A stretch of 31,126 bases of DNA, taken from the UHGV virus genome UHGV-0313797; one strand, given 5' to 3'. Both the position numbers and the translations under genes were made by a program. Of this stretch, positions 1 to 31,126 are shown piece after piece. Position 1 is the stretch's first letter. The number at the start of each line of letters is the position of its first letter. The notes below the pieces were generated by a model that saw nothing but the letters and a program-made list of their open reading frames with translations, did no database searches and had not been told where the DNA came from. This DNA comes from a virus.

Positions 1-111
1 ATGCGGGCAACGGTGTTTAATTATATCGAATGTGATTACAATCGGTGGCGGCGGCACAGTTGGTGTGGCGGCCTCAGTCCGGAACAATTTGAAAACAAGA
101 ACCTCGCTTAG
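1..111 (+). CDS. IS3-family transposase (OrfB), C-terminal fragment, 5'-truncated by the window edge
   Basis: Frame 1 translates to ...[30 protein letters not shown] then stop; this matches the characteristic C-terminal tail of IS3-type integrase-fold transposases. Not in the ORF track because it has no start within the window. Confidence 0.7.
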
Positions 112-141
112 GCCTGTGTCCATATTACGTGGGTAGGATCA
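1..141 (+). mobile_element. Right end of an IS3-family insertion sequence (partial; element continues left of the window)
   Basis: Sequence ends ...CCTCGCTTAGGCCTGTGTCCATATTACGTGGGTAGGATCA at 141, which matches my recollection of the IS3 right terminal inverted repeat; an open frame ending at 111 encodes a transposase C-terminus. Confidence 0.7.
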
Positions 142-262
142 CGCAGGGGTCGGCCCATTTGAGCTTCAGATAGGAACGTTTGAATTCCTTTCACAAAATA
201 CATCACATACTGAACGTGAACATTCCCACTTTGATCTTAAGGCCAAAAAGTATGCAGGACTA

Positions 263-1981
263 ATGATTTTTAGGGATAGCTTGAGAGTATTACCTTATGG
301 TCGAGTAGATAATGATTTCTTCCAGATAGAAGAAAGACGTTCATGGAATGCAGGGCGATATTATTGGTCTAATAGAAGGATTTTTGGTTATATTGGAATT
401 ACTCAATCCAGTAATAAAGAGCTGAAAGATAAGTCGGGGAGAGAGGGATTCATAAGAAACCAGGCTGCAAGAGAACTGAAAACTATTATATCTAATTTGT
501 TAACTGAACTTGCTGATAGATTTTTTGGTTCACGTTCTGATGACCGTAAAGAGCTTTTAGAACAAGTTAAGCGTGAAAAAGAGTTAAGAAAATCTGCTCA
601 ACAACAAGCTCGAAAATCAACACAAAAAAGTTTTTCAGAAGCTTTGAAGAATCAGACACCAGTTCTTGATGCTTCCTTGGAGGCTGTTAAAAGGCTGAAA
701 ACTAAGCTTGATAAAACTGATGGTTCGTTAGATTTAAACTATCTTAAAATTATAGACAGTGATCTTACAAACTTAGATGCGTTGCGCAGTGAAATTAAAA
801 CGCCTATCAAACCTCCAAAACTTGGAATGTATGAAGAGAAATATAGAGACTACAGAGATAAATTTAATGAGTTCTCTGCGTATATTCTACAAATGAAGTT
901 AGCAATTAATAAACTTGATTCTGAATTAAATAAACTTGAGCCTTCATTGTCAGCGAAAAATCACCTTGAAAAAAATCAAGGTATTATTAATTCTAAACTA
1001 ACTAAGTTTAATAACACGATAGAGGAGAAGATACATTCTCTTTTAAAAAAATGGGCCGATGAAATAAAGGTTGATCGAAGTGATTATTATGCTAAAACTA
1101 TATCAGTTGTTGATTCAATAGATAATGATTCACAAATTGAAAATGTGTTTAATTTGCTCGATAGTTTATATGTTGAGTCAGTTGATACCCTAACTTTCAA
1201 ATATCAATCAATAATAAAAGGTCTCGATAGATTATTTGAAGGTATAAACTTAGATTCAGCATTCTCATTATCTGAAGAAGAACGCTCATATTTTGAAGAA
1301 AAAGCTAAAAGTTTAAACGCGCTTGCACAGTTAGGTATTAGTGTTGAGATAATATCTCATGAACTTGAAGAAATGGATTCTATGGTAACCAGAGGACTAA
1401 ACTCTCTTCCTACTTCTGTAAAAGAACACCCTGGTTTTTCATTGGCGTTAAATGCTCACAGATCGCTTACTCAACAAATACGTTTCTTATCACCTTTGAA
1501 AATATCAGGTTATCAATCCAGGCAGAGAATAACTGGAAAAAATATCATGGATTATGTCCTGAAGTTCTTTGGGGAGCGTTTCGAACGGCAACGAATAACT
1601 ATTGAATTTAGTGAAGAGTTTAAGCAAATCGCAATAACAGATATACCATCAAGGATCTATCCTGTTTTTACTAATATTATCAACAATGCAATGTATTGGG
1701 TCAGTCTGTCAAATAATAGGCTCATAAAGATTGGTTTTGTGAATTCTTTGGTTATCATAGCAAATTCTGGTCCGGCAATTGATACCGATGATATCCCGCG
1801 ACTATTTGAACTATTTTATAGCAAAAGAGCAAATGGACATGGGGTAGGTCTGTATCTATGTCGAGAAAACCTTGCTGTTGCACATCATAAAATATGGTAT
1901 TCAGAACCTGATGAAGGCGATAACTATTTAATAAAAGATGGCGCTAATTTTGTGATCCAGTTCAATGGAGTGGAGTTCTAA
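263..1981 (+). CDS. Histidine-kinase-like protein (coiled-coil N-terminal region, HisKA-like H-box, HATPase_c); possibly 5'-truncated by the IS3 insertion
   Basis: 572-aa ORF. C-terminal part shows an H-box-like ISHELEEMDS, an N-box NIINNAMYW, a G1-like IIANSGPAID and a G2 box GHGVGLYLCRE. The same frame stays open upstream from 263 back to position 137, inside the IS end. Confidence 0.6.
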   Translation: MIFRDSLRVLPYGRVDNDFFQIEERRSWNAGRYYWSNRRIFGYIGITQSSNKELKDKSGREGFIRNQAARELKTIISNLLTELADRFFGSRSDDRKELLEQVKREKELRKSAQQQARKSTQKSFSEALKNQTPVLDASLEAVKRLKTKLDKTDGSLDLNYLKIIDSDLTNLDALRSEIKTPIKPPKLGMYEEKYRDYRDKFNEFSAYILQMKLAINKLDSELNKLEPSLSAKNHLEKNQGIINSKLTKFNNTIEEKIHSLLKKWADEIKVDRSDYYAKTISVVDSIDNDSQIENVFNLLDSLYVESVDTLTFKYQSIIKGLDRLFEGINLDSAFSLSEEERSYFEEKAKSLNALAQLGISVEIISHELEEMDSMVTRGLNSLPTSVKEHPGFSLALNAHRSLTQQIRFLSPLKISGYQSRQRITGKNIMDYVLKFFGERFERQRITIEFSEEFKQIAITDIPSRIYPVFTNIINNAMYWVSLSNNRLIKIGFVNSLVIIANSGPAIDTDDIPRLFELFYSKRANGHGVGLYLCRENLAVAHHKIWYSEPDEGDNYLIKDGANFVIQFNGVEF

Positions 1982-1982
1982 T

Positions 1983-3731
1983 ATGACAGTGGCAAATTAT
2001 AATTCTCTTGTCCAGAAAACTTTCTGCGAAAATGCAATTCGTTCCGTTGTCATGATTGATGACGATTTTCTGACGTATTCTGAATCAATCAGGGCGTTGA
2101 ATAACGAAGTTGATTTAGACTACAACAAAATTGACTCATCTAAACGAGCCGCTACTCTTGAGAGCTTTTTTCAATCTAAAAATATGATTTGTGATGTTGA
2201 CAATGGTTCTGTTAATTTCGATGTGGATCGGATTAGAAAATCAGATCTTATTATTGTAGATTATCATCTTGATAATAATGCACCTGATAAAACACTTAAA
2301 CTATTACAAGATTTGAAAGACTCCGATCATTTAAATATGATTGTAATATATACTAGAGAGAATTTAGAAACGGTTTGGATGCAGATATCATCGACTCTCA
2401 AAGGTGCTCTGGATATCAACAGCTTGATCATTGACTACGATAATGAAGATGTCCAAAGTTATTGGGAAGACGTTGTATTACCGAACTTAAATGATAATGG
2501 TAATAAAGCTCTCACAAGAGATGAAACAATAGCCTATATTAAAGACAGTAAGCCTTGTAGAAGAATTAAAAGATTAATACATGATGATGCTGTGTTGAAG
2601 GATCAAAAGGATAAAAACTTCATTGCAAAAATGATTGCAGAATATGCTGTGTCTAGAAATGCAATTATTTCTAGCAACACATCTGGCAATGTCATTCGGG
2701 GTGATGAAAGCGGAGTAAAATGGATTCAATGTGGTAATATCTTTGTCTCCCTATTTCATAAGGTTCAAGATGATCATGAAAACGATGGAGATAGGATTTG
2801 GCAAACTCTCAATGATTCTCTCATTGAATGGAAACCATCTTATTATCAGTTAATAAAATCTGAAATTCAGAATGCAATCGAAGCTGAGGCTTTATCTTTT
2901 GTAAATCATTTGGCTAACGATCATTACGGTCAAGCTGCGTGGTTAAATGAGATATTAAAATCAGACTCGCCTGATATTAGATGTAGAAATATTGACTTTG
3001 TATTTGGTAATTTATCAGAAGAGCTTTATCAAAGACTTAAAAATAATAATACGCTGGATGAATTTATCAAAAGTGTTTTTGATAGCTATTCAAATGAATA
3101 CGCTAACAGCGGAGTTGCTGCATTGCTCCAATATTGCTCTTCAAAAATGGATCTGCCATCAAATAATGATACTTATCACGAAATGTATCATGCTTTAAAT
3201 ATGAATTTGTCTTCAAAGAATTTTGAAGATGGTCATATTTCTACTGGCACTATTTTCTTTGATACAGAGTCGAACAAATGGTATTTATGTGTATCTGCGG
3301 CATGTGATTTGGTTCCTACTCAGGGTAACGACCCTCACCATGTAAGATTAAGTCCGCACAGGCTCATTAAAGTTCTGGAGCTTTTTAACGCCAGTCAGAG
3401 TAAAGCATTGCCATTTGCTGAACATTCGAAATATATATATGTAATGCATAAAAATCAAAGAAAATATCTCTCTATTTTCGAAGGGGATAAAACGCTTCCT
3501 GTTGTTGATTATATGGTGGTGTTGAATCATGGAACAACAGTTGATGGCGAAGAAAAAAATATTATTTCTGCCGTGTTTTTAAGTAATATGGATGGCAACG
3601 TGCAAAATGTTCCTGTCCGACTCAAACTTAAATCTCAACTGAGAACTGGTTATGCAGAAAGATATCAGGCTATAGCGTCTCAGTATAGCTCAAGGATTGG
3701 TGTGGATTATGTATCAATGATGCTACCATAA
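1983..3731 (+). CDS. Receiver (REC)-like domain protein with a large uncharacterized C-terminal region
   Basis: ORF 1965..3731; preferred start is the ATG at 1983, 7 nt after a GGAG. N-terminus has VVMIDDD (acidic pair), then IIVDYHLD (candidate phospho-acceptor Asp) and IVIYT (conserved Thr), a receiver-like pattern with longer spacing than canonical. Residues 150-582 have no motif I recognise. Immediately follows the kinase-like gene. Confidence 0.5.
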   Translation: MTVANYNSLVQKTFCENAIRSVVMIDDDFLTYSESIRALNNEVDLDYNKIDSSKRAATLESFFQSKNMICDVDNGSVNFDVDRIRKSDLIIVDYHLDNNAPDKTLKLLQDLKDSDHLNMIVIYTRENLETVWMQISSTLKGALDINSLIIDYDNEDVQSYWEDVVLPNLNDNGNKALTRDETIAYIKDSKPCRRIKRLIHDDAVLKDQKDKNFIAKMIAEYAVSRNAIISSNTSGNVIRGDESGVKWIQCGNIFVSLFHKVQDDHENDGDRIWQTLNDSLIEWKPSYYQLIKSEIQNAIEAEALSFVNHLANDHYGQAAWLNEILKSDSPDIRCRNIDFVFGNLSEELYQRLKNNNTLDEFIKSVFDSYSNEYANSGVAALLQYCSSKMDLPSNNDTYHEMYHALNMNLSSKNFEDGHISTGTIFFDTESNKWYLCVSAACDLVPTQGNDPHHVRLSPHRLIKVLELFNASQSKALPFAEHSKYIYVMHKNQRKYLSIFEGDKTLPVVDYMVVLNHGTTVDGEEKNIISAVFLSNMDGNVQNVPVRLKLKSQLRTGYAERYQAIASQYSSRIGVDYVSMMLP

Positions 3732-3802
3732 TTATTATATTTTAGGCGTGGTGATTTTTTTTCGCCATGCCTATTTTATATTTATCATCACAATGATGTT
3801 GT

Positions 3803-4219
3803 TTATTTTTGTTTAAGTCTTCTAAGCTTCATGCATTCTAATGAGAATAATAATAGAGTTGTGCTGTATATAAAGCCAGAGTTAGTTAATAACTTTAAAT
3901 TTAATGCTTCAGGATTTTCACTGAGAAAGTGAAAGGCATAAACTAAGTATACAGCTAAAGTAGCCGTTCCAATTGTTGGTCCAATATCGCCTTGATCATG
4001 AGGTTCAAGGTTTACATTGAACTTGAAGATTAGCCATTCAAATCCCCAAGTAAAAAAAACAACTAATATCATGGCTGCGAATAATTTCGCGATGTTATCT
4101 GCTGATGGATTCATCAGAACAGATTGTTTCTGAAAAAATTCACAAAGTGAGAGTCCGAAAAAAATAAAAAAAAGTGGTCTGGAACTAAATTTTTCAAAAA
4201 CTTTGAATAGGGTTTCCAT
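3803..4219 (-). CDS. Small hydrophobic (membrane) protein, hypothetical
   Basis: 138-aa ORF with several hydrophobic stretches (LFFIFFGLSL, FAAMILVVFFTWGF, TATLAVYLVYAF); AGG-type RBS upstream of the ATG; AT-rich. Confidence 0.45.
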   Translation of the reverse strand: METLFKVFEKFSSRPLFFIFFGLSLCEFFQKQSVLMNPSADNIAKLFAAMILVVFFTWGFEWLIFKFNVNLEPHDQGDIGPTIGTATLAVYLVYAFHFLSENPEALNLKLLTNSGFIYSTTLLLFSLECMKLRRLKQK

Positions 4220-4257
4220 TTTCTTTACCTTCAGGATTATATTAGCTATTCTGATAC

Positions 4258-5487
4258 TTAGGCTACCAGAGCATTTGATCTTTGAGCTTGAAGGTAATCA
4301 CTCCACCATTGCATCAAACTCTGTCGCTCTATCAGATATTCTGCACGATTGTATGCTGCGATAATTTCATCTTTTTTCGAGTGGGCAAGCGCTGCCTCAA
4401 GAACTTCAGCTCTGAATTTACCAGACTCCTCTGCCGCTGTTCGTGCAATAGAACGCATACCGTGAGCTACAAGCTCGCCTCCGAACCCCATTCGGATGAT
4501 AGCTGCGTTGGCTGTTTGTTCATGCATATGATTAAGAGGCGCTTTTATGCTGGGGAAAACCCATTCTCTATGCCCACTTATTGATTTCATTAATTCAAGG
4601 ATGCGCAAAGCTTCTTTACTCAAAGGAACTTTGTGAAGCTTTTTCATTTTCATGAAATCAGCAGGAATGTTCCAAATGCTGTTGGTTGTATCAATATCAG
4701 ACCACCTTGCGCGAACGGCTTCACCCGGACGAACCCATGTCAACAATTGCCATTCAATTAGCATACGTGTTTCCAACCGGATTGACGCATTCGTCAAAGA
4801 TTCCATAAACCTTGGCAATTCGCTTGGGGGAAGGGCAGGCATATTTTGCTTTTTTGGTTTACTGAATCTTTGACCAAGGTTGTCAGCCGGGTTGAACTCA
4901 ATAAGTTCTTCAGTAGCTGCCCACCGGAAGATTTCATTCAGACGTGAAATGATACGGCGTAGAGTTTCCAATACGCCTCGTTGCTCAATAGGATCAAGGT
5001 GTTGTTTTAAGAGCTTAGGTCGGATCTCATTGATAGGGACATTACCCAGACCGGGAAAGACATTTCTCTCTAAGCTGCGCCAGATGTCTGCTGCATGGTC
5101 TTGTGAGATACCTGATGTCTTTACCTTCTCATCTAACCATTTCCGCGCTACGGCTTGGAGAGTGTGCTCAGTAGCACTCTTTAATGCCTTCGCCTTATCG
5201 TTGTTATGGATTTGGGGATCAACACCATTTGCCAGAAAGGAGAGATATTCATCACGTAAGGCTCTGGCTCTTGCAAGGGTAAGGTGAGGATATGTCCCAA
5301 GGCTCATTTTGGTTCTTTTCTTGCTCACTGGTACTGCATACCTGAAATACCAATTTTTCTTGCCTCCTTTCGCCAAAGGAGCGATTCGTAGAATCAGACC
5401 ATCACCGTCAAACAAGTTGATTTCTTTATCGGCTGGCTTGGTGCTTTTGATTTCAGTGTCAGTGAGCTTCTTAGCGATTTTTGCCAT
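4258..5487 (-). CDS. Tyrosine recombinase, P4-type integrase family
   Basis: ORF 4258..5529 trimmed to the ATG preceded by GGAGGG (MAKIAKKLTDTEIKS...). N-terminus resembles the P4-integrase N-terminal domain (LTDTEIKSTKPADKE...LFDGDGLILRI); catalytic-domain-like C-terminus (HGMRSIARTAAEE, AHS...AAYNRAEY). Sits directly downstream of a tmRNA 3' end copy, as CP4-57 intA does at ssrA. Confidence 0.85.
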   Translation of the reverse strand: MAKIAKKLTDTEIKSTKPADKEINLFDGDGLILRIAPLAKGGKKNWYFRYAVPVSKKRTKMSLGTYPHLTLARARALRDEYLSFLANGVDPQIHNNDKAKALKSATEHTLQAVARKWLDEKVKTSGISQDHAADIWRSLERNVFPGLGNVPINEIRPKLLKQHLDPIEQRGVLETLRRIISRLNEIFRWAATEELIEFNPADNLGQRFSKPKKQNMPALPPSELPRFMESLTNASIRLETRMLIEWQLLTWVRPGEAVRARWSDIDTTNSIWNIPADFMKMKKLHKVPLSKEALRILELMKSISGHREWVFPSIKAPLNHMHEQTANAAIIRMGFGGELVAHGMRSIARTAAEESGKFRAEVLEAALAHSKKDEIIAAYNRAEYLIERQSLMQWWSDYLQAQRSNALVA

Positions 5488-5652
5488 TTTGGGACCCTCG
5501 GTTTTTGGACCCTTCTTAGTGGGTCCCATTCAGGGTGCCATAACTCGTAGTTCTCAGCAATTCTCACTGGACGACAATAGACGTAAAAAAGCCCGCAGAG
5601 CTTGTGCTGTGTGGGCTTAGTAGACTTCATTGAACTTCAAACAACTAAAAAG

Positions 5653-5697
5653 TGGTGGAGCTGGCGGGAGTTGAACCCGCGTCCGAAATTCCTACAT
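5653..5697 (-). repeat. 45-bp copy of the tmRNA (ssrA) 3' end: attachment-site core at the junction of the two integrated elements
   Basis: Reverse complement reads ATGTAGGAATTTCGGACGCGGGTTCAACTCCCGCCAGCTCCACCA, which matches the E. coli ssrA 3' terminus as I recall it; similarity stops abruptly on the 5' side, so this is an att duplicate and not a full tmRNA gene. Confidence 0.7.
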
Positions 5698-5752
5698 ACT
5701 ATTATTTAACTATCTAAATCATAGGTTTATTAATAGTATCAATGGGATAGTT

Positions 5753-6844
5753 TTAGACTGTGTTAGGCATTTTTACGTCGTTAAACTTCTTTGTCGCCAT
5801 TTTGCCGCCACTGGAAGCTTTTATAACGTTAGGCTTTGTATATTTATCCCAGTGAGGAGAATAAATCGGACAATCAAGTGTAATATATTGATCAAAAAGA
5901 AATCTAAAGTCTGTTTCATATATATAATTAATTATATGTTCATACGGAGCTAATTCGGCACCATAAATTATCGTTTTTATTTTTCTTGTTAGATATATAC
6001 TTGCCTCAACGAATTCAAGAAAAGCATTTTCTTCGTGAGCAAAAGTAATAATACTGTATTCATTGATCGATATTTTATATCTTGCCCGCATAATACTGTC
6101 GATACAGAGCTTTTCAAAAATCATGGCTGTTTTGTTAGAAACAGAATTTATTATTCTAAGGTACTCCAGTGGTTTATTTTCTGGGGCCAGTTTCCTTGGT
6201 TTTAGTGCGTTATCTATATCTCTAAGTAATACTTCTATTTCTTCTAGGAACTTGCTGCTTGGTTCGAAGTTAGATAGGCTGTGTGGGGCTGAGTTGGGGT
6301 ATATTTTTTTATAGAGCAAGTAAGGATTTGTAATTTTAACTTGATCGGTAGTTGCTATTTTTTCATTATCAATTTCCTTGGACGAAATGATGCTTCCATC
6401 TTTGTTAGATAGATTTAAAATTGTGAAAGTAGATAAGTGGTTTATTTTTTCGATGAAGTTTTTTTCATGAGCCAAATATCTGTCAACGGCATTTTTGCTA
6501 TCAGCTGCTTGTATTTGTGCTTCGGTTTGAATTGTGCGATGAATATTGTTTACTATCGATGCGAGAGGAACAGAACTTGCTAGTAGCAATAAAGGAAACT
6601 TGCTGATCTCATAAAATCTAAAATATCCGTGAGCAGTGAGGACAGGTGTTTTTCCACTCCATGCAAAGTAACCAAAGTAAAAAAATGAAAAAACAGGAAG
6701 TAAAATCGATAACCAAAATAATTTTTGGCGGTATAGATTTCTTTTGTCTAACTTGTACCATCTCCTCCAAATGGAAATGATTAAAATTAATATAATTATT
6801 GTTGCATAAATATAAATGTATATATGGTCAGGATATGTTTTCAT
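5753..6844 (-). CDS. Membrane-anchored hypothetical protein; cargo gene translationally coupled to the prophage integrase
   Basis: 363-aa ORF; its ATG overlaps the int stop codon (ATGA overlap at 6841-6844). N-terminal predicted TM segments (ATIIILILIISIW, LFWLSILLPVFSFFYFGYFAW, FPLLLLASSVPLASIV) followed by about 270 soluble residues with no recognised motif. Visibly AT-rich compared with neighbouring phage genes. Confidence 0.6.
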   Translation of the reverse strand: MKTYPDHIYIYIYATIIILILIISIWRRWYKLDKRNLYRQKLFWLSILLPVFSFFYFGYFAWSGKTPVLTAHGYFRFYEISKFPLLLLASSVPLASIVNNIHRTIQTEAQIQAADSKNAVDRYLAHEKNFIEKINHLSTFTILNLSNKDGSIISSKEIDNEKIATTDQVKITNPYLLYKKIYPNSAPHSLSNFEPSSKFLEEIEVLLRDIDNALKPRKLAPENKPLEYLRIINSVSNKTAMIFEKLCIDSIMRARYKISINEYSIITFAHEENAFLEFVEASIYLTRKIKTIIYGAELAPYEHIINYIYETDFRFLFDQYITLDCPIYSPHWDKYTKPNVIKASSGGKMATKKFNDVKMPNTV

Positions 6845-7863
6845 ACGTGATTTATACTATTTAGTGGGTTTTTGGTTACTGCATCTTCAAGATGTTCAGG
6901 GGAAAAATGTGCATATACCATGGTCATCTTGATATCTGAGTGACCCAATATATCTCTCAATACTAGGATATTTCCGCCGTTCATCATAAAATGGCTGGCG
7001 AATGTATGGCGCAACACGTGAGTGCATTGGCCATCAGGCAGTTCGATACCGGCCCGTTTTACTGCACGCTCAAAGGCTTTTCTGCATGGTGTGAATAACT
7101 TCCCTCTGTTTTTGGGTAGCTCGTTGTACAGATCCTGAGATATCGGTACGGTGCGGTTTTTTTTACCCTTTGTCTTTGTATAGGTAATCCGGTATTTCGA
7201 TAGTTGATGTCCCTGCAGGTTTTCAGCTTCACTCCAACGTGCACCAGTTGCTAGGCATATTTTTGCAATCATCAGCAGACTGGGGCTTTGAGAATCAGCA
7301 CAGGCATCTAGCAGACGTTTAATTTCTTCCGGAGTCAAGAACGCCAGTTCACCTTCAGTAATTTTAAATGTTGGAAGCCCGGCAAGAGGGTTGGGGGCTG
7401 ACCAGTGGCCCAGCTTTTTCAGTGTACCAAAAACCGATGATAGGTTGCGTTGTTCAAGATTTACCGTGCGGGGCTTAACGGGCGACATTAGCGTGCCATC
7501 TTCATTTCGCACTTCACCTTTTAGCCGTGCTTCGCGGTATTTCGTAAAGTCACCGGCAGTCAGCTCTGAAGCGATGGGATCGCCTAGACCATTACAGATA
7601 ATTCTAAGTTTCGCCATGAGGCGCTTGGGGTCTGCGAGTGTTTGACCATATAGGGAATACCACAGCTCAATTAATTCTGATAGGCGTCTGCGATCTTCCT
7701 TTTCCCCCAACCATGGTTTTTTGTTCACTTCTTCCATTGTGAAGCTTTCAAAAGCAATGGCTTCGCCTTTTGTAGCAAATTGCTTACGTACGCGCTTGCC
7801 ATTGCGTCCATTGGGATAGCACTCACACAACCATTTACCGTTTGGCTGTTTTCTGACAGTCAT
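6841..7863 (-). CDS. int: P2-type prophage integrase (tyrosine recombinase)
   Basis: 340 aa; C-terminal catalytic region HVLRHTFASHFMMNGGNILVLRDILGHSDIKMTMVYAHF is typical of P2/186 integrases; size and position next to the repressor gene match the P2-family layout. Confidence 0.9.
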   Translation of the reverse strand: MTVRKQPNGKWLCECYPNGRNGKRVRKQFATKGEAIAFESFTMEEVNKKPWLGEKEDRRRLSELIELWYSLYGQTLADPKRLMAKLRIICNGLGDPIASELTAGDFTKYREARLKGEVRNEDGTLMSPVKPRTVNLEQRNLSSVFGTLKKLGHWSAPNPLAGLPTFKITEGELAFLTPEEIKRLLDACADSQSPSLLMIAKICLATGARWSEAENLQGHQLSKYRITYTKTKGKKNRTVPISQDLYNELPKNRGKLFTPCRKAFERAVKRAGIELPDGQCTHVLRHTFASHFMMNGGNILVLRDILGHSDIKMTMVYAHFSPEHLEDAVTKNPLNSINHV

Positions 7864-7865
7864 GT

Positions 7866-8498
7866 TTAGATACTCTTTATTACTTTGACTGCGCGCCCAA
7901 TAATTTCCACATCATCAGCAGAACACTCGAAAGACGCTTCATCTTGATTTACTACAATCTTATTGCCGGGAATCCGCATGATTTTTGCAATAATAATCAT
8001 TCCATCAATATTGATTAGCCAGAATCCATTGCTGACTTGTTTAACTGATTTATCGATGAGATAACAATCAGTTGGGGTTTCTAAGAACATCGATTCTTCA
8101 TAATGTGCAGGTAATATGCTGTGGTCTAGGAAAATATCTTCATCAATACTGAGTTTTCCATTCTCTAAGGTTCCTTTAGGAATAGATGGAGTTATGAGTT
8201 TGGATAGTGGTTTAATTGCTTGTTTGTTCTCATTATGAGATCTTTTCTCAGGCTCACATCCTCCTTTCATGCTTCCCTGGCCTGTAGCTAACCAAAGCAA
8301 CGAAACACCGGTTTCTAGTGCGCACTGAATTATCCAGTCAGCAGGAAAACTGTCGCGTAACACTCTGTTTGCCATAGTGCTTTTTGAGACATTCAGGTGC
8401 TCGCTTAATGCCTGCTTAGTTGTGAATCCATAAGCCTCAAGCAGCCTCTCAATAGCTGCCTTGCCTCCCGTATCGGAACCCATTCTGATGTTTAACAT
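7866..8498 (-). CDS. cI: Immunity repressor, phage 186 CI-like
   Basis: ORF 7866..8546 trimmed to the ATG preceded by GGAGA (MLNIRMGSD...). N-terminal HTH-like region (CALETGVSLLWLATGQG) resembles 186 CI; divergent from apl and upstream of int as in 186. Confidence 0.75.
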   Translation of the reverse strand: MLNIRMGSDTGGKAAIERLLEAYGFTTKQALSEHLNVSKSTMANRVLRDSFPADWIIQCALETGVSLLWLATGQGSMKGGCEPEKRSHNENKQAIKPLSKLITPSIPKGTLENGKLSIDEDIFLDHSILPAHYEESMFLETPTDCYLIDKSVKQVSNGFWLINIDGMIIIAKIMRIPGNKIVVNQDEASFECSADDVEIIGRAVKVIKSI

Positions 8499-8619
8499 TG
8501 GTAATCTCCATTTGAAAATCTTGAGTCGAGATCGTAATGTCTTCATGTCTCTTGATGTGAGAGTTTAAGAGACGGACTAAAACGAACTAACACGCACACA
8601 AAGTAAGAGATACTGCACT
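8499..8619. promoter_or_regulatory. Lysis-lysogeny switch region (expected face-to-face lytic and lysogenic promoters with operators)
   Basis: 121-bp intergenic region between the divergent cI and apl genes; call is by position and analogy to the 186/P2 switch. Individual promoter hexamers were not resolved. Confidence 0.4.
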
Positions 8620-8862
8620 ATGAGTACTGATATTTCAATTCGTGTACCAAAAGAGATGGCTACGCCTGCAGAGTTCGCAGAGTGGGAGGGCATTTCCCGT
8701 GGCTCTGTTTACCAAAAAATTCACCATGGCCAACTTGCTAAATACATGGTCAAGAAAGAAAAAAACAAAGGCCGCGTAAGCCTGCGTTATCTGATGTACA
8801 AAACCGATCAGGTCCGTGAATCCCTCGGTCATTCCAACTTCCGTGTCATTGTTGGTAAGTAA
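8620..8862 (+). CDS. apl: Apl/Cox-like excisionase and transcriptional regulator
   Basis: 80-aa ORF, first gene of the rightward early operon; size and position correspond to 186 apl / P2 cox. Confidence 0.65.
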   Translation: MSTDISIRVPKEMATPAEFAEWEGISRGSVYQKIHHGQLAKYMVKKEKNKGRVSLRYLMYKTDQVRESLGHSNFRVIVGK

Positions 8863-8894
8863 GTTCAATTATGGGAACTTTCTAAGGGGGCAGC

Positions 8895-9404
8895 ATGTTT
8901 GATTACAGGATTTCCAAACATCCGCATTTTGATGAAGCCTGTAGAGCTTTTGCACTACGTCACAATATGGCGAAGCTGGCAGAACGTGCAGGAATGAATG
9001 TCCAGACTCTGCGAAACAAACTCAACCCAGATCAACCGCATCAGCTCAATGCGCCAGAAATCTGGCTGCTTACCGATCTGACTGAAGATTCAACGCTGAT
9101 AGATGGTTTTCTGGCACAGATTCACTGCCTTCCATGTGTACCGATTAATGAGGTAGCAAAAGAGAAACTGCCGCATTACGTCATGAGTGCAACCGCAGAG
9201 ATCGGGCGTGTTGCTGCAGGTGCGGTATCTGGCGATGTAAAAACCAGTGCAGGTCGTCGTGATGCTATCAGCAGCATTAACTCTGTAACACGACTGATGG
9301 CGCTGGCTGCTGTTTCATTGCAGGCCCGTTTACAGGCTAACCCTGCGATGGTGAGTGCAGTTGATACCGTGACTGGCCTCGGTGCTTCATTCGGTTTGCT
9401 GTGA
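8895..9404 (+). CDS. cII: CII-like lysogeny establishment activator (186 CII family)
   Basis: 169 aa, the same length as 186 CII; follows apl; RBS AAGGGGG before the ATG. Confidence 0.75.
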   Translation: MFDYRISKHPHFDEACRAFALRHNMAKLAERAGMNVQTLRNKLNPDQPHQLNAPEIWLLTDLTEDSTLIDGFLAQIHCLPCVPINEVAKEKLPHYVMSATAEIGRVAAGAVSGDVKTSAGRRDAISSINSVTRLMALAAVSLQARLQANPAMVSAVDTVTGLGASFGLL

Positions 9405-9411
9405 GGTGCTT

Positions 9412-9708
9412 ATGTTGACGAAAGAACCATCATTTGCATCGCTGCTGGTAAAACAAAGCCCGGCAATGCACTACGGTCACGGCTGGATCATGGGTGAGGA
9501 TGGTAAACGCTGGCATCCATGTCATTCACAAGATGAATTGCTGTCTGAATTGACCACGAGGAAACGGAGAAAGTCAAAATGTATGCAGCGGAAAGTGAAG
9601 TGGTTTATCAGTTTCGTTACAGAGGGGAGAGTTATTCAGTACCTGAAGATGATTTGCTCTGTTGTTATCCGTCGTTGTCGGGCGATGGCAGTTACTTTTT
9701 CACGCTAA
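9412..9708 (+). CDS. Hypothetical early protein (position of 186 fil); 3' extent uncertain
   Basis: ORF 9382..9708 trimmed to the ATG after GAGGTG. The first ~55 residues look protein-like; the distal part is Cys/Arg-rich and overlaps the next ORF in another frame. Confidence 0.35.
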   Translation: MLTKEPSFASLLVKQSPAMHYGHGWIMGEDGKRWHPCHSQDELLSELTTRKRRKSKCMQRKVKWFISFVTEGRVIQYLKMICSVVIRRCRAMAVTFSR

Positions 9709-9803
9709 GGGATGGGACGTTTTTACGGGGAGAGCAGGTTAAAGAGACGATACGAAAAAATGTATCTCCTCTTGAACGTTACCGTAAGAAAAAAGAACGA
9801 TAG
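9579..9803 (+). CDS. Hypothetical early protein
   Basis: 74-aa ORF with a GGAGA RBS 8 nt upstream of the ATG; protein-like composition. Confidence 0.45.
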   Translation: MYAAESEVVYQFRYRGESYSVPEDDLLCCYPSLSGDGSYFFTLRDGTFLRGEQVKETIRKNVSPLERYRKKKER

Positions 9804-9825
9804 TTGCGTTTTGGGGATATGAATT

Positions 9826-10167
9826 ATGGCAATTAATGGCGCTGCGGCGACTGTTCCATTAAGCCCCGGTGAACGCCTGAATGGACTTAATCACATTGCG
9901 GAGTTAAGGGCGAAAGTATTTGGCCTGAATATTGAGTCAGAGCTTGAGCGGTTTATTAAAGATATACGTGATCCACGGGATATCAATAACGAACAAAATA
10001 AACGAGCACTGGCTGCCATATTCTTTATGGCAAAAATTCCAGCTGAACGTCATAGCATCAGCATTAATGAGCTGACCACTGACGAAAAGCGGGAGTTGAT
10101 TAAAGCAATGAATCATTTTCGTGCAGTGGTGAGCTTATTTCCCAAACGGCTAACCATGCCGAATTAA
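9826..10167 (+). CDS. Hypothetical early protein
   Basis: 113-aa ORF in the early operon; no recognised motif. Confidence 0.5.
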   Translation: MAINGAAATVPLSPGERLNGLNHIAELRAKVFGLNIESELERFIKDIRDPRDINNEQNKRALAAIFFMAKIPAERHSISINELTTDEKRELIKAMNHFRAVVSLFPKRLTMPN

Positions 10168-10234
10168 CCAACTAATGAAATTAATGGCGTAAACCCGCCG
10201 GGCATCCCTTTATCTAAATTCAGGAGAATTGATT

Positions 10235-10468
10235 ATGCGTAATATTGAAATCCTCACGACTAAAACCGGACCGGATGATGCAGGGCTTAATATTTTACTG
10301 ACAGAGGCTCGTCTGGAAGAACGCCGGGCAAGGGCTGAAGCAATGGCAGCTCGCCTTGATAGCCTGGCGTGTCATATCTCATCCCGTCAGCTAAACCACG
10401 TGGAAGCGGCAGAACTGCTGCGTGTGACTGCTGAAGCAATCCAGAACGAAGCGCAGGAGATCCACTAA
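10235..10468 (+). CDS. Hypothetical early protein
   Basis: ORF 10229..10468 trimmed to the ATG 8 nt after AGGAGA; its stop overlaps the next start (ATGA-type junction). Confidence 0.5.
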   Translation: MRNIEILTTKTGPDDAGLNILLTEARLEERRARAEAMAARLDSLACHISSRQLNHVEAAELLRVTAEAIQNEAQEIH

Positions 10469-10695
10469 TGGCTGATGCAATGGATCTCGTACAGCAGCGC
10501 GTTGAAGAAGAACGCCAGCGCCATATCCGTGCTGCCCGTGCCAAAACACCGGGTGTGTCTCGCGTGCTTTGCATTGAGTGTGAAGCGCCAATTCCGCCAG
10601 CACGACGCCGCGCCATTCCGGGTGTTCAGCTTTGCATTACTTGCCAGGAAATCGCAGAGCTGAAAGGCAAACATTACAACGGAGGTGCTGTATGA
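10468..10695 (+). CDS. TraR/DksA-family C4 zinc-finger protein
   Basis: 75 aa with [26 protein letters not shown] (CxxC-N17-CxxC), typical of phage and plasmid TraR-like proteins. Confidence 0.7.
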
Positions 10696-10994
10696 CAAGG
10701 GCAGTGCGTATCCATCAATTAAAAATTGCACCTAAGTATTTCAACGCTGTGGTTGCAGGTCAAAAGACGGCTGAACTTCGTAAAGACGATCGTGGCTATA
10801 AAGTTGGTGATGTTCTTTCTCTTTGCGAATGGAAGCATGGCGTATTTACGGGTAGGGAATGGGCCGCTGTTATCTCTCATGTGCTTCCGGTTAATGACGT
10901 CATGGCAGTTTCAGAACAATGGGTGATGCTGTCAATTCGCCCATTAACCCCATTAGAAGCTTTAGGATATGTTATTGCCGGAGGTGCTGTATGA
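10692..10994 (+). CDS. Small ASCH/DUF3850-like protein
   Basis: ORF 10632..10994 trimmed to the ATG after GGAGG ([41 protein letters not shown]...); motif arrangement recalls DUF3850/ASCH proteins often found beside phage methylases. Domain assignment is from memory. Confidence 0.5.
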
Positions 10995-11848
10995 GCACCA
11001 TCCTGAAATGGGCGGGAAATAAAACCGCCATTATGCCAGAACTGAAAAAACACCTTCCAGCTGGCCCGCGACTGGTTGAACCTTTCGCGGGTTCCTGTGC
11101 GGTGATGATGGAGACGGATTATCCAAGCTATCTGGTTGCGGATATTAATCCTGATTTAATCAACCTCTATAAAAAGGTTGCCGCTGATTGTGAATCGTTT
11201 ATATCTCGCGCCAGAGTTTTATTTGAGAACGCAAACAGGGAGGTAGCTTATTACAACATAAGGCAGGAGTTTAATTACTCAACTGAAATTACTGATTTCA
11301 TGAAAGCGGTATATTTCCTGTATCTCAATCGTCACGGTTACCGTGGTTTATGTCGCTATAACAAGAGCGGGCATTTCAATATTCCCTACGGTAATTATAA
11401 AAATCCGTATTTCCCTGAAAAAGAAATTCGCGCATTTGCAGAAAAAGCCCAGCGGGCAACGTTTATCTGCGCCAGCTTTGATGAAACGCTGGCGATGTTG
11501 AAGGCGGGGGATGTGGTGTATTGCGATCCGCCTTATGACGGTACGTTTTCCGGCTATCACACTGATGGTTTCACTGAAGATGACCAGTATCACCTGGCAT
11601 CCGTTCTTGAACATCGATCATCTGAAGGACATCCGGTCATTGTTTCTAACAGTGACACATCCCTGATTCGTTCGCTGTATCGCAATTTTACTCACCACTA
11701 TATCAAGGTAAAACGCAGCATCGGTGTGGCAGCTGGCGAGTGTAAATCAGCAACAGAAATCATCGCTGTTTCCGGGCCGCGCTGCTGGGTGGGATTTGAT
11801 CCTTCGCGTGGCGTGGATAGTTCTGCCGTGTACGGAGTGCGTGCATGA
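10991..11848 (+). CDS. dam: DNA adenine methyltransferase, Dam family
   Basis: ORF 10919..11848 trimmed to the ATG after [16 protein letters not shown]..., [28 protein letters not shown] and catalytic VYCDPPY align closely with E. coli Dam. Confidence 0.9.
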
Positions 11849-14259
11849 GCCATGCTGATATGAACAACTGCAGCGGCTTTAACGAGGTCGCAGCAGCATT
11901 CTCATGGAGCAGCCCGAAAAAGGCCATTAACCCTTATCTGGACCCGGCGGAAGTTGCGCCGGTTTCTGCGCTTTCAAACCTGATCACTCTGTACGCTGCC
12001 GATAACGAGCAGGAACAGCTGCGCCGTGAGGCGCTGAGTGATCAGGTCTGGGAGCGTTATTTCTTTAATGAATCCCGTGATCCTGTCCAGCGCGAAATCG
12101 AGCAGGATAAGCTCATTAGTCGGGCAAAGCTGGCGCATGAGCAGCAGCGTTTTAATCCGGATATGGTCATTCTGGCGGACGTCAACGCCCAGCCTTCCCA
12201 TATCAGCAAGCCGCTGATGCAACGTATTGAATACTTCAGCAGCCTGGGCAGGCCAAAGGCTTATTCCCGCTATTTGCGTGAGACGATTAAGCCATGTCTG
12301 GAACGACTGGAGCATGTACGCGAGAGTCAGCTATCCACTTCTTTTCGCTTTATGGCAAGCCATGAAGGGCTGGACGGCCTGCTGATCCTGCCTGAAATGA
12401 GTCAGGATCAGGTGAAGCGCCTGTCTACCCTTGTTGCCGCGCATATGAGCATGTGCCTTGATGCAGCTTGTGGTGATTTGTATGCCACCGATGACGTTAA
12501 GCCAGAAGAAATCCGCAAGACATGGGAAAAGGTGGCAGCGGAAACCCTGCGTCTGGATGTAATCCCTCCTGCGTTTGAGCAACTCCGTCGGAAAAGAAAC
12601 CGCCGTAAACCCGTGCCCTATGAACTCATTCCGGGTTCGCTGGCGCGTATGTTGTGCGCCGACTGGTGGTATCGGAAATTATGGAAGATGCGTTGCGAAT
12701 GGCGGGAAGAGCAGTTGCGTGCTGTCTGCCTGGTCAGCAAAAAAGCATCTCCCTATGTCAGCTATGAAGCCGTGATGCATAAACGTGAGCAGCGCCGTAA
12801 GTCGCTGGAGTTTTTCCGTTCTCATGAACTGGTGAACGAAGACGGCGACACGCTGGACATGGAGGATGTGGTAAACGCCAGCAGCAGCAACCCGGCGCAT
12901 CGCCGCAATGAGATGATGGCCTGTGTTAAAGGTCTGGAGCTTATCGCGGAAATGCGCGGTGACTGCGCCGTTTTCTACACCATCACCTGTCCGTCACGTT
13001 TCCATTCCACGCTCAATAACGGCAGACCAAACCCGACCTGGACAAACGCGACGGTAAGACAAAGCAGCGATTATCTGGTCGGCATGTTTGCTGCATTTCG
13101 TAAGGCGATGCACAAAGCCGGGTTGCGCTGGTATGGCGTGCGGGTGGCTGAGCCGCATCATGACGGCACAGTTCACTGGCACCTGTTGTGTTTCATGCGC
13201 AAAAAAGACCGCCGTGCCATCACTGCATTACTGCGTAAGTTTGCCATCCGTGAAGACCGCGAGGAGCTGGGCAATAACACTGGGCCGCGCTTTAAGTCTG
13301 AGTTGATTAACCCGCGCAAAGGAACGCCAACAAGCTACATCGCGAAATACATCAGTAAGAACATTGACGGGCGTGGTCTGGCTGGCGAGATCAGCAAGGA
13401 AACGGGGAAATCCCTGCGTGATAATGCTGAATACGTTAATGCCTGGGCGTCTCTGCATCGTGTTCAGCAATTCCGCTTCTTTGGCATTCCGGGGCGTCAG
13501 GCTTACCGTGAACTGCGATTGCTGGCTGGTCAGGCGGCAAGGCAACAGGGGGACAAAAAAGCAGGTGCGCCGGTACTGGATAACCCACGCCTTGATGCCA
13601 TCCTGGCTGCTGCTGATGCTGGTTGTTTTGCCACCTACATCATGAAGCAGGGCGGCGTACTGGTTCCCCGCAAATATCACCTCATCAGAACCGCTTATGA
13701 AATCAACGAAGAGCCGACCGCCTATGGCGATCACGGCATTCGTATTTATGGCATCTGGTCACCTATTGCAGAGGGCAAGATCTGCACTCATGCCGTGAAG
13801 TGGAAAATGGTTCGTAAGGCCGTTGATGTTCAGGAGGCGGCAGCTGACCAGGGCGCTTGCGCCCCTTGGACTCGTGGCAATAACTGTCCCCTTGCTGAAA
13901 ATTTGAACCAACAGGAGAAAAACAAATCAGCTGATGGGGATACCAGAACGGATATCACCCGCATGGATGACAAAGAGTTGCACGAATACCTGCACAGTAT
14001 GAGCAAAAAAGAGCGCCGGGAACTGGTAGAAAGGTTACGCCTGGTTAAACCGAAACGGCGTAGAGACTACAAACAGCGAATTACAGACCATCAACGACAG
14101 CAGCTCGTCTATGAACTGAAATCCAGAGGATTTGATGGCAGCGAGAAAGAGGTCGATTTACTCCTTCGCGGCGGCAGTATTCCGTCAGGAGCAGGCCTGC
14201 GTATCTTCTATCGGAACCAGCGTTTGCAGGAAGATGATAAGTGGCGGAACCTGTATTAA
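11845..14259 (+). CDS. A: Replication initiation endonuclease, P2 gpA family (rolling-circle initiator)
   Basis: 804 aa, last gene of the early operon; contains [13 protein letters not shown] (HUH-type metal-binding motif) and downstream tyrosines (SYIAKYISK); position before the cargo locus matches P2/186 gene A. Confidence 0.85.
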
Positions 14260-14351
14260 TTACGCTGGTTAACAATTCGTGCTCTTAATAATACCAGGCA
14301 TATCAGGCTGATAAGCGTAAAAAAACGTTTTACATCAGTAAGATTATTATA

Positions 14352-14371
14352 TACTGTAAATATAAACAGTG
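14352..14371. promoter_or_regulatory. LexA (SOS) box
   Basis: TACTGTAAATATAAACAGTG: CTGT-N8-ACAG with an AT-rich spacer, matching the LexA consensus; lies about 40 bp upstream of the small ORF at 14413. Confidence 0.6.
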
Positions 14372-14412
14372 GTTATGCATACAGTATTGCGTGTGGTGTC
14401 ATAGGAGGAAAG

Positions 14413-14601
14413 ATGCAGGACTATTTTTTGGAGTCTTTGAAGCTCCAGCGCATTGATTTTTTTCTTAAGCTTGTAGCGGCTAGTGAGTGCGATGATGAAG
14501 AGAAGCGGCTTGCTATCCAGTGGGTTTCGGAGCTGACCGATGAGTTAATGGCGAAAATCCGTACTCATGAGTACAACCGTTCAATGGATCTCCCCGGTTA
14601 G
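14413..14601 (+). CDS. Small SOS-controlled protein; candidate Tum-like antirepressor
   Basis: 62-aa ORF with a strong RBS (AGGAGG, 6 nt spacer); preceded by the LexA box; in the position of the LexA-regulated tum gene of phage 186. Sequence identity to Tum was not verified. Confidence 0.45.
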   Translation: MQDYFLESLKLQRIDFFLKLVAASECDDEEKRLAIQWVSELTDELMAKIRTHEYNRSMDLPG

Positions 14602-15186
14602 GCTTAGGAACGTTGCTGGCGTTAGGACTTGATTCTGACGCTAGCAAGGTTGATCAACGAGCCATGCGAGGCGTTAGTCATGGGCAAAAAAATAGTAACT
14701 TCCAGATTTTGTTTCGTGCCAGGTATTGAGTAGTTTTATCGCCAGAGGGGCTGTTAGCGCTCAAACTACTAATGGAGCCACACCTTAGATGAGTGATTTG
14801 GCTTAAGCTATGATTATATAGTTTCGCTGTACGGCGGCCTTGCTTTTTATTGAAGCGACCAGACTGGAACAACGGCGAAAGGAGACTAACGATACGCACC
14901 AGTTTTTTGAAAAGGTACAGTTATCTAGATTGGTTGCCAATTTTCGTTGAAACCTGACATACCATTAGGTCATTGCTTTAGAAAAATTAATACTTGATGT
15001 GAGAATTGCTTCAAAACATCTAGAATTAAAATTTCTTTACTAGTATGCTTCACCACTTGGTCGTTGGGTTGAGTGCAAAAGCTAAGGCTGATGCCCAGTA
15101 CGCTATCCGCATTATTGCCAGAGAACCGATTCGAAACCGGAATCTGGCAGAGCATGGGCGCAAGTGCTGGCTTCCCAACGGCCTCG

Positions 15187-16155
15187 TTATTTATAATATG
15201 CTGACTTCAAAACCACTCGTCTTTCAACCTGCTGTGATAGCATTACCGCGTTAGTCCAATCTTTTGGATACCTTATTTCTTCTATAACACGAATATAAGC
15301 ACATACTTTATTTTTTCCTTCTCCTTTGGCATAAGTAACCTCTAGATTATTAAATTTCAATAAGTGCTCTCTTCTTTGGTAAGTAAAACAGCCGTAATCA
15401 CGGACATCAGAAGAAGTAATAGCATGAGTTGAAGGAAACCGAACTAGTAAATTTCTCAAGTAGGGAATAATGTCCAAACTCGTTGCTTTGTTTTCTTCTC
15501 TGCGACTCTTTCTGAACATATGTCTCCAACCCAGCCGTGTAAGCTCGATTTTCCCAAGCACCGGAGATGTGATTTCTTTCTGTTCAGAATAACGTTTTTT
15601 AACAAACGCTCGCCGATTATTAAGTAGTGAGTTTCTTCTTCTTACATGGATTCCTTTTGCTCCAGTTTCACCTGCACGTATCATGGACATACAGCGAGCC
15701 AGGTCAAACCGTGTAGCCGGAGTGATTAAGTGATATTCTCCATAAGTTTGGTTTTTAAGGGTAGTGTTTGGATGTATATAGGCCCAAAATGCTTTACGAT
15801 TAGTTCTGTCAACCCAAACGACACATATATGGTGAGTTGTCCTTTTGGCTGCTTTTTTTGCGGCCGAATTTAATACAAAACCTTTCTCTAATAAATGACC
15901 ATAAGTTGCCCCTGATTTAACTTGCGACAATATAAGCATTCTTTCTTTTGATGCCCATGGATGTTCGAAGGATAATATTAAATCTATTTTTGAATTGTCG
16001 TCTTCCCTGGAACCCCAGTGCCCCTCTCCTCTACAAGCAAGAATGAATTGACTCATTGCATAAGATTCGGCGTCACTGCCGTTAACTGAGTTAAACTGTC
16101 TTGTTTCTAGCACAGTTGGTATTGGTCGTGATGCAAGTAAACTGAAAGATCCCAC
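15187..16155 (-). CDS. Uncharacterized cargo protein in the A-Q variable locus; possible PD-(D/E)xK-like N-terminal region
   Basis: 322-aa ORF starting at a GTG 8 nt downstream of GGAGAG. AT-rich. N-terminal region has GEGHWGSREDDNSKIDLILSFEHP...ERMLILSQVKSG, a D...(Q)xK pattern compatible with a restriction-endonuclease-like fold; a strongly basic segment (IHVRRRNSLLNNRRAFVKKRYSEQKE) follows. No confident family assignment. Confidence 0.55.
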   Translation of the reverse strand: MGSFSLLASRPIPTVLETRQFNSVNGSDAESYAMSQFILACRGEGHWGSREDDNSKIDLILSFEHPWASKERMLILSQVKSGATYGHLLEKGFVLNSAAKKAAKRTTHHICVVWVDRTNRKAFWAYIHPNTTLKNQTYGEYHLITPATRFDLARCMSMIRAGETGAKGIHVRRRNSLLNNRRAFVKKRYSEQKEITSPVLGKIELTRLGWRHMFRKSRREENKATSLDIIPYLRNLLVRFPSTHAITSSDVRDYGCFTYQRREHLLKFNNLEVTYAKGEGKNKVCAYIRVIEEIRYPKDWTNAVMLSQQVERRVVLKSAYYK

Positions 16156-16592
16156 TTATAGTTCTCTCCAAAAAATTGCATAATCTCGAACGCTAAAAAA
16201 TAGTATACAAACTAAAGTATTTTTTCATTTAATTCAATGTATTGGCTAAAATTAAGACATTTATAGCTATATGTACTAGATAACATAGCGTTGTTTTCCT
16301 TTTGAAATCTCTTCTTGTGGTAACACAACAGTATTTACTCAAGTAGTTTGTCACTGCATGGGGAGATTTCGCTATGTCCGCGGCATCATACAGATGCGAT
16401 AGATTTTCAGCATGACCTTGGGTAGCAAATCTGTAGGTATCATCCATTGCACCTCAAAGTAACTCTGGTGCATACCTATGCTGCATGAAAATGAATGATC
16501 GCTAGTGGATCGTTTATGTCGAAGCCTGCCAGTTCTGACGGGCTTTTGCTTATGTTATGCAACTGCATGAAAACCACTACACAAAGCGGGCA

Positions 16593-16611
16593 GGCGTGGC
16601 GGGGATACGAG
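16593..16611. other. Candidate cos site (cohesive-end sequence of the P2/186-like genome)
   Basis: GGCGTGGCGGGGATACGAG shares its first 13 nt with the 19-nt cohesive end of phage 186 (GGCGTGGCGGGGAAAGCAT, from memory) and lies in the A-Q interval where P2-like prophages carry cos. Confidence 0.45.
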
Positions 16612-16719
16612 CGCGCGCTGTATGCCTGAAGTGGCTAAAATAGTATCTGTCATAGGTACAACTTAGTGTAGTATCATCCATATAATCCATTGAAATATAA
16701 TCGACTCTCATTAGAGGTG

Positions 16720-17718
16720 ATGATGAACGGAATCTGGTACGAAAACACTCATACACGCATTCCTAATTTTGAAACAACAGTACATCAAAAGCACAAATTC
16801 GGTTACGCTTATGAAACAACAAGTCATTTTGTGCATCTGTATGGGCGTGACGTGGGATTTAATGTAATATCAGTTGGGTTAACTGTTATTGAGCAACGAA
16901 GTGGAACTCTCAATGATTGGGTTCGGAGAGTATTTGGGGCTCAGAACATATCTCCTTTAGATAATGAAATTGGACATGTAACTAGGGGAGTGTGGCGGCC
17001 ATCCTTATATTATGTCAATGATACAGAAACAGCATTAGGTATCGATGAGTTTGAAAAAAGAGCAACAGAGCAAGCTCTAAGAGTTTTGATAGAAAAACTC
17101 GATGATATTTTTCTATATGTAGAACCAAGTGCCCATGGTTTGATTTCTTACAGTCATAAATGTAGAGAGCTATTAATTCTTGCTTGTACTGAGGTTGAAA
17201 ATCAATGGGTGTCAATCATTGGTAATTCGAATTTATCTCGTTCAAATGGTCGATACTCCACAAATGATTATGTGAAATTATTAGATAAGTGTTATTTGTC
17301 TGAATATAAAATTCAATATTTGAATTATGACGGATTAAGGCATTTCAAACCTTTTGATGGGTGGAATGCAAGTACCCCTACAACATCTTTGTCATGGTAT
17401 AATGCATATAATAAAACTAAACATGATAGATCAGGAGCATTCCACTTTTCCACTTTAGAAAATGTAATGGATGCAGTTGCTGCTTGTGTTGTAATGTACT
17501 GTGTAAAATATGGCCCGTTTAGCTTATTGGAAGCCAATACGTCTCTATCAACGATCGTTAATCAAAACTTTTCAATTTCATTAGATAATAGCAATCCAGC
17601 AAGTTATTACATTCCTGAAATTGAACTTCCACCGGATACAAGAACGGATTTATTAATTTATGATTGTTATCGAGAAAACCATAATAAAGCATGGGTCACT
17701 GATCCCCTAGTGCTCTAA
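16720..17718 (+). CDS. Uncharacterized cargo protein with a HEPN-like Rx4H motif; candidate abortive-infection effector
   Basis: ORF 16690..17718 trimmed to the ATG after AGAGGTG (MMNGIWYENTH...). AT-rich. C-terminal region has YNKTKHDRSGAFHFSTLENVMDAVAAC; RSGAFH fits the R-x4-H signature of HEPN RNase domains. Single-motif evidence only. Confidence 0.55.
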   Translation: MMNGIWYENTHTRIPNFETTVHQKHKFGYAYETTSHFVHLYGRDVGFNVISVGLTVIEQRSGTLNDWVRRVFGAQNISPLDNEIGHVTRGVWRPSLYYVNDTETALGIDEFEKRATEQALRVLIEKLDDIFLYVEPSAHGLISYSHKCRELLILACTEVENQWVSIIGNSNLSRSNGRYSTNDYVKLLDKCYLSEYKIQYLNYDGLRHFKPFDGWNASTPTTSLSWYNAYNKTKHDRSGAFHFSTLENVMDAVAACVVMYCVKYGPFSLLEANTSLSTIVNQNFSISLDNSNPASYYIPEIELPPDTRTDLLIYDCYRENHNKAWVTDPLVL

Positions 17719-17728
17719 TTTCCTGCTA

Positions 17729-17758
17729 AAGGGAGCTTTTAATTATAAACGCTCCCTT
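17729..17758. terminator. Hairpin between convergent genes (possible bidirectional terminator)
   Basis: Perfect 8-bp inverted repeat AAGGGAGC / GCTCCCTT around a 14-nt AT-rich loop, located between the stops at 17718 (+) and 17775 (-); no clear U-tract. Confidence 0.35.
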
Positions 17759-17774
17759 CGGTTGTCGCTATTTA

Positions 17775-18748
17775 TTATATATCAATAGAGTTTTGAAATT
17801 TTAATAACTGCCATCTTGTTAATAGTGGTTTTATTGCTATGTTGTGTTGGGTATTTATTTTTAAACCTTCGAATTTCGAATATCCATTTTCCAAGGCTTC
17901 CACTGAAAAATGAATGGTTTTTGTTATCGGGTTTATAGCACAAAGATTTAGGTTATATAAAGTATGAATGTCACTTCTGAGCAATAATCCATTGCTAATA
18001 TGATTGTGACTATCGTTTCGATATACATTAATGTGAGCAGCATCAAGAATATCAACAAGCTTACAGCCCATAACCGCACAAGTAGGATTTGATTTTAATA
18101 GCTGGTCGCGAAATGTTTTTTGCCCACTTCGTTGTTTTATTTGCCGTTCTACAATTTGCCGTTGATCTTCACCCATTAAAGTGGGGGTGTCTTTATCAGC
18201 TTCGCTGGCGTTGAGCTCCAGAATAATAGTATGTTGGGCGGTAAGCAAAGCAACAGCCCATTGATAGTTAACTTCTTGGATGGACATTTGCCCATTGTAG
18301 CGTGGAGTTTCATCTATAAATTGTGACATTGTAATATTGGATAATTTACGGTACTGGTTGCCGCAGTATGCTATAAATTCTTTAGCTGGCTCAAAAACCA
18401 CTCTGGGTTCATCAAATTCATGGCCATTATCACAACGCCACTCTGATTTTATAGTTTTCCTTTGAAGAATTTTTTTGCTTTGCAGTCTAGGTTAATACAT
18501 TTGTTACGCTTCTTATTAATGCTCTGTGTTTCTAATTTTTCAATAACAGATATACCTAAAATATTTTCTCTGTTGGTAATAATAATAATATCACCGTCTT
18601 TTACATTTTTGTGGTTCGCTACAAAACTGTCATAGCGATAGAAAACTGATGAGTCATCGGGATAACTATCATTTCCCCAGTATCTAAGATCGTCTTTCTC
18701 AATTGCCTTAAAAAAAACCATACTTGCTGTACCATGAACTTTTCCCAC
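17775..18748 (-). pseudogene. HNH-family endonuclease (HNH_2-like) split by a frameshift in a homopolymer tract
   Basis: Two consecutive minus-strand ORFs (18449..18748 and 17775..18401) overlap in different frames around a run of 7 A (minus strand) at 18470-18476; one extra A would fuse them into about 320 aa. Downstream part has CAVMGCKLVDILDAAHINVYRNDSHNHISNGLLLRSDIHTLYNLN (C..C...AHI....SNGL.L...H..Y), the signature of McrA-like HNH nucleases. Confidence 0.6.
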
Positions 18749-18805
18749 TAATCAAATTTTGGTTTGTTCTATCGAACAGCAAAGCATGTTGATATACAAG
18801 AGAAA

Positions 18806-19837
18806 TCATCCCAAAGAATATGGCTCAAATCGCAAAATTTTTTGTTCTAACCAGTCATTTACTTCACGCATCCTTTTTTGCAACGGTAATAATTCATTTC
18901 GCACAAACACATTTGCCGCCTTCTCCACATCCCCAAACCCCCCAACATTGCTAGGCATTATCCCCATCATTTGTGGTGGCACACGATGCGCTGCCATCAT
19001 GTCATCCCGACTCACGTTCTTGATGTTAAGAAATTCATCCTTCGCTGCGACTTCTGATAGCGGGATAATCTGAAGCCCGTCTTTTTTGCCGTTAGGCGAG
19101 TACATAAACAGGTTGCGGAAGTTACCCGGACCTTTGGCACTTTTCATCGCGTTGCGGAGGTTGTTTACATCCTCCTGGTTCTGCGCGGCGTCGGTCATGT
19201 ACATGATGAAGCCTGCATGACTGCCGTTGATGTAATACTTACGGCGGAACAGCGTGGCGGACTCATTGAGCAGGGCGGACGGAATGGCAGAAAGATAGCC
19301 GGGCAGGCCGTAGATCTCTTGGTTAATGTCCGGTTCCATCAGATGAAAAATGCTGCCTTTCGTGAACTGATACGGCTGGGTTGTCATACCGTATTGCACA
19401 AACCAGTAGGTATTCAGGTCTAACCCGCGTCGGGTGTATTTTGCCAGAGCAGGCTCAAGGGCGATAACTTCACCGAAGCGGTTCGTGCGTTTCTCCAGGT
19501 AGGCGTTACCAAATACCAGATAGTCCTGCACAAAACGTGAAAAAGCCTGCTGGCTGAGCAGCGGGTGAGGGATGTAGGTACTGGTCAGAATGTTGCATTT
19601 CACCGCAATTGGTGAACTGTGATGCACGGCGGCGCGGAAGGTGCGCGCCAGTCCGTCAAAACTCACTGGCGGCTCATACCAGCGATCTGTCTGTACGCAT
19701 TCCACATAGTCCAGTAGTTCACGGCGGTCCAGAACCGGAACGGGATCGCCGAAGCTGAATGCTTCGGCTGAAGTCTGGTTTTTATGCTGGGTCTGTTTCG
19801 TCGCCGCAGCGAGGTTCTTCTTACTCTTTCCCATCAA
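18806..19837 (-). CDS. Q: Portal protein, P2 gpQ family
   Basis: 343 aa (P2 gpQ is about 344 aa); start overlaps the stop of the upstream terminase gene; position and orientation as in P2. Confidence 0.9.
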   Translation of the reverse strand: MMGKSKKNLAAATKQTQHKNQTSAEAFSFGDPVPVLDRRELLDYVECVQTDRWYEPPVSFDGLARTFRAAVHHSSPIAVKCNILTSTYIPHPLLSQQAFSRFVQDYLVFGNAYLEKRTNRFGEVIALEPALAKYTRRGLDLNTYWFVQYGMTTQPYQFTKGSIFHLMEPDINQEIYGLPGYLSAIPSALLNESATLFRRKYYINGSHAGFIMYMTDAAQNQEDVNNLRNAMKSAKGPGNFRNLFMYSPNGKKDGLQIIPLSEVAAKDEFLNIKNVSRDDMMAAHRVPPQMMGIMPSNVGGFGDVEKAANVFVRNELLPLQKRMREVNDWLEQKILRFEPYSLG

Positions 19838-21600
19838 AAAATCTCCACAATATTGCTGGTATTGGCGGACTCGCCCTGCAGCGGTTCGTTAAACAGTGCG
19901 TGCATTGTTGCCCAGGCCAGATCGGCATGGCTGGCTTCTTCGCTGCGGCTGGCTTCATAGGTCGGGCGGTTGCCGCTGGCGGTGGTGGCGCGACGGATTG
20001 CCATGAATGACTGCGCAATGTCGGTGTGCCCGGCGTCAAACTCAAGACGGCGGTGGCTGATAATGTCGTAGGCCTTGAGTACCAGGGCGTTTTTAACGTT
20101 GGGGTTGTAGACAAACTCCCGGACGGCAGGAAAAAACGCTTTCACGTTCTCGTAAACCCCGTGACCAACGCCGGTTGAGTCGATGCCGATATAGGTCACG
20201 TTGTACTGTTCGGTCAGTTTTTTGATGGCGTCAGCCTGGGCGCGAAAGTCCATTCCGCGCCACTGGTGACGCTCAAGAATGCGGAACTTACCGCCTGGCA
20301 CGGCTGGCGGTGCCACCACCACGCATCCGGCGCTGTCGCCGTTCTGCGTACCTTTTGCCGGGTCATAACCGATCCACACTTCGCGCCAGCCAAACGGGCG
20401 CAGGGCCAGTGCATGAAAGTCGGTCCAGACTTCCCAGCTGTCCACCATGCACGCCTGCAATTCGCTGAGCGGGAACACGGACGCGAGATCGTCCACGAAC
20501 TCGCACATCAGCAGGTTCTGGTATTCGTCAGGGCTGTACTCCATGCGCAACTGGTCAAGGTCGAACAGGTTACAGCCGCCGCGCACCGCATCTTCCACGG
20601 TGACTATCTGGCGGTATTGCCCGTCTGCGCACAGCAGGCCGGGGGCCAGATTGCTGTGGGACAGGTCGATGTCCACCTTGTCAGCTTTGTTGCGCCCACG
20701 GTTGAACAGCGCACCGGACCAGAACGGATAAGCACTGTGGGTCAGACTGGATGGTGTGGAAAAATAGGTCTGCCGCCATTTCTTGTGAATAGCCATACCG
20801 GAAGCCACTTTGCGTAGCTCCTGAAATTTCGGTATCCAGAAATATTCATCCAGATACAGGTTGCCGTGATAACTCTGGGCCGTGCGGGCATTGGTGCCGA
20901 GGAAGTAAAGCGTGGCCCCGTTAGGAAGTACCATCGGATCGCCTTTCAGCTCCACCTCCACTTCTTTGGCGAAGTCGATGATGTACTGCTTAAAGACGTG
21001 GGCCTGTGCCTTACTGGCGGAAAGGAAAATCTGGTTACGCCCGGTAAGCAGGGCGTCAATCAGGGCTTCACGGGCAAAGTAAAAGGTCGCGCCGATCTGG
21101 CGTGACTTCAGCAGGTTGCGGATGCGGTTGGTTTTTCCAGCTTCCCACCAGTGGCGCTGGTAGTTGAACATGGAGGAATGGAAGATTTCTTCCAGTTTCT
21201 CAATCTGTTCATCGGTGAAGACATTTTTTTCCGGCTGACGGCGCGGGCCTTTGTTGCGGTTGGCGACGTTAGGATTTAAGTCGGCTTCGTTGCCGCCATT
21301 GTTAAACTTGCCGATCCGCGCGTGGCGCTCAGACTGGCGCGCCAGCAGGTCAATCTCTTTGAAATCTTTCCCTTCTTTGTGCTCCTTCATAATGAGCTGG
21401 CAGTAGCGTGCGGCGGTGGTGAGCTGCATCTGATCCAGCGGCCCATAGTCACCCCACTTGTCGCGTTTTTTCCAGCTGTGAACGGTTGCAACTTTCTCGC
21501 CCAGCATTTCAGCAATGCGGGCTACGCGGTATCCCTGAAAGTACAGCAGCATGGCCTGCCGACGGGGATCGAGATCTGCGGGTGTCAGTGTGGTGTTCAT
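19834..21600 (-). CDS. P: Terminase large (ATPase) subunit, P2 gpP family
   Basis: 588 aa (P2 gpP is about 590 aa); divergent from the scaffold gene across the late promoter region, as in P2. Confidence 0.9.
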   Translation of the reverse strand: MNTTLTPADLDPRRQAMLLYFQGYRVARIAEMLGEKVATVHSWKKRDKWGDYGPLDQMQLTTAARYCQLIMKEHKEGKDFKEIDLLARQSERHARIGKFNNGGNEADLNPNVANRNKGPRRQPEKNVFTDEQIEKLEEIFHSSMFNYQRHWWEAGKTNRIRNLLKSRQIGATFYFAREALIDALLTGRNQIFLSASKAQAHVFKQYIIDFAKEVEVELKGDPMVLPNGATLYFLGTNARTAQSYHGNLYLDEYFWIPKFQELRKVASGMAIHKKWRQTYFSTPSSLTHSAYPFWSGALFNRGRNKADKVDIDLSHSNLAPGLLCADGQYRQIVTVEDAVRGGCNLFDLDQLRMEYSPDEYQNLLMCEFVDDLASVFPLSELQACMVDSWEVWTDFHALALRPFGWREVWIGYDPAKGTQNGDSAGCVVVAPPAVPGGKFRILERHQWRGMDFRAQADAIKKLTEQYNVTYIGIDSTGVGHGVYENVKAFFPAVREFVYNPNVKNALVLKAYDIISHRRLEFDAGHTDIAQSFMAIRRATTASGNRPTYEASRSEEASHADLAWATMHALFNEPLQGESANTSNIVEIF

Positions 21601-21646
21601 GGCACAAACCTACAGCCTTGAATGAAGGCTTTCCCCGCCTGCGGTT

Positions 21647-21664
21647 TGTGTGGTTGTCGGTACA
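21647..21664. promoter_or_regulatory. Candidate late-promoter activator site (Ogr/Delta-type dyad) for the O operon
   Basis: TGT-N12-ACA (TGTGTGGTTGTCGGTACA) about 80-95 bp upstream of the O start codon, the dyad pattern recognised by P2-family late activators. Confidence 0.45.
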
Positions 21665-21742
21665 AATACCGCGCATTGTTTCACTGCCCCCATCACCGCA
21701 ACCATAAGGCTCCAGTAAGTTTTTTCTAACGGAGCACGGCTC

Positions 21743-22576
21743 ATGACAGTGAAAGCAAAGCGTTTTCGCATCGGGGTGGAAGGTGCCACCACCGACGGAC
21801 GCGAAATCCAGCGTGAATGGCTGGAACAGATGGCAGCCAGCTACAACCCGGCGGTGTATACCGCGCTGATTAACCTTGAGCACATCAAGTCTTATCTGCC
21901 GGACAGCACCTTTAACCGCTACGGCAAGGTGACGGCGCTGTTTGCTGAAGAAATCACGGAAGGTCCACTGGCAGGCAAGATGGCGCTGTATGCCGACGTT
22001 GAGCCAACGGAGTCCCTGGTGGAGCTGGTGAAAAAAGGCCAGAAATTATTCACCTCTATGGAAGTCAGCCCGAAGTTCGCTGATACGGGCAAAGCCTACT
22101 TGGTTGGCCTGGCTGCCACTGATGACCCTGCCAGTCTGGGCACTGAAATGCTGACATTCAGCGCCAGTGCAGCTCATAACCCGCTGGCAAACCGCAAGCA
22201 GAATCCTGCAAATCTCTTTACCGCTGCAGAGGAAACGGTGATCGAACTGGAAGAAATCCAGGATGACAAACCGTCCCTGTTTGCCCGTGTCACGGCGTTG
22301 TTTACCAAAAAAGAGCAGTCCGATGACGCCCGGTTCTCTGATGTGCATAAGGCCGTGGAGCTGGTCGCCACTGAGCAGCAGAACCTGAACGCACGCACCG
22401 AAAAATCCCTGTCTGAGCAGGAAGAACGCCTGTCTGAGCTGGAGACTGCCCTGCAGGCACAGCAAACCGCCTTTAACGAACTGGTGGACAAGCTGAGTCA
22501 TGAAGACAGCCGCCAGGACTACCGCCAGCGTGCAACAGGCGGTAACGCCCCCGCTGACACTCTGACCAATTGCTGA
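21743..22576 (+). CDS. O: Capsid scaffolding protein, P2 gpO family
   Basis: 277 aa, first gene of the rightward late operon; acidic coiled-coil C-terminal half typical of gpO. Confidence 0.85.
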   Translation: MTVKAKRFRIGVEGATTDGREIQREWLEQMAASYNPAVYTALINLEHIKSYLPDSTFNRYGKVTALFAEEITEGPLAGKMALYADVEPTESLVELVKKGQKLFTSMEVSPKFADTGKAYLVGLAATDDPASLGTEMLTFSASAAHNPLANRKQNPANLFTAAEETVIELEEIQDDKPSLFARVTALFTKKEQSDDARFSDVHKAVELVATEQQNLNARTEKSLSEQEERLSELETALQAQQTAFNELVDKLSHEDSRQDYRQRATGGNAPADTLTNC

Positions 22577-22592
22577 TGGAGCACAAAACCCG

Positions 22593-23651
22593 ATGAAGAA
22601 GAATACCCGCTTTGCTTTTAACGCTTACCTGCAGCAGCTGGCGCGTCTGAACGGTGTGGCAGTTGAAGAACTGTCCAGCAAATTCACTGTGGAGCCGTCT
22701 GTGCAGCAGACGCTGGAAGACCAGATCCAGCAGTCCGCCGCTTTCCTGACGCTGATTAACGTCACGCCAGTGACTGAGCAGTCCGGTCAGCTGCTGGGGC
22801 TGGGTGTTGGCAGCACCATTGCCGGAACCACTGACACCACCGCGAAAGAGCGTGAACCTGTCGACCCGACGCTGATGGTCGATGTGGAATATAAATGCGA
22901 GCAGACCAACTTTGACACGGTGCTGACCTACGCGAAGCTGGACCTGTGGGCGAAGTTTCAGGATTTCCAGGTGCGTATCCGTGACGCCATCGTGAAACGT
23001 CAGGCACTGGACCGCATCATGATCGGCTTTAACGGCGTGAAGCGTGCGAAAACCTCCAACCGTAGTGAAAACCCGCTGCTGCAGGATGTGAACAAAGGCT
23101 GGCTGCAGAAAATCCGTGAGGATGCACCGGATCACGTCATGGGCAGCACCACCACGGGCGGCGAAACCACACCGGGTGCGGTGAAAGTCGGGAAAGGTGG
23201 CGAATATGCCAACCTGGACGCTGTGGTGATGGATGCGGTCAATGAGCTTATCGACGTGGTCTACCAGGACGATGACGATCTGGTGGTGATTTGCGGTCGT
23301 GAACTGCTGTCTGACAAGTATTTCCCGCTGGTCAACAAAGAGCAGGAGAACAGTGAAAAACTGGCTGCCGATATGATCATCAGCCAGAAACGTATGGGTG
23401 GCCTGCAGGCGGTGCGTGCGCCGTTCTTCCCGCCGAATGCGCTGCTGATCACCCGTCTGGATAACCTGTCCATCTACTGGCAGGAAGATACCCGCCGCCG
23501 TTCAGTTATCGACAACCCGAAACGTGACAGGATTGAAAATTTTGAATCCGTTAACGAAGCCTATGTGGTTGAGGACTATCGCTGCGCTGCACTGGTGGAA
23601 AACATCCAGATTGGTGACTTCAGCGCCGCCGTAGCAGAAACCGGAGCGTAA
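22593..23651 (+). CDS. N: Major capsid protein, P2 gpN family
   Basis: 352 aa; sequence closely parallels P2 gpN as I recall it (…FNAYL…KFTVEPSV…, GFNGVKRA, VKVGKGG, ISQKR.G.L.AVR). Confidence 0.9.
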   Translation: MKKNTRFAFNAYLQQLARLNGVAVEELSSKFTVEPSVQQTLEDQIQQSAAFLTLINVTPVTEQSGQLLGLGVGSTIAGTTDTTAKEREPVDPTLMVDVEYKCEQTNFDTVLTYAKLDLWAKFQDFQVRIRDAIVKRQALDRIMIGFNGVKRAKTSNRSENPLLQDVNKGWLQKIREDAPDHVMGSTTTGGETTPGAVKVGKGGEYANLDAVVMDAVNELIDVVYQDDDDLVVICGRELLSDKYFPLVNKEQENSEKLAADMIISQKRMGGLQAVRAPFFPPNALLITRLDNLSIYWQEDTRRRSVIDNPKRDRIENFESVNEAYVVEDYRCAALVENIQIGDFSAAVAETGA

Positions 23652-23654
23652 TTC

Positions 23655-24305
23655 ATGAGCCTGAGTCCCGCACGGCAGCATCGCCTGCGCGTTCAGGCTG
23701 AACAGGCCGCTCGCGAGGGTGGCAGTGTTCGCCACGCGTCGGGCTATGACCTGATGCTGCTGCAACTGGCGGAAGACCGCCGCCGTCTCAAGGGCGTTCA
23801 GTCCACGGTCAAAAAAGCGGAAATCAAGGTGGAGCTGCTGCCGAAGTACGCCGCCTGGGCGGAGGGTGTCCTGGCTGCCGGAGGCGCTCAACAGGATGAC
23901 GTGCTGATGTACGTGATGCTGTGGCGCATTGATGCCGGAGATTATGCCGGGGCGCTGGAGATCGGGCGTCACGCCCTGCGTCATGGCTGGGTGATGCCGT
24001 TAGGTAACCGCAACGTGCAGACCGTGCTGGCAGAGGAAATGGCAGACGCGGCGCAGAGCGCAATGCTTGCCGCCACCGGCTTTGATGCTGATCTGTTGCT
24101 GCAGACGCTGGAGCTGACAGACGGTCTGGATATGCCGGACCAGTCACGGGCACGTCTGCATAAAGCGATTGGCGCTGTCCTGAGTGAAAGCAATCCGGCT
24201 TCCGCCCTTAATCATCTTAACCATGCGTTACAGCTCGATCCCCGCTGTGGCGTGAAAAAAGACAAACAGCAGCTGGAGCGCAGGCTGCGCAATGACAGCC
24301 GCTGA
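23655..24305 (+). CDS. M: Terminase small (endonuclease) subunit, P2 gpM family
   Basis: 216 aa directly after the capsid gene; conserved order Q-P / O-N-M. Confidence 0.8.
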   Translation: MSLSPARQHRLRVQAEQAAREGGSVRHASGYDLMLLQLAEDRRRLKGVQSTVKKAEIKVELLPKYAAWAEGVLAAGGAQQDDVLMYVMLWRIDAGDYAGALEIGRHALRHGWVMPLGNRNVQTVLAEEMADAAQSAMLAATGFDADLLLQTLELTDGLDMPDQSRARLHKAIGAVLSESNPASALNHLNHALQLDPRCGVKKDKQQLERRLRNDSR

Positions 24306-24400
24306 CAGAACGTGCCCCCGCGCACGGGCGGCACGGGGTGGCGAAAGGCACTGCCACATCAAAACCCCGTCCACCGCCCTTTATTTCAGGAGAAAGCAGC

Positions 24401-24865
24401 ATGAAGTTTGTTGCGCCAGAACAGGCACCGGAACAGGCGGAAATCATCAGGAATACGCCGTTCTGGCCTGATGTGGACCTGTCGGAGTTTCGCAGCGTGA
24501 TGCGCACTGACGGCACGGTGACGCAGCCGCGTTTAAAGCAGGTTGCGCTGTCGGCAATTTCGGAGGTCAACGCAGAGCTGTATGAGTTTCGCAGACGCCA
24601 GCAGATGCTGGGGTATGCCTCGCTGGCAGAGGTTCCGGCGGAACAGCTGGACGGCAAAAGTGAGCGCATTCAGCACTATTTCAACGCGGTTTACTGCTGG
24701 GCACGCGCCATGCTCAACGAACGTTACCAGGACTATGACGCCACGGCGTCCGGTGTGAAGCGGGGCGAGGAACTGGCGGAAGCAAGCGGTGATTTGTGGC
24801 GTGACGCCCGCTGGGCCATCAGCCGGGTGCAGGATGCGCCGCACTGCACAGTGGAGCTTATCTGA
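24401..24865 (+). CDS. L: Head completion/stabilization protein, P2 gpL family
   Basis: ORF 24338..24865 trimmed to the ATG after AGGAGAAAG (MKFVAPEQ...); position after M. Confidence 0.75.
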   Translation: MKFVAPEQAPEQAEIIRNTPFWPDVDLSEFRSVMRTDGTVTQPRLKQVALSAISEVNAELYEFRRRQQMLGYASLAEVPAEQLDGKSERIQHYFNAVYCWARAMLNERYQDYDATASGVKRGEELAEASGDLWRDARWAISRVQDAPHCTVELI

Positions 24866-25068
24866 TGAAAGTGCGTGCGTATCAGTATGACACGGTGGAC
24901 GCGCTTTGCTGGCGTCATTACGGGCGCACGCAGGGTGTCACGGAGCAGGTACTGAAGGCAAATCCGGGGCTTGCCGAATACGGCCCCTTTTTACCTCACG
25001 GGCTGCAGGTGGAGCTGCCGGACATTCCGACCACCACCACCGTGCAGACCGTCCAGCTATGGGACTGA
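24865..25068 (+). CDS. X: Tail protein X, P2 gpX family
   Basis: 67 aa (same length as P2 gpX); MKVRAYQYDTVDALCWRHYGRT...ANPGLAEYGPFLPHG parallels gpX; start overlaps the L stop. Confidence 0.8.
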   Translation: MKVRAYQYDTVDALCWRHYGRTQGVTEQVLKANPGLAEYGPFLPHGLQVELPDIPTTTTVQTVQLWD

Positions 25069-25071
25069 ATT

Positions 25072-25287
25072 ATGACGCTTGAGCGAATCAGCGCCTTTAT
25101 CACGTATTGCATCGCCGTCGTGCTGGCCTGGCTGGGTGATTTGTCCATCAAGGATGCCTCAACGCTGGGCGGCCTGATGATTGGTGTGCTGATGCTGGCT
25201 ATCAACTGGTACTACAAACACAAAGCCTACCAGCTTCTGCGCGACGGGCAGATCTCGCGGGAGGACTATGAATCCATCAATCGTTAA
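25072..25287 (+). CDS. Holin (two predicted TM helices; pinholin-like)
   Basis: 71 aa with hydrophobic stretches ISAFITYCIAVVLAWLG and LGGLMIGVLMLAINWYY and a charged C-terminus; immediately precedes the endolysin. Confidence 0.6.
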   Translation: MTLERISAFITYCIAVVLAWLGDLSIKDASTLGGLMIGVLMLAINWYYKHKAYQLLRDGQISREDYESINR

Positions 25288-25783
25288 ACGCTGCCTTGTC
25301 GGGACCGTGCTGGCTATTACTGCCACGCTGCCGGGTTTTCAGCAGCTTCACACCTCCGTGGAGGGGCTGAAACTGATTGCTGATTACGAAGGCTGTCGTC
25401 TGCAGCCGTATCAGTGCAGCGCGGGTGTCTGGACCGACGGCATTGGTAATACATCGGGTGTCATTCCCGGCAAAACAATCACGGAACGACAGGCAGCAGA
25501 AGGGCTGATCTCCAACGTGCTGCGTGTGGAGCGGGCGCTGGAAAGGTGTGTGAAGCAACAGCCGCCACAAAAGGTGTATGACTCGGTGGTGTCGTTTGCC
25601 TTCAACGTGGGAACGGGCAATGCCTGCAGTTCCACGCTGGTGAAATTACTCAATCAGCGGCGCTGGGCGGATGCGTGCCGACAGTTGCCGCGCTGGGTTT
25701 ATGTAAAAGGTGTGTTTAATCAGGGGCTGGATAACCGCCGTGCGCGGGAGATGGCCTGGTGCCTTAAAGGAGCTGGACTATGA
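25268..25783 (+). CDS. SAR endolysin (T4-lysozyme-fold muramidase with an N-terminal signal-anchor-release domain), P1 Lyz-like
   Basis: N-terminal weakly hydrophobic Gly/Ala/Thr-rich segment with a Cys (KRCLVGTVLAITATLPG), then EGCRLQPYQCSAGVWTDGIGNTSG, matching the E-x8-(D/C)-x5-T catalytic triad spacing and the cysteine pattern of P1 Lyz. Confidence 0.8.
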   Translation: MNPSIVKRCLVGTVLAITATLPGFQQLHTSVEGLKLIADYEGCRLQPYQCSAGVWTDGIGNTSGVIPGKTITERQAAEGLISNVLRVERALERCVKQQPPQKVYDSVVSFAFNVGTGNACSSTLVKLLNQRRWADACRQLPRWVYVKGVFNQGLDNRRAREMAWCLKGAGL

Positions 25784-26208
25784 CGCGTGCGTTGGCAGTA
25801 GTGGTGGCGCTGGCACTCGTTGCGCTGGGCTGGCAGTCGTGGCGGCTTAACAGCGCCAGCCACACCATCGAAACGCAGCGCGCGGCGCTGAAAAGTAAAG
25901 CGCAAGAACTGACGAAGAAAAACAGCCAGCTGATCGGTCTGTCCATTCTGGCTGAAACCAACAACCGGGAGCAGGCGCGGCTCTACGCCGAAGCAGAACA
26001 GACCAGCGCACTGCTGAGACAACGACAACGCCGGATCGAGGAACTGAAATGTGAGAATGAGGATTTACGCCGCTGGGCTGATACTCCTTTGCCTGCTGAC
26101 ATTATCCGGCTGCGGGAACGTCCGGCACTCACCGGAGGTGCAGCTTACCGTCAGTGGTTGTCCGCGAGTGACGCCGTGTCGGCTGGAGCAGGCAGCGCCG
26201 CGCACTAA
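25780..26208 (+). CDS. Inner-membrane spanin (Rz / LysB-like)
   Basis: 142 aa; N-terminal TM segment (ALAVVVALALVALGW) followed by a coiled-coil-like periplasmic region; start overlaps the endolysin stop. Confidence 0.7.
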   Translation: MTRALAVVVALALVALGWQSWRLNSASHTIETQRAALKSKAQELTKKNSQLIGLSILAETNNREQARLYAEAEQTSALLRQRQRRIEELKCENEDLRRWADTPLPADIIRLRERPALTGGAAYRQWLSASDAVSAGAGSAAH

Positions 26209-26341
26209 CGGTGATCTGAACGCATTGCTGGATGAAACGGAGGCCGCCTGGGCGGTCTGTGCAGACAAAGTGGACATGATTATTGCGTGTCAGGAGCGAA
26301 ACAGTGAACAAACCACAGTCCCTGCGCCACGCCCTCAATAA
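26051..26341 (+). CDS. Outer-membrane lipoprotein spanin (Rz1 / LysC-like), overlapping the 3' part of the Rz gene
   Basis: 96 aa with signal peptide and lipobox LTLSGC, Pro-rich C-terminus; begins inside the Rz gene in another frame. Confidence 0.65.
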   Translation: MRMRIYAAGLILLCLLTLSGCGNVRHSPEVQLTVSGCPRVTPCRLEQAAPRTNGDLNALLDETEAAWAVCADKVDMIIACQERNSEQTTVPAPRPQ

Positions 26342-26735
26342 AGCAGTGCCTTATGTCCGCAATAACCCGGACAAACTGCATCTGTTTGTGGATAACGGTT
26401 CGCTGGTTGCCACGGGGGCCAGCTCCATGTCATGGGAGTACCGTTATACCCTCAACGTGGTGATTGAGGATTTCAGCGGCGACCAGAATCTGCTGATGGC
26501 CCCGGTTTTGCTGTGGCTGCGTGATAACCAGCCCGATGCCATCAATAACCCGGCGTTACGGGAAAAACTATTCACCTTTGAGGTGGATATTTTGCGCAAC
26601 GATGTCTGTGATATCAGCCTTAACCTGCAACTGACGGAGCGTGTGCTGGTCAGCACTGACGGCAGTGTGTCGAGTGTTGAAGCTGTAGCGGAACCCGATG
26701 AACCTGAAGAAATGTGGACGGTGAAACGTGGCTGA
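26304..26735 (+). CDS. R: Tail completion protein, P2 gpR family
   Basis: ORF 26283..26735 trimmed to the GTG after GGAG; ...KPQSLRHALNKAV...FVDNGS...YTLNVVIEDFSGD...WLRDNQPD parallels P2 gpR. Confidence 0.75.
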   Translation: MNKPQSLRHALNKAVPYVRNNPDKLHLFVDNGSLVATGASSMSWEYRYTLNVVIEDFSGDQNLLMAPVLLWLRDNQPDAINNPALREKLFTFEVDILRNDVCDISLNLQLTERVLVSTDGSVSSVEAVAEPDEPEEMWTVKRG

Positions 26736-27174
26736 ACTGCAGAAGGTGGACGACTGGCTGAGTGCTTTGCTGGCGAATCTGGAACCAGCCGCAAGAAGCC
26801 GCATGATGCGCCAGCTGGCGCAGGAACTGCGCCGGACACAGCAGCAGAATATCAGAATGCAGCGCAATCCAGATGGCAGCAGTTATGAACCTCGACGGGT
26901 AACAGCACGCAGTAAAAAGGGGCGCATCAAACGTCAGATGTTTGCAAAGCTGCGCACCGCAAAATACCTGAAAACTGCCGCCAGCGCCGATTCTGCCAGC
27001 GTGCAGTTTGAAGGTAAGGTGCAGCGCATTGCCCGCGTTCATCACTACGGCCTGCGCGATCGCGTCAGTCGTAAAGGACCGGAGGTCCGTTACGCAGAGC
27101 GTCGCCTCCTAGGCGTAAATGATGATGTTGAGGCAATGACCCGCGACATGATTCTGCAATGGCTGGCGGTGTGA
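26728..27174 (+). CDS. S: Tail completion protein, P2 gpS family
   Basis: 148 aa (GTG start) following R; conserved P2 gene order. Confidence 0.75.
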   Translation: MAELQKVDDWLSALLANLEPAARSRMMRQLAQELRRTQQQNIRMQRNPDGSSYEPRRVTARSKKGRIKRQMFAKLRTAKYLKTAASADSASVQFEGKVQRIARVHHYGLRDRVSRKGPEVRYAERRLLGVNDDVEAMTRDMILQWLAV

Positions 27175-27178
27175 TCGT

Positions 27179-27196
27179 TGTATCAGCACTGATACA
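27179..27196. promoter_or_regulatory. Candidate late-promoter activator site (Ogr/Delta-type dyad) for the V operon
   Basis: TGTATCAGCACTGATACA: TGT-N12-ACA with an extended perfect dyad (TGTATCAG / CTGATACA), in the S-V intergenic region where P2 has its V promoter. Confidence 0.5.
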
Positions 27197-27242
27197 AGTT
27201 GCAGCACTGCCGCCTTTATTCCCCTGATGGCAACCTTTCTCT

Positions 27243-27821
27243 ATGAACGCACAATTAACCGAAATCATGCGCCTTATCACCAACCTGATCCGCACAGGTG
27301 TAGTCACCGAAGTGGACCGGGAGAACTGGCTTTGCCGGGTGAAAACGGGCGACCTTGAAACCAACTGGATCAGCTGGCTGACGCTGCGTGCCGGGAATGC
27401 CCGCACATGGTGGCGACCATCGGAAGGTGAACAGGTGGTGCTGCTGAGTCTGGGCGGCAATCTTGAAACCGCCTTTGCGTTGCCCGCTGTCTATTCGAAT
27501 CAGTTCGCTCCACCGTCGACGTCGGCGGACGCCTGCGTGACAGAACATCCTGACGGTGGCTGGTTTGAATACGAACCCGCCACCGGGCGCTGGTATGTCA
27601 GGGGCATCAAATCCATGGTCATTGAGGCTGCCGACAACATCACCCTGAAAACCAGTGAGTTTGTGCTGGAGGCTGACCGCTCGCGTATTAACAGCGAAGT
27701 GGTGATCAATGGTGGCGTTACCCAGGGCGGCGGTGCGATGAGTTCTAACGGGATCGTGGTTGATGCGCATCAGCATACTGGCGTCCTGAAAGGCGGTGAT
27801 ACCACCGGAGGCCCGGTATGA
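27243..27821 (+). CDS. V: Baseplate spike/assembly protein, P2 gpV family
   Basis: 192 aa; first gene after the S-V intergenic promoter region. Confidence 0.8.
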   Translation: MNAQLTEIMRLITNLIRTGVVTEVDRENWLCRVKTGDLETNWISWLTLRAGNARTWWRPSEGEQVVLLSLGGNLETAFALPAVYSNQFAPPSTSADACVTEHPDGGWFEYEPATGRWYVRGIKSMVIEAADNITLKTSEFVLEADRSRINSEVVINGGVTQGGGAMSSNGIVVDAHQHTGVLKGGDTTGGPV

Positions 27822-28177
27822 CGCTTTATAGCGGGATGAATAATACCAGCGGTAAAGCCATTACTGATATTGACCATCTGCGCCAGTCGGTGCGGGACAT
27901 TCTGCTGACGCCGCAGGGTAGCCGCATTGCCCGTCGGGAATATGGTTCCCTGCTGTCGGCACTGATAGATCAGCCACAAAATCCGGCGTTACGCCTGCAG
28001 GTTATGTCGGCTGTGTATGTGGCACTGAGTCGCTGGGAGCCACGGCTGACGCTGGATTCCATCACTATTAACAGCAATTTTGACGGTTCAATGGTGGTGG
28101 AGCTGACCGGGCGGCGGAATAACGGTGTGCCTGTGTCCCTTTCAGTATCAACAGGAGCAGAGAATGGCAGTGATTGA
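27818..28177 (+). CDS. W: Baseplate wedge protein, P2 gpW family (GPW/gp25-like)
   Basis: 119 aa; start overlaps the V stop; conserved order V-W-J-I. Confidence 0.8.
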   Translation: MTLYSGMNNTSGKAITDIDHLRQSVRDILLTPQGSRIARREYGSLLSALIDQPQNPALRLQVMSAVYVALSRWEPRLTLDSITINSNFDGSMVVELTGRRNNGVPVSLSVSTGAENGSD

Positions 28178-29072
28178 CCTTTCGCAGTTGCCTGCACCGC
28201 AGATTGTGGATGTGCCGGACTTTGAGACGCTGCTTGCCGAACGCAAAGCAGAATTTGTGGCGCTTCATCCGAAAGATGAGCAGGAAGCCGTGATCCGCAC
28301 GCTGGAACTGGAATCTGAACCCGTCACTAAATTGTTGCAGGAGAACGCTTACCGTGAGTTGCTTCTGCGCCAGCGCATTAACGAAGCCGCGCAGGCGGTG
28401 ATGGTGGCTTACGCGATGGGCGGCGATCTTGACCAGCTCGCTGCTAACTACAACGTGACACGCCTGACGGTGACGCCTGCTGATAATGATGCTGTGCCGC
28501 CCGTTGCAGCTGTGATGGAAAGCGATGAAGCGTTACGCCTGCGTGTGCCTGCAGCCTTTGAAGGGCTTTCTGTTGCGGGGCCCACTGCAGCTTATGAATT
28601 TCATGCCCGAAGCGCCGACGGTCGGGTGGCGGATGCCAGTGCAACCAGTCCGGCTCCTGCAGAGGTGGTGCTTACGGTCCTGAGCCGTGAAGGCGACGGA
28701 ACAGCAGAAAAAGACTTGCTGGATGTGGTGGAGAAAGCTCTGAACAGTGAGAACGTCCGCCCGGTTGCTGACCGTCTTACGGTTCGCAGCGCAGAAATCA
28801 TCCCGTATCGCGTGGAAGCCACCATTTTTCTCTATCCGGGACCGGAAGCAGAGCCGGTAATGGCAGCGGCAAAAGCCAGTCTGCAGAAGTACATTGCCAG
28901 CCAGACGAGGCTTGGTCGGGATATTCGCCGTAGCGCCATCTTTGCTGCTCTGCATGTTGAGGGGGTTCAACGTGTGGAACTGGCTTCTCCGCTGGCGGAT
29001 GTGGTCCTGAACAAAACACAGGCGGCATCATGTACGCAGTGGAGCGTAACCAACGGAGGAACGGATGAATAG
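28164..29072 (+). CDS. J: Baseplate protein, P2 gpJ family
   Basis: ORF 28125..29072 trimmed to the ATG after AGGAGCAGAGA (MAVIDLSQLPAP...), giving 302 aa, the same length as P2 gpJ. Confidence 0.85.
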   Translation: MAVIDLSQLPAPQIVDVPDFETLLAERKAEFVALHPKDEQEAVIRTLELESEPVTKLLQENAYRELLLRQRINEAAQAVMVAYAMGGDLDQLAANYNVTRLTVTPADNDAVPPVAAVMESDEALRLRVPAAFEGLSVAGPTAAYEFHARSADGRVADASATSPAPAEVVLTVLSREGDGTAEKDLLDVVEKALNSENVRPVADRLTVRSAEIIPYRVEATIFLYPGPEAEPVMAAAKASLQKYIASQTRLGRDIRRSAIFAALHVEGVQRVELASPLADVVLNKTQAASCTQWSVTNGGTDE

Positions 29073-29670
29073 TCTGCTGCCACCGGGTTCAACTTCACTG
29101 GAGCGCCGACTGGCGCAAACCTGTAGCGGGATTTCTGATCTGCAGGTGCCGCTGCGTGACTTGTGGAATCCGGCTGCCTGTCCGGTCAGCTTCCTGCCTT
29201 ATCTCGCCTGGGCGTTCTCTGTGGATCGCTGGGACGAGGGCTGGACAGAAAGCGTCAAACGCCAGGTAGTGAAGGATGCTTTTTATATTCATCAGCATAA
29301 AGGAACCACCAGTGCCGTGCGGCGGGTGGTGGAACCGTTCGGATTCCTGATCCGCATTATTGAGTGGTGGCAGACCGGAGAAACACCGGGCACGTTTCGC
29401 CTGGATATCGGCGTGCAGGACCAGGGCATCACTGAAGATACCTATCTGGAACTTGAGCGGCTGATAAGCGATGCCAAACCATGTAGCCGTCACATGATCG
29501 GCATGTCCATCAATCTGCAGACCAGCGGTCCGCATTGGGTGGGGGCCGCCAGCTATCTTGGCGAAGAAATCACGATCTATCCGTATATCAACGAAACAAT
29601 TATTTCTGGCGGCACCGCGCATGAAGGCGGGGCGGTCCATGTTATTGACACAATGAGAGTGAATCCATGA
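29065..29670 (+). CDS. I: Baseplate protein, P2 gpI family
   Basis: 201 aa; overlaps the J stop; followed by the tail fibre gene. Confidence 0.8.
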   Translation: MNSLLPPGSTSLERRLAQTCSGISDLQVPLRDLWNPAACPVSFLPYLAWAFSVDRWDEGWTESVKRQVVKDAFYIHQHKGTTSAVRRVVEPFGFLIRIIEWWQTGETPGTFRLDIGVQDQGITEDTYLELERLISDAKPCSRHMIGMSINLQTSGPHWVGAASYLGEEITIYPYINETIISGGTAHEGGAVHVIDTMRVNP

Positions 29671-31126
29671 GCACAAAATTTTATACCCTGCTGACGGATA
29701 TTGGCGCGGCGAAACTTGCCAGCGCCGCCGCACTCGGTGTGCCGTTAAAAATTACCCATATGGCGGTAGGCGATGGCGGCGGAACATTACCAACGCCGGA
29801 TGCAAAGCAGACTGCACTGGTAAATGAGAAACGCCGGGCTGCGCTGAATATGCTCTATATCGACCCGCAAAACAGCAGCCAGATTATTGCTGAACAGGTG
29901 ATCCCTGAAAACGAGGGTGGTTGGTGGATACGTGAAGTGGGCCTGTTTGATGAATCCGGGGCATTAATTGCCGTGGGCAACTGCCCGGAAAGCTATAAGC
30001 CGCAACTGGCTGAAGGCAGCGGGCGCACCCAGACCGTGCGCATGGTGCTGATTACCAGCAGTACGGACAATATCACCCTGAAAATTGACCCTGCCGTAGT
30101 GCTGTCAACCCGCAAGTATGTGGATGACAAAATATCAGAGCACGAACAGTCACGACGTCACCCGGACGCCTCGCTGACCGCAAAAGGTTTTACTCAGTTA
30201 AGCAGTGCGACCAACAGTGAATCCGAAATACTGGCCGCAACACCGAAGGCTGTGAAGGCTGCATATGATCTTGCAGCAGGTAAAGCATCCGCCAGTCACA
30301 CACACCCGTGGAGCCAGATAACGGATGTGCCTGCAGCTTCACTGACGGTAAAAGGCACCGTGCAACTCAGCAGCGCCACTAACAGCACGTCAGAAACGCA
30401 GGCTGCCACACCAAAGGCAGTGAAGGCTGCATATGATCTTGCAGCAGGTAAGGCACCTGTCAGTCACACACACCCGTGGAATCAGATAACGGATGTGCCT
30501 GCAGCTTCACTGACGGTAAAAGGCACCGTGCAACTCAGCAGCGCCACTAACAGCACGTCAGAAACGCAGGCTGCCACACCAAAGGCAGTGAAGGCGGCAT
30601 ATGACCTTGCAGCAGGTAAGGCACCTGTCAGTCACACGCACCCATGGAGCCAGATAACGGATGTGCCTGCAGCTTCACTGACGGTAAAAGGCACCGTGCA
30701 ACTCAGCAGCGCCACTAACAGCACGTCAGAAACGCAGGCTGCCACACCAAAAGCCGTGAAGGCTGTATATGACCTTGCCAATGGAAAACAACCTGCCGAC
30801 GCCACACTGACCGCACTGGCAGGCCTTGCCACTGCGGCAGACAAACTACCGTATTTTACGGGGAATGATACAGCCAGCCTGACAACCCTGACTAATGTTG
30901 GACGGGATATTCTGGCTAAAACAAGCAAACAGGAGGTTATTCATTATCTTGGTTTGGGAGCTACAAACGGATACGTGGGACGCTTGGTGAATACCCGGGT
31001 TTTCACGTCATCAGGTACGTACACCCCGACACCAGGAACAAAACGGATCAGGGTCACAATAACGGGCGGCGGTGGCGGAGGGGGCGGATGCAAAGCAGCA
31101 TCCAGTAACGAAACGTTTTTTGGTGC
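29667..31126 (+). CDS. H: Tail fibre protein, P2 gpH family (3'-truncated by the window edge)
   Basis: ATG at 29667 overlaps the I stop (ATGA); the frame stays open to the window end, so it is absent from the ORF track. N-terminus MSTKFYTLLTDIGAAKLA... and internal fibre repeats are characteristic of gpH. Confidence 0.85.
   Translation, partial: MSTKFYTLLTDIGAAKLASAAALGVPLKITHMAVGDGGGTLPTPDAKQTALVNEKRRAALNMLYIDPQNSSQIIAEQVIPENEGGWWIREVGLFDESGALIAVGNCPESYKPQLAEGSGRTQTVRMVLITSSTDNITLKIDPAVVLSTRKYVDDKISEHEQSRRHPDASLTAKGFTQLSSATNSESEILAATPKAVKAAYDLAAGKASASHTHPWSQITDVPAASLTVKGTVQLSSATNSTSETQAATPKAVKAAYDLAAGKAPVSHTHPWNQITDVPAASLTVKGTVQLSSATNSTSETQAATPKAVKAAYDLAAGKAPVSHTHPWSQITDVPAASLTVKGTVQLSSATNSTSETQAATPKAVKAVYDLANGKQPADATLTALAGLATAADKLPYFTGNDTASLTTLTNVGRDILAKTSKQEVIHYLGLGATNGYVGRLVNTRVFTSSGTYTPTPGTKRIRVTITGGGGGGGGCKAASSNETFFG
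30176..30790 (+). repeat. Tandem in-frame 168-bp (56-aa) repeats inside the tail fibre gene, about 3.6 copies
   Basis: The unit encoding T(A/V)KG.(T/V)QLSSATNS.SE..AATPKAVKAAYDLAAGKA.(A/V)SHTHPW.QITDVPAASL recurs at 168-bp spacing (the same landmark at 30305, 30473, 30641); copies are near-identical at DNA level. Confidence 0.85.

What the first reader, a model, noticed from the sequence alone, without database searches (positions are those of the whole stretch)
5753..6844. AT-rich membrane-protein gene translationally coupled to the prophage integrase, inserted between int and the attachment site
The 363-aa ORF begins with an ATG that overlaps the int stop codon, so it is most likely co-transcribed and co-translated with int from the lysogenic operon, meaning it would be expressed in the lysogen. 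It encodes two or three N-terminal transmembrane helices and a large soluble domain of unknown function, and it is markedly AT-rich. P2-like phages normally have int directly beside attP. A lysogen-expressed membrane protein at a prophage end is the typical signature of a superinfection-exclusion or lysogenic-conversion moron.
Basis: partly seen in the sequence, partly recalled or inferred. Interest (0 to 1): 0.6.

Follow-up and report, generated by a model that had tools for sequence, protein, structure and literature searches.

The report
Membrane-protein cargo beside prophage integrase
A 363-residue inner-membrane protein from a large, unnamed family fills a swap-prone cargo slot between the integrase gene and the attachment site of a 186-like prophage; related phages carry known anti-phage genes in that slot, so it is a good but untested candidate for a new phage-defence or exclusion protein.

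Summary
ORF 5753-6844(-) is a real gene under purifying selection (dN/dS 0.10-0.16). Its ATG overlaps the int stop codon (ATGA). GC is 32.5%, against 45.8% for int and 50.9% for the rest of the prophage. The protein has three N-terminal TM helices and a probably cytoplasmic C-domain.

New findings:
- The prophage is 186-like and sits in the 3' end of ssrA. The 45-nt att core is at 5653-5697.
- The ORF fills the whole space from the int stop codon to the attP arm. Its codons 345-351 read through a 20-nt pair of arm-type repeats that recurs on the other arm.
- In 19 related E. coli prophages the slot holds this family (4), two other unknown families (7, 3), a DCD-like gene plus ThyX (1), anti-phage dCTP deaminase (2) or GapS1 (1), or is empty (1). 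This int-att hotspot was described in 2026.
- The family is large (991 representatives) and has no Pfam, NCBIfam or PADLOC model, only PHROG 17460 ("unknown function"). No fold match was found in PDB or BFVD.
- The membrane module is near-invariant; the C-domains fall into at least 36 types.

Most likely this is a lysogen-expressed anti-phage protein. Function and expression are inferred, not shown.

The parts
7866..8546 (-). 186-type CI immunity repressor, first gene of the leftward (lysogenic) operon. PGAP calls the shorter 633-nt version, 7866-8498.
   Evidence: Pfam Phage_CI_repr 2e-30 and Phage_CI_C 1.3e-30. Annotated 'phage repressor protein CI' in strain MS1665, which is 99.7% identical.
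6841..7863 (-). P2/186-type tyrosine integrase. It starts 3 nt after the CI stop codon, and its own stop codon overlaps the ORF's ATG.
   Evidence: Pfam Int_N 9.6e-30 and Phage_integrase 8.6e-25; phrog_1 integrase. dN/dS 0.02-0.03.
5753..6844 (-). The finding: a 363-aa membrane protein of an unnamed family (PHROG 17460), carried as cargo in the int-attP slot.
6440..6844 (-). Conserved membrane module, aa 1-135. TM1 is about 6767-6829, TM2 about 6659-6724 and TM3 about 6545-6607. A juxtamembrane helix at 6440-6544 carries the NNIHRTIQTE motif.
   Evidence: Invariant residues G58 W62 G73 F77 P84 I97 H102 R103 T104 Q106 Q110 K117 D121 H126 K128. Mean pairwise identity 59%. All 199 members tested form a single similarity cluster.
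5816..6439 (-). Polymorphic C-terminal alpha/beta domain, aa 136-343, predicted to be cytoplasmic.
5792..5811 (-). Pair of direct repeats (GTGGCGGCAAAATGGCGACA; TGGCGRCA twice, 11 nt apart), interpreted as arm-type Int-binding sites of attP. It lies inside ORF codons 345-351.
   Evidence: The identical 20-mer lies on the other arm beside the intact ssrA in MS1665 (L027 12704-12723). The same repeats follow unrelated cargo, and directly follow the int stop codon in the empty-slot prophage. In the last 20 codons dS is about 0 and dN/dS exceeds 5 in the two comparisons with P0004 (not computable for window vs P0002, where dS = 0). Binding by Int is inferred, not tested.
5653..5697 (-). att core (attR): a 45-nt copy of the 3' end of ssrA, ATGTAGGAATTTCGGACGCGGGTTCAACTCCCGCCAGCTCCACCA.
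   Evidence: Exact 45-nt identity with the 3' end of the intact tmRNA gene at the far end of the prophage in MS1665. Unique in the window, with 0 matches expected by chance.
5589..5603 (-). Terminator-like hairpin downstream of the ssrA fragment (inferred to be the native ssrA terminator). It is the first terminator-like site downstream of the cI-int-ORF unit.
   Evidence: AAGCTCTGCGGGCTT followed by TTTTACGTCT.

Best explanation
The ORF is an accessory ('moron') gene carried by a 186-like temperate phage that integrates into the 3' end of ssrA. It occupies a recombination-prone cargo slot bounded by the int stop codon on one side and the arm-type Int sites of attP on the other.

Proposed expression (inferred). 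The gene has no promoter or ribosome-binding site of its own. It is therefore made in the lysogen by read-through of the leftward cI-int transcript (pL, and pE during establishment) and by termination-reinitiation at the ATGA overlap. Coupled translation would also protect this AT-rich message from Rho-dependent polarity.

Proposed protein layout (predicted). It inserts in the inner membrane with three TM helices, N-terminus out and C-terminus in. A long conserved helix connects TM3 to a cytoplasmic alpha/beta domain.

Proposed function (inferred). I think the most likely role is protection of the lysogen against other phages. The polymorphic cytoplasmic domain would act as the specificity or sensor part and recognise a phage-derived cue. 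The near-invariant TM and juxtamembrane module would act as the effector. It would most likely oligomerise and compromise the membrane, giving abortive infection or an early block.

Shown here: the anatomy, purifying selection, accessory status, the hotspot, the company of known defence genes, and the modular conservation pattern. Inferred: expression, topology, the anti-phage role and the effector/sensor split.
For: Anatomy: ATGA overlap, no Shine-Dalgarno sequence, no intervening terminator. The tight int-ORF junction is conserved in 72 IMG/VR loci and in Cronobacter, Klebsiella, Citrobacter and Cedecea.

Inside the phage: the att core and arm repeats lie distal to the gene. A circularised relative carries the gene.

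The 186 literature uses an int-lacZ fusion as a read-out of leftward transcription (PMC7708051).

Hotspot: in 19 E. coli prophages of this int lineage the slot holds four unrelated families of unknown function, an anti-phage dCTP deaminase (PADLOC dCTPase, 1.7e-145), GapS1, or nothing. PMC13586616 independently reports the int-att region of P2-like phages as a minor defence hotspot holding 3% of their systems.

The family also occurs in other conflict contexts:
- the canonical gpA-portal defence hotspot of a P2-like phage;
- next to a SMODS + S_4TM CBASS in Yersinia;
- next to an AAA_15/21 ATPase and PemK in Erwinia;
- in an ICE in Dickeya.

Modular pattern: the N-module forms one cluster with 100% of pairs detectably similar. 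The C-domains form 36 clusters with only 5.9% of pairs similar. Both parts are under purifying selection.

Horizontal origin: 32.5% GC within a 51% GC phage.
Against: There is no experimental evidence of expression or of any phenotype.

The protein has no homology to any known defence protein (PADLOC). It has no Pfam or NCBIfam match and no structural neighbour. The functional assignment therefore rests on context alone.

AT-rich DNA in E. coli is often silenced by H-NS.

71 of 80 IMG/VR copies sit next to a P2/186-type int. That could instead mean a role tied to this phage group's own biology.

No catalytic motif is conserved in the C-domain. The proposed pore or depolarisation activity has no direct support, because no oligomer model could be made.
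Confidence: 0.55

Rival explanations
1. Non-abortive superinfection exclusion at the inner membrane. The conserved TM module and short periplasmic loop dock onto a conserved host inner-membrane component, or onto the incoming injection machinery, and block DNA entry without killing the cell. This would work like HK97 gp15, P22 SieA or T4 Imm, or like SNIPE minus the nuclease.
For: The TM helices and the 19-residue periplasmic loop are the best-conserved parts. That fits contact with a conserved partner. The protein would be made constitutively in the lysogen (inferred). SNIPE shows that membrane-resident, prophage-associated proteins can act at genome injection (PMC13190303).
Against: The diversifying part is predicted to be cytoplasmic, not periplasmic. 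Recognition of incoming tail or tape-measure proteins from the periplasmic side would predict the opposite pattern. There is no homology to any known Sie protein.
Confidence: 0.2
2. A lysogenic-conversion or host-fitness factor unrelated to phages, for example envelope or stress physiology, colonisation, or interbacterial competition.
For: Cargo at prophage ends includes many non-defence morons. The other proteins in this slot are mostly of unknown function. The protein is a membrane protein with no recognisable enzymatic domain.
Against: The named genes in the same slot are anti-phage: dCTP deaminase, GapS1 and PDC candidates. The family turns up in other defence hotspots and islands. There is no match to Gtr or Oac-type O-antigen modification genes or to any virulence family. 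A C-domain that falls into 36 types points to an arms race.
Confidence: 0.15
3. An accessory factor for the phage's own integration, excision or lysogeny control. On this view it is kept next to int because it works with Int or attP.
For: 89% of IMG/VR copies are directly downstream of a P2/186-type int, and the junction is conserved. The ORF physically overlaps the arm-type sites.
Against: Related prophages integrate at the same site with unrelated cargo or with an empty slot. The family also occurs away from any int: in an ICE, in the gpA-portal hotspot, next to CBASS and next to umuDC. A membrane protein is an odd recombination cofactor, and 186 already has Apl as its directionality factor (PMC7498355).
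Confidence: 0.05
4. Not a functional gene: a chance ORF in AT-rich junk, or a decaying remnant.
For: Low GC and no annotation other than 'hypothetical protein'. One E. coli copy is disrupted (EC96).
Against: dN/dS is 0.10-0.16. There are 991 family representatives with invariant residues. The AlphaFold2 models are confident.
Confidence: 0.01

Closest known systems
The int-att defence hotspot of P2-like prophages (PMC13586616, NAR 2026)
   Same: [quoted passage not shown] It has the same property of holding alternative defence systems. That paper reports 3% of P2 defence systems there. My sample finds dCTP deaminase and GapS1 in the identical slot.
   Different: In the text I could read, that paper counts recognisable systems and does not describe this protein family; its supplements were not available. 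Three things appear to be new: the exact borders (int stop codon to arm repeats), the overlap of the ORF with both borders, and the family itself.
The classical P2 accessory loci old/tin (gpA-gpQ hotspot) and Z/fun (Rousset et al. 2022, PMC9122126)
   Same: AT-rich, swappable, lysogen-active anti-phage cargo of P2-like phages. One family member (P0096) sits in the gpA-portal hotspot itself.
   Different: In the window the position and the mode of expression differ: read-through from cI-int rather than the gene's own promoter. There is no sequence relationship to Old, Tin or Fun, and no PADLOC hit.
SNIPE, a membrane-bound nuclease that cuts phage DNA during injection (PMC13190303)
   Same: A single-protein defence that sits constitutively in the membrane, with a cytoplasmic part and diversified domains among homologues.
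   Different: SNIPE is defined by a nuclease domain. The ORF has no nuclease or any other Pfam domain and no structural match.
Membrane exclusion and abortive-infection proteins of temperate phages (lambda RexB, P22 SieA/SieB, HK97 gp15, T4 Imm) — recalled from general knowledge
   Same: Small to medium inner-membrane proteins expressed from the prophage that protect the lysogen.
   Different: No detectable homology. The architecture here, an invariant 3-TM module joined to a large polymorphic cytoplasmic domain, is not that of these proteins.
Transmembrane effectors of signalling defence systems (CBASS S_4TM/S_2TMBeta, SLATT, Pycsar TM effectors)
   Same: A conserved TM module that may act on the membrane. 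One relative lies beside a SMODS + S_4TM pair.
   Different: No Pfam match to these families. There is no cyclase partner: the gene is stand-alone in every context seen.
O-antigen conversion modules (gtrABC, oac) beside int-attP in P22-like and Shigella phages — recalled from general knowledge
   Same: Lysogen-expressed membrane-protein cargo placed next to int and attP.
   Different: No GtrA/B/C or acyltransferase domains. This protein has 3 TM helices plus a cytoplasmic domain, not a polytopic transferase.

Membership tests
Cargo of the P2/186-like int-attP hotspot | Lies between int and the att core, inside the mobile element | tested here: met
   int 6841-7863, ORF 5753-6844, arm repeats 5792-5811, att core 5653-5697. 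The intact ssrA lies at the other end of the 36-kb prophage in MS1665. A circular relative carries the gene.
Cargo of the P2/186-like int-attP hotspot | Closely related phages carry unrelated genes, or nothing, at the same position | tested here: met
   19 E. coli prophages: this family 4, family B 7, family C 3, DCD-like + ThyX 1, dCTP deaminase 2, GapS1 1, empty 1.
Cargo of the P2/186-like int-attP hotspot | Known defence systems are among the alternatives | tested here: met
   PADLOC dCTPase 1.7e-145. PGAP names 'anti-phage dCTP deaminase' and 'GapS1 family protein'. GAPS1 is described as an anti-phage system in bioRxiv 10.1101/2023.03.28.534373. PDC-S49 occupies the Rahnella slot.
Anti-phage defence or exclusion protein (functional class) | Reduces infection by at least one phage when expressed | not testable with these tools
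   Needs plaque and liquid-infection assays.
Anti-phage defence or exclusion protein (functional class) | Expressed in the lysogen | not testable with these tools
   Only inferred from the operon structure and from what is known of leftward transcription in 186.
PHROG 17460 | Significant match to the family profile | tested here: met
   E = 1.5e-45, aa 8-286 against profile positions 5-284 of 343. The family is annotated 'unknown function'.
Any known defence protein family (PADLOC-DB v2.0.0) | HMM match | tested here: not met
   0 families at E <= 0.1.
Any curated protein family (Pfam-A 2025, NCBIfam 20.0) | HMM match above the curated cut-off | tested here: not met
   Only DUF6814 at 13.6 bits against a cut-off of 25. 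No NCBIfam match. Ten distant members also have no Pfam match.
SNIPE-like membrane nucleases | A nuclease domain attached to the membrane anchor | tested here: not met
HEPN-domain effectors | Four-helix HEPN fold with a conserved R-x4-6-H motif | tested here: not met
CBASS/Pycsar/SLATT-type TM effectors | Profile match and a partner signal-generating enzyme in the operon | tested here: not met
   No Pfam match. The gene stands alone in all contexts.
Gtr/Oac-type serotype-conversion genes | GtrA, GtrB, GtrC or acyltransferase domains | tested here: not met
   No such Pfam hits.

The most novel reading that the evidence does not exclude
The ORF may represent a new, widespread single-protein immunity family with a previously unseen fold. 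On this reading an invariant 3-TM plus juxtamembrane module (NNIHRTIQTE, with a polar stripe H102/Q106/Q110/K117/D121/H126/K128) is a new kind of membrane effector. Dozens of interchangeable cytoplasmic C-domains would be phage-specific sensors. The gene would be expressed by piggy-backing translationally on the integrase gene and would end inside attP.
Probability: 0.35. Interest if true: 0.65.

Novelty: new variant of a known kind. Interest (0 to 1): 0.45.

Why it matters
Prophage hotspots have been one of the richest sources of new bacterial immune systems. This slot is small and has sharply defined borders: the int stop codon on one side and the attP arm repeats on the other. It is present in about 4% of complete E. 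coli genomes and already contains two validated systems. Most of its occupants, however, are unknown: this family, a roughly 400-aa family B and a 222-aa family C.

Family A alone has about 1000 representative clusters at 50% identity and no name in any curated library. Showing that it defends would add a new membrane effector and sensor architecture. It would also provide a natural set of swapped specificity domains to study.

The anatomy shows how a phage can add a lysogen-expressed gene without a promoter, a ribosome-binding site or any spare DNA, even sharing bases with both int and attP. It also explains a 'conserved C-terminal peptide' (GGxLAAEH) as a by-product of a DNA-binding site. 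That is a useful caution for annotation.

Tried and rejected
- tRNA/tmRNA and Rfam scans of the window found nothing. The ssrA piece is only the 3' 45 nt, so the att site was identified by sequence and by comparison with the intact ssrA in MS1665 instead.
- Pfam, PADLOC and NCBIfam gave no family for the ORF.
- A PDB sequence-profile search gave only noise, E >= 0.29.
- I tested whether the alternative cargo proteins (401 aa and 222 aa) are hidden relatives of the ORF. They are not.
- Literature searches for the accession, the PHROG id and the topic found no description of the family. The supplements of PMC13586616 are not held.
- The genome-contig scan returned only 6 loci because of its pattern-based seeding. 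IMG/VR was more productive.
- The promoter scan found fewer sites than in shuffled sequence (7 found, 9.7 expected) and none upstream of the ORF within int. pL itself was not located.

Full report
**1. What is there.** The ORF at 5753-6844 (minus strand, 363 aa) exists as described. Its ATG shares bases with the TGA of the upstream integrase gene (6841-7863) in an ATGA. The 26 nt before the ATG hold no Shine-Dalgarno-like sequence. No terminator-like hairpin separates the two genes. The first one on that strand is at 5603-5589, downstream of the ssrA fragment and presumably its own terminator. GC content is 32.5% (GC3 29%), against 45.8% for int and 50.9% for the remaining prophage. Upstream of int lies a 186-type CI repressor (Pfam Phage_CI_repr and Phage_CI_C). 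The divergent genes are Rha/Apl-like, CII, Fil, DUF5347, DUF2732, a TraR/DksA-family regulator, Dam and gpA. So the phage is 186-like rather than P2-like in its switch.

The window is 99.7% identical over the compared stretch 5500-8600 to E. coli MS1665, GDAR2-2 and DETEC-S566, and only those 3 of 5426 complete E. coli genomes carry this allele.

**2. It is a real gene.**
- Against the 86% and 83% identical homologues from Citrobacter-type hosts, dN/dS is 0.10-0.16 (int: 0.02-0.03).
- The word-indexed search found 96 homologous clusters, all Enterobacterales and all 'hypothetical'.
- A profile search of 1.84 billion representatives found 991 at E <= 1e-3 and 208 at E <= 1e-30.
- AlphaFold2 models are confident: full length pLDDT 86.7 and pTM 0.73; C-domain alone pLDDT 83.8 and pTM 0.84.

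**3. Where the phage ends.** Directly after the ORF, 5653-5697 is a 45-nt copy of the 3' end of ssrA. In MS1665 the intact tmRNA gene and smpB lie about 36 kb away, at the other end of the prophage. A P4-type integrase (4258-5529) follows the ssrA fragment, so a second island uses the same attB in tandem.

A 20-nt pair of direct repeats, GTGGCGGCAAAATGGCGACA (TGGCGRCA twice, 11 nt apart), lies at 5792-5811, which is 94 nt from the core. The identical 20-mer lies 47 nt from the core on the other arm. The same repeats follow unrelated cargo in other prophages. In the one empty-slot prophage (L3Cip3) they begin 3 nt after the int stop codon. I read them as arm-type Int sites of attP. The 186 attP is known to have core and arm Int sites (PMC7498355), but binding here was not tested.

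These repeats sit inside codons 345-351 of the ORF. The family's 'conserved' C-terminal tail (GGxLAAEH; SGGKMAT here) has low pLDDT. In the last 20 codons dS is about 0 in all three comparisons, and dN/dS exceeds 5 in the two with P0004. So the tail is constrained as DNA, not as protein. Among 71 complete IMG/VR copies the repeat pair starts inside the ORF in 27 and 2-58 nt after it in 14. The gene therefore fills the slot completely and shares bases with both neighbours.

**4. The slot is a hotspot.** 201 of 5426 E. coli genomes carry this int lineage. I inspected 19 prophages:

| Occupant of the slot | Prophages |
|---|---|
| This family (A): window, MFDS1016424, SMN197SH3, and a disrupted copy with IS5 in EC96 | 4 |
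| Unrelated ~400-aa soluble family (B), including LF82 | 7 |
| 222-aa family (C) | 3 |
| DCD-like gene plus ThyX pair | 1 |
| Anti-phage dCTP deaminase | 2 |
| GapS1 | 1 |
| Empty | 1 |

PADLOC confirms the dCTP deaminase (1.7e-145). It also assigns the occupant of the Rahnella slot to candidate PDC-S49. GAPS1 is a published anti-phage system. [quoted passage not shown] So the hotspot is known. The family, and the exact way it is embedded, are not described in anything I could find.

**5. Where else the family occurs.**
- The same CI-int-gene arrangement is found in Cronobacter, Klebsiella aerogenes, K. pneumoniae, Citrobacter, Cedecea and Erwinia. It is also found in a circular 37-kb element deposited as a plasmid.
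- Of 80 IMG/VR loci, 71 have a P2/186-type int ending less than 150 nt upstream. The distance from the int stop codon to the ATG is -4 in 26 of 72 loci and within -44 to +7 in almost all.
- Away from int, a member sits in the canonical gpA-portal hotspot of a P2-like phage. Others lie beside a SMODS + S_4TM CBASS in Yersinia, in a Dickeya ICE next to an Mrr-like gene, beside umuDC in Pseudomonas chlororaphis, and in another prophage type in Xenorhabdus.
- The gene is always stand-alone. In K. aerogenes it is followed by a family B gene.

**6. The protein.** There are three hydrophobic segments, at about aa 4-30, 42-61 and 80-98. The 27-40 loop has 6 K/R, which predicts N-out/C-in. The model gives TM1 (6-26), TM2 (41-62) and a 67-residue helix (71-137) that contains TM3 and a cytoplasmic stalk, followed by an alpha/beta domain (139-335).

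Conservation is very uneven. TM2, the short periplasmic loop, TM3 and the stalk hold every invariant residue but one (L177): G58 W62 G73 F77 P84 I97 H102 R103 T104 Q106 Q110 K117 D121 H126 K128, with the motif NNIHRTIQTE. Mean pairwise identity is 59% for aa 28-135 and 20% for aa 186-343. Among 199 members, the N-modules form one similarity cluster in which every pair is detectably similar. The C-domains form 36 clusters, and only 5.9% of pairs are similar. Within the close clade the C-domain is still under purifying selection (dN/dS 0.08-0.17). So it is functional but replaced or diversified over longer times.

No known family or fold matches:
- Pfam, PADLOC and NCBIfam give nothing. PHROG 17460 matches but is annotated 'unknown function'.
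- The PDB profile search gives noise.

**7. How it most likely works.**
- Shown: it is phage-borne accessory cargo, joined to the lysogenic cI-int unit without signals of its own. It sits in a slot and in neighbourhoods populated by anti-phage genes. It has an invariant membrane module and a polymorphic soluble domain.
- Inferred: it is expressed in the lysogen by read-through from pL/pE and by translational coupling. In 186, int is read by leftward transcription.
- Inferred: the C-domain is cytoplasmic.
- Inferred: the protein protects the lysogen from other phages, with the C-domain as specificity determinant and the membrane module as effector. An anchor alone would not be this conserved. 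The Ser/Pro/Gly/Asn-rich TM3 and the one-sided polar stripe on the stalk suggest oligomerisation or a pore.

I give about 0.55 to the anti-phage reading as a whole, and roughly 0.3 to the abortive, membrane-compromising version specifically.

Rivals:
- An injection-blocking exclusion protein (0.2). Its weakness is that the variable part faces the cytoplasm.
- A phage-unrelated conversion factor (0.15).
- An Int or lysogeny accessory (0.05). This is contradicted by the empty and alternative slots and by copies far from any int.
- A non-gene (0.01), which is refuted.

**8. Verdict.** The kind of thing is known: prophage hotspot cargo in a recently described int-att hotspot. What is new:
- a large, unnamed family with no fold match in PDB or BFVD;
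- its conserved-effector/polymorphic-domain architecture;
- its packing between, and overlap with, int and the attP arm sites.

Interest is moderate. It is a well-defined, cheap-to-test defence candidate rather than a surprise.

Noticed in passing
window 263-5529: A second island sits at the same ssrA attB, with a P4-type integrase (4258-5529, minus strand). Its AT-rich cargo is an overlapping pair, HATPase_c + HEF_HK (263-1981, 572 aa) and Response_reg_2 (1965-3731, 588 aa), plus a 138-aa membrane protein (3803-4219, minus strand). No PADLOC system matched. It looks like an uncharacterised two-gene kinase/receiver conflict system in the P4 int-proximal hotspot.
   Followed up: partly
window ~14260-18800: The canonical P2 gpA-portal (old/tin) hotspot of this prophage is also AT-rich (33-43% GC). 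It holds two proteins with no Pfam or PADLOC match (15187-16155 minus strand, 322 aa; 16690-17718 plus strand, 342 aa) and a 208-aa HNH_2 protein (17775-18401, minus strand).
   Followed up: partly
L002 3318-4523; L025 715-1941; L042 1352-2575; L045 1363-2574; L008 7184-8377: 'Family B' is a soluble protein of about 400 aa (for example WP_001429732 in LF82 and DEC9B). It is the commonest occupant of the int-attP slot in my E. coli sample (7 of 19). The members scanned have no Pfam or PADLOC match (L002, L008; L042 PADLOC only), and L002 has no NCBIfam match. In K. aerogenes it follows a family A gene in tandem.
   Followed up: partly
window 5756-5815 (ORF codons 344-363), and the C-termini of homologues in alignment A1: The apparently conserved C-terminal peptide GGxLAAEH of the family is the translation of the attP arm-type repeats. 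In these codons dS is about 0 and dN/dS exceeds 5 in the two P0004 comparisons. This is DNA-level conservation that looks like a protein motif.
   Followed up: yes
L027 11397-12473 (MS1665, outside the window); L032 7897-8970: A ParA/CbiA-family ATPase gene lies between ogr and attL/ssrA, at the other end of the MS1665 prophage. A similar gene follows the family A gene in Cedecea. So there is accessory cargo at the other att-proximal position as well.
   Followed up: no
L033 11695-12951; L034 10274-12067: In one P2-like phage a PADLOC candidate PDC-S59 gene is inserted between CI and int. In a Rahnella prophage remnant the int-att slot holds a KAP-NTPase-like PDC-S49 candidate.
   Followed up: partly
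L046 1387-1563 and 1548-2579 (E. coli SMN197SH3): PGAP annotates the att fragment as a 177-nt partial 'tmRNA' that overlaps the 3' end of the family A CDS by 16 nt. This is an annotation artefact of the ssrA duplication created by integration.
   Followed up: no
L004 3360-4915 (E. coli TUM12355; also WL297): In two genomes the slot holds a 261-aa dCTP-deaminase/dUTPase-like protein plus a ThyX thymidylate synthase. This pair is distinct from the 577-aa anti-phage dCTP deaminase and is not recognised by PADLOC. It may be a nucleotide-pool system.
   Followed up: partly

Follow-up and report, generated by a model that had tools for sequence, protein, structure and literature searches.

The window analysed here, a 31,126-nt stretch of the viral genome UHGV-0313797, contains a 4.5-kb interval (positions 14260–18805) between replication gene A (11845–14259, plus strand; PF05840 Phage_GPA, E = 1.4 × 10−127) and portal gene Q (18806–19837, minus strand; PF04860), which form the conserved left and right flanks. 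Four units in alternating orientation, a cos site and a frameshifted HNH gene were all found at or close to where a preliminary description had placed them. That description also took the interval to be a recognised variable locus of P2-like phages, in agreement with published work: in P2-like prophages of Escherichia coli, the gpA–gpQ region is a defence hotspot adjacent to cos, where 18,150 loci show 1,650 arrangements and the cargo is not confined to defence, also including partition systems and toxins (Rousset 2022, Cell Host Microbe, PMC9122126). The status of the interval as a cargo hotspot is thus already published and is not new. Comparison across related P2-like prophages shows that its content varies between the conserved flanks. 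The GC content is 0.381 compared with 0.556 in the backbone, and every 4.5-kb window of the late region has a GC content of at least 0.549. At third codon positions, the cargo genes have GC values of 0.25–0.30 compared with 0.58–0.70 for genes A, Q, P and O; the AT-richness previously noted by eye for the two large intact genes therefore holds against the flanking genes and indicates foreign composition. As in the P2 tin/old hotspot, where a locus holds several systems (Rousset 2022; Moura de Sousa et al. 2026 preprint), the cargo beside cos is highly variable and AT-rich and is enclosed by conserved flanks. However, neither intact gene is among the systems described in those two reports, and the RNA gene and the two-slot split around cos presented below, with its exact insertion point, are additional to their descriptions.

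The interval had been viewed as one mosaic island. Instead, it comprises a pair of independent cargo slots that flank cos and are joined by recombination within a conserved cos block of approximately 160 bp (16460–16619) that is common to all compared prophages. The cos site itself, GGCGTGGCGGGGATACGAG (16593–16611, plus strand), aligns to bases 1–19 of the record for Salmonella phage SEN8, in which a 19-nt putative cos is annotated. The left half is 100% identical to the prophage of E. coli SW071614, which has different genes to the right of cos, and this identity ends at 16619; the right half is 99.6% identical to that of E. coli C21, which has different genes to the left of cos. Matching to C21 and FORC_081 begins at 16468, and Combat2C1 matches the block over 16460–16617. 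The two halves assort independently among the compared prophages, which bears out the mosaic character of the interval.

The small gene at the left edge (14413–14601, plus strand), previously counted as an independent cargo unit, encodes a 62-aa protein of phrog_698 (E = 1 × 10−36) and belongs to the conserved backbone: many P2-like prophages share positions 14260–14592 at 88–91% identity, and about 1,260 E. coli genomes have the stretch containing the gene. A conserved 72-nt segment (14606–14677; 85% identity to Combat2C1 L177, 1501–1573) borders the insertion on its left. Other prophages have this segment after a dinI-like gene, which is missing here. The left cargo is an exact insertion of 1,782 bp (14678–16459) that carries a nuclease gene and a small RNA gene. 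Its borders can be fixed to the base because an empty site exists in E. coli Combat2C1, where the equivalent of the 72-nt segment continues directly into the cos block. A search for positions 14600–16600 at a coverage of at least 80% recovered only 4 of 5,426 complete E. coli genomes, along with 5 viral contigs in IMG/VR. A 72-aa open reading frame upstream of the nuclease gene (16229–16447, minus strand) has no family match and occurs only with identical P2-borne copies, not beside other members of the nuclease family; it is probably not a gene.

The nuclease gene (15187–16155, minus strand) encodes a protein with a predicted DUF4365/DREN-type PD-(D/E)XK nuclease domain, followed at the C terminus by a domain that is APAZ-like or NTF2-like. 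We take the 322-aa open reading frame to be of the right length because residues 5–33 are conserved in homologues, including the invariant N22, N25, G26 and E30; a RefSeq call of 289 aa was rejected on these grounds. The invariant Q78-x-K80 of the family corresponds to the proposed active-site residues Q62 and K64 of TmuRE, the DUF4365 nuclease of TmuRE-Ago (PMC10810196). Homologues pass the Pfam DUF4365 threshold, and the protein in the window falls below it. The AlphaFold2 model (pLDDT of 90) best matches over its whole length, in a Foldseek search of the PDB, the DREN-APAZ effector of SPARDA Argonaute systems: the best 12 matches are all from SPARDA complex entries, with probabilities of 0.98–1.00. 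The resemblance of the C-terminal domain to APAZ comes from Foldseek alignments with high overall r.m.s.d. (about 360–380 columns in length, the sole domain-length alignment having an r.m.s.d. of 4.3 Å over 153 columns), and no sequence profile supports it. A PADLOC model for Argonaute-associated restriction endonucleases weakly matches four family members. Homologues occur as lone cargo beside a P4-type integrase, next to the gene for an SBD-HNH enzyme in a dnd phosphorothioation island, and adjoining SNF2/PLD, SLFN-helicase, MrcB_N and AAA_13 genes. Neither the gene in the window nor any of the family members examined has an Argonaute gene for a neighbour.

The 585-bp tract next to this gene (14602–15186) had been described as lacking a convincing gene. 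It does lack a supported protein gene, but it contains the gene for a conserved structured RNA, and the nuclease gene is therefore not the single-gene unit that had been suggested. The RNA motif, of about 130 nt and five helices (15056–15185, plus strand), is convergent with the nuclease gene and ends 1 nt before its stop codon. A covariance model of the motif matches exactly once in each of 27 loci, which comprise 22 distinct sequences from several phyla; the match begins 1–30 nt after the nuclease stop codon, and the motif adjoins the nuclease gene in every locus that has an intact 3′ flank and a protein at least about 43% identical. The model gave no match in loci without the nuclease gene and no E value below 2 in 871 kb of decoy sequence selected to include both conserved blocks; Rfam returned no match to the motif, which has no tandem repeats. 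Compensatory changes occur at 21 of 31 pairs, a covariation score that was reached in none of 500 shuffles. On the strand opposite the nuclease gene, 91.6% of cells can pair compared with 32–42% in slid controls, the former value being inflated by the fitting of the alignment to the covariance model. This strand also has the more stable fold in 19 of 21 sequences (mean gap of 8.8 kcal mol−1, P = 1 × 10−5), and in the window its folding z-score is −3.3, compared with −1.7 for the gene strand. The element is more strongly conserved than the coding sequence, and its single-stranded blocks GCAAGUGCUGGC, CCAGUACGCUAUC and UGUGUGC are conserved across phyla. Upstream, a consensus scan identified a promoter-like site (GTGAGA and TAGAAT separated by 16 nt; 14999–15026, plus strand). 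Inspection by eye showed comparable boxes on the strand of the RNA at most homologous loci: a −35 element TTGnnn and, separated from it by about 17 nt, a −10 box that ends 1–12 nt before the motif.

The right cargo module (16620–18805) combines a gene for a 332-aa protein with an HNH gene, an arrangement of hypothetical protein and HNH_2 that is listed in Table S5 of Rousset 2022. It is present at 99.5% identity or more in 12 of 5,426 E. coli genomes and at 91.5% identity in SEN8. The HNH_2 gene (17775–18748, minus strand; PF13391, phrog_21425) is probably a decaying pseudogene that was inactivated by a −1 frameshift in a homopolymer. Its two fragments, of 99 aa (18449–18748) and 208 aa (17775–18401), cover positions 7–91 and 112–319 of phrog_21425. 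Alignment with SEN8, FORC_081 and C21 places the break at 18470–18476 (minus strand), where the A8 of the intact 319-aa gene of SEN8 has lost one base to become A7 on the coding strand (T7 on the plus strand); the C21 lineage has an extra nonsense codon in this gene.

The 332-aa protein (16720–17718, plus strand) belongs to a large orphan family, phrog_19461, and has a HEPN-like helical core. Family members recur in defence islands, with neighbours that include Gabija and a NACHT protein, a DUF4238 protein, a methyltransferase with AIPR, and conjugative-element cargo. The protein is most likely an infection-activated RNase of the Abi type. RNase activity is uncertain because the canonical Rx4–6H motif is missing, the motif here being Y230-N-x3-H235-x-R237. 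Compared with known HEPN toxins and Abi proteins (HepT of MNT-HEPN, Csm6 and AbiV), it also differs in having no sequence match to any Pfam HEPN family, no antitoxin partner, and additional conserved β regions at the N and C termini, the former marked by H22, H36, H39 and W92-R93-P94. It is conceivable, if somewhat unlikely, that the bundle binds a ligand or protein, as inactive HEPN domains do, and that the activity resides in the N-terminal β domain. The invariant N231, K234, H235 and R237 sit in helices of the HEPN-like core, however, and active toxins and Csm6 rank highest among the structural neighbours, which argues for the RNase. Neither large intact protein had been assignable by motif to a named defence family. 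That statement stands for PADLOC 2.0, Pfam, NCBIfam and PHROGs with known function, and no PADLOC 2.0 model (covering systems named up to 2023) matched either gene convincingly; both proteins nevertheless have assignable folds.

The nuclease resembles described systems in part. It shares with SPARDA, in which a short prokaryotic Argonaute is paired with the DREN-APAZ effector (PDB 9vx6, 9qcc and 9jt2; PMC10810196), a DUF4365-type PD-(D/E)XK domain with a Q-x-K motif. The SPARDA nuclease is a collateral DNase that, once activated, degrades DNA non-specifically and causes cell death or dormancy. The protein in the window is about 80–100 residues shorter, is without an Argonaute partner, and is linked to a dedicated, structured small RNA rather than to Argonaute-bound guide RNAs. 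Another DUF4365 nuclease that stands alone and is joined to a further domain is Divona, from the superintegron of Vibrio cholerae (Darracq et al. 2024 preprint). It forms a single-gene defence cassette with experimentally shown anti-phage activity, and in E. coli it occurs close to integrases. Going by its published description, it is distinct, with a crr6 (PF08847) C-terminal domain, which was not matched in the 322-aa protein or its homologues, and no reported RNA.

A potentially lethal enzyme whose gene adjoins that of a separately promoted small non-coding RNA also recalls type III ToxIN, type I systems with convergent antisense RNAs and the RNA-regulated AbiF of Clostridioides difficile (preprint 10.1101/2025.04.15.648962), and the logic fits abortive infection. 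The module here differs in that its RNA, a five-helix junction of about 130 nt without tandem repeats, is downstream and convergent rather than upstream, and in that its enzyme is of the PD-(D/E)XK DNase type and neither an endoRNase nor a small peptide. The convergence, the single nucleotide that separates the motif from the nuclease stop codon, the stable folding of the plus strand and a T-rich sequence after the closing helix in the window are all compatible with a cis-antisense regulator of the type I kind. Transcription from the RNA promoter would then continue beyond the closing helix and enter the nuclease gene from its 3′ side, lowering nuclease expression by transcriptional interference or mRNA pairing, with the structure only stabilizing the transcript or setting the frequency of termination. 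We consider this unlikely: the conserved, covarying part of the RNA does not overlap the coding sequence, and single-stranded blocks conserved across phyla suggest a conserved partner rather than a mere stabilizer. To our knowledge, type I toxins have so far been small peptides and never 322-aa nucleases. The RNA 3′ end may nonetheless extend into the coding sequence, and were it to do so, antisense control would be favoured over protein binding.

We regard as very improbable a reading in which the RNA plays no part and the nuclease works alone as a restriction-type enzyme, either modification-dependent (type IV) or homing-like, cutting foreign DNA directly. The presence of the RNA beside the gene in every locus with an intact 3′ flank and a protein at least about 43% identical would then be hard to explain, and Foldseek places SPARDA complex chains well above restriction enzymes. 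There is also a small chance that both modules serve the prophage in addiction or competition rather than general immunity, through post-segregational killing, by excluding related P2-like phages or satellites, or by stabilizing the cos region. The hotspot also carries partition systems, toxins and CDI toxin–immunity pairs, and a nuclease with an RNA controller follows toxin–antitoxin logic; however, outside prophages, homologues of the two proteins repeatedly lie beside recognised defence genes such as Gabija, NACHT, DUF4238, dnd and AIPR. Toxin–antitoxin and abortive-infection roles are not mutually exclusive.

With moderate confidence, we propose that this two-slot cos hotspot holds an RNA-controlled nuclease on the left and a HEPN-type abortive-infection protein on the right, the anti-phage role of both being suggested by fold and genomic context. 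The small RNA would be transcribed from its own promoter-like site towards the 3′ end of the nuclease gene and might bind the C-terminal domain of the enzyme, keeping it inactive or controlling it in the manner of an RNA antitoxin. Infection, or loss of a labile RNA, would unleash non-specific nuclease activity, and the cell would die or be arrested, resulting in abortive infection. The RNA gene is previously undescribed, and its pairing with an uncharacterised nuclease has the appearance of a new toxin or defence module in two parts.

In the P2-like prophage of the window, the interval between replication gene A (11845–14259; replication endonuclease gpA, PF05840, E 1e-127) and portal gene Q (18806–19837; identified by a Pfam match and followed by the terminase gene) spans 4,546 bp and belongs to the P2-like gpA–gpQ hotspot both by its position, between gpA and gpQ and beside cos, and by its variable content between conserved flanks. 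The stretch beside cos in Escherichia coli P2-like prophages is a diversity hotspot in which anti-phage systems are abundant, with 18,150 loci resolving into 1,650 arrangements (Rousset 2022, PMC9122126); a preprint has confirmed the hotspot and describes swapping as rapid and defence pseudogenes as few (Moura de Sousa et al. 2026). The GC content of the interval is 0.381 compared with 0.556 for the backbone, windows of the same 4,546-bp size in the late region never fall below 0.549, and GC3 is 0.25–0.30 in the cargo genes compared with 0.58–0.70 in A, Q, P and O, in agreement with the AT-rich cargo of the preliminary description. Its candidate cos site also holds: GGCGTGGCGGGGATACGAG at 16593–16611 aligns to base 1 of the record of Salmonella phage SEN8, where a putative cos is annotated. 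All four proposed units in alternating orientation are present (genes for proteins of 62, 322 and 332 aa and an HNH gene in two pieces), and comparison among E. coli prophages bears out the proposed variability, with conserved flanks, differing cargo and one empty site. The flanks alone are common to approximately 1,260 of 5,426 complete E. coli genomes. Because the hotspot is already textbook knowledge, the island as such adds little; the type of locus is known, and the right-hand arrangement is catalogued, without study, in Table S5 of Rousset 2022 (PMC9122126), where the arrangement of E. coli genome C21, including the right-hand genes of the window, is listed as "hypothetical ... HNH_2".

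The interval is mosaic, as the preliminary description held, but it comprises two slots around a cos block and not a single island. An empty site occurs in E. coli genome Combat2C1, in which A, the 62-aa gene, a dinI-like gene, a 73-nt segment and the cos block are all contiguous. Relative to this genome, the window lacks the dinI-like gene and has gained a 1,782-bp insertion (14678–16459) that sits exactly between a conserved segment (14606–14677) and the cos block (16460–16619); the right module (16620–18805) lies beyond cos. E. coli genome SW071614 is 100% identical to the window as far as 16619 and then carries different genes, including one for a HIRAN-domain protein. C21 is 99.6% identical from 16620 onward and has dinI, a CDI immunity gene and an RNase A-like toxin on its left side. 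Among the 5,426 complete E. coli genomes, the left cargo is found in 4, the right cargo in 12 and both in none. On these genome comparisons, the modules left and right of cos assort independently, and the window is thus a recombinant whose junction falls inside the cos block. This joint, together with the exact borders of the insertion, shows that cargo is exchanged independently by slots and offers a guide for mapping other P2-like prophages.

The 62-aa gene (14413–14601, + strand), formerly counted as a separate cargo unit, instead belongs to the backbone, with a match to phrog_698 and surroundings that recur in approximately 1,260 of the 5,426 genomes. At 14593–14605, where the dinI-like gene is missing, it runs nearly straight into the post-dinI segment; in C21, Combat2C1 and many other P2-like prophages it is followed by the dinI-like gene. 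We rejected 14606–14677 as a dinI remnant, as it is the conserved post-dinI segment of other prophages and the dinI-like gene is simply absent. A terminator-like hairpin (16521–16548, + strand), with TTTTGC after it, occurs within the conserved block shortly before cos and is also kept in Combat2C1 (GCCCGCCAGAACTGGCGGGCTTTTGC). The 378 nt from the left border to the RNA motif described below (14678–15055) have no match in other loci of the nuclease family; they include the candidate RNA promoter and, as for ORFs, only short, unsupported ones.

In the right module, the 332-aa gene (16720–17718, + strand) belongs to phrog_19461, a family without known function. We found 811 homologues of constant length, reaching as far as Bacteroidota and Verrucomicrobiota, and a profile search extended these to 2,635 clusters at 50% identity with a common core at residues ~108–270. 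Neither close nor distant members match Pfam or PADLOC, and no sequence-level link to solved structures was found. The protein has the four-helix up-and-down bundle of the HEPN superfamily, and in place of the Rx4-6H motif an invariant Y230-N231-x-T233-K234-H235-x-R237, without an Arg 4–6 residues before the His. Most simply, its fold suggests a HEPN-type abortive-infection effector; given the altered motif, RNase activity is only a possibility. The neighbours of homologues include, in E. coli, Gabija together with a NACHT protein; in Acinetobacter, a DUF4238 protein; in Mucilaginibacter, a methyltransferase with AIPR; and in Pectobacterium, conjugative-element cargo. With approximately 2,600 clusters that are invisible to Pfam and PADLOC and that recur beside Gabija, NACHT, DUF4238 and AIPR, the family is therefore a good candidate for a defence gene.

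The HNH gene, which is not a constant partner of the 332-aa family, lies on the − strand in two pieces (17775–18401 and 18449–18748) and retains an HNH_2 domain (PF13391, 28.9 bits) in a frame that is no longer intact. Of its 1,153 homologues, most are intact, at 313–320 aa, in Enterobacteriaceae; HNH_2 is the sole Pfam domain of the family, and none was found over the N-terminal ~95 residues. The frameshift noticed earlier is real: where SEN8, whose 319-aa gene is intact, has eight consecutive A (A8), one has been lost from the window, C21 and E. coli genome FORC_081 (A7). All 12 of the 12 E. coli copies are annotated as a split gene, like that of the window. The run itself (18470–18476; T7 on the + strand, A7 on the coding strand) reads GCA AAA AAA TTC, in which A_AAA_AAA is a classic −1 slippery heptamer. 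Programmed −1 frameshifting, transcriptional slippage or phase variation at this site is formally possible, as the heptamer is in frame and the −1 frame after the A7 run is open through the whole HNH domain; however, the C21 lineage carries an additional nonsense codon in the gene (CAA to TAA), and decay is therefore the simpler reading.

Further cargo lies elsewhere in the window. A second, very AT-rich island (GC 0.29–0.36) adjoins the prophage at 263–3731 (+), 3803–4219 (−) and 4258–5529 (−); it holds, in order, overlapping genes for two proteins of 572 aa (HEF_HK/HATPase_c) and 588 aa (Response_reg_2, PF19192), a 138-aa ORF and a P4-type integrase. PADLOC gave no match to these proteins; by its domains, the HEF_HK/HATPase_c and Response_reg_2 pair could be a two-component module of a conflict system. 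A 363-aa ORF (5753–6844, − strand; GC ~0.33) overlaps the end of the P2-type integrase gene (6841–7863) by 4 nt and has no Pfam or PADLOC match. It is cargo of the integrase–att slot, a minor P2 hotspot (Moura de Sousa et al. 2026 preprint).

The left cargo encodes a 322-aa protein on the − strand (15187–16155). RefSeq gives a length of 289 aa in identical copies; the 322-aa reading is right, because residues 5–33 are conserved throughout the family, with N22, N25, G26 and E30 invariant. Its 179 homologues, of constant length (~320 aa), come from Gammaproteobacteria, Betaproteobacteria and Cyanobacteria. The window protein has no naming match in any family library searched and none to Pfam DUF4365 (PF14280) at E ≤ 0.1; homologues at 46–54% identity score 24.6–26.6 bits against the DUF4365 cut-off of 24.3, and some give weak matches to LPD3. 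The AlphaFold model is confident (pLDDT 90), and the protein has a PD-(D/E)XK fold with an E...D...Q-x-K signature, in which the invariant E44, D58 and Q78-x-K80 correspond to Q62/K64 of TmuRE, the proposed active site of that DUF4365 nuclease (PMC10810196). The earlier statement that neither large gene could be placed in a named defence family stands as far as Pfam and PADLOC are concerned, which name neither, but the folds of both are assignable, one as DREN/DUF4365-type and the other as HEPN-like.

A Foldseek search of the PDB with this model returned entries of the SPARDA complex (a short Argonaute with a DREN-APAZ nuclease) as all 12 of the 12 best matches, with E-values to 3.5e-7. In SPARDA, APAZ lies C-terminal to the nuclease; the window protein is matched over the whole chain by Foldseek only, at 20–30 Å r.m.s.d. 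(alignments of ~360–380 columns in 11 of the 12) and without profile support (no match in a profile search of PDB sequences with the 322-aa family). For the C-terminal part, NTF2-like folds rank next, and they fit its helix and long sheet. We rejected a duplication of the nuclease domain inside the C-terminal half (hhalign probability 0.03%) and, as a partner, a 72-aa ORF upstream of the nuclease gene that is present in identical copies only.

The 585-bp tract that had been described as lacking a convincing gene contains a conserved structured RNA motif, a predicted small RNA gene at ~15056–15185 (+ strand) that is convergent with the nuclease gene and whose end adjoins the nuclease stop codon. 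Two diverged loci, whose proteins are 81% and 66% identical to that of the window, remain homologous to it for ~125 nt beyond this stop codon; conservation over this part exceeds that of the coding sequence and follows no reading frame. A protein-based metagenome scan collected 27 more loci. Our covariance model (five seeds with a hand-specified structure of five helices and 31 pairs) found exactly one match per locus in 27 loci, comprising 22 distinct sequences, and no others in 224 kb; in each of the 27, the motif starts 1–30 nt past the nuclease stop codon. Nothing in 871 kb of decoys, all of which contain both conserved sequence blocks, was better than E = 2, and loci without the nuclease gene gave no match. 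The nuclease loci without an RNA match are the three most divergent (37–46% identity), one cut by an IS21 element and those at contig edges. In that cut locus (L005, from one metagenomic genome), an IS21-family insertion interrupts the RNA gene after ~47 nt (8971–9017) and the nuclease gene is intact.

Compensatory double changes occur in 21 of the 31 pairs, with all five helices represented, and none of 500 shuffles reached the observed covariation score; slid controls pair at 26–36%. Because the alignment was fitted to the model, the paired fraction is inflated, but the helix variants across loci (GCCGTTGGG/CCCAACGGC, GGCGATGGG/CCCATCGCC and AAAGAGAG/CTCTCTTT) are telling even so. From a plain MAFFT alignment, in which the variable hairpins were misaligned, RNAalifold recovered the invariant helix alone; the covariance model took its place. 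A degenerate scan of the contigs for GCCAGYRMYTGC N51-81 AGCKYACTG returned 120 loci, all chance occurrences without the gene or element, which were reused as a decoy control.

No Rfam 15 covariance model matched either strand of 14200–18900 at E ≤ 1, and we found no identity for the element as a tRNA, a tmRNA or a known RNA family. A 61-aa ORF (14970–15155, − strand) overlaps it; we rejected a peptide, as a stop in homologue locus L024 breaks the frame and the nucleotides stay conserved. Nor is the element an integron attC site, because its closing helix varies and has no fixed core (GAGAGC/GCTCTC, GGCGATGGG/CCCATCGCC); it is a five-helix junction and lacks the bulged hairpin with R'' (RYYYAAC) and R' (GTTRRRY).

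Four results place the RNA on the opposite strand to the nuclease gene. Among non-Watson–Crick cells of the alignment, A–C outnumbers G–U by 50 to 14, an excess that gives a pairing of 91.6% on the opposite strand versus 85.9%. The opposite strand is more stable in 19 of 21 sequences, by a mean of 8.8 kcal/mol (Wilcoxon p = 1e-5), and the window sequence folds at −54.1 kcal/mol on the + strand (z = −3.3; − strand, z = −1.7). On this opposite strand, most loci have a −35 TTGnnn and a −10 box ~17 nt apart, read by eye, that end 1–12 nt before the motif; in the window, the candidate promoter on the RNA's + strand (14999–15026) is GTGAGA, 16 nt, TAGAAT. Strand statistics come from the complemented alignment; a second model for the reverse strand was set aside, since in three seeds MAFFT displaced helix P3 by a column.

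At the loci examined, the nuclease gene is in every case a solitary protein gene in a mobile or defence setting. Its homologues neighbour a P4-type integrase or, elsewhere, SNF2/PLD, SLFN-helicase, MrcB_N and AAA_13 genes, and one sits inside a dnd island with an adjoining SBD-HNH enzyme. In the cyanobacterium Nodosilinea sp. LEGE 06152 (homologue loci L008 and L009; ~5800–9100 of L008), the nuclease-plus-RNA module lies within a dnd (DNA phosphorothioation) cluster, directly after a ScoMcrA-type SBD-HNH enzyme, and the locus is duplicated on two contigs. This placement may link the family to the sensing of modified DNA.

In the most likely mechanism for the left cargo, the nuclease would act non-specifically and could kill the cell, much as DREN does in SPARDA; the RNA, recognized through its conserved single-stranded blocks, would bind the C-terminal domain and keep the nuclease off or set its activation; and infection, through host shut-off, RNA decay or a phage factor, would free it. 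A bolder and rather doubtful reading is that the left cargo represents the first Argonaute-less relative of SPARDA, a DREN-type collateral nuclease with an APAZ-like domain that would be loaded with the linked structured RNA. Here the RNA would serve as sensor or switch, either as an antitoxin lost by decay upon infection or as a scaffold that sets off assembly of the nuclease. SPARDA differs in having an adjacent short Argonaute gene, whereas we found no Argonaute/Piwi (MID-PIWI) gene in the window or among the neighbours in the homologue loci examined. Divona (a DUF4365 and crr6 cassette; Darracq et al. 2024 preprint), compared here from its description, has a crr6 (PF08847) domain, which gave no match at E ≤ 1 in the window protein and three homologues.

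Type III (ToxIN-like) systems have tandem RNA repeats upstream of an endoRNase, whereas the RNA of the window is single-copy, downstream and convergent, and no notable tandem or direct repeats were found. The convergent orientation is shared with type I toxin–antitoxin systems, which pair an antisense RNA with a small hydrophobic toxin; here, the toxin would be the 322-aa nuclease, which is not of that type. The main rival to control through RNA binding is that the convergent RNA gene is read through and its transcript acts as an antisense to the nuclease mRNA. A restriction-like role independent of the RNA, which accompanies the nuclease one to one, is less likely, as is a role in addiction.

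The libraries and literature searched appear to contain no description of the nuclease-plus-RNA module, nor of how large the HEPN-like family is; the kinds of system are otherwise known, and the RNA component is testable and fairly surprising. A strongly covarying RNA motif outside Rfam accompanies, one to one, a nuclease family that by structure is related most closely to SPARDA effectors, and this simple two-part system of one protein and one RNA, in less than 1.8 kb, offers a route to how DREN nucleases are restrained or activated without Argonaute. The motif also hints that protein-only surveys of defence hotspots overlook non-coding partners. The natural RNA-less variant at L005 could reveal whether tolerance of the nuclease requires the RNA. 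If the reading as an Argonaute-less SPARDA relative is true, the module would represent a new class of RNA-controlled single-protein immune effector, spread across Proteobacteria and Cyanobacteria by prophages and by integrative and dnd islands.

Follow-up and report, generated by a model that had tools for sequence, protein, structure and literature searches.

A candidate LexA-controlled tum operon, reduced to its TumA-type gene, in a P2-like prophage of Escherichia coli

A short open reading frame (ORF) of 62 codons follows replication gene A in the prophage described here, and a LexA (SOS) box lies in front of it. Are the site and the gene real, and what would the product do in the life of the prophage? 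The earlier note on this DNA pointed out a consensus-quality SOS box about 40 bp upstream of a small ORF with an AGGAGG ribosome-binding site. It proposed a minimal or divergent SOS-triggered antirepressor in the position of tum of phage 186, or else a different SOS-induced function. We have analyzed this locus in the context of the window, which is the whole stretch of 31,126 nucleotides. Our reading, to which we give a probability of roughly 0.9, is that positions 14329-14651 form a LexA-controlled SOS operon, and that its product, a Tum antirepressor, would inactivate the 186-type CI repressor and induce the prophage.

The window consists of a segment of the E. coli chromosome and a P2-like prophage of the 186/Fels-2 type. 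The phage integrase (6841-7863) and the 186-type CI immunity repressor (7866-8546; Pfam Phage_CI_repr, E = 2e-30, and Phage_CI_C, E = 1e-30) are both encoded on the minus strand. The gene in the Cox/Apl position (8620-8862) is followed, in this order, by those for CII (CP76), Fil, DUF5347, DUF2732, TraR/DksA and a Dam methylase. Replication gene A is located on the plus strand at 11845-14259 (Pfam Phage_GPA, E = 1e-127). The putative SOS operon, reduced to one gene, is on the same strand and starts about 70 nt past the gene A stop codon. With the ATG of the ORF at 14413, the placement immediately after gene A is borne out.

Further genes are found on the integrase side of the prophage. A 363-aa ORF (5753-6844, minus strand) without a match in Pfam or PADLOC adjoins the phage integrase, on its far side from cI; in related prophages, this position is taken by other cargo, for example an ASCH-domain protein or a KAP NTPase. 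Positions 1-5620, left of the prophage, contain an IS3 transposase end, a 138-aa gene, genes for an 'ATP-binding protein' and, paired with it, a 'response regulator receiver domain' protein (263-3731 for the pair), as well as a second integrase-domain gene (4258-5487, minus strand). This region looks like a separate integrative island adjoining the prophage.

The LexA box, TACTGTAAATATAAACAGTG, is located at 14352-14371 and agrees with the consensus at 17 of 20 positions. Its core, CTGT-N8-ACAG, covers 14354-14369, and 41 nt separate the end of the box from the ATG. The core alone is weak evidence: it is found once in the window, compared to an expectation of 0.37, and at that rate box and ORF might be a chance juxtaposition without any function. 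However, the full consensus 20-mer TACTGTATATATATACAGTA, with up to three mismatches allowed, has just this one match in the window and none in 100 shuffles. Moreover, among 35 loci gathered from different enterobacterial species, each encoding a relative of the 62-aa ORF, CTG-N10-CAG is present at the homologous position in 32. The three exceptions are a contig with too little upstream sequence, a box broken by a 1-nt insertion, and a pseudogene. The consensus quality of the box is therefore upheld, and all the positions given in the earlier note are correct.

The box is part of what reads as a p95-like SOS promoter. An A-tract (14320-14325, plus strand) precedes the −35 hexamer TTTACA (14329-14334). 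The −10 element, TACTGT (14352-14357), begins 17 nt after this hexamer and is identical to the first six bases of the LexA box, as in p95 of phage 186. This promoter escapes a scan for consensus promoters, since TACTGT fits the −10 consensus at only three of the six positions. In an alignment of 40 distinct upstream regions, the conserved islands are the A-tract, the TTTAC(A) −35 element (TTTAC being nearly invariant), ATACTGT...ACAGT, and the GGAGG of the ribosome-binding site; the 17-nt spacer, the interior of the box, and the flanks vary. At the level of the sequence, this is a LexA operator overlapping a p95-type promoter.

The ORF itself (14413-14601, plus strand; stop codon at 14599-14601) has the Shine-Dalgarno sequence AGGAGGA (14403-14409) located 3 nt before its ATG, in agreement with the earlier note, and the GGAGG of this sequence is conserved across the loci. 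Pairwise comparisons with 11 homologues give dN/dS values of 0.04-0.10, with dS reaching 0.6-2. These values mark the ORF as a real gene under strong purifying selection. Taken together, the conservation of the box and the promoter, the shuffle result, and the selection on the ORF indicate that the site and the gene are both real. The LexA box is confirmed as a true site and not a product of chance, and with the box, the promoter, and the ORF all conserved across genera, a chance juxtaposition is effectively refuted.

A second, degenerate LexA box may be present next to the first one. This candidate, CAGTGGTTATGCATACAGTA (14367-14386; 14 of 20 consensus positions), overlaps the first box by 5 nt and is formed by GTGG at 14369 and by ATACAGT at 14380-14386. 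Its right half is the conserved part. The motif (A/T)ATACAGT, about 8 nt past the first box, is kept in most of the Enterobacteriaceae loci, often with a consensus-like spacer, and many of them have a perfect ATATATAT. The loci of 186 and of the Pantoea type are without this second motif. It is possible that (A/T)ATACAGT serves as a second LexA site.

The 62-aa protein is predicted by AlphaFold2 to be a two-helix hairpin, with helices at residues 2-23 and 28-58 and a mean pLDDT of 90. A search of the Protein Data Bank with this model, using Foldseek, finds only generic helical hairpins with E values above 1, and a sequence-profile search of the same database finds no match. Pfam, NCBIfam, and PADLOC give nothing meaningful for the ORF. 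There is no match to the DinI fold or sequence either (Pfam DinI, and the C-terminal part of phrog_189), which places the protein outside the DinI family as judged from these comparisons.

The relationship of this protein to 186 Tum is detected with profiles. BLASTP of the window ORF against 186 Tum and against PSP3 TumA gives no alignment, and the homology to both of them thus rests on the profile matches. The window ORF matches phrog_698 (1e-36), phrog_8554 (8e-8), and phrog_1993 (0.005). Residues 1-70 of 186 Tum match phrog_1993 (2e-23), phrog_8554 (3e-12), and phrog_698 (7e-6), aligned position for position, and PSP3 TumA matches phrog_1993 at 3e-32. In addition, hhalign places residues 4-43 of a 22-sequence alignment of the family on residues 4-43 of 186 Tum, with an E value of 0.0018. 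These matches support homology, at the profile level, between the 62-aa ORF and PSP3 TumA as well as the N-terminal (non-DinI) half of 186 Tum, with which the identity is about 18%. Aligning the ORF with 186 Tum and Fels-2 homologues, as the earlier note had advised, has a mixed outcome: it fails with BLASTP against 186 Tum, and it succeeds with the profiles and with SopEPhi orf10, which is 87% identical to the window ORF.

The organization of the locus is similar to that in phage 186, in whose annotation gene A is followed by the p95 promoter, with a LexA site over a TACTGT −10 element, and then by tum, in the position that the earlier note had given for it. The −35 element of p95 is TTCACA, compared to TTTACA in the window. 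Gene A followed by tum is also the layout of PSP3, SopEPhi, Cartapus, and the E. coli HS prophage DuoHS. There are clear differences from 186, however. Tum of 186 has 146 residues, of which the C-terminal 76 form a fused DinI-like part, and its gene has internal starts. The 186 operon also includes orf97 and a classical terminator, t95a. In the annotation of 186, the full-length Tum 'inhibits CI DNA binding', and the truncated, DinI-only products are modulators of induction. For Tum of coliphage 186, PMC3121763 and PMC7708051 cite Shearwin et al. (1998).

The two halves of Tum are encoded separately in several relatives. The PSP3 record describes tumA as 'similar to 5' end 186 tum; UV induction of prophage' and tumB as 'similar to dinI and 3' end of 186 tum'. 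The split operons of PSP3, SopEPhi, and Fels-2 contain a LexA box, an antirepressor gene of about 60 codons, and a gene for a 77-aa DinI-like protein; orf10 and orf11 of SopEPhi are this same pair. The equivalent of TumB/orf11, present in all three, is absent from the window. The primary source on the split tum of Fels-2 and PSP3 is reportedly Bunny et al. (2002). A paper on the phylogeny of the regulatory genes of P2-like phages (PMC3448106) does not mention tum. Lemire et al. (2011; PMC3121763) describe 186 Tum as resembling a fusion of an antirepressor with DinI. They state that tum of Fels-2 and PSP3 is split by a stop codon and, citing a personal communication at second hand, that the upstream gene of PSP3 carries the antirepressor activity. 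Position, promoter architecture, profile homology, the type of the cognate repressor, and near-identity to a tested gene (see below) are the grounds for membership in the Tum/TumA group. On these grounds we identify the 62-aa ORF with the upstream half of the 186 Tum antirepressor, in the split (TumA) form, and its shortness compared to 186 Tum, already noticed in the first look at this DNA, is that of the split form.

The tested gene is that of DuoHS. According to the Phollow study (PMC12055606), neither an in-frame deletion of 'tum' in this prophage, in which the start and stop codons are fused, nor a lexA(Ind-) background allows lysis or the production of virions after mitomycin C, and a supplement to the study gives the locus tag of the gene as ECHS_RS04495. 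In RefSeq, this tag belongs to a 189-bp gene for a 'hypothetical protein', flanked by the genes for the replication endonuclease and a DinI-like protein. Its product has 62 residues and is 92% identical to the window ORF. The −35 element, the LexA box, and the ribosome-binding site of DuoHS are base-for-base identical to those in the window, and the two prophages share the position of tum after gene A and a CI of the 186 type. They differ in three respects. The last 25 or so codons of tum diverge (ending in MDLPG in the window and MDVIS in DuoHS), a DinI-like gene lies 10 nt downstream of tum in DuoHS, and the identity between the two CI proteins is only 41%.

The presence of that downstream gene in DuoHS brings up a different assignment of roles, in which the DinI-like protein is the true antirepressor of the split system and the 62-aa protein a helper, such that the window would have lost its antirepressor. 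The databases name only the DinI-like half, to the point that 186 Tum carries the label 'RecA filament binding protein DinI', and it is conceivable that the deletion of DuoHS tum has a polar effect on the DinI-like gene, which starts 10 nt further on. The text searched of PMC12055606 contains no complementation of this deletion. On the other hand, the deletion is in frame as described there, the annotation of 186 assigns the inhibition of CI to the full-length protein and not to the DinI-only products, and the antirepressor activity of PSP3 is reported for the upstream gene. Moreover, many lineages retain tumA and the LexA box without dinI. We consider this assignment of roles very improbable.

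With the 62-aa protein as the antirepressor, induction would proceed as follows. In the lysogen, tum would be silenced by the host LexA, bound to the box over the −10 element of the p95-like promoter. Upon DNA damage, activated RecA would lead to the self-cleavage of LexA. The strongly translated, TumA-type protein of 62 residues would then accumulate and bind or sequester the 186-type CI, which would leave its operators, and the derepressed early lytic promoter would bring about induction of the prophage. Sequestration is the mode of action on the 186-type CI given for 186 Tum in PMC3121763 and PMC7708051. By analogy, we infer LexA binding at this site, contact between Tum and CI, and inducibility of this prophage. 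Binding of CI by Tum, and the need for Tum in SOS induction, are likewise expected from the biochemistry of 186 Tum and from the requirement for the 92%-identical orthologue in DuoHS. The 186-like layout, the profile homology, and this orthologue all speak for the minimal antirepressor proposed in the earlier note, and the different SOS-induced function that it offered as an alternative is not needed.

The logic of such a circuit is similar to that of GfoA and GftA of the Gifsy prophages and AntC of N15, where a LexA-repressed small protein inactivates a non-cleavable repressor. In comparison, no sequence relationship between these proteins and the window protein is seen, and their repressors belong to another family. 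The Gifsy operon also contains a dinI homologue, as described in PMC3121763, and dinI is the first gene there, unlike the order in the split tum operons.

The lack of the DinI-like gene, which goes beyond what the earlier note had observed, is the most distinctive aspect of the locus. In Cartapus, SopEPhi, the Klebsiella phages, DuoHS, and most of the E. coli prophages, a gene for a 77-aa DinI-like protein is located 10 nt past tum. An alignment of the window with relatives shows that this gene is missing between 14601 and 14609, where the end of tum is joined to the sequence that follows the stop codon of the DinI-like gene in the relatives (TAAGGAACGTT...). A tblastn search of the whole window finds no DinI-like coding sequence. 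The arrangement is shared with others: about 15 of the 35 species-level loci have no DinI-like gene, including a clade in which Tum ends in LPG like that in the window. Among 5426 complete E. coli genomes, the tum region is present in 1101 and the junction without dinI in 35. A recent, private deletion of dinI was considered and rejected, as these 35 genomes share the same junction and it recurs, at 9-20% divergence, in other genera. Among the 35 genomes are some with apparently complete prophages that carry other cargo.

Two strains reveal how this state came about. Up to about 13.9 kb, the prophage of E. coli MS1665 (locus L046) matches the window almost completely, with nearly the same sequence for the integrase, CI, and gene A. 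Beyond this point, it has a different 3' end of tum, a DinI-like gene, and other cargo. In strain SW071614 (locus L005), tum, the hairpin that follows it (see below), and the flanking sequence are as in the window, together with a different CI in a deleted remnant prophage. The two comparisons indicate that the tumA-only state arrived by mosaic recombination, an exchange of the right-hand module with its breakpoint in or near tum. Its effect on the phage is probably one of degree. Because the DinI-only products of 186 are annotated as modulators, the loss of tumB would probably tune induction rather than abolish it.

The 3' end of the putative operon is formed by a hairpin of 18 bp without a U-tract (14609-14651, plus strand), located directly after tum, with the sequence AAC-G-TTGCTGGCGTTAGGA / CTTGA / TTCTGACGCTAGCAA-G-GTT. 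The z-score of the RNA fold is −3.27. Across 11 distinct loci, 93.9% of the cells are paired, compared to 31-45% in slid controls, and four pairs show compensatory changes. The hairpin directly follows tum in the loci without dinI; where a DinI-like gene is present, it follows that gene instead. A search of the whole window against Rfam finds no family, and the hairpin thus is not a described RNA. A terminator scan detects only weak terminator-like sites, at 14824-14838. The hairpin is probably a terminator or an mRNA-stabilising structure, and it may be the left border of a cargo hotspot.

A cargo island with a GC content of 33-43% (about 14690-18800) separates the SOS operon from the portal gene and occupies the position of the tin/old hotspot of P2. 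Its onset lies directly after ATGGGCAAAAAAA (14680-14692), which corresponds to the first four codons of a gene found in phage Cartapus. The island encodes a 322-aa protein without a family match (minus strand), a 342-aa protein of phrog_19461, function unknown (plus strand), a 208-aa HNH_2 protein (minus strand), and a 99-aa protein (minus strand). Sister prophages have TIR, GTPase, and HIRAN-domain cargo at the same position.

The presumed target of Tum is the CI of the same prophage, a cognate 186-type CI without a LexA-like self-cleavage domain. It is 30% identical to 186 CI (E = 3e-34), and a 186-type CI is encoded upstream of tum in 28 of the 32 genome loci examined. By analogy, the pair formed by Tum and this CI would be functional, with a CI that is only 41% identical to the tested one of DuoHS. 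This low identity, however, is also one of the observations that could be read differently, with tum still SOS-induced here and no longer serving as an inducer. The prophage would then be non-inducible or weakly inducible, through the loss of the DinI-like gene or a mismatch with CI, and the protein would be a leftover or have some other role at the time of the SOS response. The absence of the DinI-like gene from the window is consistent with such a loss of function. So is the recombination of the module (the 3' part of tum, the hairpin, and the cargo) to a site beside an immunity region that is accompanied by a different tum allele and dinI in MS1665, and an identical Tum is encoded by the clearly defective remnant in SW071614. 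Against this reading, the ORF is under strong purifying selection, and the dinI-less arrangement recurs in the species-level loci and the apparently complete prophages noted above. The DinI-like part of 186 only 'modulates' induction according to the annotation, and deletions of dinI in Gifsy have no effect on induction, as stated in PMC3121763. In addition, near-identical Tum proteins occur with many CI variants, a pattern that speaks for broad recognition and against frequent mismatch. We therefore regard a Tum that has ceased to act as an inducer in this prophage as unlikely.

Broad recognition is also hinted at by the variation among the loci. Tum is 72-100% identical across loci L005 to L043. 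In the accompanying CI proteins, the N-terminal domain is 57-83% identical (40% in one locus), and the C-terminal domain only 26-57%. Moreover, two different, heteroimmune CI proteins occur with one and the same Tum. This pattern suggests that Tum targets a conserved surface of CI and could cross-induce other prophages. As a tentative extension, for which the odds are well below even, TumA might be a broad-spectrum antirepressor that acts on the conserved N-terminal DNA-binding domain of CI, works without its DinI-like partner, and cross-induces heteroimmune P2-like prophages. If this is true, the tumA-only operon here would be a naturally minimal induction module.

The system to which the operon is assigned is already known, with a close orthologue characterised, and the locus is otherwise ordinary apart from the lost DinI-like partner. 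Its annotation is far behind. The Tum family has no Pfam or NCBIfam model, and the 485 clusters of homologues are all 'hypothetical' or misnamed, none with a precomputed Pfam domain; some members carry the wrong name 'levan regulatory (domain) protein'. Homologues are often modelled with 87-101 residues from an upstream start, with a 'coding' region that spans the LexA box. An example is the 96-aa 'levan regulatory domain protein' of the Klebsiella phage ST11-OXA245phi3.1 (positions 2899-3189 of locus L004). In the window, an in-frame stop codon excludes this long form of the gene.

As a result, a gene that 1101 of 5426 complete E. coli genomes carry, or about one in five, and that has been shown by experiment to control the induction of a prophage, is still 'hypothetical'. 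The importance of the locus beyond annotation is small. By analogy with its relatives, the SOS response would very probably induce this prophage of E. coli through the 186/Fels-2 route, and the tumA-only variant offers a naturally occurring case in which the contribution of the DinI-like half can be studied.

Follow-up and report, generated by a model that had tools for sequence, protein, structure and literature searches.

The cos-proximal hotspot of a P2-like prophage contains, among its cargo, a 332-aa gene of foreign composition, whose family is very large, unnamed, of a single architecture and spread by mobile elements. We tentatively propose, giving the reading nearly an even chance, that the product of this gene is a defence protein that acts alone against phages and has a re-wired, divergent HEPN-like site. 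A HEPN-type fold and a role in defence had been guessed in a first-pass annotation of the DNA on the basis of a short motif. Both guesses are partly borne out below, by data that are independent of that motif.

The window, by which we mean the whole stretch of 31,126 nt that was analyzed, is a segment of an E. coli chromosome with a P2-like (Peduoviridae) prophage (Table 1). Between gpA and gpQ lies a 4.5-kb AT-rich interval with a GC content of 33–43%, versus 53–59% for the phage backbone; for the cargo the value is 33–39%. This low GC marks the cargo gene as foreign in origin. The interval is divided by the cos site into left (gpA–cos) and right (cos–gpQ) cargo. The 332-aa ORF starts 109 nt past cos, and in six P2-like viral contigs the same cos 19-mer lies 127 nt ahead of the homologous gene start. 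Because 'MNG' opens most homologues, the second ATG of the ORF, at 16723, may be the true start. The ribosome-binding site noted in the first-pass annotation is there, as GAGGTG. The –10 element that it had also noted finds a counterpart in two TATAAT hexamers, the second of which is kept in SEN8, but the + strand showed no complete sigma-70-like promoter. As had been said, the gene stands alone downstream of an AT-rich region. It has no co-oriented neighbour, with the cos site upstream and a hairpin followed by a convergent gene downstream. This hairpin, between the 332-aa gene and the convergent HNH gene, is probably a bidirectional terminator.

The ORF at 16720–17718 is a real, intact gene under selection. 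An identical 999-nt CDS is present in RefSeq/GenBank in E. coli C21, FORC_081 and phage SEN8, under the name 'hypothetical protein', and the exact 332-aa protein is encoded on 21 E. coli contigs, where every label is 'hypothetical'. Comparison with the SEN8 and Pseudescherichia orthologues gave a dN/dS of 0.14–0.15, indicative of purifying selection.

Table 1. Coordinates of the prophage genes, the 332-aa gene with its predicted parts, and the flanking signals (positions in the window)
Feature	Position	Strand	Remarks
Integrase	6841–7863	–	
CI repressor	7866–8546	–	
Dam-type methylase	10919–11848	+	
Replication endonuclease gpA	11845–14259	+	
P2-type cos site, GGCGTGGCGGGGATACGAG	16593–16611		Equals the annotated 'putative cos site', SEN8 positions 1–19
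Two TATAAT hexamers	16681–86 and 16696–701	+	Exact matches; possible –10 elements, no good –35
Shine–Dalgarno-like GAGGTG	16714–16719	+	Abuts the ATG ATG start; invariant in SEN8, C21 and FORC_081
CDS, 332 aa	16720–17718	+	331 aa if ATG 16723 is used; assigned to phrog_19461 and to a large family without a name
N-terminal alpha/beta domain, residues 1 to ∼98	16720–17013	+	Predicted fold without known match; ends in conserved W92-R93-P94
Helices 1 and 2 of HEPN-like bundle, residues 99–167	17014–17220	+	
H2–H3 insert, 57 aa, residues 168–224	17221–17391	+	An insert here is typical of HEPN domains (PMC3710099)
Helix 3 and short helix, residues 225–243	17392–17448	+	Putative active-site region; contains RSGAFH (nt 17428–17445)
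Helix 4 of bundle, residues 246–264	17455–17511	+	AlphaFold2 model
C-terminal mixed region, residues 265–332	17512–17715	+	Contains invariant Y297
Stable hairpin	17725–17762		dG –16.8 kcal/mol, z –3.7; 0/200 shuffles fold as well
HNH_2 endonuclease gene (phrog_21425)	17775–18748	–	Frameshift-split into 208-aa and 99-aa ORFs
Portal gpQ	18806–19837	–	
Terminase gpP	19834–21600	–	

Public databases say little about the family. Pfam, NCBIfam and PADLOC scans of the 332-aa protein gave zero matches, and its full-length match in PHROGs, to phrog_19461, is listed as of 'unknown function'. A word-indexed search returned 811 matches, nearly all of 330–333 aa. An exhaustive profile search returned 2,606 clusters at 50% identity with E ≤1e-3, including 677 below 1e-30, and a scan of one genome per species gave 161 relatives. 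At least nine phyla are represented, namely Proteobacteria, Bacteroidota, Planctomycetota, Bacillota, Cyanobacteria, Verrucomicrobiota, Spirochaetota, Actinomycetota and Patescibacteria. The public names of family members are all 'hypothetical'; the source names 'DUF936' and 'YcaO', attached to two cluster members, were unsupported by Pfam scans. Among 32 divergent members no Pfam family was detected, and NCBIfam and PADLOC gave nothing except one AbiD match (E 0.022) in 1 of the 32. Searching the literature by accession, by PHROG id and by topic turned up no earlier characterization of the family.

Conservation is concentrated in a core of residues ∼110–270. In the divergent alignment, P136, E160, Y184, L193, W215, W226, Y227, Y230, K234, H235 and Y297 are invariant, and R93, R149, E158, T181, P211, F212, P220, T221, N231 and R237 nearly so. 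The pentad W226, Y227, Y230, K234 and H235 is kept in all 32 distant and all 34 close homologues, and the counts among the distant ones are 31/32 for N231, 28/32 for R237, 32/32 for E160 and 30/32 for E158. The family thus has a strictly conserved, non-canonical signature, W-Y-x-x-Y-N-x-x-K-H-x-R. Good conservation of the ∼95 N-terminal residues is limited to the close clade, where the domain has many invariant His, Glu and Tyr residues, and distant members cannot be aligned over this stretch. The invariant aromatics Y184, W215, W226, Y227, Y230 and Y297 could equally mark a small-molecule pocket, which would speak against a HEPN-like site.

The first-pass annotation had singled out RSGAFH, which lies in KHDRSGAFHFSTLENVMDAVAAC (residues 234–256), as a C-terminal R-x4-H signature of HEPN RNases. 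The motif is literally present, from R237 (nt 17428–17430) to H242 (nt 17443–17445), but it sits ∼70% along the protein and is not truly C-terminal. When the protein was shuffled with its composition preserved, at least one R-x4-6-H appeared in 83% of the shuffles and at least one R-x4-H in 45%. H242 is kept in only 4 of the 34 homologues of ≥48% identity and in 3 of the 32 distant homologues; among the 34, position 242 is S in 17, N in 6, H in 4, Y in 2, R in 2, and Q, C or D in one each. Given its frequency in shuffles and the lack of conservation of H242, RSGAFH is no evidence for a HEPN domain. Short R-x4-6-H matches should in general be viewed with caution, as most proteins of such size should contain one by chance. 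The choice of H242 as catalytic histidine was mistaken; the invariant histidine is H235. Judging from the alignments, the residues truly under selection near the motif are K234-H235 and R237, along with E160, Y230 and N231.

We modeled the protein with AlphaFold2, using the 34-sequence alignment (pLDDT 92.4, pTM 0.91). Helices were predicted at residues 110–131 and 146–167 (H2), with H3 at 225–235 and a short helix at 237–243. Helix 2 bears the sequence SHKxRELLILACTEVEN, with R149, E158 and the invariant E160, and the stretch from 225 to 243 follows the pattern W226-Y227-x-x-Y230-N231-x-x-K234-H235-x-R237. The invariant polar residues cluster in two places, helix 2 (E160, E158, R149) and the end of helix 3 (Y230, N231, K234, H235, then R237). 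A PD-(D/E)xK reading of 'EP(D)...TEVEN' was rejected, as these residues are in an alpha-helix and no Lys follows.

According to Anantharaman et al. 2013 (PMC3710099), helix 4 of HEPN domains is often kinked, helix 2 bears an acidic residue, and helix 3 ends in the R-x4-6-H motif, in which a polar residue follows the R. In the model, a four-helix up-down bundle resembles solved HEPN domains to a moderate degree. The 57-residue insert (168–224) separates H2 from H3, and the conserved acidic residues E160 and E158 are in helix 2. Helix 3 ends with the invariant H235, and N231, at –4, matches the usual 'polar residue after R'. Two features of established HEPN families are missing: an R-x4-6-H that is conserved where helix 3 ends, and similarity to any of their profiles or HMMs. 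RSGAFH does fall in a short helix of what is, with moderate support, a HEPN-like helical core, close to the usual place of a HEPN motif, but its histidine is not conserved. These data moderately support a HEPN-like fold for the conserved core, which we consider somewhat more probable than not.

Sequence comparisons offer no support for HEPN membership. HEPN and Abi HMMs, a search of which the first-pass annotation had suggested, matched neither the protein nor any of the 32 divergent members. PDB profile searches with the close and the divergent alignments gave zero matches, and Foldseek gave no significant match against the PDB. A DUF86 alignment was made from the SO_3166 HepT sequence (verified as identical to 5yep_B), and hhalign found no relationship between it and either family alignment (probability 0.1–0.2). 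Nor did hhalign find a relationship to the DUF4145 (HEPN-clan) neighbour of an E. coli homologue (probability 0.1). Homology to HEPN domains is therefore suggested by the moderate structural match only, and from this match we infer that the protein may be a HEPN-type RNase.

How the conserved residues might be placed in a HEPN active site depends on the secondary-structure register, and two registers are possible. In one, Y230-N231-K-T-K234-H235 would end helix 3 and fill the R-x4-H slot, with Y in place of R and N at the usual +1 position, and residues 237–264 would form a kinked helix 4. In the other, R237 would be the motif Arg, the motif His would be lost, and H235 would act as an alternative His. 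Both kinds of deviation have precedent. Parep1/8 and c2405 are HEPN families with H but without R (PMC3710099), and an alternative His has been proposed for AbiV and AF0298 (PMC3710099). AbiV is moreover a proven RNase in which 'neither R or H is strictly conserved' (bioRxiv 10.1101/2024.05.05.592566).

The genomic setting bears on function. The cos-proximal locus of P2-like prophages is an experimentally supported anti-phage hotspot (Rousset et al., PMC9122126); Table S5 of that work lists the arrangement of the 332-aa gene plus HNH gene only as 'hypothetical ... HNH_2' (PMC9122126). The two genes form one convergent cos–gpQ block in every P2-like locus examined, that is, in the window, C21, FORC_081, SEN8, the Pseudescherichia genome, seven IMG/VR contigs and L056, a short contig with just the 3' end of the 332-aa gene and the HNH gene. 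In SEN8-like phages the HNH_2 gene (phrog_21425, 319 aa) is intact. Alignment with SEN8 and Pseudescherichia shows that the E. coli lineage has lost one A (A8 to A7) and carries a 2-nt indel close to the start, so that the HNH gene is a pseudogene in the lineage of the window. Because it is frameshifted while the 332-aa gene is under selection, the latter needs no HNH protein. We considered the HNH gene as an obligatory partner and rejected the idea, as the gene is confined to P2-like phages and decayed here. The neighbour is an independent, modification-dependent restriction-type nuclease that has been inactivated in this lineage and is not required. Left cargo varies independently of right cargo: the window has a 322-aa orphan on the left, C21 an RNase A-like gene with CdiI, and FORC_081 a P-loop NTPase, and strain SW071614 combines the same left orphan with other right cargo (a hypothetical gene and HIRAN).

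Relatives elsewhere are found in a range of mobile settings. In 8 of 79 genome loci (L064, L073–L078, L080), from gut Alphaproteobacteria, Elusimicrobia and Oxalobacter, a ∼312-aa homologue is embedded in a type I R-M operon. The gene order is hsdM-hsdS-X-hsdR, where X is the homologue, and stop and start codons overlap by 1–4 nt. HsdM, HsdS, HsdR and a YgjP-like gene in these loci were confirmed with Pfam. The position of X is the classical one of PrrC, RloC, Abi2 and further HEPN proteins (PMC3710099). Apart from type I R-M genes, seen with one clade only, no neighbour is conserved in the 79 loci. A 60%-identical homologue in E. coli, Vibrio and Salmonella lies in an integrative island, flanked by a NACHT ATPase on one side and a Gabija-like OLD-TOPRIM/UvrD pair on the other. 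Other homologues were found in a Pectobacterium ICE, beside an AAA_15/21 ATPase in Acinetobacter, beside an MmeI-type R-M gene on a conjugative element, and after an XRE-type HTH gene. For several distant members, metagenomic look-ups gave contigs too short to inform.

Neighbour clustering over the 79 loci, with bulk Pfam and PADLOC scans, detected no conserved partner gene. This fits a one-protein system, of which HepS is an example. Residence in a hotspot or island of a mobile element without an obligatory partner is expected of single-protein defence systems, and it is what we see here; the association of the family with defence islands comes from sampled loci.

We envisage the following mechanism for the 332-aa protein. 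The conserved core would be a divergent HEPN domain in which the canonical R-x4-6-H has been re-wired, either with Y230-N-x-x-K-H235 in the R-x4-H slot (Y for R) or with R237 as motif Arg and H235 as alternative His. Two protomers would pair their sites. On a phage cue, metal-independent cleavage of RNA (tRNA, rRNA or mRNA) would be carried out by H235 together with K234, R237 and E160, and would lead to arrest of the infected cell, i.e. abortive infection. The variable N-terminal domain could be a sensing or regulatory module. Dimerization, RNA cleavage and abortive infection are steps that we infer. The same reading can be extended, more speculatively and at a chance clearly below even, to the widespread family (nine or more phyla, and no fewer than 2,600 clusters at 50% identity), whose members might be unrecognized one-protein immune effectors, HEPN-derived but with a re-wired centre. 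That centre would consist of W-Y-x-x-Y-N-x-x-K-H-x-R plus the helix 2 E in an aromatic-rich pocket, and its carriers would be prophage hotspots, ICEs and R-M operons. Equally speculatively, the chemistry or substrate could differ from those of classical HEPN RNases, and swappable N-terminal domains could set trigger specificity.

Several other explanations were weighed. Two keep the scaffold and change what it does. The pocket rich in aromatics might bind RNA or a nucleotide-like ligand without catalysis, making the protein a sensor, blocker or regulator that, for example, blocks translation or, in the operon-embedded clade, modulates the adjacent type I R-M system. We consider this unlikely: a set of invariant H, K and E with a near-invariant R and N is seen more typically in catalytic sites than in sites that only bind, and most members, this one included, stand alone with no partner to regulate. 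It is likewise doubtful, to much the same extent, that a HEPN look-alike helical scaffold hosts a different chemistry, be it that of a DNase, a nucleotide- or NAD-degrading enzyme or a nucleic-acid-modifying enzyme, with the conserved insert, the R93 motif and Y297 adding to the site. Such an enzyme would fit with a fold match that is moderate and seen by structure only, with conserved residues beyond the bundle (R93, T181, Y184, W215, Y297), and with an N-terminal domain that resembles no known fold and whose close-clade versions have many invariant His, Glu and Tyr residues.

The canonical HEPN RNase of the first-pass annotation, with R237 and H242 as catalytic pair, we regard as very improbable. 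Its R-x4-H exists, R237 is near-invariant (28/32), the motif lies in the short helix between helices 3 and 4, near the usual place of HEPN motifs (PMC3710099), and H242 is shared by the four closest enterobacterial sequences. Yet position 242 is S, N, E, R, Y, D, G or another residue in 30 of 34 close and 29 of 32 distant homologues, and a catalytic His should not vary in this way while K234-H235 is kept in 100%; the chance occurrence of the motif (83% of shuffles) and the lack of a HEPN HMM match weigh against it too. Improbable as well is that the gene is a prophage 'moron' without a part in defence, serving lysogenic conversion, anti-defence or phage fitness from the variable cos–Q slot. 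It is true that the P2 hotspot also bears partition systems and cytolethal distending toxin, and that only about one third of the loci tested by Rousset et al. protected against their phage panel (PMC9122126); we also found no experimental record for the family. But recurrent embedding in R-M operons, together with Gabija-like, NACHT, MmeI-type and AAA_15/21 neighbours on ICEs and islands of unrelated phyla, is a signature of defence. Host-specific conversion factors would not show such placement, and an anti-defence gene would not be co-transcribed inside R-M operons.

If the defence reading with a re-wired HEPN-like site is true, a large family would be added to the anti-phage catalogue that is now invisible to annotation, with Pfam, NCBIfam, PADLOC and PHROG function all lacking. 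It could explain part of the ∼19% of P2-like hotspots without recognizable defence genes (PMC13586616). It would also offer a natural test of HEPN active-site re-wiring, in which the canonical Arg or His has been displaced and the family is still strongly constrained. The recurrent insertions into type I R-M operons would provide a second case, next to that of PrrC and Abi2, in which DNA restriction is backed up at the level of RNA.

Among known systems, the one-protein precedent is HepS, the 'HEPN solo' abortive-infection anticodon nuclease of the Gifsy-1 prophage (Sargen et al., Nature 2026, PMC13043305). HepS has <250 aa and a canonical R100-x4-H105, whereas the 332-aa protein has extra N- and C-terminal regions and the 57-aa insert, lacks a conserved R-x4-6-H, and shows no detectable sequence similarity to HepS. 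AbiV/AF0298-type proteins (PDB 9bj5, 2hsb) have an alternative His that comes from the H2–H3 insert, whereas H235 closes helix 3, two residues ahead of R237; Pfam HEPN_AbiV does not match the family, and AbiV needs an antitoxin RNA (abiV2), to which nothing comparable was seen for the 332-aa gene. HepT/DUF86 proteins of MNT-HEPN type VII TA systems (PDB 8xdj, 7ae2, 5yep) are a further comparison. The 332-aa protein is 2.5 times larger, has no R-x4-H-x-Y, gave the hhalign values of 0.1–0.2 reported above, and is encoded without an adjacent MNT nucleotidyltransferase. Neither the neighbours in the window nor the 25 Pfam families seen most often among 142 neighbours include a nucleotidyltransferase.

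Other parallels concern the site and the operon slot. Should Y230-N-x-x-K-H235 fill the motif slot, the deviation would be that of Parep1/8 and c2405 (Anantharaman et al. 2013), with His kept and Arg lost, and the nearby conserved basic residues K234, R237 and R149 could take over for the Arg. Parep1/8 and c2405 are nonetheless separate families with other partner domains (an AbiTii N-terminal domain in c2405), and no profile match links them to this one. Distant members of the family share with PrrC/RloC and Abi2 (AbiD/AbiF) the same R-M operon slot, with overlapping frames. PrrC/RloC, however, have an ABC-ATPase, whereas in the 332-aa protein no ATPase domain and no Abi_2 Pfam match were found, and the copy in the window is not linked to R-M genes. 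HEPN-type single-protein defence is already known; the 332-aa gene belongs to an uncharacterized, unusually widespread family with a HEPN-like core and a non-canonical conserved signature.

In the gpA-cos-gpQ defense hotspot, whose two halves meet at cos, the cargo of the gpA-cos half is a 322-aa orphan (see table). Scans of this protein against PADLOC and NCBIfam gave no matches, and just faint similarity to DUF4365 and LPD3 was seen (E 0.04-0.1). In other E. coli strains the orphan recurs at 99-100% identity, accompanied by differing cos-gpQ cargo; in strain SW071614, for example, its partners are a hypothetical protein and a HIRAN protein. Because the same left cargo is found with different right cargo across strains, the hotspot halves recombine independently around cos.

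Coordinates of features in the window and at loci carrying relatives of the target gene
Feature	Length	Locus	Position	Strand	Basis
HATPase_c + HEF_HK histidine-kinase-like protein	572 aa	window	within pair 263-3731	+	domain matches
Response_reg_2 protein	588 aa	window	within pair 263-3731	+	domain match
P4-type integrase	 	window	4258-5529	-	Arm-DNA-bind_3 / Phage_int_M
ORF	363 aa	window	5753-6844	-	 
P2-type integrase	 	window	6841-7863	 	 
Orphan, gpA-cos half of hotspot	322 aa	window	15187-16155	-	 
HNH_2 endonuclease gene	 	window	17775-18748	-	phrog_21425
DUF4145 protein	449 aa	L003	7149-8498	 	 
SieB-like superinfection-exclusion protein	166 aa	L073	within 2454-3965, between hsdM and hsdS	 	 
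Unknown protein	328 aa	L073	within 2454-3965, between hsdM and hsdS	 	 
XRE-type HTH protein	107 aa	L084	6670-6993	 	 

Next to the target, the HNH_2 gene weakly matched the model "phosphorothioated DNA-binding restriction endonuclease". Two lesions, an A8 run shortened by 1 nt and a 2-nt indel close to the start, break it into ORFs of 208 and 99 aa. Intact versions (315-319 aa) occur in three IMG/VR contigs as well as in Salmonella phage SEN8 and Pseudescherichia. At the homopolymer site, either decay or phase variation could be at work.

Relatives of the target have other neighbors. At L003 (E. coli CS18F, NZ_CP074576), a homologue with 74% identity to the target lies directly upstream of the DUF4145 gene, within a degraded island containing integrase fragments. 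By Pfam clan membership DUF4145 is HEPN-related; no sequence relation was detected between this protein and the neighboring homologue. At L084, the XRE-type HTH gene is followed, after a 7-nt gap, by the gene for a distant, 287-aa family member (P0165). In P0165's clade, and there alone, the HTH protein may serve as a regulator or as a partner of antitoxin-like type. At L073, where a family member belongs to a type I R-M operon, two further genes separate hsdM from hsdS, and the operon with its inserts looks like a multi-gene "restriction-linked" defense cluster.

Elsewhere in the window, the 363-aa ORF, for which a Pfam scan returned no match, shares 4 nt with the P2-type integrase gene at that gene's 3' end; this ORF is possibly int-proximal cargo of the prophage. 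A separate integrative island lies on the left side of the P2-like prophage. In it, the kinase-like and Response_reg_2 genes, whose reading frames overlap, are followed by the P4-type integrase gene, and its domains are of kinds typical for conflict systems.

Follow-up and report, generated by a model that had tools for sequence, protein, structure and literature searches.

The DNA analyzed here (the window) is a stretch of 31,126 nucleotides, UHGV virus genome UHGV-0313797, and it carries a P2-like prophage. This setting had been proposed in the original prediction, and it is confirmed by Pfam matches and by a gene order in common with Salmonella phage SEN8. The features around the locus of interest are as follows (positions are those of the window).

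6841..7863: integrase
7866..8546: CI repressor
8895..9404: CII regulator
10919..11848, plus strand: D12-class (Dam-like) N6-adenine DNA methyltransferase, just upstream of gpA
11845..14259: gpA replication protein
15187..16155, minus strand: orf322, a cargo gene for 322 aa with no family match, left of cos
16593..16611: cos, identical at 19 of 19 positions to the annotated cos of SEN8
16723..17718, plus strand: gene for a 331-aa protein (phrog_19461), convergent with the HNH locus
17775..18735, minus strand: the HNH locus, very probably a pseudogene, bounded by the ancestral ATG (18733-18735) and the stop codon (17775-17777); colinear with the intact orthologs P0001-P0006 and with SEN8 gp02
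18806..19837, minus strand: portal gene of the P2 gpQ type (Pfam Phage_portal, E = 1.6e-16), immediately upstream of the HNH locus on the same strand
19834..21600: terminase

The local order is gpA, orf322 (minus), cos, the 331-aa gene (plus), the HNH locus (minus), and Q (minus), and the order of cos, 331-aa gene, HNH gene, and Q matches gp01-gp02-gp03 of SEN8. Members of the HNH family also lie directly downstream of Q in other P2-like prophages of Enterobacterales (L004, L005, L008, and L009). The region between gpA and gpQ is a published P2 defense hotspot (PMC9122126; PMC9519451). The HNH locus has the properties of hotspot cargo, being a variable gene of low GC content between gpA and Q; the two cargo genes (the 331-aa gene and the HNH locus) have 35% GC, compared to 51-56% for core genes. 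It is a solitary gene, with the portal gene and an unrelated HEPN-like gene as neighbors. The core genes examined (replication, terminase, portal, and scaffold) are full-length ORFs. A promoter and terminator scan of 17600-18900 found fewer promoter-like sites than in shuffled sequences and no informative signal.

The segment left of cos (14260..16619) is 100% identical to E. coli SW071614, and this match ends at cos. Other E. coli prophages likewise lose their left-side homology to the window at cos, and in prophages that carry the broken HNH allele the cargo there differs, being a P-loop NTPase in one case and a CDI-immunity gene together with an RNase A-like gene in another. Therefore, cos seems to act as a recombination boundary that separates two cargo modules. 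At the prophage end, immediately downstream of the P2-type integrase, a 363-aa ORF without a Pfam match (5753..6844, minus strand) may be further cargo. Upstream of the prophage are a HEF_HK/HATPase_c and Response_reg_2 gene pair and a separate tyrosine integrase (263..3731, plus strand, and 4258..5529, minus strand), which look like another integrated island adjoining the P2-like prophage.

The 331-aa protein next to the HNH locus has no Pfam family but has 555 homologs at E <= 0.001 in several phyla, and among the matches listed most are 331-332 aa long. Its AlphaFold2 model is of very high confidence (pLDDT 94). The gene accompanies the HNH gene only in the closest alleles. A two-gene system with the 331-aa protein as partner was considered and rejected: the HNH gene occurs without it (L008-L010), and the 331-aa family is found with no HNH gene in a Pectobacterium ICE, in Acinetobacter islands, and next to a BrnT toxin. 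The 331-aa gene is probably an independent, uncharacterized HEPN-like defense or abortive-infection gene.

The HNH locus consists of two ORFs that lie in different frames of the minus strand according to the ORF listing. The ORFs and the two lesions discussed below are as follows.

18449..18748, minus strand: ORF1, 99 aa, with the first half of a PUA-like domain and only the first Cys pair of a zinc ribbon
18710..18717, minus strand: first lesion, a T8 run that replaces TCCTTT of the intact orthologs (net +2 nt)
18470..18476, minus strand: second lesion, an A7 run (T7 on the plus strand) that is A8 in intact orthologs (-1 nt frameshift)
17775..18401, minus strand: ORF2, 208 aa from its first GTG, with the second half of the PUA-like domain, a linker, and HNH_2

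The frame of ORF2 is open upstream to 18491, and it overlaps the frame of ORF1 at 18452-18491, an interval that holds a single A7 run. The overlap of two minus-strand ORFs across this run, as originally described, is thus borne out by the ORF coordinates. Adding one A to the run gives an unbroken 324-aa frame that starts at GTG 18748. The repaired protein matches Pfam HNH_2 (PF13391) at residues 224-273 with 27.9 bits (E = 2.1e-6), above the family cut-off of 21 bits, in agreement with the proposal of an HNH_2 nuclease gene broken by a frameshift in an A run. In E. coli genomes, PGAP labels the product of ORF2 "HNH endonuclease," but its choice of start is inconsistent (513-nt or 627-nt versions).

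Comparison with orthologs establishes the ancestral state of the gene. With the repaired protein as query, more than 90 single-ORF orthologs of 312-339 aa were recovered from Enterobacterales, with 93-96% query coverage and 48-90% identity. The alignment, which includes many single ORFs of 313-321 aa, runs colinear through the junction (...KC-x4-C-KAKK|ILPRKTIKPEWRCDNGHEF...); therefore, the fusion represents the ancestral gene rather than a chance juxtaposition. At the junction, 13 intact orthologs have A8 (GCA AAA AAA ATC/ATT), four have a run interrupted by AAG, and one has GCG followed by A7 in frame. A8 had been suggested as the intact state, and the GCA AAA AAA ATC of these 13 single-ORF orthologs answers that question in the affirmative; the window has therefore lost one A. 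Among the 13 is gp02 of SEN8 (YP_009785144, "putative HNH endonuclease," PHROG 21425), a true ortholog that is 91.5% identical to P0001 and occupies the same place as the window copy, between cos/gp01 and the portal gene gpQ. It is an uninterrupted ORF of 319 aa with A8, whereas the window copy has T8, A7, and 12 substitutions at conserved sites. The PHROGs entry of the nuclease family, phrog_21425, is of unknown function and is matched by the ortholog over its full length. A blastn search of complete E. coli genomes that extended to distant matches recovered 12 broken copies only and no intact allele. Among intact alleles the nearest is L004, with 94.8% DNA identity to the window allele.

Outside the allele group of the window, the orthologs inspected run through this position as single ORFs and have either A8 or an interrupted run there; two are broken elsewhere. 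One of these, from Enterobacter (L100, 2097-3049), belongs to the same nuclease family and is independently broken by an A8 to A7 change in a different Lys-rich tract (I-K-K-R) ten codons upstream. The other (L102, 284-1211) is broken at residues 74/75 and 272, and its junction A8 is intact. A window-type allele (L101, 2109-3053) carries a third break. Together, these alleles suggest that the nuclease gene is lost recurrently, often at A runs.

The second indel near the start codon had escaped the original prediction. Orthologs begin ATG/GTG GTA CAG CAA GCA TGG TCC TTT AAG GCA (MVQQAWSFKA...), and the window reads ATG GTA CAG CAA GTA TGG TTTTTTTT AAG GCA. As a result of this lesion, the near-invariant W6 and S7 are lost or altered, and the ancestral ATG now starts an out-of-frame junk ORF of 38 codons (18619..18735). 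A Shine-Dalgarno-like GGGA lies 9 nt 5' of the ancestral ATG, as it does in orthologs. The in-frame starts of ORF1, GTG 18748 and ATG 18721, are not ancestral, and ATG 18721 is about 23 nt from the GGGA. The expectation that restoring one base would yield a protein of about 320 aa is therefore correct only in part: one added A does fuse the ORFs (324 aa), but the ancestral protein is not regained, since its own start codon lies out of frame as well.

Both lesions are fixed in the allele group. Of 5426 complete E. coli genomes, 12 carry the locus (99.3-99.4% identity), and all 12 annotate two CDSs there. Sixteen allele copies were compared (the window, 10 complete E. coli genomes, four IMG/VR contigs, and one Logan contig). 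T8 is invariant in 16/16, the A run is A7 in 15 and A6 in one (E. coli ET665), and an in-frame (ON) state occurs in 0/16. The FORC_081 copy additionally has an in-frame 3-nt deletion, and the Logan contig copy has T8 and A7 plus a third break. Homopolymers are error-prone on some platforms, and the run in ET665 does differ by one base, as expected if the break were a sequencing or assembly error and the gene were really intact. However, the 16 copies share the lesion and come from independent assemblies, which therefore excludes a sequencing error in the window; the 15 other copies originate from differing laboratories and sample types. Read errors do not typically produce a +2 expansion together with two C-to-T changes, and the accumulated non-synonymous changes described next are independent of homopolymers. 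We consider this explanation extremely improbable.

The gene shows clear signs of decay on both sides of the break. The repaired window protein was compared against 59 intact family members at the 108 alignment columns that are at least 90% conserved. It has 12 substitutions at these columns (A5V, S7F, G23S, V50I, P97S, Y124C, and L139F, and five in the HNH half, R203S, T222M, E231D, A237V, and D261N), while the five closest intact relatives (P0001-P0005) have none; the family averages 2, with at most 8 in any member. Codon changes were counted as lineage-specific if they were unique to one lineage and the other three taxa had a codon in common. Synonymous to non-synonymous changes number 3:15 in the window lineage, 5:2 in L004, 4:5 in SEN8, and 24:20 in L006, and the window lineage differs from the pooled intact lineages (33:27; Fisher p = 0.006). 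Pairwise dN/dS is 0.61 for the window allele and L004, compared to 0.18-0.26 among intact alleles. The catalytic residues H239, N253, and H262, which are invariant in the family, are kept in the window copy; judging by these residues, a truncated product with residual activity may be conceivable. Drift in both gene halves therefore indicates a pseudogene of some age and not a fresh mutation or a working switch.

A phase-variable switch, in which the length of the A run toggles the nuclease and the present copy is off, would fit the variation in tract length (A7 in 15 copies, A6 in one) and the retention of a slippage-prone A8 in 13 intact ortholog lineages. Against it, all copies are off, and the fixed T8 frameshift would have to revert too. 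Moreover, dN/dS in the window lineage is about neutral with 12 conserved positions replaced, there are no near-identical ON/OFF pairs (L004 is the nearest intact allele), and A8 has a simple explanation in AAA as the preferred Lys codon of a gene with 35% GC. A switch is quite unlikely on these grounds. A related idea is that the A8 tract of most intact orthologs is a mutational fuse or contingency tract for frequent and reversible shut-off of a nuclease that has turned autotoxic, with the window allele stuck off. We regard this idea as doubtful and give it little weight; the trigger of autotoxicity may be a host or co-resident element that acquires the target DNA modification. Dcm or Dam autotoxicity was also considered as the cause of inactivation and was not adopted, as intact alleles live in Salmonella and other enterobacteria, which have both methylases. 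Thus, neither a sequencing error nor a working phase switch fits well with fixation, the second fixed lesion, and relaxed constraint. Among the three explanations first offered for the break, the data point to a true inactivating mutation.

Programmed -1 ribosomal frameshifting or transcriptional slippage at A7 would allow both ORF1 alone and a full-length fusion to be made. The sequence gcA AAA AAA ttc is a perfect X_XXY_YYZ heptamer in the register of ORF1, and a -1 shift on it yields the orthologous sequence; the T8 run likewise provides T_TTT_TTA, where a -1 shift regains the frame from the ancestral ATG. Any 1-nt homopolymer deletion gives rise to such a heptamer by construction, however, and the two-ORF layout is limited to one allele group, with no conservation of the slippery site across diverged orthologs, as would be expected of programmed -1 frameshift genes of the dnaX, IS911, and phage tail chaperone types. 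The region 3' of A7 has no stimulatory structure, with a minimum free energy, calculated without pseudoknots, of -14.6 kcal/mol compared to a shuffle mean of -16.1 (z = +0.55). Use of the native start would need two low-efficiency slips in succession, and substitutions at conserved residues have accumulated before and after A7 alike. Recoding as a programmed mechanism is thus very unlikely. Because each lesion forms a perfect -1 slippery heptamer, the full-length enzyme may conceivably still be produced in traces, although we give this little weight.

The domains of the intact protein locate the break more precisely. In the coordinates of the window they are as follows.

18240..18735, minus strand: PUA-superfamily (EVE/YTH-like) reader region, residues 1-165 of P0001
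18420..18499, minus strand: zinc-ribbon insert, defined by invariant alignment columns; the Zn_ribbon_RlmA match is weak (E = 0.065, below threshold)
17931..18080, minus strand: HNH_2 nuclease motif C..GC...AAHI...NGLLLRSDIH (PF13391, 27.9 bits; family profile against VcaM4I)

The intact form, represented by the 319 aa of SEN8 gp02, has a PUA-superfamily domain with a Cys2-Cys-His zinc-ribbon insert, a linker, and HNH_2. The N-terminal part of about 90 aa had been described as lacking an assigned fold, which does not hold: a fold can be assigned, and the 90 aa are half of a domain of about 165 residues. In the numbering of the repaired 324-aa protein, C84 and C89 precede the A7 lesion and C106 and H110 follow it; these four residues are invariant, which fits a zinc ribbon that straddles the break. 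The A7 break is therefore internal to the zinc ribbon and interrupts the reader domain midway rather than at its border with another domain.

A search of the PDB with the family profile matched a single sequence, the HNH domain of VcaM4I (6yex; E = 6e-11), with the common motif RRGQ..FR...C.VTG...AAHI...NGLLL..D.H.LFD. Only the HNH part was matched; the reader domain had no PDB match by sequence search, and fold comparison was therefore used for it. The AlphaFold2 model of the HNH half has low confidence (pLDDT 36-63 over residues 170-260), and the nuclease assignment is therefore based on sequence. PADLOC returned generic HNH models and no named defense system. The NCBIfam name "phosphorothioate-DNA restriction endonuclease" was not adopted, because the match is below threshold (21 bits for a cut-off of 180 bits). 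[quoted passage not shown] Orthologs encode it as a single polypeptide, but the T8 and A7 frameshifts prevent this in the window copy, which is therefore a pseudogene of a PUA-HNH member and not a functional member.

The domain layout also bears on the annotation of the locus as two genes. If the locus encoded two working products, one a small N-terminal protein and the other an independent HNH nuclease, this would agree with the two CDSs called by PGAP in 12/12 E. coli genomes and with the catalytic H/N/H retained in ORF2. On the other hand, the break is intradomain and parts zinc-ribbon halves and PUA-like barrel halves, ORF2 has no conserved start, and ORF1 is without its native start and Shine-Dalgarno spacing. 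Conserved sites are substituted in both halves, and the other split relatives (L100 and L102) are broken at other places; therefore, these are independent lesions and not a conserved split. Two functional genes are a highly unlikely arrangement. In our judgment, which we hold with considerable confidence, the locus is a decayed, twice-frameshifted pseudogene of a single-gene, prophage-borne nuclease with a PUA-like/zinc-ribbon/HNH_2 architecture and a presumed type IV restriction function.

The position of the gene between cos and the portal and terminase genes could point to a packaging-associated HNH endonuclease similar to HK97 gp74, which would aid terminase at cos. HNH proteins of the packaging type have a length of only about 100-120 aa and no reader domain, which counts against such a role. 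The gene is also accessory: among 5426 complete E. coli genomes, 12 have it, compared to 1263 that match neighboring P2-type sequence, and its GC content is foreign to core genes. Near-full-length protein matches occur in Myxococcota, Burkholderiales, Cyanobacteria, Bacteroidota, and other groups, and a tblastn check detected no P2-type portal, terminase, or replication genes beside these relatives. In addition, this gene is broken although the core genes examined in the same prophage have their full length. A packaging role can be considered almost certainly wrong.

PUA-HNH fusions are established modification-dependent restriction enzymes (PMC6765204). The closest known systems are the modification-dependent EVE-HNH restriction enzymes of the VcaM4I and TspA15I group (6yex; PMC7897488; PMC6765204). 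They have a like order of N-terminal reader, linker, and C-terminal HNH_2-type nuclease (EVE 1-147, linker 148-178, and HNH 179-309 in VcaM4I; PMC7897488), a similar length (309 aa compared to 319 aa), and a single gene without an adjacent methyltransferase. The HNH region of VcaM4I is recognizably homologous to that of the present family, but the readers have no detectable sequence similarity and match in fold only (11-14% identity). The reader of the present family has a Cys2-Cys-His zinc-ribbon insert, whereas VcaM4I has no zinc ribbon; the word "zinc" is absent from the main text of both papers (PMC7897488; PMC6765204). The present family also differs from this group in being carried in the cos-proximal hotspot of P2, where the window copy is a pseudogene. 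Other systems are more remote. The N-terminal YTH/EVE-like domains of McrB are coupled to a GTPase with McrC as effector instead of HNH, and PD-T4-3, which is 5hmC-specific, combines a PUA-like domain with GIY-YIG instead of HNH; there is no sequence homology to either.

If the intact protein works in the manner of VcaM4I and other PUA-HNH enzymes, its reader domain would bind a modified base in the DNA of an incoming phage by flipping it into a pocket, and the HNH domains would then cut DNA nearby. A lysogen would in this way gain modification-dependent (type IV) restriction of competing phages. An anti-phage role and dependence on modification are what we infer for the intact protein from this likeness, and it is plausible that this uncharacterized family provides the P2 hotspot with a type IV restriction enzyme of PUA-like/zinc-ribbon/HNH layout. 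The prophage carries the D12 methyltransferase about 6 kb from the HNH locus, beside the replication gene, which makes Dam-type methylation an unlikely target. Salmonella and other enterobacteria carry Dam and Dcm too. If intact alleles are tolerated in these hosts, the target would not be host Dam or Dcm methylation. In the window lineage, the change of TCCTTT to T8 near the start has thrown the native ATG out of frame, and the change of A8 to A7 in the zinc ribbon has cut the reader domain in two. Neutral sequence drift has followed both indels.

Pseudogenes of defense genes were reported to be rare in P2 hotspots in a recent survey (PMC13586616), and the dead copy described here is a minor counter-example. 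It has persisted long enough for about 18 lineage-specific substitutions, and the dead allele is found beside three different cargo sets across cos. This finding is real but ordinary, and it leaves current understanding unchanged. In practical terms, the pair of CDSs that E. coli annotations list as "hypothetical protein" and "HNH endonuclease" very probably represents one dead gene, for which a pseudogene label is due. PHROG 21425, with SEN8 gp02 as its intact representative, is a candidate type IV restriction enzyme in the P2 defense hotspot.
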